DNA of 43,752 bases, the filler included, from Jimgerdemannia flammicorona (Eukaryota), in assembly GCA_003990765.1 (NCBI GenBank). It is 2 parts of 2 records of this genome, joined end to end, with 100 filler letters (N's around TTAATTAATTAA, not from the genome) between each part and the next. Parts side by side here need not be neighbours in the genome. Positions count along the whole stretch, not along the records: positions 1 to 21,830 come from RBNJ01001384.1; 1 more part is not named here. One strand, written 5' to 3'. The position numbers and the translations under genes were made by a program. The notes beneath the pieces are model-generated. The model saw nothing but the letters and a program-made list of their open reading frames with translations. It had not been told where the DNA came from and did no database searches. Positions 1 through 43,752 of the stretch are shown in pieces; the stretch's first letter is position 1, and each line of letters begins with the position of its first letter.

Positions 1-1740
1 GAAACCCTATTCACCAAACTCCTTGCACTACACCCAGCAAGTCAAGATGAAGAAGGTCTTATTGAAGCCTTCTTTACTCTTCTCAACAAGAGTTTTGTCA
101 GCTCCACAAATCCGAGCGACCTAGGACAACCAGCAGCAGTCTTTCTAGCCTTAGTTCTTCACGAAGCCCAAGCCTCTGTAGCCAAGTGGCTCAACTCTAC
201 TGACTTTCACCACACCAGGACCAAGACCGCCTTATACTACCGATTCCAGAACAGCAAGGCCCGCCATATCCTTAAAGAAGAAGCAAGAGAAACCCTTCAT
301 CAACTACCTGACCCCGAACCTGAAGCAGGCCCTGCTACAACCCTACCTGAATCTGAAACCAATACCGAACCTGAACTTGACTTTGAATTAAGTCCATCTG
401 AAATCAGATATACAACTGATTCTGTCTATTTTGACGCCGAACAAACCCAATTACACGGGGACCAAACCGAAGAAGAGGAGGAGTATCTCACTGAATTCGA
501 TCCCGGATACACCACCGAAGGAGACACACATCCATCAGGACAGAATACACCTACACAGCAACAAACAGCTATCTATCAAGCCCTCACTCCAGATCCATAA
601 CTACTACTCCAGCAACTTACACAGACCCAAAGAACCCCATCACACTCTGCACCAGTACCTCAAGTAGTACCAGTAACACCACTACCAGCAGTCCAGCTGC
701 CTCCAGTAAACAACATGGCGAACCAACAGATTCTAGACCTCACAGCCCAAGTAGCTATAATGGTAGCAACTATTACAGCCTTAGCCGAACAGACCCGACC
801 TACCAAAAATCTGAGCCTACCTACCTTCAATGGTACTGCACAAGAAGTCCAAAGCTTCATTAGTGTAGTTGACACCAACTTTGAAGCCAATCAATGGACC
901 AATGAACGAGTTGCTGACCGCATTCTGACAAACAATCAAGACCACACCCTGGAACAACTCTTTGCTACAACTACAGCCTATGTCCGCCGAGTTGTTACAT
1001 TCTTCCAAGGACCTGCTGAAGAATGGTGGCGAACCCTTCCTGAAACACCCCTCACATGGGATACCCAACCTGCAGTAGTTGCTCAGAATGCAGCAAACAA
1101 TGCCCCAGGATATGGAGCCCATCCTGCAGCCCCTGGACTCAAACAACTCATAATTGTTCAATATCGCAGCGAAACAATGATTGCCGAATCTCGAGTAAAA
1201 CTCTGCAACCTCAAATTTGATGTACATGGCAAAGAAGAATTCGAAACCTTTTGTACAAAACTCAAGTCACTTCTGAACACTGTTGGCCTAGGATATATTG
1301 CCAATGACGAAGCACGAAATGGTACAAGAGCAGACCATTTATTCGATGCCCTACCTGAATGGCTTACTAGAAAAATCCGAGAACAAGGCCACCCAGTTGG
1401 TTGTGATCACCAACAATGGTGCCTGGCAAGAATCAAGACCATGGTTAAGCGAATTCTAACAGCTGGACCAATTCTGCCCCGGAGGCAATTCAATAATAAG
1501 GAAAAGACTTGGACCAAGAAAGAAGAACCCAAGCATGAAGCATCTCGAGCTCCCTCCACATCCACCTCTTGGACACCCAGAAATCATGAACCCAGCCAGC
1601 CAAGTACCTTCAAGAAACTCACTGAAGGCGAAAGGAACGAACTTCGAAGAAGCGGAGCATGCTTCTATTGCTGAAAGACAGGACACATGGCCAGTGCCTG
1701 CCCCAACCGAAAACCCCGAACAGCAACCTGAGCAACTGTC
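1..1740 (+). pseudogene. gag: Gag with long acidic/Pro-rich N-terminal part, capsid-like region and CCHC zinc knuckle
   Basis: LPTFNG and FFQGPAEEWW capsid-like motifs. CFYC*KTGHMASAC (CX2CX4HX4C) at 1660-1701, read through the TGA at 1672. Confidence 0.88.
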
Positions 1741-1779
1741 ACCACTCTGCACCACCTCAAAAACCTGACCACCAGAACA

Positions 1780-2190
1780 CTAGACTTTGTCAAGTTAAGA
1801 CAAACTGCTAAGGCCCCAACCAAAGAAAGTCAAAAAGCAGCAGGATATGACCTGTATGCAGCCGAAGAAGCTACAGTTTCCAACCGAGAAGTCAAACAAG
1901 TCTATACAGGAATCAGTATCCAAATCCCTGAAGGACATGTTGGAAGAATATGCTGTTGCAGCAGCCTAGCGCTGAAAGGACTCTCAGTAGAAGGAGGAGT
2001 CATTGACGAAGATTATACAGGCGAAATTATTGTCCTCATCTGAAACCACAGTTGGACACCCTTCAAGATCCCTATTGGCTTCTGCATCACCCAGATCCTG
2101 TTCGAAAAAATCGAGTCAACCTTGACAGTCAAGGAAGTCCCTGAACTACTACCCACCATCCGAGGATCCAAAGGATTTGGCTCATCAAAC
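1780..2190 (+). pseudogene. dut: dUTPase domain of the retrotransposon polyprotein
   Basis: Manual frame-1 translation shows all five trimeric dUTPase motifs in order: AAGYDLYA, GRICCCSSLALKG, GGVIDEDYTGEI, GFCITQIL (decayed GxRIAQ) and RGSKGFGSS. The ORF track misses it because of stops. Confidence 0.95.
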
Positions 2191-2409
2191 AAGGCCCCAG
2201 CCTAACCTACCATGAGTAAAGAAGAACAATTCTACAAGAAGATTGAAGATGGATATGTACCAAGTGGCTGATGCCCTCATGGTATTGGAATGTACTCTTC
2301 CCGAATGATCGATGATTGCTTCTCTTGTGTCAACGAACTGGCTCAAAGAAGAACCAACAGAAGAAAGGCTCCTACAACCGAAATCACCACCATTGGATCA
2401 GACAAACTG

Positions 2410-2740
2410 CTCACCCTTAAGGCCTTTGTCAACGGAGCACCTGTCAAGATTATGATAGACAGTGGTGCTTCAGGCAACTTCATCAATGAAGAGACAGCCA
2501 ACAGACTCAAGGTCTTCACCTCCCCAGTACAGCAAACTCAAGCAGTTGCTACAGCTGATGGAACCTCGCATGTTATTAGCAAAGAAGTCTGCAATCTACC
2601 CTTCCGAATTGGCGACTACCGAGTACATGTTACCCTCCAAATCGTGCCACTTCCTGACAATGAAATCATCCTTGGGACCCCATGGTTAAAACAAGAGAAC
2701 CCTATGATCGATTGGGTAAACCATTCTCTGACCATCAAGA
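2410..2740 (+). pseudogene. Retropepsin aspartic protease domain
   Basis: [12 protein letters not shown] (DSG at 2458-2466) and IILGTPWL. Confidence 0.93.
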
Positions 2741-2969
2741 AAGGACGCCACAACTTCAAACTACAAGGCGAAAAGGACTCACTCAACTCTAGTGACCCTG
2801 GACCAAAGATCACCCACATCAACAAGCTACAACTTAAGAAATTGGCCAAGAAATGCCCTCTCTTCGCTATCTCCATCTGCCCATCCAAAGGAGAACCCGA
2901 GAACTCTGAAGAGGATTTTTCCAAAGTTGACAGCTGTGTCAGACCACTACTCCAGAAATTCCGAGACAT

Positions 2970-4330
2970 ATTCCCAAAGAAGCTCCCGAAAGGCCTACCA
3001 CCCAAACAAGCAGTAGATCATGCCATCAAGACTATCCCAGATGCCAAACCAGCCTTCAAGTCAATCTACCACATGTCTCCGAGAGAAATTGATGCACTCA
3101 AGAAAGAAATCGACGAACTCCTAGAACAAGGATTCATCAGACCCAGTGTATCACCCTATGGTGCACCAGTCCTCTTTGTTGTCAAGAAAGGAGAAGACCT
3201 ACGAATGTGCATTGACTACCGCGATCTCAATGAACAGACCATCAAGAACTATTGCCCACTACCAAGGATCGATGAAATATTTGATAGACTCACCAACCCA
3301 CAATTCATGAGCTCCTTTGACCTGCGAAATGGTTACTGGCAAATTGCCATGAAAGAAGAAGACATCTACAAGACAGCTTTCCGAACTCGCTATGGACACT
3401 TCGAGTTCTTGGTTATGCCCTTTGGCTTAACTAATGCTCCAGCAACCTTCCAGACACTGATGAATACCATTCTGCATCCATACCTGGACAATTTCGTTGT
3501 TGTCTACATTGACGACATCCTAGTCTTCAGCAAAACCCTGGAGGAACATCTTGAACACCTTGAACTAGTACTACTAAAACTCCGAGAAAACAGACTCTTT
3601 GCAAAACTCAGCAAGTGCGAATTTCTTCTGAAAGAAATTCAATTCCTTGGACACATTGTCACCCCGAATGGAATCAAAGTGGACCCCAGCAAAATCTCTG
3701 CAATCAAAGATTGGCCCAGACCGAAGAAGCTGAAAGACCTCCAGTCATTCCTGGGATTAGCAAACTATTACAGGCGATTTGTTGCTAACTTTGCTAAAAT
3801 TGCTACTGCCCTCACCCAAATGACCAAGCACAGCAAGAAACAAGAACAACCTTGGACCATGAAACAAGAGAAAGACTTCAACAATCTTGTAAATTGGGGA
3901 CCCGAATAAGATACTGCCTTTCAAGCACTGAAAGATGCCCTGATAACTACACCAGTACTTCAAGCAGTAAACCCTGCCCTACCATATGAAGTTACTACTG
4001 ATACCTCTGACCTAGCTCTTGGAGCAGTGCTCATGCAAGAAGGACACCCTGTGGCCTATCACTCCCACAAGTTCAATGATGCCGAAATCAACTATGCAAC
4101 TTACGAAAAGGAAATGCTAGCCATCGTAGACACTCTGATCAAATGGCGACCATATCTAGAAGGAGCACACTTCACTGTATTGACTGACCACAAGTCATTA
4201 GTCAACATCAAGACACAGGCTACTCTTTCTCGAAAGCAAGCTAGATGGATGAAAGTCCTCACCAACTTTGACTACGAAATCCAGTACTGCTCTGGCAAGG
4301 AAAATATTGTTGCCGATGCAATCTCCAGAC
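2970..4330 (+). pseudogene. pol: Reverse transcriptase and RNase H (Ty3/Gypsy)
   Basis: RT motifs [40 protein letters not shown] and YIDD (3505-3516). RNase H motifs VTTDTSDLALGAVL, NYATYEKEMLAI, TDHKSL and NIVADAISR. Confidence 0.97.
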
Positions 4331-4521
4331 CACCAATCGAAGAGGTTATCCAATCTCTGACCTTGGTTACCAACACTATCATGGAACAAATCATCACAGC
4401 ATATGTTGATGATAAAGAAGCTCAAGCACTCTGAGAAATCCTGAACAATGATGATGCTGACAAGCATACCTGGTACAATCAATACCAACTCAAGGACAAT
4501 GCTATCTACTATAAGGATAGA

Positions 4522-5846
4522 TTGTATGTTCCAAACAACCGAGACCTCAGAAGGACTATCCTATTCGAATGTCATGATGCCCCTACAGCTGGACATTTAG
4601 GATTTGATAAATGTTACGAAGTTATCTCCCAAAACTTCTATTGGCCCCGCATGGCAGATCAGCTCAAAACCTATATCACTTCCTGTGATGTCTGCCAACG
4701 AAACAAGTCCTCAACACTAGCAAAATCCGGCTTACTTCACCCTATTCCAGTACCATCTGCAAATTGGGAATAAATCTCCATGGACTTCATTGTACAACTA
4801 CTGCGAACCAAGAATAGAAAGATGCAATTGTTGTCTTTATAGACTACCTCAGCAAACAAGCCCACTTTGTGCCTACTACCACTACTGCAACAGCACCAGA
4901 CATAGCCACACTCTTGTTTGACAACATCTTCCGCTATCATGGTCTTCCCAAGATCATTGTTAGTGACCGAGATCCAAAATTCACCAGCCACTTTTGGAAA
5001 GCCCTCCATGCACACCTTGGAACGAAACTTGCACTATCCATAGCCTTTCACCCTGAAACCGATGGCCAAACTGAAAGAATGAACCGAACGCTGGAACAAA
5101 TGCTAAGGAACTATGTATCCTACAGACAAGATGATTGGCATGAACACCTCACTGCAGTCGAGTTTGCCTATAACAACAGCAAGCAAGCCTCTCTTGGAAT
5201 GACCCCATTCTTTGCTAATACTGGACAAAACCCGAACACCCCTTTGACACTTATCTGAACTACTGAAGAACCCTCCACAGTCGAAGCTATTGAAGAATTC
5301 CTACTCCGAATGTGCAATCTAAGCCAGATCGCAATTGAGAATTTATCACGAGCTCAAGAACAACAGTCACAGTATATTAACCAACACCGCTGAGAAGAAA
5401 CTTTTGATATCAGAGAAAAAGTCCTACTAGACATCAGAGGATACCAAGTTGACAACCTCAAGCACAGACCATCTACAAAGCTGAACAGCAAGTTCATTGG
5501 ACCATTTGAAGTCATCGCACAAGTTTCTCCAACCTCCTACAAATTGGCACTACCAGACACCATTAAGATTCACCCAGTCTTTAATGTCCAACGTCTCAAG
5601 CGATACAATGACAACGATGATGAGCTATTTCCAAACCGGACCACCAAACCACCTGTACCTGTCATTATTAATGACCAAGAAGAGTACGAAGTTGAGCAGA
5701 TCCTCAACAAACGCAGCAACAAGAACCATCCTGAGTACCTTGTCAAATGGAAAGATTACCCAATCCATGATGCAACCTGGGAACCCAAGACCAATCTTCA
5801 GAATGCTACCGACCTAGTTCAGGAATATGATTCCTTGAACAACTAG
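4522..5846 (+). pseudogene. Integrase (HHCC, DDE, GPF/Y) with C-terminal chromodomain
   Basis: CHDAPTAGH...CDVCQ; ISMDFI, IVSDRD, PETDGQTERMN; KFIGPF...HPVFNV; chromodomain YEVEQILNKR...YLVKWKDYP...TWEP at ~5680-5830. Confidence 0.96.
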
Positions 5847-6258
5847 AACCAAATACTCTGCACCTATCCATACATACTATATATTACCCTCCTGAACATT
5901 ATAACTATCATGAACCAAATCAAGAACTCAGCAAAACAAGACAAGAATACCGACCCTCTGGAAAAATAGCAAAACTGAAAGCAAGCCTATTCTCCCTGTA
6001 CCACAGGTGGGAAACAAGGCATAGACATTTAAGAAGATTCCTTAAAGGAAATTCCCCAGCAGTGAATGATGTCAGAATCACTTCTGGCGTACGGCATTGA
6101 ACACATGACCCTTTAACGTGTGAATCCAATGCGTTAGGAAACTGTACTACGAGCATGCCACTTTCTGAGAAAAATGGACCTTACTGAACTTTTGACCTCC
6201 CAAATGGTGTAACAACACTAGAACAAATTAGAAGGGCTTGACGAGGACATCGAAAGCT

Positions 6259-6271
6259 AAGAAGAGGAGAG
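6259..6271 (+). promoter_or_regulatory. Polypurine tract (plus-strand primer)
   Basis: AAGAAGAGGAGAG preceded by CGAGGACATCGA and followed one base later by TGTAAG. The family B element has a similar context on the minus strand at 13820-13850. Confidence 0.8.
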
Positions 6272-6272
6272 T

Positions 6273-8374
6273 TGTAAGCGCACAACCTCCAAGCCACCGA
6301 AATTATATGTCACCCTCTGAACAAAGCCACTGAAATCACACGCGACCTCCGAACAAATCTGGAAATCACCTGCTTGATTATGAAGCTGAGTCAAACCGAA
6401 GTCACAGCGCACAAAGCTGAGTCAATATGAAGTCACGGAACACAAGATCTACACAAACAGAACATTACCAATCAGGACCAAATGCATATATACTGAGCAC
6501 CGAGACGCGTCAAATCAGAGAACCAAAACAAACAACAACCACAACTTCCAAACACACAAACATGACCACTGAGATCTACAACCGCATCCGCGCTGACATT
6601 TGGAATGCCATTGTCAACCGAGCCACACCCCCTCTGCCCCTCATGAATATGTATCCATAGTCTGGCACCTCTCTACTTCATGGAAGCCCAATGGAACACC
6701 CTGAACATGCTTAGCGAGGCCCACCAAATAGGACAAATCTCAAGCTACTACCAGATCGGCCGCCTCCTAGAAGACACGGTCAAACACCACCATGATACAG
6801 ACATTATCCAGATGTCTCAACACCAGAAGCTCATCGCCCGCAAACATCAAGAACTCTTCTATGAGTACAACACCTTTATTCCCCACCTCCGAGTTACTAC
6901 CAGCGAAATGGTTGCTACCCTGTCCTATGGCCAAATCGATGACATAATACAAGAAATCAACCACAAGTATCTCGAATATGTCCAGACCACAGATAGAACC
7001 TTCCCGCACCCCGATGACCATATCCTGCAAATGCCTCAAGTTGGATATACTATGAAGGATGTCTATGATATAATCCACTTCGATGAAGACAAAGCAGAAG
7101 ACAATGATCTCTCCGATGCCGACATGACCTCTAGCCAAGGATCTCTGCCAACTCTGATCACTCCGCCAACCTTACCAATGAACTTGCAATAGTTCATAAC
7201 CGCATACGAGACTTATTGGGACAATGACCACTGGCATGAATACCAACCTGCGTTCACCTCTGACTACTTCAACTACAATGAAGAGACTGGAGAACACAAC
7301 CTGTACCTTCAGACAACCCTCGAGATTGAACCAACCACTCCACCACCCAAGTACGAGCGACTTGAACCACAGCCGCCAGCTTACTACAACCCCGCGACTC
7401 ATAGTGCTGTAATCTATAGAAGGTATGCAGACAGCGAATCCGATGAAAGCGAAGACAGTACACCCATCCTTCACCCACCAACACCTTATCCAGCATATGA
7501 AACAGACGATGCTATCCTGTGGGATGGAGATAAAGTCCCAATGTATTACTACCTCAGCCAACAAGGAGAAGTAATCCACGAACCACTCTTCCTAGACGAC
7601 TACTTCATCAGAGATGATGCAATCGATGGTGATGTCATCGAAGACTACCCAGATAGTGCCTAAACCTATAAATAGTCTAGCAGTCATAGTATAGATAGAT
7701 TAGTCTTGTACGACGTGACTGTGAACTGACTCAGCAGTCAGATGATCTCTTGACATGTCAGATCACACTTGTACTACGTGACTGCATTCCGACTCAGCAA
7801 GGCACTTAGTGCTACATCCACATTTAGCATAGTCCAGATAGCCCCTCACTAGTATAAATACCCCCTCCCCCAGACCTCAGGATCTCAGACTCAAACAGAC
7901 TTGAACAATCCGAACACAACTCCTGAGCACTTCCCCACAATACTCCTTCACACAACTACTCCTAGTATAGCAATATCATGAATAGCAAATAAACCTATTC
8001 CATAACCCACAAACCACTCTTAAGTAAATCCACTCTCTGTTAGGTCCTACTCCTAACCCCGTCACGAAATTTCCTAATTGAGTATTGTCTGCAGCGATAC
8101 GCCAATTCGACTAAGCTGGTCTTAGTTTCTTGAACTTCCTGAAATACGGAAAATCCTGAACATCCAGAACTAGTCCGGAAAAGGACTTTGGTTGAGACGT
8201 CAACCCAATCTTGAAATCAATAAGCATAGAGGACATACTCCATATGAAATTGATCTTGACCATAAGAAAACAGTCTTCCAGAATATCCAGAACTTCCAGA
8301 AAACCCTTCCAGAACTACATAACGGTCACCCTAAAAAGTAACCCTCTTATACTTCCTGTCTTGCGATTTTAACA
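6273..8374 (+). repeat. 3' LTR of family A element (~2.1 kb)
   Basis: TG start after the PPT; TATAAATA boxes at ~7667 and ~7853; AATAAA at ~7988; CA end at 8374 (alternative end GTCACG at 8066). The partner LTR is not in the window, so the boundaries are inferred. Confidence 0.65.
6562..7663 (+). pseudogene. Accessory protein of unknown function encoded downstream of the PPT (~365 codons; one frameshift, one TAG)
   Basis: ATG at 6562 (MTTEIYNRIRADIWNAIVN), frameshift near 6650-6660 into ORF 6680-7192. Past the TAG at 7190 the same frame stays open for another 156 codons to TAA at 7661-7663. Confidence 0.75.
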
Positions 8375-9350
8375 AACTGGTCCTGCTCCACCTGTCTCTT
8401 GAGTAGTGCCACATTAAGTCACCATCTGCCTCCACCACCACTGGCCACCTGGAATCTCCCACACACCTCTACACCCCAGTGATCTGACCAGGGACACCAC
8501 TATACCTCTGTTGAATCCAAAACATTACCCCAGCATTCTGCCACCAGAATCCAGTCAATCCTTGTGCCAACCAAATCCTCACTGACTGGATGCCACCTAA
8601 TAAATGGCCCTGACTTCTCACCTTGACGTTGTCATACTCCATCGACCAATCTCATTTCCTTCTCAACTTGAAGCCATCGTGAGAGCCCTGTAGAAACTGC
8701 CACTCTGACTCCACCATCAGACCTATCTAGTGTCCTGTCACAAACTATGTTGAAGTCCCCTCCCAAAATGTCCAGCCCAATCTCCTCTCGGCCCCCCTGA
8801 CCACCTACTTCTCTTGCACCTACACCAGCCCCAACTGTCACCACAAAACTCTTGGAGAGACCCAGACCAGGCCTCCTTCTCTCCAAGTGCTCAGAGCTTG
8901 ATGAACCCTGGGTTGCCATCTGACGAAAACTCCACTGAAACAGATGAGACTTGTTGTATACTGTAGCTAGACTTCTGCTGCACCTTGTACACCAGAATAG
9001 ATGATGGGAAAACTTGAAAACGTGTTGCTTGTAGTGAAAAGATGTCTGTGTGGCTTAGCTTGCTCTGAATGGTTGCACATAGTAACCAGATAGCAACCAA
9101 CTTGTATAAATTACCCCAGAGACAAGAGTGAATAAACCTCATTCTGAAATTCAGAACACATTCCAACTCCAGTTCACTTTCCAATACAAAGAAGAGTCCA
9201 AAATTGAATCCAAAAGTAAAAGACAAGTCTGCCTATTATACTTTGAGGGATATGCCTGCCAAAAGCCACTTGATCCAGAAAGGATTGCAACACTTAGGAG
9301 AAATGCCCACTCTAAAGCCACTACTAGGAGATTGTGAGCATTGGTTCCCT
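8375..9350 (-). mobile_element. Non-LTR retrotransposon (LINE) APE endonuclease fragment
   Basis: Minus-strand LGGDFNIV...LDR, LVD, GTRIDWIL and WSDHW motifs of APE endonucleases. Interrupted by an LTR-like insert at 8899-9292. Confidence 0.8.
8899..9292 (+). repeat. Solo-LTR-like insert related to the 17639-18115 solo LTR
   Basis: TGATG...CAACA ends. Shares AACTTGTATAAAT..CCCAG...GAGTGAATAAACCTCA with ~17890-17932. No convincing TSD. Confidence 0.55.
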
Positions 9351-9460
9351 TTTTCCACTCCGGTCCACTTTCCGATACAAAGAACAAGTCCGTTTTTGGT
9401 TTGCTTGCCAGATAAGCCTGAAGTTTGCTGCCCAAGTTCAAGGAAGAACTTCGCCGCCGT

Positions 9461-9810
9461 TTCCCAGTTGAAGCCGCCGATTCAGGAAGAATCCGCGCCA
9501 TCTGAGTTATTTCCCAGAAGCCTGCCAATTCAGGAGAATCCGTGTCATCTGCTGTTTTTGAGTTATCTGCATTCCCAGAAGAGCCCGTGCCATCTGAGTA
9601 GTATTCCCAGTTGAAACCGCCAATTCAGAAGAATCTGCACCATCCGAGTTATTTCCCAGAAAGCCGCTGATTTAGGAAGAATCCGCGACATCCGAGTTGT
9701 TTGTTCCCAGTGAGCCTGAGTTATCAAGTTATCTACTGCCAGCACAATTCCCAGTGATATTCAAGAACCCCGCCGATTTAGGAGAAGCCGCGCCAAATCA
9801 AGCTATCTGC
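9461..9810. repeat. Degenerate ~45-50 bp tandem repeat
   Basis: About 5-6 imperfect copies of TTCCCAG(TTG)AAGCCGCCGATTCAGGAAGAATCCGCGCCATCTGAGTTAT. Confidence 0.75.
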
Positions 9811-9912
9811 CAGAAATCGCATACTTTTGGGGATCGTTGTGCTACACAGAGATCACCATGCCACACAGAGATCACCACCCAAGAAAGAGAACTGCTAAAT
9901 CGCCAGACCATC

Positions 9913-10371
9913 AAGACGGGCATAACGGGCAAGACGGGCAAGACGGGCAAAACGGGCAAGATGGGCAATATGGGCAAAATGGCAAGACGGGCAACATGGG
10001 CAAGACGGGCAAAACGGGCAAAACGACATGGGCAAGATCGGCAAAATGGGCAAGATGGGCAACATGGGCAAGACAAGATGGGCGATATGGGCAAGACGGG
10101 CAAAATGGGCAAAACGACAGGCAAGACGGGCAAGACGGGCAAGACGGGTAACACGGGCATGACGGGCAAGACGGGCAAGACAGCAAGTTGGGCGACATGG
10201 GCAAGACGGGCAAAACGGACAAAACGACACAGGCAAGACACGGGTAACATGGGCAAGATGGGCAAGACGGGCAAGATGGCAAGACGGGCGACATGGGCAA
10301 GATGGGCAAAATGGGAAAAATGACATGGGCAACTGGGCAACTGGGCAAGATGGGCAAGATGGGCAAGATGG
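9913..10371. repeat. 9-bp minisatellite (GGGCAAGAC/GGGCAAGAT)n
   Basis: Directly visible tandem array with higher-order variants such as GGCAACATGG and AAAACGACA. Confidence 0.95.
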
Positions 10372-10374
10372 GGA

Positions 10375-10641
10375 GGCACTAATAGGGGTAGGCCAGGTGT
10401 ACTAGATGCCAAGTACTTGAGGTGGTTGGGGCTCACAACCCATACCCACTCTTGGGTGGGGCAGGCTGGGTAGGAGGATCTAGTTACTCGGGCAGTGAGG
10501 TTGCAACTCACATCCTAAAGGTGCTTAGATTATTATTGGTTTGAAAATTGTAGTGTGAGAGTAGGGTGGGGTGAGATACAGAATGTGGCTGCTGGTATGG
10601 CATGAGGATTTTAGATAGTTAATAAAAAAAAAAAAAAAAAA
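10375..10641 (+). mobile_element. LINE 3' end with poly(A) tail
   Basis: GGCTGCTGGTATGGCATGAGGA...TAGATAGTTAATAAA followed by an A-run; resembles the 3' end of the minus-strand LINE at 29321-29420. Confidence 0.6.
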
Positions 10642-10959
10642 GATTTTCACCTGAATGAGATCCTGATAGCTTAATAAAATAAATTAACATATAGTTGAGT
10701 TACCAATTTTTATAAATTCAGTATACATTAATTCCAAGAAATATATATATATTGGGTAATGTATATATCAATAGTGAAGAATATTTAACCAGATATATTT
10801 TATTTTCAAATAAATAAATCAAAATAAGTTTAATTCAAAGTTATTCAACTTTGAAATATTTGAATTCATATTCAATATTAAAATATTAAATCTTACCTAT
10901 AGTTTAATTTTGACAGTATTATATTTTCATTAAAAGACCAGTCTAATTTTATTTTATAT

Positions 10960-11940
10960 AGTTCCAGTAGAAGGAATAGTAATGTCCAATTTCAGAAGGC
11001 AAAAAAGATCTTTTAGCTCTGAATTCTCAACAACTGTAAAAGGCTGGCTATTATAGATAATTCAGTAAACAAGTTTGTCTTGAAATAACTTTATAGAGAA
11101 TCTTGGCTATTAAGAGAATTATCAAGTAGTAATGAATTAATAAAAAGAAGAAAAAAAAAAAAAACAGACAAGTTATATAAAAATCATACTTTTGAAAAAA
11201 TAACTCTATCACTCCTATTTGATAACTCTTATGAAATTTGTCCACAAATCTGTTGTTGAGCCACCAATAGCATTATATAATACTTTATAGTAGTTATATT
11301 TAATTTAAATATCTTTATTTTTCTTATACTTCTTTGTGAACTCCTTCTAAATACTAGATCACTTATAATAGTTCTAGTTTCTTTAAGAGAAAGTAGCTAA
11401 ATCTGAAAGTTCTAGTTGGCCTAAAGTAGCTCAAAGAGATACTTAAAAATTCAAGTATTTTTAAAGGATTTCTGAGAGAAAATATTCTGAGCTTTATTCA
11501 GGTAGAGAATAAGAATATTTATATATGATCTTAAAGAAAGATCCAGAAGGATCTTGAAAAGAAAGAGAAATGACAAGAAATAAGTTCTTGGTAAAGCTGA
11601 CTAATACTATTCTACAATATTCCAAAAGGTTCCATAACTAGCTAAAACAAGATACTTGGCACCAAGGAAAGACAAGAATATTCTAGTAGTATCTGAGTAC
11701 CAAGAGAAGGTTTCTAAGTAAGTAGAAGGTGGTGGAACATAGTAGAATGTTCAAGAAATGATAAGAAAAGACCACAAAAATATACTAAGACTAAATATGA
11801 CTGTGAAATTATTACATCACCCTTATACTTTTCTTTTCCTTTCTCAGATAAGATTATACTTATTGAAGCTAGACTTATTGAAGCTAGACTTGTTGAAGCT
11901 ATATTTGATACTGAGGCTATTGTCATAGTATCTTTTATAG
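10960..11940 (-). pseudogene. hAT-superfamily transposase relic (BED finger plus adjacent region), split by a solo LTR
   Basis: Minus strand: SSI*KEFTKK; KYNYYK...GGSTTDLW (decayed BED CxxC); LFQDKLVY*IIYNSQPFTVVENSELKDLFCLLKLDITIPS, typical of Ac/hAT transposases. Confidence 0.7.
11364..11816. repeat. Solo LTR of Gypsy family B with 5-bp TSD
   Basis: Homologous to 19833-20291; ends TATAATA...ATTATTACA; flanked by TCACT/TCACC. Confidence 0.85.
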
Positions 11941-12272
11941 AGAGTATAAAAGGTACTTCTGGTATAATTACTTTAAGAGAGTATGTATATATATATTATA
12001 AGTTATATTATATATATGTAATTGGAATTATAATATTTAGTTTTGAATTTCGAATTCAATTTGATTTGAATTGTAACTAGATTCAATTCAAATTGAATTC
12101 CAAATTAAATTTGAACTCTGAATCAAATTTCAAATTTAATTTGCTTCAAATTGTGACTTAATTCAATTTAAATTAAATTAGACTCTAATTTAAATTAGTT
12201 TGAATTAAATTGACCCTCAATTTGATTTGACTTGAATTGAATTAACCCTTAATTTGATTTATTCTAAGTACA

Positions 12273-13082
12273 ATATATATTTACAAAGCTACTAAAAATT
12301 TCTATGGAAATTCTTATAGAAATTTCTATAGAATTTCTAACTAATAGGCATAGTTATCTAAAATAGTTTAACTATATATATATATATTCGGTATACTATA
12401 TTTAGTTATAGTTTCAAATATATATAAATATTCTCTATACTAAATATATTGAAATCTCAGCTCTGCTTTCTCTAAATATAAAAATAAAGTAGTATTCTTA
12501 TTATAGAACTCTCAGATCTAACTTGTTAATAATTTTGAATCTGATCAACTTGGGATACAAGTACAGTACTTCTACTAGTATATATGTATAAGAACTCAAA
12601 AGTGATATCTGAACTTTATTGTAATAGATAATTAGAACTCAGTGCTTCTTTAAGAGTACTAAACTTAGAGCTAATGATTATCTACAATATATTAATTCTA
12701 TTATTATATATGTTATTTTATTATATCATATAATCTAATGAGTGATAATATTATGAATAAGTAATATATGAGATAAATAAGACAAATAAGACAAATATAG
12801 AAAATAATATACTAAATTTTCTAAATACTAAAGTCTATACTAGTAGTATAGTAACTATATTACTTAATTAATATATTATCAAAAGTGATTATACTGATCA
12901 TAAAACCAAAAGTAATTATCTTAAATATAAAAGATATTCCTTTTGTAAATAAACAACTAAAACAGTTATATATCTAATTAGTTGTATATAAATAGCCAGA
13001 AAACTGTGAAATAGTACTTAGCTAATATATATAAATATATATATATCTTAGCAATTATATTTAAAATAAACTAGCTATTAGT
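12273..13082. mobile_element. Decayed copy of the long-TIR non-autonomous element also seen at 26974-27614
   Basis: Shares the AGAAATTTCTATAGAATTTC...GTATACTATATTTAGTTATAG arm and the internal TGATCAACTT region, in inverted orientation relative to the other copy. Confidence 0.6.
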
Positions 13083-15027
13083 TAAGTACAAATCTCTCTC
13101 CATATATACTTCTCTGAGTTTCTTAGTAATAAACTCTAAGTTACTTAACTTTTACCAGAACTAAGAACTAGTATAAAAATCTAAAAAAAAAATCTCTTTG
13201 AATTTAAATTATAAGAGATTTAGTCAGTATATAGTAAGAATAAGTTCTTATAACTATAGTTATTAATAAAGGATAATATCTTATTTCTATATAAAGAAAC
13301 AGTACTTTTCAATCTTAGTAAATACTACTAAGTAAAAGAACAATTGAAAGGCTTCTTGATATATATATATATTAAGTCTCTAAGTAATATCTTATTATCT
13401 ATATCATCTAAGAATATAAGAGAGATTGAAATAAGTATTATTATATAAGAGATCTTAAAGGATTTCTAGAGAAAAATGAGCTGAGCTTTATTTAAGCAAA
13501 AGATAAAAATACTTATACAGGTCTAAAAGAAGGATTTAAGAATCTTGAAAATAAAAGAAAAGGCCAAAAAATAGATTCTCAGCAAAGATGACTAATAGAA
13601 TTCTACAATGTTCCAAAAAGGTTCTATAATTAGCTAAGATAAGATACTTAGTACTAAAAAAAGATAAGAATGTTCTAGTAAAGTCTTAGTACTAAGAGAG
13701 AATTTTTAAGTAATTAAAAGATACTAGAATACTATAGAATATTTAAGAAAAGATAAAAAAAGACTAGAGAAAAGATATAAAAATAGACTATAACTAAGAA
13801 ATACTAAGATATTATTATATCTCTCTCTCCTTAAGAATTAATATCCTTATTGAGTTTTTAAGATTATATAAAAATAGTTATACTTAATCAAAATTTCTCA
13901 AACTTATATAGATATTATTATAAAAAGTTAGTCACTTTGTATATATATATAAGATAAGAGCTAAAGACTTAGTAGTTTGAGATTTGAACTACTTAGAGAA
14001 AAACTCTTGTTATTCTAAGTAAGCTTACTATATATAGTAGTAACTATATCTGTACATAAAAGTATATCAAGTTAGTAAGTAATAATAAGAGTATAAATTT
14101 GTATTTTAAAGTCTTAAATAAGATCTTGAGCATTCTTGAGATTAATTAATAGTTTCTAAGTAGTATCATATTTAGAGTAGTCTATTTATTTGACCAGATA
14201 TTCAGGTTAATAGTAGTGAATTTACTTGTTAAGAATTTTCTCAGTCTTATATTCAATATAGTCTTTAATAATTATAGATGTAGATAGCTTAAAAATTTGA
14301 ATAAGGTAGAGTAATAACTAGTTTCAGACCTTGAGGTGAGATATATAGAAGACTGAATATACTAGATAATTTGAAATAGTAGGTATTTATAGAAACTTAT
14401 TCTGTAATCTTAAAGTGTTTAATAAACTTAGATTGAAACTTATTTGATAGATAGTTAACTTTTAATTATATATATATATCTTGAGATTCTTAGTTAACAG
14501 AAGAACTTGATTACTGATAGTATAAATAGTATTACAATATTTCTTATTAGTATACTTAGTTTGAGATAGTTATATTATAAAGTTCATTGTAACTTATTCA
14601 AACTTCTTAATAGAAATTAAAAGTAATTGAAATAGATCAACTAGTACTTAATTACTAGATTTGTTATATTGATAAAAATCATAACTAGTAATATAGTACT
14701 TAATTTCCTTGATTATATTGAGCTAATAGTAGTGATGTTGAAGGTTCTTGATAATTTTCTCAATTTTAAGTTAACTAGTAAGTAGAAAGTTATAATGTAC
14801 TTATAATATCTTATAGCAAAGTTCTATATTATCTAATAGGTAGACTTTGTCTTAATAGTAGATCAGGTTATTCTTGAGAGTATATATATCTTTGAGCTAT
14901 TTGAGAAATACTAGTAGTAATAATGTCTTTCTTATAAACTTGTCTAATTTGGTCTAGAAATTCTAGCATTAAGGTAACTTGTATTACTATAGTAATATCT
15001 AGATATCTTAATAAGGTATCTGATACT

Positions 15028-15369
15028 TAGTGCTTCTAAATGAATTAAATAAATTTGAATCAAATAGAATTGAGAATTATTTAAATCAAATTAAATTGGA
15101 AATTTTTTAATTCAAATAAATTTCAATTTAAATTGAATTATAAATCTAATTTAAACCCTATTTTTAGAAATATGATAACTCAATAAAAACATATCCAAAT
15201 TAAATTATCTTTAGTTTATTAGATTTACCTTATATAGAGAAATCTAATAAGCTAAAGATTATTAAATTTAGACATATATGTATTTATCAAGTTATTATAT
15301 TTTGAAAAATAGAGTTTGAATTGAATTTTGAATAGAATTAGCCTTTGATTCAATTCATTGGGAGTACTA
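15028..15369. mobile_element. hAT-type foldback MITE (TAGTGCT...GAGTACTA) with 8-bp TSD
   Basis: Whole-element palindrome with TSD CTGATACT/CTGGTACT. Sister copies at ~15611-15895 and 18179-18518. Confidence 0.85.
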
Positions 15370-15610
15370 CTGGTACTACAAGTATCTTGCCAGGCTTATA
15401 GATAATTGTCAGATTAAAGGTTTGAAGTTTCTGACTTCACTTGGCTTATTAATATAATAGGGTAAATTAAGTATTAATATACTTAAGAGATTGATGATAA
15501 ATAATAATATCAAACTCAATATCTTTTAGATAATATCTCTAGTGGTCTAGGGTATATATAATTGTCAGTAATTATTTTTTATGAGTAGTTAACTTCTGTT
15601 CTGCTAATAG

Positions 15611-15895
15611 TAGTATTTCTAATAAATCAAATCAAAGGTCCAACTCAATTTGCTTTGAATCAAATTAAATTCTAATTCAATTTGAAATTCAATTTGAACT
15701 TTATTTTTTGAAATATAATAACTCAATAAATATATATATCTAAATTTAATAATCTTTAGCTTATTAGATTCTTCTATATAAGGTAAATCTAATAAGTAAA
15801 ATATTATTAAATTTTGATATATTTTTATTAAGTTATTATATTTTTAATAATAGAGTTCAAATTGAACTTTTGATTTAATTCAATTGAATATACTA
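15611..15895. mobile_element. hAT-type foldback MITE, same family, inverted
   Basis: Homologous to 15028-15369, with the central AATCTTTAGCTTATTAGATT...AATCTAATAAG palindrome. TSD unclear. Confidence 0.75.
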
Positions 15896-17638
15896 TAGTA
15901 AGATAATGAGATAGTATTTCTTTCTATAATCTTGTAATAAGACTACTCTAATAGTGAAATTTAAGATATATATCAGTAGTAACTTTGAATTTTAGATTTG
16001 AATTAGGATTTTACAGTACTAGAATATTGGTCAGGTAGTTTTTGAGTTCTTGGAATACTTATTGATAAAAGAGATCTCAGATATAAGATATATATATAGT
16101 TCTCTGAGTGTATTATCTTCTTTATTAGATTTATGAGAGGTTTGCTATTCTTAGAGAGTTTCTGATAAAGCAGTAGTAATAGTCAGCTAGGTCAAAAAAG
16201 AATCTAAGTTCTGTGAGATTTGCTAGCTCAGACTATTCTTAGATTATCTTTATCTTATATAGATTTACTTAAATTCCTTGAGTAGAGATAATATAATCAA
16301 GATATATATTCAACTTGTTTCTTGAAAAATTTATATTTCTTGAGTTTATTATATAATTTATAATCTTATAGAATTTTCAAAATAAGATAGATATCCTTAA
16401 AGTGTTCTTCTTTAAGTATACTAAAGATTACAATATTGTTAAGATATATCAATAGGAAAATAAAAATTAGTTTTTGAATATCTTATTCATGAGAGTCTAG
16501 AATATTATAGGCATATTAGTATAACTAAATACTAGAACTAAGAATTTGTAAAGTTTAAAGAGAGCTATAAAAGTAGTCTTGGAGATATCTTCTAGCTTGA
16601 TTCAAATTTAGTAATATTTAGATATAAGGTCTAGCTTAGTGAAGTACTTAGTATTCTTAAGAGTATTGAAGATCTGATCAATGAGTAGTAGTAGATACTA
16701 GTTCTTAACTATAGACTTATTAAGTATATATATAATAATCTATATATATTTATAAAGTTCTATTCTTCTTTTAATAAAAAGAACTAGTGAGTTATAGAGA
16801 GACTTACTGGGCTGAATAACTCCTCAGATAAGTAGTTCTTCTAGTTCTTTCTTAACTACTTCTATTTTAAGAGATAATATATAGTATAAGATAGTATGAT
16901 TCTAAGGATCAGTTTAATTTTATAATCTATTTTTCATACAGAGAGTAGGCTAGATGACTTGTCTAGAAAGATATCCTTGAATTCTTCTAATAATAACTTG
17001 ATACTTTTATTGATTAACAGCTTTTTGTCTTATTTTTTGAGACAATAATAGTGATAAAAACATATACTACTTTCTTGAGTATTTTCTTATACTATATTAT
17101 TGATAGGATTATAATCTGAGATTTGTTTACTGACTTGTCCAACTTGATAGTAATATTGACTCTATCTTGTAATAGATAACTTTATTTTTACACTAATTGA
17201 TATTCAGATTATACTTAGTGAGTCAGAGTTTTCCTAAAATCAGATTATATTCTGAATATATATTTCTGAATCTTGATGAGTATTTTAACAGCAATTGACT
17301 CAATAATATATAGTATACTATCTGTATAACTATTCTATCATTTCTGAGTATAGACTTAGTGAGAATCTTGAGAGTTTCAATAAGGTTCTGATTGATAAAG
17401 TTACTAGCTGCTCTACTATTAATAAGTACTCAAACATCTTTTTCTTTGACTAGTTCTTTAAAGATAAGTATTACTTGAACTTAGTTTTCAGATAGACTTA
17501 CTACTTAGTCTATATATAAATACTTCTAAAGTCTTTCTGATCTTACTGGGTTGAAGATAGTTCTTAAACTTCTATGATCTTAAATTGACTTACTTCTTCT
17601 AAGATTATTTGTACAACTCAGTCTTCCTTCTTAACTAT

Positions 17639-18115
17639 TGTGACAGACAGCCAGATTTGGAAGAAGGAAATAGGGAATAGACACTTGATCACACCCATTC
17701 CCAAAGAAGTATAGCATTATAGTTAGCAGTCCTCGATTTTGACATTGTCTAATTTCTTAGACATTGTCTAAATTTTAGACATTATCCAAATCGGATACCC
17801 TGATTTAGTATAGCATTTAGACATTGTCCAAATGTTTCGACAAAGTCCAAATGACTCATTTATTACTTAGCCACCCTCTCATAGCTAGCAAACTTGTATA
17901 AATAACCCAGTATCTTTGAGTGAATAAACCTCAGATCGAAATAGTTCAAAAAGCAAAGAGATAGCAAAGGAACTAGTAAGCCTGTGGGCAGATACACTTC
18001 GAACTCACCCACCCTCCCCTGCAACTTCAAGAGACTCTGCGAGAGTCAGAACAGTCAAGTTTTCAAGATACAAAAATCCAACGTACTTTCAAGAGTAAGT
18101 GTCCACTACGTTACA
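17639..18115 (+). repeat. Solo LTR with 4-bp TSD
   Basis: TGTGAC...GTTACA termini, CTAT on both sides, TATAAATA and AATAAA inside. Retains CpGs, so it is younger than its host. Confidence 0.88.
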
Positions 18116-18178
18116 CTATATAATTCTAGTTCTTTTGATTAATAAGCAGAACTTGAACTTATTTTCAATAGTCTGGAT

Positions 18179-18518
18179 TAATACTCCTAAATAAATTAAA
18201 TCAAATTGGGAATTTTTCAATTTAAATAAATTTTGAATCAAATCAAATTCAAATCAAATCAAGAATCTAATTTAAACCCTATTTTTAGAAATATAATAAC
18301 TTAATGATATTATGTCCAAATTTAATAATCTTTAGCTTGTTAGATTTGTCTTATATAGAGGAATCTAATAAGTATAAGACTATTAAATTTAGACATATAT
18401 TTATTAAGTTATTATATTTTGAAAATAGAGTTCAAATTAAATTTCAAATTAAATTAGCATTTGATTCAATTTATATCAAATCAAATTGGACCTTCAATTC
18501 AATTCATTGGAAGTACTA
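18179..18518. mobile_element. hAT-type foldback MITE with decayed 8-bp TSD
   Basis: Same family as 15028-15369. Flanks GTCTGGAT/GTCCAAGT are both derivable from GTCCGGGT by C>T/G>A. Confidence 0.8.
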
Positions 18519-20490
18519 GTCCAAGTTATATAATAACATCAGTACTAATATCTAAATAATAATTGATGCTGAGTCCTAATCTGGATATAATTCTTATATA
18601 GTAGTCTTCTAAATATTAGATTATAATTTTAGTAGATATTAGGGTTCTTCTTTTGCAGAAATAGTGACTTGTTTGACCAAATATAGATCAAGACCAATGA
18701 TTTTTTTTGATTGATATTGAAAAATCTGAGTCTTTGAGTATAGCTCCTTAATCTTAAGTTTTAACTGATTGATAATAAAGTTGATAGATATGTCTTTGGA
18801 CAATACAGTGACTGGTCTTACAGATTTACTTATCTTCTTAGCATATTTAAATATAATATATTCTATCTGGTTATAGAAGAAATATACTTCTAACTTCTTT
18901 AGATATTTCTTCTTTTCAAAAGTAAGCTTGGTATATTTCTTTTTTATGAAATCTAAGTCTATTAGAGCTGATTCTACAATTCTAAACTAGTTCTTATTAT
19001 AGTTCTCAAAGTAATTATTTTATAGTATTCTGGTTCAAAGTAGTGACTATAAATGATAATATCAAATCTATCAGTTATTTTTATAGTTTCTTTAAGAAAT
19101 TTTGGCTCTTCTAACTCAATCTTAACTCATGTATTTTCTTTAAGTCTTAGACATAGTAGTTAATTTCCTTATCTTTAGTAATATCACATAGTTTCAAGAG
19201 AATTGATAAAAATTATATATTGTAACTTTATATAAACTTGAGTTATTTGATATTTGCTAGCTTATCTCTAACTATTTTAATAGTATTAGTAGACTTGAAC
19301 TACTTGTAGAGCTTTTTTGAAAACTGCTCAATCTTTCACTCTTATCTCTCAATAGCTAGATATAGTTATAATATAATTATATTACTATACTATAGTATTT
19401 TCTCAGAGAAGAGTAGTGGTAAATTAGACTTATATATATATCTTCTTCTATTTTTATAAGTTTATAGTATTAGTCTAATAATTAGAAAGTTTAGTTATCT
19501 ATAGACAGTTCTTCTCAGTAGTCATTAAAGATATCTAGTTTGGATAACTTGAAACTGACAGATATAATTATAGAGTATACTGATGTTATATTTTTTATTT
19601 TCTATTATTCTAGCTATACTAATAGATATCAGAGCTAGTGTACTATAGTAGTAATTATTTCTATTAGATCTACTTATATTTCTAGATCTATATCTTCTAT
19701 TATAGTAAGTTTTGGCTGATTGGTTAGTTTTTCATAATTTATTTTAAGTTTATATAACTAGTTATAATTAGTTTCTAAATTTGTATAAGATTATTTAATA
19801 AGATAAGATATAACTTTACTACTGCTACTAAGTGTAATAATTCTAGTTTCTTTAAGAGAAAGTAACTAAATCTGAAAGTATTTTGATAGATCTAAAATAT
19901 ATAGCTCAAAGAGATACTTATAGGTTTAAAATATTTTAAAAAATTTTTAGAGAAAAATAAACTAAACTTTATTTATAAATATTTTTATAGATCTGTAAGA
20001 AATATCTAAAAGAATATTAAAAATAAAAGAAAAAGCTAAGAAATAAGTTTTTAGTAAAGATAACTAATAGAATTCTACAATATTTCAAAAGATTTTATAA
20101 CTAGCTAAGATAAGATACTTAGTACTAAAAAAAAGACAAAAATATTCTAGTAAAGTCTTGATATTAAGAAAGAATTTCTAAGCATTCAGAAGATACTGAA
20201 ATATTATAGAATATTTAAAAAAAGATAAGAAAAGACTAAAGAAAAAATATAAAAATATACTATAACTAAAAAATACTAAAAAATTATTACAAATAAAATT
20301 TTTTATTTAGGAGAAAGTTGTAATAGTTATAATAGTTGAACTAATTAAAAATAACAATTAAGGAATAGATATTTGATTATGATATCTAAATCTAATTTAT
20401 AATATTATATATAGTTTAGCAGTCACTTAATTTTATAGTTATATAATTTATACAATTATGTATATAAAAAGTATAATTATTTAAAGCTTG

Positions 20491-20604
20491 CCCATATAGG
20501 GCTATTCACTCAAGAAGATAGTGTCATCCTTGTGCAGGGGCCATACTAATCTTCTCTGTATCATTTCAATTTTTTTAAGTGTTAGCGATCTCGAAGGACT
20601 TGAC
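20491..20604 (-). pseudogene. U6: U6 snRNA retrocopy
   Basis: Minus strand GTCCTTCGAGATC...ATTGAAATGATACAGAGAAGATTAGTATGGCCCCTGCACAAGGATGACAC, i.e. the ACAGAGA box and ISL with C>T hits. Direct repeats at 20470-20490 and 20605-20625. Confidence 0.92.
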
Positions 20605-21830
20605 AGTATAATTATTTAAAACTTACAATTGTATATATTTTATAAATATATAGATCTCTCAACTATATAAAATAACTTATAGAAAAAAAAATCTTAACTT
20701 AGTTATTATATATACTTATTAGAAAACAGCTCCTTTCTCCACTATCTTACCAGTTACAAGATTTGGTAGGTGACCTTCCAAGTCCCCTTTCCCCTATTAT
20801 TACCCCCTCTACCTCAGGTTGGTTTGCTGTGCCTGCAGGGACATAGTGGGAGGAGGGCAATAGTGATGAGTTGCCCCTTTATCAGTGTCAGATCAGTGCT
20901 TTCTCTACTTTTTTGCGGATTCTGGTGCCTTCGGCTGCATCTGGGGTGTACCTGTTTTGGTGCGGTGCCTTCTTCCTTTTGCCGTCACCAACAAGGTGTT
21001 GTCTTGGTGTGTCTCGGGCTACGTAGGGAGTCAGCCGACCTTGGGCATCAAGTGCTCAGTGTAGGTTACCTGCAGGTCCTCAGTGCCTGTGGTGGGGCCC
21101 TCTGACTTTGGCAAGCTTCCTGGCGAGTGCGGTTCTGGCATAGGTGACTGCTTTTCAGGTGTTGTCGGGATGGGAGAGGAGATGGCCATCACAGATAGGC
21201 GGAAGGGTGATAATAGTGAACCAGTAGGGTACTAGGCTGGGGGCAGTTATTGGGGCTAGGGCAGGTGCTGCTTCAGTGGGGCCTTTTGATTGATGCAGCG
21301 TGGTTAGGTGGTAGGTGTCACTATTGGCTTCTTTTGGCAGTCAGCGGGGTTGGGCCCCAGTCGTCAGAGAGGATCAGAAGGCCCGAGGCTACCCATTTCA
21401 GGCATCTTGGCTGCACTCAACTGGAACTGGGAGCTGACACAGCAACGTGATCGAGGCATGCAGGCTTGAGTAGTGGGGTATTGGGGATTTCCTCCCACCT
21501 CATGTATAAGTCCTTTACTTACCTCAACTGGGAGAACCAGGCTCTACCCACTGTATTGTACTTTGATGAGGGTTTTTTATTTGCCTGTCATTCTCGTTAA
21601 GGTGGCAGAGGCTATTCTATTCGGCTTGGGCATAGTCTTGTATATACATTGGGTTCTCAGGCATGCACTTTCGGTTGTTGGTATATGGTTGGGTTTCCCC
21701 TGATAGTAGGGAGAGCATGGTGTGCAGAATGAGATGCAGGCCTATCGGCCCTACTGTGTCTGGCATGATCGAGCTGCTGGACAATAGCTAGCCTAGATTA
21801 ATGGGGGGGCAGTACTTGGTGGGTGGTGGG

Positions 21831-21930
21831 NNNNNNNNNNNNNNNNNNNNNNNNNNNNNNNNNNNNNNNNNNNNTTAATTAATTAANNNNNNNNNNNNNN
21901 NNNNNNNNNNNNNNNNNNNNNNNNNNNNNN
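21831..21930. other. Assembly gap with artificial TTAATTAATTAA spacer
   Basis: 100-base N block with a central 12-mer that gives stops in all six frames. Confidence 0.95.
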
Positions 21931-22249
21931 CACAAAAAAAAAAAAAAAAAAAAAACTCCATCTACCTACTGCTCGCGATCACGATAATGTTCTCCTCTCT
22001 AACCTCCGCCTGCATGCGCACGCTTGAGTGGAGGCGTACCAAGGAAACTTAATTACGTGAGATAAATATCATTAAGAGTTGAGCCTGATGATGTCTACGC
22101 GCAGAATGACAATAATAACCAAGAGGCTTCTAGCCACCGTGGAATATTTTCGGAATGATCCTAAGAACGATTCCGAAATGACCCCAAGATACGAAGTTAT
22201 GTCATAGAAAAACAACAGTCAATATCACATGACGGAAATCAAGACTGCT

Positions 22250-22704
22250 TTAAGCATCACGTGTTTCGGCTATCAGTGATTCTGTCACGTTCCAAAAATG
22301 GCTGGTGTGAAACCATACCGACTGAAAAAATGTATACGAAAACCGCTTTGGTCTAGTCAAAGCGCTCATCAACGAAATCCCAGAATGTTGCGGTCGCAGT
22401 CTCTGCGCTCCACTGATTTTGAGGTGCTTCAACATCTCCTTTCGATTCTTGCTGTTCTCGAAGCTTTTTGCTTTGCTCGCCACCAGGCTCTCTGGCTCTG
22501 AGTTCGGGAACCGCAAGTCAAGTACTACGAAGCTACCCCAGCGTTTTCGATTCTTCACAAGGACCTGGTCGTGGATCATCTGGATGAAGAGCACTACAAA
22601 CACACCATACACCTCCACCGTAGGCTAAGGCTGGATACTTCATCTTCACGAGGTGCGCGGGACCGACGTTTTGAGGCACGACAGTGAGATAATGCGTTGC
22701 CCAT
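22250..22704 (-). pseudogene. Frameshifted paralog of the 25273-25758 gene
   Basis: ATG at 22704, MGNALSHCRASKRRSRAPREDEVS, then a frameshift near 22620 into VYGVFVVLFIQMIHDQVLVKNRKRW...VLDLRF...KEML. Further shifts occur before FWDFVDERF*. Confidence 0.85.
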
Positions 22705-25272
22705 GTTGGATTGGCTGAAATGACAGCAATGCGTAGGGTTGAGGTGTAAAATGAATGAATTCAAGTTGTTTCAGACCACCGATATAGTGGGAAACCCTTA
22801 TTGTGTATGTGTATACTAGAGCATTTACGCTTAAGCCGTTAAATTCGGCGTATTAAATTACATTAAATAATATTCCAAGATATGGCGGGCGTTTCTTGGC
22901 AAGGAGTGATACTATGTTCGATTTTTCTCCTAGTTCTGGGGCACCTCACCACATGAACCGACACAGACGTCAGCCAGGCCCGATGAAAGCCCGACCTGGA
23001 CGTCAACCTAGCCTAGATTAATTTTCTTGGCGTTCCGAGGACACCTTTAGGGAAATCGGTTTTATTGGCAGCATCCATGTGTAATGTTATTATGACTATT
23101 GGAACGGGGGCTCTGGCTATTTTGGAGCGCGCTGATCGAGTCATCTAAATTCTAGAGGTATTGGACGAGTTCAGTAAATATTTACAACATATACGATATG
23201 TATTTCCGGGAAAGAATGGTCAAGATCATTAAGTCAGTCTTTTCACCGTGGTTCCGAATTGGAACTTCTACACCGCATAGCCCTATAACGATGTTGCCAG
23301 GATTATCCACAGCCTCACTCATGACATTAAACAAATTTGAGTTAGTGATCAATTGCGACTCGGTGGTAATTGGCAAGCTTCGCTCGGGCCCCCTCGCGGC
23401 GTCTTTTGAATATACACAGCAAAAATTGGTTACGTCTCATTGTAATAGTGAATGACACTCTGCAAGGTTGAGTCATGCACGGCCTGTCAGTCTCTCATTT
23501 GTTAAAATCGCAACGCGTGTTCCGAACACTCTTTCGGCAGGAAAAAATAATAATAAATAAACAAATAAAAGTAAAAAAAGAATATCGAGTCTTTCTAGAA
23601 AATTGGTTTAAACGATCTTACTCCGCGTGCAACTTCGTACTACTGTACATCCTCAATTCCATGCTTTTAATCAGTTATTTGGACACCGCAGCAGCTTCTG
23701 ATCGTTTGTTTTCGTGACGTTATATTATTCCTTGTCGATGACGCAAGCGAAATCCCGTAATGTGTCATATGACGTCGTTAGTTACACACCTGGGTCGGTG
23801 ATGTCAGTGATGTCAATTTATTATAAGGGGAACGGGAACTGTCAAAAGGGAATTTTGCGTTGAAAGCGACACGTGGTTAAACTTGACCATCTCGCCTAAC
23901 GTTAGCAGACTGGAGCTTTTAGTTTTTTTGGGTTTGTCGCGACTGTGCTTGCATGTTTGTGATATCCGGTAAACAGGCAGCCTTTCCTTCGTTAGTGTTT
24001 TCTATTTCTAGCCTGCTCTAATCCAGAATATTCCAATAGTTAACGTACTAACGGCAGAGTATCTGTACCTTCTATTCGCTCACGTCGACGCCATTGGAAC
24101 AATATGCTGACCAGTAATAATGCCGATTGAGTTCTTTTTAATGAAAAAATGCTCGACGTCGCTTTAACAGGAAAGCATTTTTTTTTTTTTTTTTTTTTGT
24201 GAATTGGAAAGTGATTCATCCTCGAGCTCGGAATTTCACTGTCAACCATGCCGCACTGCCTGTCAGACGTCTTCTTGAAGGTCATCGAATAATCTGTCGA
24301 AAAGAACCGACAGAATGAGACTGGTAGAACTGGCAGAATGATGACGAAAATGCGCCGGATTTTGAGTGGATTATTAGTCATATTTGGGTGTCCCGCGAAT
24401 GTGGGCAGAGAGCGATCATTTTTTGTGGTACATACATACTAAACATTTTTGATCCTGCATTAGGATTTCGAGTATCACTGCCCAAAGTTGGCATGTGGCC
24501 TGAGCTCGCTTTTGTGATATAATATATTAGAGATTGACTATACGCTCGATTGTCGTTTTAGCATACGGAGTGAGCCGCAATGAAGCCTTAGGTGTTTTTT
24601 TTTTTTTTTTTGGAAGACAACGTGCATTATAGTAGAGGGATTGTAGCTCATGCCATTGAAGGAAGAAAGTCTTAAATCTGGAATAAGAGGCGTGGCATAC
24701 GTTGCTATTTGGCGGTCGTTCATTCGGTAGCACATTTTGCTCAGTTGGTTTGTCAATATTGCCATGCGTCGTCGCAGAAGGAAAAGGACACTGGGGGGAT
24801 CCGAACGCCGTGTAATCATGCTACGTGTCCTGCCATGTGCTATAGACAAGTCACTTTCATCGATATCTGTACCCATCGTGAATTCTCGGGAAGTGCGACA
24901 TTCGTCAATGGCGTGGGTAATTATGTATGTGTCATCTCTGGAAGACATACAGTTTTGGTTATTTTCGGCTCACAGGATCTGATAGGCCGATCATTGTTAC
25001 TGGAAAGTTTACATTTGTTTTGGGTTGGTGGTGGTAAATCCCCGCACTTAAGGGGGGGGGGTTGGCGTGACCAACGCTATAAACAAATGTCGATCCATGA
25101 TCTCATGGTTCTATTTTTATTGTTTATCTTTACAATTGCTTAAGTAACAAACAGTCTAAGTCATAGGAGTACCAACCATACAAAACCCTCCCAGTCCGGT
25201 TGAAACTACTTAAAATCAAAAAATAAAATAAAATAAAATAAAATAAAAATCCATCGTAGCCCAATCCCTAAC

Positions 25273-25758
25273 ATGGGCAACACATTCTCTCGCCGTCGTG
25301 CCTCAAAATGTCAGTCCCGCGCACCTCCAGAAGATGGAGTATCCCGCCCTAGTCCCATGATGAAGGTGTACGGCGAGTTTATTGCGCGCTTCCTACAGAT
25401 GATCCACGACCAGGTCCTGGTGCAGAACCGAAAGCGTTGGGTGCTTGACTTGCGATTCCGGAGCTCAGAGCCAGGGAGACTAGTAGCAGCAACGGCAAAG
25501 CTCCCCACGGATAGTAGGAACAAAAAGGAGATGTTGGATGAGCTTAAATTTGTGGAGCGCAGCGCCTGCCACCGCGTGGACTGGACAGTTTTCTTTGATT
25601 TTGTCGAAGAACGCTTTAAAGTCGAAGAAGAGCTGGAAAGATTCAAGTTGGAGGTGTTAGCAAAAGTTAATAGGGCCCAGCTCAGCGTGGACCACGTCGT
25701 TACAGACCGCGACATGCGCTTGATTCGCTTTCAGCTCCAAATCCCCGACTTCGAATAG
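25273..25758 (+). CDS. Hypothetical 161-aa protein with predicted N-myristoylation signal (MGNTFS plus basic patch)
   Basis: Intact ORF in CpG-rich sequence; coding nature supported by protein-level conservation with the paralog at 22250-22704. Confidence 0.75.
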   Translation: MGNTFSRRRASKCQSRAPPEDGVSRPSPMMKVYGEFIARFLQMIHDQVLVQNRKRWVLDLRFRSSEPGRLVAATAKLPTDSRNKKEMLDELKFVERSACHRVDWTVFFDFVEERFKVEEELERFKLEVLAKVNRAQLSVDHVVTDRDMRLIRFQLQIPDFE

Positions 25759-26973
25759 CCATTTCGAATGCGGGCACATGCATAGACAGTGGAATAGATA
25801 ATTTTAAAAAACAAACAGCATCATGAACAATGCATACAACTCTAACATGCATTTTATTTTTTACGTATCCCCGTTAATATCCTTTAATCGAGTCTTCTGG
25901 CGTTTCCATATGCAAAAAAATGCAGGGTCGTTTATTATGAACTGAACTGTACGCAGTATGTATCGAGTCAAAGTATTATGCCATGTAATTTTGTCTTTTT
26001 GTCTCTATGAGTCTCGCACTGGAAACGCCATATTTCAAGAATATGTAAAATCAGAATTATCTTTATATCTATGACATTCCAAAATACTTATGACTAATAT
26101 TAAAATATGCAACATCATGTGAATTAAAATGTGAGATAGCGGGATCAAGAATAGTTAGCGCTTTTACAGCCTGAGTTTATGACAAGCACTGGTCATATCG
26201 GCCTCGTAAAGCAATTTCAGCAGGTGCTGGTATTCGTCTACGTAATTCGGCGCCATTTTTATGAAGGGATACAAAGAACCATAAAAATACGAAATCTCAA
26301 CAAGAAATGAAAGGTAAAAGAGTATACCATTTTTTTCTTCTTTTTATTGCACATCCCAAACAGAAATAAGGATATGTCAATACGCAACTCCAGAAGCATT
26401 CGAAATATGGCATCTAATAACCTCAAGCAGTACTGCCGTGCAGGGAATGCTCTCATTTTGACACCTCTTTCTGCATACTAAAAAGGTTACTCGTCATCGC
26501 GCGATAACCATTGACGTAATAGCTCGATTGACCAAGGGACTACACCCCCCCCCCCCCTAGGGACGACATAGCGGGCACACACCTGGTCGATTAAGCATAT
26601 TTTACAAATGAAGAAGTCAATCATGCTAAGCCACTTCGATTCCACTCTCTATTCATAGTATCTACTCTTTTTGAAAAAGTATATATCAGTATTAATATTA
26701 TTATATAAATCTGAAATAGAATATTTGACAGTTGCATATTTAGGATAGATAGAGTATTGAGTTTAATAGCTTGACTATTATATAGTATATAGTTAGCTCA
26801 AATATATATATTAGATCATATTAATTTTAAATATTAATAAAGCTGGTTATATATATTTATTTTAATAAATATAATATATAAATATACTTACAATCTTCTT
26901 CTTTTAGATATCTCTTCTCTATTTTAAATTTATCTTATTCTTTTTAATTATAGTAGTCTAAGTAGTATCTAAT

Positions 26974-27614
26974 TGTAACAAATTGTTATATATATATCTA
27001 CAAGCTACTGGAAATTCTGATAGAAATTCTGACAGAAATTCCTACAGAATTTCCAACTAGTAGTTATAGATACTGAATATAGTATAACTGTATATAGATA
27101 TATCCAGTATACTATATTTAGTTATAGCTTCAAATTTGTAATAAAACTATATACTAATAGAATTAATATATTATAGATAATTAAGATAATTATTGGCCCT
27201 AAGTTCTGAGTATTTATAAGAAAGTGCTAAATTCCAATTATCTGTTGTAATGATATAGCCCAAGTATCACTTTCAGATTTTTGTACTAGTAAAAGAGCTG
27301 TACTTATATCCTAAGTTGATCAGACTTAGAATTATTAATAAGTTGAGTCTGAGGGTTTTATAATAAGAATATTATTTTATTCTTATATTTGGAAAAAGTA
27401 GAGCTAAGGTTACAATATACTCAGTATAGAGAATATTTATACAAATTCAAAGCTATAACTAAATATAGTATACTGGTTATATCTATATATAGTTATACTA
27501 TATTCAGTATCTAGAACTGCTAGTTGAAAATTCTATAGAAATTTCTATAAGAATTTCTATCAAAATTTTCATAAGAAATTCTGATAGCTTATAGATATAT
27601 AATAATTCATTACA
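26974..27614. mobile_element. Non-autonomous element with ~165-bp TIRs
   Basis: The left arm TGTAACAAATTGTT...TTCAAATTTGTA is the reverse complement of the right arm TACAAATTCAAAG...AATTCATTACA. Confidence 0.8.
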
Positions 27615-28101
27615 TCCTTATCTTCTTTATCTGAATCTACTTATTGAATTTAGCACTAAACTCTAAATATTCATCAAATTAAAGAGCAGTATATTGAACT
27701 ATTTGAAAGACAATATCACTCTATTATTCATTACTCAAATTGACAATATTCTTAGAGAATACTCTATAGAAATAGTCAAGGACTTAGAGTTAGATATAGA
27801 AAAGAATATAAATAAAAAGGCAGACTTATTACTTAGTACTACTGAGAGTGATCTGTTGATAGATGAGATATCCAATCTATAGTACTCCTTTAATTTATAT
27901 TAGTAGCAAAAGGTCTGGAAATGTTTGATTCTTCTAAAATATTATTGGACTTCATTTGGGTCTGGGTCTCCAAGATATATATATTGACATAGAGTGGTTT
28001 AATAGAATTCTATTAATATTCAATAGCTATAAGGACAGTAATAGTAATCTTGTTCTTAGTTTGTTCTCTGTATCTTTGCTGGATACTTATATTATAGTAG
28101 A

Positions 28102-28724
28102 TAGTGCTCTGAATATGTCAATTTAATCTATATTAGATTTGGATTAATTTGAATTAAATCTCATCTAGATCAACTCAGATGAAAAATAAGCTAATCTGGA
28201 TCAATTTGAATCAAATATTGGTTTAATTTCCAAAATTAGATAATTAAATATTTATATCAATAAATTGATATTTAACTATTAAATTTTGATAATTATGGTA
28301 CTATTTTAAAGTTCTTAATAAGATCTTTCTAATGATATCAAGAATATTGAAATTAGATCATATATTGTTAAGTTATTAAGAAAAATGTCCAACTCACCAA
28401 TTTTGGAAATTATTTGACTTACTAATTTCAGAAATTTCTTCAAAAGAATGTTTTCCTTAATAGCTCAACAATGTATAATCTGATTTTAAGGTTCTTGGTA
28501 TCATTAGAAAGGCCTTATTAAGGGCTTTCAAATGAAACTATGATCTTTAAAATTGAATGATTATATATCAAGTTATTGATGTAAATATTTAATTATCTAA
28601 TTTTAGAAATCAAAACAATATTCAATTTGAATTAATCTAGATCAGCTCATTTTCTATTCAAGTTGATCTGGATCAACTTGAATCTAATTCAAATCTGATC
28701 TAGATCAACTTGTTTAGAGTACTA
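28102..28724. mobile_element. hAT-type foldback element (second family) with 8-bp TSD
   Basis: TAGTGCTC...GAGTACTA ends, ~280-bp inverted arms, flanks ATAGTAGA/GTGATAGA (both derivable from GTGGTAGA). Confidence 0.85.
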
Positions 28725-28779
28725 GTGATAGATTATCTATATATAATTATTCAGTTATTTATACTTCTCTTCATTAGAA

Positions 28780-29315
28780 GTATTTAAGAATATAACTATC
28801 TTTTTGAAATTATATTAGAATTTTCATTATATTAGATATTTATATTAGATTATATGTAACTTCTTCTGTATTTGATAAAAGGTTATCTTCTTTTTCTCAG
28901 GTAATATCATACTTAGAATATTCTTTTTATTTTATAAGATAGTATTGGGTAGACTTGACAGCTCATCCAAATTAATCCTTATAATTTAAAATAAAATCAA
29001 CTTTATATTCTAGTTCTTAATTGATAATAATCAGATCTTGAGATAGTACTGTTCTTTCTTCAAAAGTGTTTTCAATATATGGCTAGAGTCAGGATATGTG
29101 AAACACTGAGTAGATTCTTTCTAGAGTTACTAAGAGATCTAACTTATATATAACAGAACTATACTTCTCTAGAATCTTAAATAGTTCAATATAGCAGAGT
29201 CTGAGTTTTTTTTTTTTTATCCTATATTATCTAGAGTCAGATATCATATACTAAGTAATACCTATTCATCTTTTTTGTATTTAACTTCTCTTTTATTTTT
29301 GTTAGTATATACTAC

Positions 29316-29320
<5 letters not shown>
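28780..29320 (-). mobile_element. Gypsy integrase C-terminus/chromodomain fragment
   Basis: Colinear with 41450-41950; decayed QYYLIK*KEYSKYDIT*E chromodomain motif. Confidence 0.7.
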
Positions 29321-29352
<32 letters not shown>

Positions 29353-32300
29353 GTCACTCAGACTCAATTTATTAACTAGTCTACAATAAACACACATTCT
29401 CATATCACACCAGTAGCCCCACTCAATCCACTCTACTCTACTCTATTCCAATACACTCTCTCTTCCTGATCTCTACTCTCTTAAATATAATTTATTCTAC
29501 TATTAACTATAGTGATCTGCCTATAACTTTTCTTATATATATATACTTTCTATCAGATACTGATAGTGATCTCTCTGAGGGCCCCACCCCCTCCACCAAC
29601 TAGATAGAATGTCTACTATCAGTCTCTCCTACCTCACTACCTTTTTCTTTAAGGCTATCTGCCTCCTATTCTCAAATATATACAGCCAGTGATCAGCTAG
29701 CTCTACTCATATATATCACTGATACCCACTCAACAGTGAGTCACTCATTATCAATATACTCTACCAACCTCTCCTACAAATCTCCCCATCTATCCCCCAC
29801 CCCATCAATATACTGTCTCACTCTTAGATAGCCCCCAACTTTCTTCCAGAAGTCACTAAGTATCTCACACTCCTTTAATCAATATTTAGGCATCTGTATA
29901 ATCTCCTTCTCTTGCTCTATATTAAAACAGTTCTTATACTTGAAACTTCCACCTACTATCAAATATCTTAACCAAAAGTTCAACATAATATTTCTCCTCA
30001 AGATATACTACTATATTATACAGAACTTAGAAGAAAGCTATTGCTGCACCTTAGTACTCTAAGACCAGACTCCAGCTCAGTTCTAAGTCTCACTAATATC
30101 TACCATCTGTCAACCCACTGGCCACAGATCCTGACCCACCTCCTACTAATACTTAATATCTTTACTAATATTAAAGTATACCAGCAATATACTATCCAAC
30201 AGAAGCCTATTCTATCTTCACATTTCAGGACTCTATTAGGTCTCACTCTTATCACTATATCTGTATAAGCCAATATAGTGAGCCCCCTCTACCACTCTTC
30301 ACCAGAATCTCTGATACTATAAGTATTTATAATTTTCTAATTTAACCATAAATAGCAAATTACTAGAAGATCCTCTAGAGAAGAATCTTATCTCTCAGAC
30401 TCTCTGCATCAATAGCACCCATCTATCTTTCTATAGCTCAATAGTCCTCTTCAACCACCAAGCCCTAAGACTATACAATCTCTTCAGGAAGTCTATCAGA
30501 CTCATCTCTCCTCTATCCACTGAAGTTTCCAAAACCTCCCAGCTTATCTGGCTCCTCTTTCTAGTCCAAATCTAGTTCTTAGCCATCTTTAACAATCTTT
30601 TCACCATTTATACAGAAAAATCCAAGTGGTATACCAGATATCAGAGCTTTGGTAGCCAGTAGACATTCAGAATTGATACCTATCTGACAAGAGAAATGTG
30701 GTGCTCTCTCTAACTCTAAAAGATATTTCTCCATTTCACCACCTTCCTTTCTCCCCAAGCTCTGGACAAGACTGATCCATATACTAACAGAATGATACTC
30801 AAATAATATACTATCTCTCTCATAGAGATAATAGTTCCAATAATATTCCTACCTATTAAACCATTCTCTAGCACTATTATCTCACACTTATATTAGTTGA
30901 GCTTTGCTCCAGAGTACTCTTTGTAATAGTTCACAGCCTTTCTCAGATATTCATATCAGTAATAAAGTTAAGTCTAACCACTATATCATCTACAAAGGCT
31001 CTAACCTTTCAGACTACTCTAAGGACTAGAAGTTCTGATACCTTGTAGTGAATCCTATCTATGAACAGCTTTATGATAGAGTATATAGAATAGAGGACAG
31101 TGGGTCTCCCTGGAGAACTCCTCTCCTTAATAAGAATATAGTACTATAATAGCTATTATACAAAATCCCCACTCTGCTGCCCTCTAATAGACTAACTATC
31201 AATATCTAGAACTAGTGAGAGATACTAATCCTCTCTAACACCTTCTTCAACCAAACCCACTGAACCAGATCATAGGCCTTCTTCTGATTTAGAAAAACCA
31301 ACCTTCTATCTAGTCTACTAGCTCTTGTCTCTTCAATTATACTATACTCTCATACTGTCTTATCCCTAATTAGTCTGCCACTAATAAAGCTCTATTGCTC
31401 AGCTCTTAACACCTATTTTACCCTCTGTAGCATAACAATTATCTTAGTAACCAACTTTCTGTCTATATCCAGAAGTATAATTGGTCTTCAATTTCTTCAA
31501 TTCTCTCACCTATTCTTATCCTTATATAGCAATATTATCAGACTGAGATTCTGCTCTACATCCCACTCTCCAGATATAAGAACAAAGTTGCAAAGTACTG
31601 TCATCTCCCCCAATATCTCTGGAACTCCTATTATCTTCTTCTAAAAGTTCCAGAGTAGCTTATTCTCACCAGAAGCTATGCCCAATTTTGTAGCTGATAG
31701 AATACTCAGAATCTTGTCCTTCTGGACTGATAGGACTAGATATTTGAGGCCATCAAACTACAGAGAATGTCAATCCTTCAGAGAGCACTCAATAGCCTCC
31801 TTATCTATACCTCCTTTCTCCTTACTCTATAGACCTCTCTATTGATCTTTTAAAGAATCTAAAATCTGCTATATTTCATTAATCAGAGTACTCTTCTTAT
31901 CTAATACTTCATTCTACCACTATCTCACCCTCCTTATCTAAAGAAGCCTAGACAGATACCCACCATACTTCAAACTTGAGCCTTCTCCTTCTTCCTTAAT
32001 ACTCTCTTCAACTTCTCCACTTCTAACTGGACTCATTCTAGTCTCCAATCATCTATAACCTCCTAGCCCAATATACTGGCCCATTATAGCTATAATATCT
32101 TCAACTAATAGAAAGCCCACCTCACTCCCCACCTCTATAGTATCTCTTTAAACCTACCAGCCTAATCCCAATATACCCTAGTAGCCTCCTTTAGCTTCAC
32201 CCCATAGACTCCAACAGGGGACCCCTCACAATTCTAGCAGACAATCTTCAACTCAATATCTACTGCCAAAGCCTCCCACTATCCTATCTCTACTAGTAAG

Positions 32301-34985
32301 GAGGAATTGAGGTGCTAATATCCAAGCTCATCCCCACTTCTCCCAAACTGACCATATACTATAAGTCTCCAATAATCTGATTATAGATACCACTAAACCT
32401 CCAGATCTATCCAGACATCTAACCCCCAGCAGTCAGCAGTCAGTAACTAGTCAATTCTTATTCCAAGTTTATTCACTCAGTGGGTATAAACCCTCCTGTC
32501 TCCCCACAATACCCTGCCAGTATCCATTAAAAAACTAAGATACTCTACCTCATTCCAGATATCTAGACCACTACTCCTATCTCCAGTACTCCTCTTTCTA
32601 TCAGTTCTATCTAATAGCATATTCTATACCATATTGAAATTCCCACTAAGCACATTTATACCAGCCTCAGCAAGTGTGTACACTTATGAAGGTCATTTAT
32701 CCACTCTATTTGATCTCCTTTAACCACAGAGCAGTAGCAAGAGCCAATAATTACTAGCTCTTACCCAGGCCTCTGCCACTCCCCCAAATCAAACATTCCC
32801 CCAAACCTCCAATCTACAAAGATCTCCTCTATCTTTCTATATCAAAATTCCCACCTTGTCTCTCCAAACTACTGCACTACCCCATTCTTTAGCCCACTCC
32901 TGTCTGTCTAAGTCTCTCTTATAATATACATCTTACAATAGAAAAAAAATCGAAATCCAATCTCCTTAGCCAAGCAAAAATGTTTCTATATCTTACAGAG
33001 CCCCTCAAACTATTCACATTTAGTGAGAAAATATTGGTTGTACTGTTCATAGTAAAATAATATTATAAAGTATTCTCAATCTTCTCATAGTTCTATACTC
33101 ATCTCCTTCTGAGCCAAGTCTAAACCATGTTCTGCAATAGCCTCCTCCTTCTAAACCTTTCTTATCTCTAATTCAGCTAATATTTCAGCAATTACCTTAT
33201 TATTCTAAATCTCAATCTTCTCTTTATATTTAATATATATCTCTTACCAAAGCTATAATCTATATTATTACTTTCACTAGAAGGTAATATATTCCTCAGC
33301 CACTATCACTAATTCAGCTTCTCTTATCTTATCAACCTCATAACCCTCCTTCTTCAGAAATACAGCTAGTATCTCAGCCTTCAGCTTTTCTATCAGTCTA
33401 TTACTCCACAGTACTCTTGTCCAGCATTCCTCACTAATAATCCTCAAGTCTACTTCTCTTAGCTTCTCTATAGCCAAACCATCTATCATCTTAATCATCC
33501 ACTACAAGTTACCAATATTCTTCCCACTTGGAATCATAGGTCTCCTCTCTCTAAGTATTATAACATTAGTACTAGTACTTACAAACTTGTTTCACTCCTC
33601 TTCCTGAATATTCTACAGCTCATTCTTTGTGACTCTAACTATCTGCCCACCCTGTATCACATCAGGCATCCCAAACTAGACCCTTTGCATACTCCTAAGA
33701 TAAAGAGGAGGATAGAGGAGATTATGGTGGAATATAGAGATATTATAGATATTAAATTCTGAGTCTGGGAGGAGACCTTGTTTAGAACTAAGAATATAGA
33801 TATCTGGCTCTGGTTGACTGAGAGAGAGACCTCTAGAAAGACTCACAATTGGTCTTTAGTGATAATGTGGGGTACTTTTATTTGTAAGATGGTGAGGATA
33901 AAAGAGAGTGAAGAGGAGGAGGAGAATCTGCTGGAGGCTATAGAGGAGCTCAGTGGAGTAGTAGAGTATAGGACAGCAGTATAGTGAGCTTATAAGGTAT
34001 CAATCCATCTGAAGGTGATAAATAGGAAGCAGATTTATATGGATAAGTTAATGTAGAAGAAGGTTCAGAAGAGGTAGAGACAGAAGGATCTGTTGGCAGA
34101 CTTAAAGGAGATATATATGACTGGGACTGAAGTGGGCTCAGATGGAGTATAGGTAAGTATTTAGGCTAGAGATAAAGTAGGAGAGATATTGGAGAGTGTA
34201 ACAGAGAGTAGGGAAGCTAGAGACCAGCAGCTCTAAGATGATAGTATGCTCAAGGTCTGGGAGGAGGAGGAGGAGTAGGAGGTGAGGGCTGATGTTTGGA
34301 CTAAGGAGAGTATAGAGGATGTAGAGATGAGCTGTCACTGTTAATACCTCTTTTATCAGGAGCTGAACCACTCTTGGATCTCATCTCAAGTACTAAGTTG
34401 ACACTACTACCTCACCAACTGCTGACCCAGTTCTCAAGACCTCCTCCAATGGCCCTGCTATCTCAAAACCCACCTCAACCCCCTCCAACCCCTACAGAAA
34501 CTTCACCAAAGCTGCTCCAGCTATCTACTTTCCAATTAAGCTCAAAACCATCTTTGCCATCACTACTAGTTCCTGGAAGTACAATATGATAGCAAATTCT
34601 AAGATTAACTTCTTGAGTAACAGAACTACTACCAGATCTGTTATACTATCTGTCAGGTTTTCTTCTTATTATGGCTTATTCAGCCCTACTATCAATAGCT
34701 ATATCTGGATCTTTTGTCAGATTTCCTATTATATCACTATTAGTAATTACTCTCCTATCTCTAGCAGTAGCTCTACCAGCCCCTACACTAGTTCTGCTAG
34801 CTATAAACCTATCAGTTCTTTCAGTGCTCACCTTTTTCTTCTCTCCAGACTTACAATCCTGAGTACTCCTAAATCAGTCCCCCACCTTTATCTTGTCAGC
34901 AAACTCATTGACCTCTATCCATACCTGATAGCCAACTTTTACCTAGCTCTCTCTGCCTGCTCTCACTACTTCAATGGTAATATTT
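29321..34985 (-). mobile_element. L1/Tx1-like LINE, near full length, mutated (ORF1 ~34985-33060; ORF2 from 33050)
   Basis: Poly(A) tail at 29321-29348. ORF2 starts MNSTTNIFSLNVNSLRG at 33050; APE motif LSGNFN (GGDFN) at ~32650. RT motifs *RPIILL (~31480), FLNQKKAYDLVQW (~31280), VLQGDPLS (~31105) and AFVDDI (~30990). Confidence 0.88.
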
Positions 34986-34989
34986 AAGG

Positions 34990-37900
34990 TATTTGTAGTA
35001 ATAGTAAAGAGTTCTATAGAATGTGGGCTAATCAGAATTAGTATATCAGTTAGCATTCTCTTGAGGATATTTATTACTATAGTGTATTCTTCTGTCTATT
35101 TTTTTTTTAATATTAGTTCTCTTCTTATAAAGACTTATGAGTAGAGAGGTAATTGCTGAGAATTCTTAAATAAATCTTCAGTATTCAGCTAATCTATTGA
35201 ATTCTTATGAGACTTGAGTCTTTGGAATAGGCTAATTGTAGATTGCTTCAGTCTTTTTGAGGTCAATAGTCATACTATTTGCTGAGATAATATATATGTC
35301 CTTAATATTCAATTTTCTTCTTGAAGAAGTAATACTTCTTTTTTTTTGCTGAGAGCTTGTATTCTCAGAGTATGTTAAAAATCATTTATAGAGATTATTA
35401 GTAGATAGTACTACTTGTACTATATATTAGAATATTATCTAAGTATACTAAAATAAATACTTTAAGATATTTTAAAATATATTATTCATCAGTATCTAGA
35501 AGATTGATAGTACATATATTAGTGAGTCTAACTCTTAGACTATAATATGTATAGGCAAATTTGCCTTTAATAAAAAAATATAATATATAATTTTTATTTA
35601 AAAAAAAAAAATACTAATAAATATAAAGTTAAAAAAACTTTTTATTTTATTTTATACTTTTATTAATAAATATAAGATCAAAAAAGAATTAAAAATATTA
35701 AAAAATCAATTTTTTGATTTTTTTTTATTATTATAAATATATAGTCAAAAAGAGTTTAAAAATTTAAAAATATTCATAGGTAAATTTGCCTGAAAAAATA
35801 TATAGCCTATCAGCTAAAAGATATTATACCAAATTTATAATGTCTAAATCTTATTCAAAATACTATCTTTGGGATATCTTTTTTCTTGATGTGAATTTAA
35901 TAGCATTTAGATATAAGATTAATAAATAAAAAAATCTTGATATTATATACTTGATTGAGTAGTTCATTAATTTATAGGAGTGTATATTAGTTCTCAATAG
36001 ATATCTTATTGAGTACTTAGTAATTAATACACATGCAGAGACTACCATTCTTCTTATAAATAAATAGAATTAGTACACCATATAGTGATTTTGATATATA
36101 TATGAGGCCTTTATTTGACAGATCTGCTAGATGTTCTTTGAGAGTCTCCAGCTCAGACTGAGCTAGTTGGTAGATTCTATAGTAGAGAGAGTTTACTTCT
36201 GAAGTAGTTTCAATACTATATTCTATAGTTTAGATAAGTGGTAATTCTTAAGGTTCTTAAAAGATATCTTCATAGTCTTTGAGTAGTTTCTGAAGACTTT
36301 CTTCTTTTTCATCTTTACCCTTTAATAGTTTGGAAAGGTCATCATTATCATAGTAGCTTCTTGAATATATATATATATGTTACTCTGATTTCTAGATTAG
36401 CTTCTTTATTTAGATAGCAGAGATAATATCACACTTAGGTTTTGACCTATTCTGTCTATAGCTTAATGTGTCCAAGAGATATTATATTGGTTTACTAGTC
36501 AATATATGGATTTTATTGAGTGAGCCAGAATTTTCCAAAGATAAGATTATGTTCTAGAAGATATATAATATGGAATGTCTGCTTTATAGTATAGTCTCTT
36601 AGTTGTAAGAGTATATCCTTGCAGATTTTAGAGAGTTTTTATATTTTCTATATATTTTTAATATAGTGATATTTTCTTTTGGATTTTTTTATATCTTGAG
36701 TCTGAACTTATTAGCCATCTCTTTGTCAAGATAGCACTTGCTTGCTTCACTGTCAATGAGGACTTCAACAGAGTTTTCTTTAATTTTTTCTTATAGGCAG
36801 ATATATTTAGGATTATCTTCTTACCAGATAGTAATTGTTTCTAGAGAGGCTTCTTTTTTCCAATCTTATATATCTCTATCTTTATCATTAATATTCTTGA
36901 TTTCTTTATCTCATCATTCTGAGATAGTTAGCTTATACTTCTTAGATTTAAGAACACATGTAATACATTCTCTTATATATTCAAAATAGTATATCTTGAT
37001 ATAATGAGAATGTTGTTCTGCTAGGATATATTCATCAGTAATATATTAATACTAGTTCTGATCTCAGTCTTGAGATTCCTTAATGTAAATAATATTCTGT
37101 ACCTTAGTCTTTTCTTTGGTCTTATTAGAGTGTTTTTCTATTGATCTGAAAGCTTTCTCTCCTCTATTAGAGGATGATAGTTCATTTGTTTCTTTAACTT
37201 TAAGATTATTATATATTATCTCAATGATGGCTTAAGCAATTCATTTTTTACATGTGAATTTAACTATCTTCTATTCAGTATTATTTAGCTGGACCTTGAT
37301 TTAACCTTTGAATCCTTGGTCTACAACTCCTCCAGCTATACAAAGTCTCACTTCCTTGACCAGACTGCTTTTTTCTATAAGATAGATATAGGTTTCTTTA
37401 GAGACTTCTATTCTAATATCTGTACTAATAGTTGCTTACTTGTTTGGTTCAATGGTTACTTCTATATTAGAGTAGAGATTATAGCCAGTATCAGATTCAT
37501 GTGCTTTATCTGAGATTTTTGCAGTAATGTAAAATCTCTTAATCTTGATTTTTTCAGCAATTTCTTTTAATTATCTCCTATTATAGTGATAGTATATAAG
37601 AAAGATATTCCTTTGTTCATGTTGGTCTTCTTATCAGGGTATTTGTGAGATATATGTCTTCTCTTTTTGCAATAAAAATATACTTCTTTCTTTATGAGTT
37701 TCTCTATTTCCTTATTAGAGAATTTCTTGAATTCTCTTTGCAATTTTGAAAAGTTATTCTGAGATTTGTATCTCTTCTTGAATTAACATTACTTGTCTTC
37801 TTTATTGTATTTCTATTGTCTCTTGGTCTTTGAGTTACTAAGATAGTATATACTCTGATAATAGCTTTTCCTAAGTACTATTATTCATATGTATACTTAT

Positions 37901-38830
37901 AAAGTTATTCTTGCTCTCAAATATTCATCTGAGAATAATATCAAAGAAGTATGCTGCTCTGGTTCTATTTACAGTTTGTTCTCATCAGCTATATTCTACT
38001 CTTATAATGTTTAGGAGAGATTCTAATCTTATTACAAATGCTTCCAAGTCTTCTTTTTCATTATTATAGAATTGGGAGTTCTTGAGCTTAGTTCTGGCTT
38101 CAACAATGTAGACAGAGCTGTAAAACTGTTAAATGATCAGCTCTTTTAGACCCATTCTAGCTAGATATACTACATAGTCAGAGTGATTATCACTTCAATC
38201 ACTTGTATTAATTTCAGTACAGGTCTCTCAGATGAGAGGGTATACTGAGAGATTGTACCACTACTGAGCAGCTGTGTCTATAAAATGGGTGATAAATTTT
38301 TCTATTTATGAGCCTACAGTTATATAGAGATCTTCAATCTCATAGTACTCATTATTATTGAGAGTACTGTCTAAGTTCTAATTATCATTCTATCTATTAG
38401 TATAATAATTAGTATCAACTTATTTTATAAATATTGTTACTTAGTCTGCTTTGCCTTCAAATAGTATGAGTCAGAGATCTTTCAAGAGTTTGTTGGTTTT
38501 GATGTTAAGACAGAGGACTTGGATAAACATAGCCACTTAGTTAGCCAGGACTGTTATCTTTTTATCTGTTGATATAATTCTATTGCTAATATAGTAGGAT
38601 AGTAGTAATCTTCCTTCAAGTATTATTACCTCAGGAGTAATATAATATATAGTTATTTCTTCCATAATATCACTAAGGTAAGTGAACTTAGTGACCAGTC
38701 TATAGATTAGTAGTTTTAATAGAGTTATTGCAAAGTCTTTTATAGTGATTTTTGATAGACTTGATGTTCTTAGTAATATGTCTATATTAGTACTGAAGTC
38801 ATAGTATCAGGTTCAGAAGTTTCTTACTCT
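34990..38830 (-). mobile_element. Hypermutated Gypsy element (family C, related to family A): gag-CCHC-dUTPase-PR-RT
   Basis: Gag GLKELII*QF...EARTKLKN matches family A GLKQLIIVQY...ESRVKLCN. Zinc knuckle YFYCKKRRH at ~37660, PR VLIDSEASKCY at ~36750, RT VYLDNIL at ~35440. Confidence 0.85.
37138..37550 (-). pseudogene. dut: dUTPase domain of family C element
   Basis: Minus-strand translation: DTGYNLYS, EKSSLVK, AGGVVDQGFKG*I, *IA*, NRGEKAFRS (motifs 1-5). Confidence 0.88.
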
Positions 38831-39199
38831 ACACCATCAGAAGGCTCTACTGATATAGTATCTATAATAATCCTGATAACTATCACTAGCCTGATATCTA
38901 ACTGGTCTATCATAATTGTTTTTTTTTCTATCTGTAATGGCTATCTCTTCTCTTATCTTGATATTATCTAAAAAGCAGTTATCTATACTAAAATCTTACT
39001 TACTGAGAAGCTCATCAAAGCTTAGAGAGTCTGCTACAGATATCAAAAATCTGCTGAAACCTTCACTGGTACTTGATGCCCAAGGTCAGCCAACTCTCTA
39101 TATAGCCTATAATATACCAAAATGATATCTTATTGATAATAGCAAAAGAAAGAAGGTACTATACTAAAATAAAAATACTCTAGATATAGTCAGAGATTT

Positions 39200-40565
39200 C
39201 AGAAACTTTGAAAAAGTAGAGAAAGTACCAATTTGACACTAATAAAGAAGCAACTTATTATTATTATCTCTCTTTCACTATCCTGTAATAGGTATAGCAA
39301 ACCAACTTAAGATAGAGAAGATGAAAGTTGGAAAAAGAGAACTTATAAGATTATTTATCAAAATCTTATAACTGGTATAATAGTAGAGAAAGGAGCATAC
39401 CAGTTAAGTAGAATTTAACAAACTTAATAACAAAACCATTCAAGAAGTATTTGACATATTTATCATACTCAACAAAGAAGTCACCTATACTTAAGGAGTT
39501 AGAGAGAAATTCAAAAGATTAATTAATAGTTACTTCTATAAGAAGAATACAAAAGTATCTATTGAAGCTATAAGTGAATATTTTCTAAACTTTCTCTCCA
39601 ATGATTGCTACTATGAATCTAAAGTCTTTCTGAGCTATAAGAGATATTACACTAATTAAAGAAAATCTCTCCTCTATTACTAAGTTCTCTATATATATAG
39701 GTAAAGATAATTCAATAACAAGGATTACAAACTGCCAGATCTAGTGAAGTCTCTACTATATCATCTTGACCTAGGGGAATAGTTGAAGAAATATCTAAAC
39801 CTGACACCAGTAATCCTAATACTACCATAGACTCACTACTAAGAACATTAAGTCAACTAAAAATTACTATAAAAGATTTAGTAATAACTCTATCAAAACT
39901 ATCAATCTATAGACTAATCACCAAATTCACCTATCTTGGTTATATTATAGAAGAAACAACTATATATTATACTATCTTTAAGATAATAGTATCTGAAGAA
40001 AGACCCCTACTATCTTACTATATAAGTAATATAAATAGTAAAATAATATTAGTAGATAAAAAGTTAGTAGCTCTAACTAATCAAGTGACCATACTTATCC
40101 AAGCTCTTTACCTTAGTATCAAAACAAATAAACTCTAAAAGATCTCTGACTTATACTATTTAAAGACAACATAGACTAAGTAATAATATTCATAAGATAA
40201 GTTAATATATATTAATTATTATACCAATAGATAGAATAACAATCAGAATCCAGACAGTATCCTCATTAATAATGAGTACTATGAGATTAAAGATCTCTAT
40301 GTAACTATAGGCTCATAAGTAGAAAAAGTTGTTATCTATTTTACAAATACAGCTGCTCAGTAGTAGTTCAACCTTTTAGTATACTCTCTCATCTAGAAAA
40401 CTTATACTGAAATCAATGTAAGTAAAGGAGATGACAATTGCCCTAACTATAAAGTCTACTCAGCTAATATAGACATAAAGAAACTAATCATTCAGTAATT
40501 CTGCAGCTCTGTCCACATTGCTAAAGCTAGAACTAAGCTCAAGAATCTCTGATTCTATAATAATA
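39200..40565 (+). mobile_element. Second family C gag fragment, opposite orientation
   Basis: 39790-40565 is a diverged reverse-complement copy of ~38060-38820. The 5' boundary is approximate. Confidence 0.75.
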
Positions 40566-40566
40566 A

Positions 40567-41436
40567 TATTGAAATTCCTAGTATTTTGACATTTTAATAA
40601 TATGGCTTATATATATATATATATATAACTATATCATCTTTGAGTTATATTACTTGATGCATAAATATATACTATCTGGAATAATAAATAAATATTCTTT
40701 TGCTCTGCTCTCTCTTTCTCAGTATCCACTCTACTAAGTTACAACAGAGGTTATAAGTCTCACTTAATAGATAATAAGAAATACCTCTCTAAGACTCTAT
40801 ACTAAGATATCAGTACAAATAAATAAAGAAATTAGTATGAATATATTAAACACAGTAGATATGGATATCTCTAAAATGAGTATAATAGTCACAGTTTCTA
40901 TAGTAAATATAAATACAGTCAAGAGGTTGATTCCTATCTTTAATAGTAAGAATTATATCATTTGGGTATTCTATATTAGCAATCTTCTGGAGAAGTGTGG
41001 CTTGGTAGAGTATATAAAATTATAGATACAGATTCAAGATTACAATACTATAAATAATTACTGAGCATTACAAGAGATCATTTTCACATTATTAAACCAG
41101 CAAATAAATCTTATACTATATACTATAATAGCTTATTATGTATGGGAGACTCTATGCAATTATCACATATAAGTATTCTTATCAAATCAATACTATCTGA
41201 AATCTCAACTATTCTATCTATAAATAAAATCCAAGATAATTATGTTGATGATCTGGTAAATTAGATGAATTCTCTAAGTATATCAGTAGAGTATATCAGT
41301 GATGAAGATAAGATTCTGGCCCTTATACAAGACCTTCCTAAGATATATAACATTATAGTGATAGCTACAAATGAGAGTAAGAAACTTGCAGATTACATCT
41401 ATATAACAACAAGCCTCATCAATGAAGAGATATATT
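40567..41436 (+). mobile_element. Ty1/copia 5' fragment (LTR, PBS, gag)
   Basis: LTR TATTG(TGTTG)...CAACA at 40567-40746; PBS GGTTATAAGTC (decayed GGTTATGAGCC). Gag motifs IPIFNSKNYIIW...LLEKCGLVEYI and ISDEDKILALIQDLPKIY...LINEE. Confidence 0.8.
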
Positions 41437-41439
41437 ATC

Positions 41440-43290
41440 TTTTGAAAATTCTGTTAAAATTTTCATTATATCTGATATCTATATCAGGTTACTGCTTTTT
41501 TTATATTTAGTAAAAAATTATCTTCTTTTTTCTAGTTAGTATCATACTTGGGATATTCTTTCTATTTTATAAGATAGTATTAAGTAAGCTTAGCAGCTTA
41601 TCCAAATTAGTGATCCTTTGATCCAAAATGTGATCTATTTTATATTCTAGTTACTGATCAATAATTATTAGATCTAGAGGTGGCACAGTTTTTCTATCAA
41701 AGATGTTTGAAGTATATAGCTAAAGTTGAGATATATGAAACACTGGGTGAATTCTTTCTAGTATTGATAGGTAGTCTAATTTATATAACAGATTCATATT
41801 TTTTAAGGATCTTGAATAGTTTAATATAGTAGGATCCAACTTTATTTTTGAACCTATATTGTCTAAAGTTAGGTACCAGGTGCTGAGTAATACTTATTCT
41901 CCTTTTTTATAGATAACTTCTTTTCTATTTTTATCAGTATATACTATTTATATTCTTTATATCTTTTTGAGAGCATTCTGTACTTACTAGATATTATCTA
42001 TATAGTATTAGTGATTTCTTATATAGCTAGTACTATAGTTTAGATAGCAACTATCAAAGTTTATAGATGTTGTCCATAGTTCAGATAAAATGGCATTATC
42101 TTAGTACTTATACTTAAGATATTATTATATACAAATTTGGCTAGAGATAGCTTTTCATCTTAATTATTTTATTTATAGCTACAATAGATACTAAGTGACT
42201 GTTTCAGAATTTAATTAGTTCTTTTTTATCTGGTCATCTATTTGTAAGTAGTATGCTATAGATATTTTCAGTTTCACTTCTAGACTCTTAAAGAGTACTT
42301 ATCAAAAATTATTTATAAATTTCACATCTTGATCTGAGATAATTACTGATGGTAGTCTGTAAAGATAGAATATATTATTAATAAATAGCTATACTGTTTC
42401 TAGTGCTATTGCAGTAGTGGTTGTTATAATGAAGTAGATCTGCTTGTTGAGGCAATTAATAAAAACACTGATAATATCTCTTCTTTTCTTAGTTTATAAC
42501 AACTGTATAATAAAGTCCATTCCAATGTAGTTTCAATTTTAGATGAGAATTGGTAGTAGCTATAGTATACCAGCTAGTGTCTAGTTGCTAGGCTTATATA
42601 TATATTTTTAGCAGATATTGTAGGATATAATATAATTCTTAATATTAGATATCATTTTAAACTAATAAAAATCTCAGGTAATATATTAGTATATCTTGTC
42701 AAATCTCATATATCTAGTAATAGGTATATAATATAGTTCTTATAGAATTTATAAGTAGATAAAGATATCAGAGATATAGATTCTTGTATTATCAAGGTAT
42801 ATGTATCTATTTTGAATAGATTTATTCTTGTAGACCTTCTTCATAATATTGCTATCTTCTTCAAAGATTTTTTTAGTAATTTCTTATATATTGGTATTCT
42901 TGGTATACTTCTTCTTGACTTTCTTAAATAGGCTGGTAATAATATTGCTAATTGTAGTGAGGTCATCTTTCTGAGTACTCTGAGAGTATATATTAGCTAC
43001 ATTGTTCTTAGTTCTAGCAATGTACTTAATCTTAACATTAAAGGGTCCAAGGATCTGTATCCTATCTTTCTGTAAGAATTAATTATATCTGAATATATCA
43101 GAGGGCTTAATGGTCTAAATGCTTTACTAAAAAGAAAATATCTCTATACTTATAGAGATCAGATAATAGTAAGGAGTTTCTTGTCTTATATAGTATAGTT
43201 TCTTTTATATTTGTTGAGTTTCTGAGATAGATAGGTAATAGAGTATTTATGTTAGATTAGGATAGCTCTAATAATGATATTTGAAGTATT
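41440..43290 (-). mobile_element. Hypermutated Gypsy RNaseH-integrase-chromodomain fragment
   Basis: Minus-strand YIGMDFI (~42520), IISDQD (~42335) and chromodomain (~41480-41650); same family as 28780-29320. Confidence 0.75.
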
Positions 43291-43296
43291 ATCCCT

Positions 43297-43752
43297 TACC
43301 CTGTAGTGCAGGCAAATTTGCCTGCAAATACATTTAATATAAAATTCCTTGCTCTATAATAATGTACACTTATAATATAAGTATACATACTGTAACCTCA
43401 TTGCAGGCAAACATGTCTGTGAACGTTCAGAGTGAAATACTGCAGTCTACGCTTTATAATGCTTATGTAATTATAGGTAATCCATCTCCGGAATGCAGGC
43501 AAATTTGCCTGCATCATTTGTTTTATATATATCTTGGTGAAATGGTATCCGATTTTAACATACTTAGGCTTGTTAGAAAGCCCTGAATCATGGTATTCCA
43601 ACAGGCCTAAGTATGTAAAAATCGAACATCATTTCGCCAAGTTATAAGCGAAAACGGCCAATATGTCAAATGCGGAACCAAATTTAGCTATTCACATGCT
43701 GACGTTTTCTCTCATATCTTGGTGAAATGGCATCCGATTTTAACGTACTTAG
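43297..43752. repeat. Palindrome-rich DNA-transposon-like end
   Basis: Perfect 20-bp palindrome TGCAGGCAAATTTGCCTGCA at 43307-43326 and 43494-43513; ~50-bp-arm hairpin at 43529-43646 whose left arm recurs at 43715-43752. Confidence 0.7.

Follow-up and report, generated by a model that had tools for sequence, protein, structure and literature searches.

Between the pol gene of a decayed retrotransposon and the TATA and polyadenylation signals of its LTR, the genome of Jimgerdemannia flammicorona carries a long sense open reading frame (ORF). The question raised by this locus is whether the ORF lies inside the LTR or is an internal gene followed by a shorter repeat. To our knowledge, genes that overlap LTRs occur in a few retroviruses and seemingly not in fungal Ty3/Gypsy elements. 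The sag gene of MMTV, also called the "LTR ORF," is a betaretrovirus gene in U3 and hence in both LTRs, and the lentiviral nef gene, which starts upstream of the polypurine tract (PPT), overlaps U3. The window analyzed here, that is, the whole stretch of 43,752 nucleotides, joins two parts of assembly GCA_003990765.1, and the element is in the first of them (RBNJ01001384.1, positions 1 to 21,830). With a probability of roughly 65%, we consider positions 6273 to 8374 to be a 2.1-kb 3' LTR of a dead, single-frame dUTPase chromovirus, the U3 of which would hold a complete accessory transcription unit.

A decayed chromovirus with a dUTPase

The window opens inside gag, and the 5' end of the element lies beyond it. 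Gag-pol forms one frame, which runs in frame 1 up to position 4773 and in frame 3 from position 4818 and in which stops have arisen prematurely at 11 places, together with one or more frameshifts; pol ends at a TAG (5844 to 5846). The zinc knuckle, dUTPase, protease (PR), reverse transcriptase (RT), RNase H, integrase (INT), and chromodomain follow one another in this order. Pfam families were matched in 7 of the 11 pieces scanned, every pol piece among them, with E values of 2.9e-21 (dUTPase), 2.4e-35 (RVT_1), 1.2e-33 (RT_RNaseH), 5.9e-23 (Integrase_H2C2), 3.9e-07 (rve), 4.3e-18 (SH3_Tf2-1), and 5.3e-18 (Chromo). With PR, RT, RNase H, and integrase in order and a chromodomain at the C-terminal end, the domain layout is that of a chromovirus.

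The CCHC zinc knuckle of the nucleocapsid (NC) is broken by an in-frame TGA at position 1672. Directly 3' of the knuckle and 5' of the protease, in the gag frame, lies the dUTPase domain (76 bits against a cut-off of 22). Pfam matches and the frame-1 translation bear out the NC-dUTPase-PR order claimed for this chromovirus in a preliminary description of the locus. However, this position is not as special as that description implied, as the accessible text of PMC2864245 already reports the same for fungal chromoviruses. The dUTPase-bearing fungal chromoviruses named there are PosPlaTy3-3 from Postia placenta, elements of Phanerochaete chrysosporium, and Tmt1 from Tuber. Like the element in the window, elements of the PosPlaTy3-3 type belong, according to that text, to Ty3/gypsy; a chromodomain follows their integrase, and their dUTPase sits at the amino terminus of Pol, past the zinc knuckle of Gag (PMC2864245). 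By the position of its dUTPase, the element in the window belongs to the same type. The coordinates of all features are collected in Table 1.

Table 1. Features of the chromovirus and of its candidate 3' LTR, with positions counted along the window
Feature	Position(s)	Strand	Basis
Decayed chromovirus internal region, cut by the window start	1-5846	+	Pfam and translation
CCHC zinc knuckle of the nucleocapsid, CFYC-stop-KTGHMASAC	1660-1701	+	Frame-1 translation
dUTPase domain, PF00692, gag frame	1732-2040	+	Pfam
Noncoding spacer, pol stop to polypurine tract	5847-6258	+	Frame scan and Pfam
Candidate polypurine tract, AAGAAGAGGAGAG	6259-6271	+	Purine-run scan
Candidate 3' LTR, 2102 bp, TG...CA	6273-8374	+	PPT, termini, depth
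Predicted LTR parts	U3 ~6273-7885, R ~7885-8010, U5 ~8010-8374	+	Sequence signals
Tandem pair of 31-nt module, AAGCTGAGTCA...GAAGTCAC...CACA	6383-6445	+	Repeat search
TATATA, TATA-like element	6487-6492	+	Sequence
Accessory ORF, 365 codons when read through	6562-7663	+	Translation, homologues
Second TATAAATA, immediately past the ORF stop	7667-7674	+	Sequence
Two inverted-orientation copies of the 31-nt module	7697-7736 and 7760-7799 (span 7697-7799)	+	Repeat search
TATAAATA, proposed genomic-RNA promoter (main TATA box)	7853-7860	+	Sequence only
AATAAA, proposed polyadenylation signal for genomic RNA and accessory mRNA	7988-7993	+	Sequence only
AACTG, candidate target-site duplication, 3' flank copy	8375-8379	+	Sequence

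Borders and signals of the candidate LTR

The spacer that follows pol has neither a long frame nor a Pfam match, and it is followed by a 13-nt pure-purine run, AAGAAGAGGAGAG, then by a single T and by TG at positions 6273 to 6274. Among all TG dinucleotides between positions 5847 and 7860, this one alone is preceded by a purine run of more than 7 nt, and no comparable combination of PPT and TG was found near 7700 or anywhere around 7540 to 7710. Purine runs of at least 10 nt number 13 in positions 1 to 9000, and 3 of these reach 13 nt. The run at 6259, which adjoins the start of the predicted repeat, is the sole credible PPT candidate that could be recognized between pol and the TATA box. The preliminary description had likewise placed a PPT and a TG start upstream of the ORF and no rival PPT between the ORF and the TATA and AATAAA signals, and both statements held.

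At the other end, CA (8373 to 8374) is followed by AACTG. The terminal inverted repeat is weak, with TGTAAG... at one end and ...TTAACA at the other sharing only TGT(T)AA. The 3' end of the candidate LTR is backed by contig depth, and the evidence for its 5' end consists of the PPT and a depth step. The TATA-like element and the downstream boxes noted earlier were recovered, as TATATA at 6487, TATAAATA at 7667 and 7853, and AATAAA at 7988, the last of these being the only one between positions 5846 and 8500. The predicted U3 and R would thus provide both the TATA box and the polyadenylation signal of an LTR.

Contig depth and the extent of the LTR

Depth was taken from public contigs of sequencing runs X1, X2, and X3 (DNA) and X19. 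Among the 20 runs listed, the best share of window words was 0.29, and none was listed on record as RNA. Contig depth tracks copy number poorly; with this caution, depth rises near position 6300 in all four runs and does so 2.4- to 3-fold in the three DNA runs (means for bins 6301 to 7700 versus 5251 to 6300: X1, 989 versus 334; X2, 65 versus 26.5; X3, 45 versus 15; X19, 3.4 to 10.4 versus 0 to 1.4), as expected for two LTRs per element. A second step separates position 7537 from position 7695 (X1, 388 versus 1192; X2, 55 versus 216; X3, 30.5 versus 186), and the last ~700 to 800 bases are 2 to 6 times deeper than the ORF part. The latter reaches only 1.4 to 1.7 times the mean of all 18 internal bins (574, 38, and 31) and resembles the gag region.

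Depth past position 8400 is 112 (X1), 5.4 (X2), 5.7 (X3), and 0 (X19), which corresponds to a 20- to 50-fold fall from bins 8051 to 8400 to bins 8401 to 8750 in the three DNA runs and to a fall to 0 in X19. Together with loose contig ends at 8349 and 8351, this fall fits an LTR 3' end near position 8374. In X19, high depth starts between 7821 (11.7, 1 contig) and 8000 (8464, 34 contigs), close to the predicted boundary of U3 and R, a pattern suggestive of a conserved R-U5 next to a variable U3. None of the joints listed bypasses the ORF, and the loose ends listed do not cluster at 6273. Overall, the depth evidence is mixed, as the step near 6300 fits a long LTR and the step near 7600 would also allow a shorter one.

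The second step in X1 to X3 and the gag-like depth of the ORF would be accommodated if the ORF were an internal sense additional ORF (aORF-3S) and the true LTR were only ~700 to 800 bp long, starting within 7540 to 7710 and ending at 8374, with the purine run at 6259 being a coincidence or a second, internal PPT. Sense additional ORFs after pol are also the commonest kind described in the available part of PMC7264820. However, neither a polypurine tract nor a PPT with TG is found where such an LTR would have to start, the rise near 6300, common to all four runs, is left unexplained, and the step in X19 lies elsewhere (7821 to 8000). None of the loose ends listed for 7540 to 7710 is sharp and well supported, and a gradual loss of likeness fits better there than a repeat boundary. 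Given the PPT assignment, moreover, the ORF starts 289 nt after the sole PPT candidate, which argues against an internal placement. In crapaud, a fungal chromovirus, the U3 half of the LTR varies among subfamilies and the 3' half is conserved, according to the text available of PMC10787394. A similarly variable U3 would account for the greater abundance of the last ~700 bases relative to the ORF part. We regard an internal ORF with a short LTR as unlikely.

Putative promoter modules on both sides of the ORF

Upstream of the ORF, a 31-nt module occurs as a tandem pair (period of 31, 2.0 copies, 81% matches) with a TGAGTCA core in each copy. The pair sits ~40 nt upstream of TATATA, which is itself 70 nt upstream of the ATG of the ORF, and it is proposed to be the upstream activating element of the accessory gene. 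What appears to be the same module pair recurs in inverted orientation ~55 nt upstream of the main TATA box, a feature that is newly described here; the inverted arms are 30 to 32 nt long and 70 to 77% complementary, and one carries TGACTCA. In none of 100 shuffles were 24 of 31 matches reached (shuffle maximum, 22). TGASTCA is not enriched across the window (9 matches versus 6.9 expected), and only the whole 31-nt module is significant. As the modules are shared, the accessory gene appears to own a promoter that was copied from the LTR enhancer. Promoter-like sequence belonging to the ORF itself, to which the preliminary description had pointed with its TATA-like element, is supported by the TATATA at 6487 and the 31-nt modules.

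Inverted modules on both sides of the ORF, and a core past 7700 that is commoner than the ORF part, might also mark a foreign insertion of ~1.4 kb into a formerly short LTR or 3' region. Such a cassette would be bounded by the modules (~6385 to 7798) and would be a small inverted-repeat transposon or a captured piece, present in one subfamily only. However, there is no evident target-site duplication at 6384/6385 and 7798/7799, no transposase-like family was matched in Pfam, and the arms are asymmetric, being adjacent on the left and 63 nt apart on the right. Each module pair is found at promoter distance (40 to 55 nt) from a TATA element. Furthermore, the codon-position composition of the ORF equals that of pol, and homologues with 65% identity keep the frame, which argues for long residence under selection. 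A foreign origin of the cassette is thus very improbable.

Coding status of the accessory ORF

The ORF contains one frameshift and one TAG, after which 156 codons stay open, exactly as previously described. Frame 1 stays open from the ATG (6562) until a stop at 6658 to 6660, and frame 2 is open from 6647 to 7189; the TAG (7190 to 7192) is followed by the 156 open codons (7193 to 7660) and the final stop (7661 to 7663). The frameshift consists of four extra letters at ~6651 to 6654, which are absent from a contig of run X2, and the public protein P0004 crosses this place in a single frame. The frameshift is real and private to the copy in the window.

P0004 (128 amino acids) shares the start MTTEIYNRIRADIW with the ORF product and is identical to it at 84 of 99 positions (85%), with no gap across the frameshift. 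A second public protein, P0001 (247 amino acids), is identical at 163 of 250 positions (65%), with two 2-residue, in-frame gaps only; it has Q in place of the TAG and the same end position as the ORF. Conserved motif blocks are present in the comparison with these homologues. The codon-position composition of the ORF resembles that of pol, being rich in G at first, in A at second, and in C at third positions. The open frame already exceeds chance in a shuffle test (see below), homologues and composition are far stronger evidence of coding, and we take the ORF to be a real, formerly selected protein gene of the element, in agreement with its first description as an accessory gene. The contig that encodes P0004 has 1180 bases, ~796 of which lie upstream of the ATG, so that it should span the putative LTR start; P0001 is encoded by a contig of 998 bases.

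That there is no gene at all, the frame having stayed open by chance in LTR sequence rich in A and poor in stops, is scarcely credible. Stop-free runs of at least 181 codons did arise in 15 of 2000 shuffles of positions 6274 to 8374, long antisense frames exist too, and there is neither a family or fold match nor an RNA run among those listed, but two intact homologues with the same start and stop, their motif blocks, the pol-like composition, and 25 and 15 stops in the other two frames of 6562 to 7663 versus 4 in that of the ORF all speak against it.

An orphan protein

The ORF protein matched no Pfam family at an E value of ≤0.01 (3 ORF pieces scanned), and the best E value against PDB sequences was only 0.13. 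A protein search gave 1 match among 377 candidates of near length, 1 among 23 shorter ones, and none among 1009 longer ones. A profile search of 1.84 billion representatives, with a profile of the 247 C-terminal positions only, returned P0001 alone. AlphaFold2 models were too poor for meaningful fold matches (pLDDT of 31.5 for 338 residues and 47.1 for the N-terminal 128), as was the ESM Atlas model (pLDDT of 0.39), which gave no usable feature matches. The N-terminal ~115 residues are predicted to be helical; the remainder, for which no confident fold was obtained, is acidic (pI of about 4) and rich in Tyr and Pro.

No membrane segment was detected in five sequences scanned (maximum Kyte-Doolittle mean over 19 residues, 0.21 to 0.97), and the predicted protein therefore lacks the membrane segment of an env-like aORF-3S. 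PPxY motifs (PPKY and PPAY) in the copy in the window are missing from P0001, and a late-domain role is not supported. The ORF product is an orphan, with no recognizable family or fold, so that any role proposed for it is a guess.

Search for further copies

Within the window, both blastn and tblastn with all element proteins and P0001 returned the self-match only. A purine/pyrimidine-collapsed search, designed to see through RIP-like decay, likewise gave the self-match and an additional 48-nt match with the score of a shuffled control. Among metagenome contigs, 415 pattern stretches matched in a protein alignment search, none of which was a relative, and an 18-nt LTR word found 16 loci, none related to positions 1 to 10500 by blastn. 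Scans of genome-contig collections yielded no copy. Viral contigs scanned with the ORF alignment, P0004, two back-translated patterns, gag, and PR-RT yielded no locus; in one of these scans, one of 2 stretches was a tblastn relative.

Comparison with known systems

In the available text of PMC7264820, the additional ORFs that LTR retrotransposons carry are treated as internal genes. Like the ORF studied here, aORF-3S genes (PMC7264820) and the antisense brtn of Botrytis Boty elements (PMC8365987) are presented in the accessible parts of these papers as orphan ORFs downstream of pol that are family specific, lack homologues beyond the elements, and have an obscure function. However, their place is the internal region, upstream of the PPT, and env-like members with membrane segments exist among them (PMC7264820, PMC8365987), whereas the ORF in the window lies downstream of the sole PPT candidate, lacks a membrane segment, and has promoter-like sequence of its own. 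A figure legend in PMC2864245 lists an "add. ORF," and no statement that an ORF lies in an LTR was found in the accessible text of that paper; the extra gene in the window lies after the PPT. For crapaud, LTRs of 339 to 443 bp are described as noncoding in the available part of PMC10787394. No report of a protein gene inside a retrotransposon LTR was found in the accessible text of PMC7264820 or in the literature covered by phrase searches. An internal gene, if that is what the ORF is, would be one more orphan additional ORF in a known kind of dUTPase chromovirus.

MMTV encodes a dUTPase just before its protease, and its Sag is a membrane protein. The ORF shares with sag the company of a dUTPase before the protease and, given its place within the candidate U3 of the 3' LTR, would also resemble sag in being a U3 gene. 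In contrast to Sag, its product has no hydrophobic segment, and neither a Pfam family nor a PDB match links it to a known protein at the thresholds given above. Unlike nef, the ORF begins 289 nt into the candidate LTR, and its setting differs from those of sag and nef in the fungal host and in an element without env. Of the betaretrovirus-like layout proposed earlier, the positional analogy stands, but it extends neither to sequence likeness with any Pfam family nor to a membrane segment.

A proposed LTR-borne transcription unit and its meaning

The anatomy of the locus, the selected coding nature of the ORF, and the sharing of modules are shown by the data; that the ORF belongs to the LTR, that it is transcribed, and what it does are inferred. 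If the 2.1-kb LTR is accepted, its accessory unit would read, in order, tandem modules, TATA-like element, ORF, inverted modules, and TATAAATA at 7853, followed by R with the AATAAA and by U5. The PPT would prime plus-strand DNA synthesis, so that every new insertion would receive the whole unit at both of its ends. From each LTR, the gene's own promoter would then drive an mRNA of ~1.5 kb that is polyadenylated at the LTR signal. As both promoters share upstream modules, we propose that the accessory gene is co-regulated with the genomic RNA. The product would be acidic and soluble, helical in its N-terminal part, with a tail that has no confident fold but carries conserved short motifs; most likely, it would act in trans as an accessory or adaptor protein in the life cycle of the element.

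For a wider claim, we consider the odds to be about even: in this lineage, each LTR, solo LTRs included, may be a self-contained gene with a promoter derived from an inverted copy of the LTR enhancer modules and with a selected, retrovirus-style accessory protein as its product. It would be the first LTR-borne accessory gene of an LTR retrotransposon, having arisen independently of MMTV sag and beside the same dUTPase-protease arrangement.

A gene in U3 would be duplicated at each insertion and would survive as an expressible unit in solo LTRs. It would constitute a second, independent case of an "LTR ORF," otherwise known from complex retroviruses. The shared promoter modules make co-regulation a testable hypothesis, and a U3 gene in this element would offer a tractable fungal system for asking what such accessory proteins do.

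Internal region of the chromovirus

The gag-pol region of the dead chromovirus forms a single reading frame, in frame 1 to 4773 and in frame 3 from 4818, which is interrupted by 11 premature stops and frameshifted at least once ahead of the pol stop at 5844. The frame open from base 1 (1-600) is the gag frame, and a TAA at 598 is all that separates it from the rest of gag; the window therefore begins within a long Gag and does not include the 5' LTR. This N-terminal extension of Gag is long and acidic (at least 199 residues) and has no Pfam match over 1-600. The CCHC knuckle of Gag (1660-1701) reads CFYC-stop-KTGHMASAC and is followed by a dUTPase (PF00692; Pfam E value, 2.9e-21) and then by protease, RT, RNase H, integrase zinc and core domains, an SH3-like domain, and a chromodomain, in agreement with the NC-dUTPase-PR order of the preliminary description. 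This layout is already known from fungal chromoviruses: in PosPlaTy3-3, the dUTPase occupies the amino terminus of Pol (PMC2864245).

Coordinates of the chromovirus, of the signals of its candidate 3' LTR, and of three other gypsy copies
Feature	Position	Strand	Basis or remark
Internal part of dead chromovirus, cut by window start	1-5846	+	Frames, Pfam
Polypurine tract (PPT) AAGAAGAGGAGAG	6259-6271	+	Then one T, then TG at 6273
TATATA	6487	+	Ahead of accessory ORF
TATAAATA	7667 and 7853	+	7853 is the main copy
AATAAA	7988	+	Only one in 5846-8500
CA end of candidate LTR	8374	+	Then AACTG
Gypsy copy 1	RT 16889-16143, integrase 14884-14597, chromodomain 14362-14117	-	Protein similarity
Gypsy copy 2	gag 38461-37934, dUTPase 37525-37292, RT 36304-35813	-	Protein similarity
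Gypsy copy 3	integrase 42748-42067, chromodomain 41755-41615	-	Protein similarity

The accessory ORF

The accessory ORF begins with an ATG at 6562, shifts frame near 6651, meets a TAG at 7190, and ends at 7661-7663. Frame reading bears out the sense ORF proposed earlier, with one frameshift and one TAG followed by 156 open codons. Its own frame holds 4 stops over 6562-7663, versus 25 and 15 in the other two frames, and its codon-position base composition mirrors that of pol.

Two relatives of the product were found in a collection of 5.8 billion proteins (1 among 377 candidates of near length, 1 among 23 shorter ones, and 0 among 1,009 longer ones). P0004 (128 amino acids, from a 1,180-base contig) begins, like the window ORF at its ATG, with MTTEIYNRIRADIW and matches that ORF at 84 of 99 residues, without gaps and in a single frame across the window's frameshift. 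P0001 (247 amino acids, from a 998-base contig) is identical at 163 of 250 positions, with two in-frame 2-residue gaps, a Q at the window's TAG, and the same end; it was also the only match of a profile, covering the C-terminal 247 positions only, among 1.84 billion representatives. A contig of sequencing run X2 is without four letters present in the window at about 6651-6654, so the frameshift is private to the window copy. As 65% identity with an open frame and in-frame gaps only is unlike drifting DNA, the ORF was formerly a real gene, and what the window holds is very probably a decayed copy of a genuine orphan accessory gene of the element.

The accessory protein matched no Pfam family at an E value of ≤0.01, no PDB sequence better than an E value of 0.13, and no usable neighbor in the Atlas. 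AlphaFold2 models, with a pLDDT of 31.5 over 338 residues and of 47.1 over the N-terminal 128 (drawn as five helices), were too low in quality for a meaningful fold search. Tyr and Pro are abundant in the middle and C-terminal parts, both of which are acidic (pI 4.9 and 4.05, respectively), and neither a membrane-like segment nor a basic cluster was found in the protein. Two PPxY motifs in the window copy are absent from P0001. Alignment of the relatives reveals conserved islands (FPHPDDHILQMPQV, YQPAFT.DYFNYNE.TGEHNLYLQTT, HPPTPYPAY, and EPLF.D.YFIRDD) that may correspond to short binding motifs in a tail without a confident predicted fold.

Placement of the accessory gene relative to the LTR

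The PPT, TG start, TATA-like element, and AATAAA of the preliminary description were all located by sequence inspection. The PPT follows the pol stop after a spacer of 412 bases and is among the 3 purine runs that reach 13 nt, out of 13 runs of at least 10 nt in window 1-9000. Among all TG dinucleotides from the pol stop to the TATA box, only that at 6273 is preceded by a purine run of more than 7 nt; this survey also upholds the earlier statement that no other PPT lies between the ORF and the TATA signals. No second copy of the candidate LTR or element was found within the window, even with transitions collapsed, and contigs from metagenomes, prokaryote genomes, and viruses yielded no related copies when scanned.

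Depth was taken from contigs of four public runs aligned to window 1-10500, a weak measure, and its mean rose from the three bins before 6300 to the four bins at 6301-7700 in the DNA runs X1 (334 versus 989), X2 (26.5 versus 65), and X3 (15 versus 45), as well as in X19 (0-1.4 versus 3.4-10.4). This step at the place of the PPT, 2.4- to 3-fold, agrees with the expectation from two LTRs per element. Past 8400, depth drops 20- to 50-fold in the three DNA runs and to 0 in X19, and contigs have loose ends at 8349/8351, both of which support the 3' end of the LTR. Three runs also have loose ends "before" 8527, supported by 9, 4, and 5 reads with a similar consensus; these mark the border of a further repeat, some 150 bases past the end of the LTR.

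Depth over the ORF part exceeds the average across all 18 internal bins by a factor of only 1.4 to 1.7, and a second step occurs between 7537 and 7695 (point depths of 388 versus 1192 in X1, 55 versus 216 in X2, and 30.5 versus 186 in X3), so the last 700 to 800 bases are commoner than the ORF part. A short LTR beginning near 7600-7700 is compatible with the same depth data, second step included; however, there is no PPT near 7600-7700, and the step near 6300 would be left without explanation, making this reading the less supported one. The second step more probably comes from related subfamilies that conserve promoter-R-U5 and whose U3, with its fast-evolving ORF, falls below the 85% threshold; the P0001 protein is only 65% identical. 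A variable U3 beside a conserved 3' half is documented for the fungal chromovirus crapaud (PMC10787394). In X19, the jump lies elsewhere, from 7821 (11.7, one contig) to 8000 (8464, 34 contigs), around the predicted U3/R border. Location of the accessory gene inside the 2.1-kb LTR is the better-supported reading, with a probability of roughly 65 to 70%.

X19 covers the post-pol spacer (5999-6142) and the ORF and LTR (6483-7890) and none of the 17 gag-pol bins (1-5950); it looks as if the 3' module is joined there to a different or far more diverged internal region.

Shared 31-nt modules

A module of 31 nt, with TGAGTCA as its core, occurs as a tandem pair (6383-6445) about 40 nt upstream of the TATATA preceding the ORF. 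Two more copies, in the opposite orientation (7697-7736 and 7760-7799), lie about 55 nt upstream of the main TATAAATA. The best inverted match was 24/31, and dinucleotide-preserving shuffles (n = 100) never exceeded 22; TGASTCA alone was not enriched window-wide (9 matches versus 6.9 expected). The modules are best read as an orientation-independent upstream element that would serve both the promoter of the accessory gene and that of the genomic RNA. That they are instead the ends of an inserted unit fits less well, as the arm ends show no evident target duplication, the arms are asymmetric, and the ORF has the same codon-position composition as pol.

Other features of the window

Downstream of the element lie a 48-nt tandem repeat (9470-9702) and a minisatellite (9912-10372) in which a 9-nt unit (GGGCAAGAT-like) recurs about 50 times, with higher-order periods of 18, 27, 44, and 96; depth over the minisatellite is enormous in X19 (41110 in bin 9801-10150) and low in X1 to X3. 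AT-rich blocks (11000-21000, 26000-29000, and 35000-43752; GC, 0.20-0.30) adjoin blocks with a GC of 0.42-0.47, a pattern as after repeat-induced point mutation. The AT-rich blocks hold decayed minus-strand gypsy copies with merely 30 to 43% protein identity to the studied element. A 370- to 470-nt repeat is present in three direct copies, 72 to 80% identical (11366-11816, 13446-13817, and 19835-20291), two of which lie on either side of the minus-strand gypsy copy found around 14100-17000 and probably represent its LTRs. At the margin of an AT-rich block lies a full-length gene for U6 spliceosomal RNA (20492-20596, minus strand; Rfam RF00026, 74.4 bits, E value of 3.8e-17). Two runs of 44 N's occupy 21831-21874 and 21887-21930.

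Comparison with known elements

Genes in U3 are known, namely, sag of MMTV and nef of lentiviruses; their likeness to the accessory ORF is positional only. No report of an ORF or gene within a retrotransposon LTR was found in the literature searched, most subscription journals being outside its reach. According to a review (PMC7264820), additional ORFs of LTR retrotransposons are internal, in most cases located from pol to the 3' LTR, and sense or antisense; the wording "in the LTR" or "within the LTR" is absent from that review. The single literal match for a gene within an LTR (PMC1560396) concerned one inside the body of an element. Fungal Boty elements carry an antisense extra gene, brtn (PMC8365987); bdelloid elements carry various captured ORF3s, with a dUTPase also present (PMC5408684); and rice Retrosat2 has 3.2-kb LTRs, although its additional ORF0 precedes gag-pol (PMC3485330). 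If the LTR placement is true, the J. flammicorona element would be an LTR retrotransposon whose U3 holds an accessory gene with a promoter of its own.
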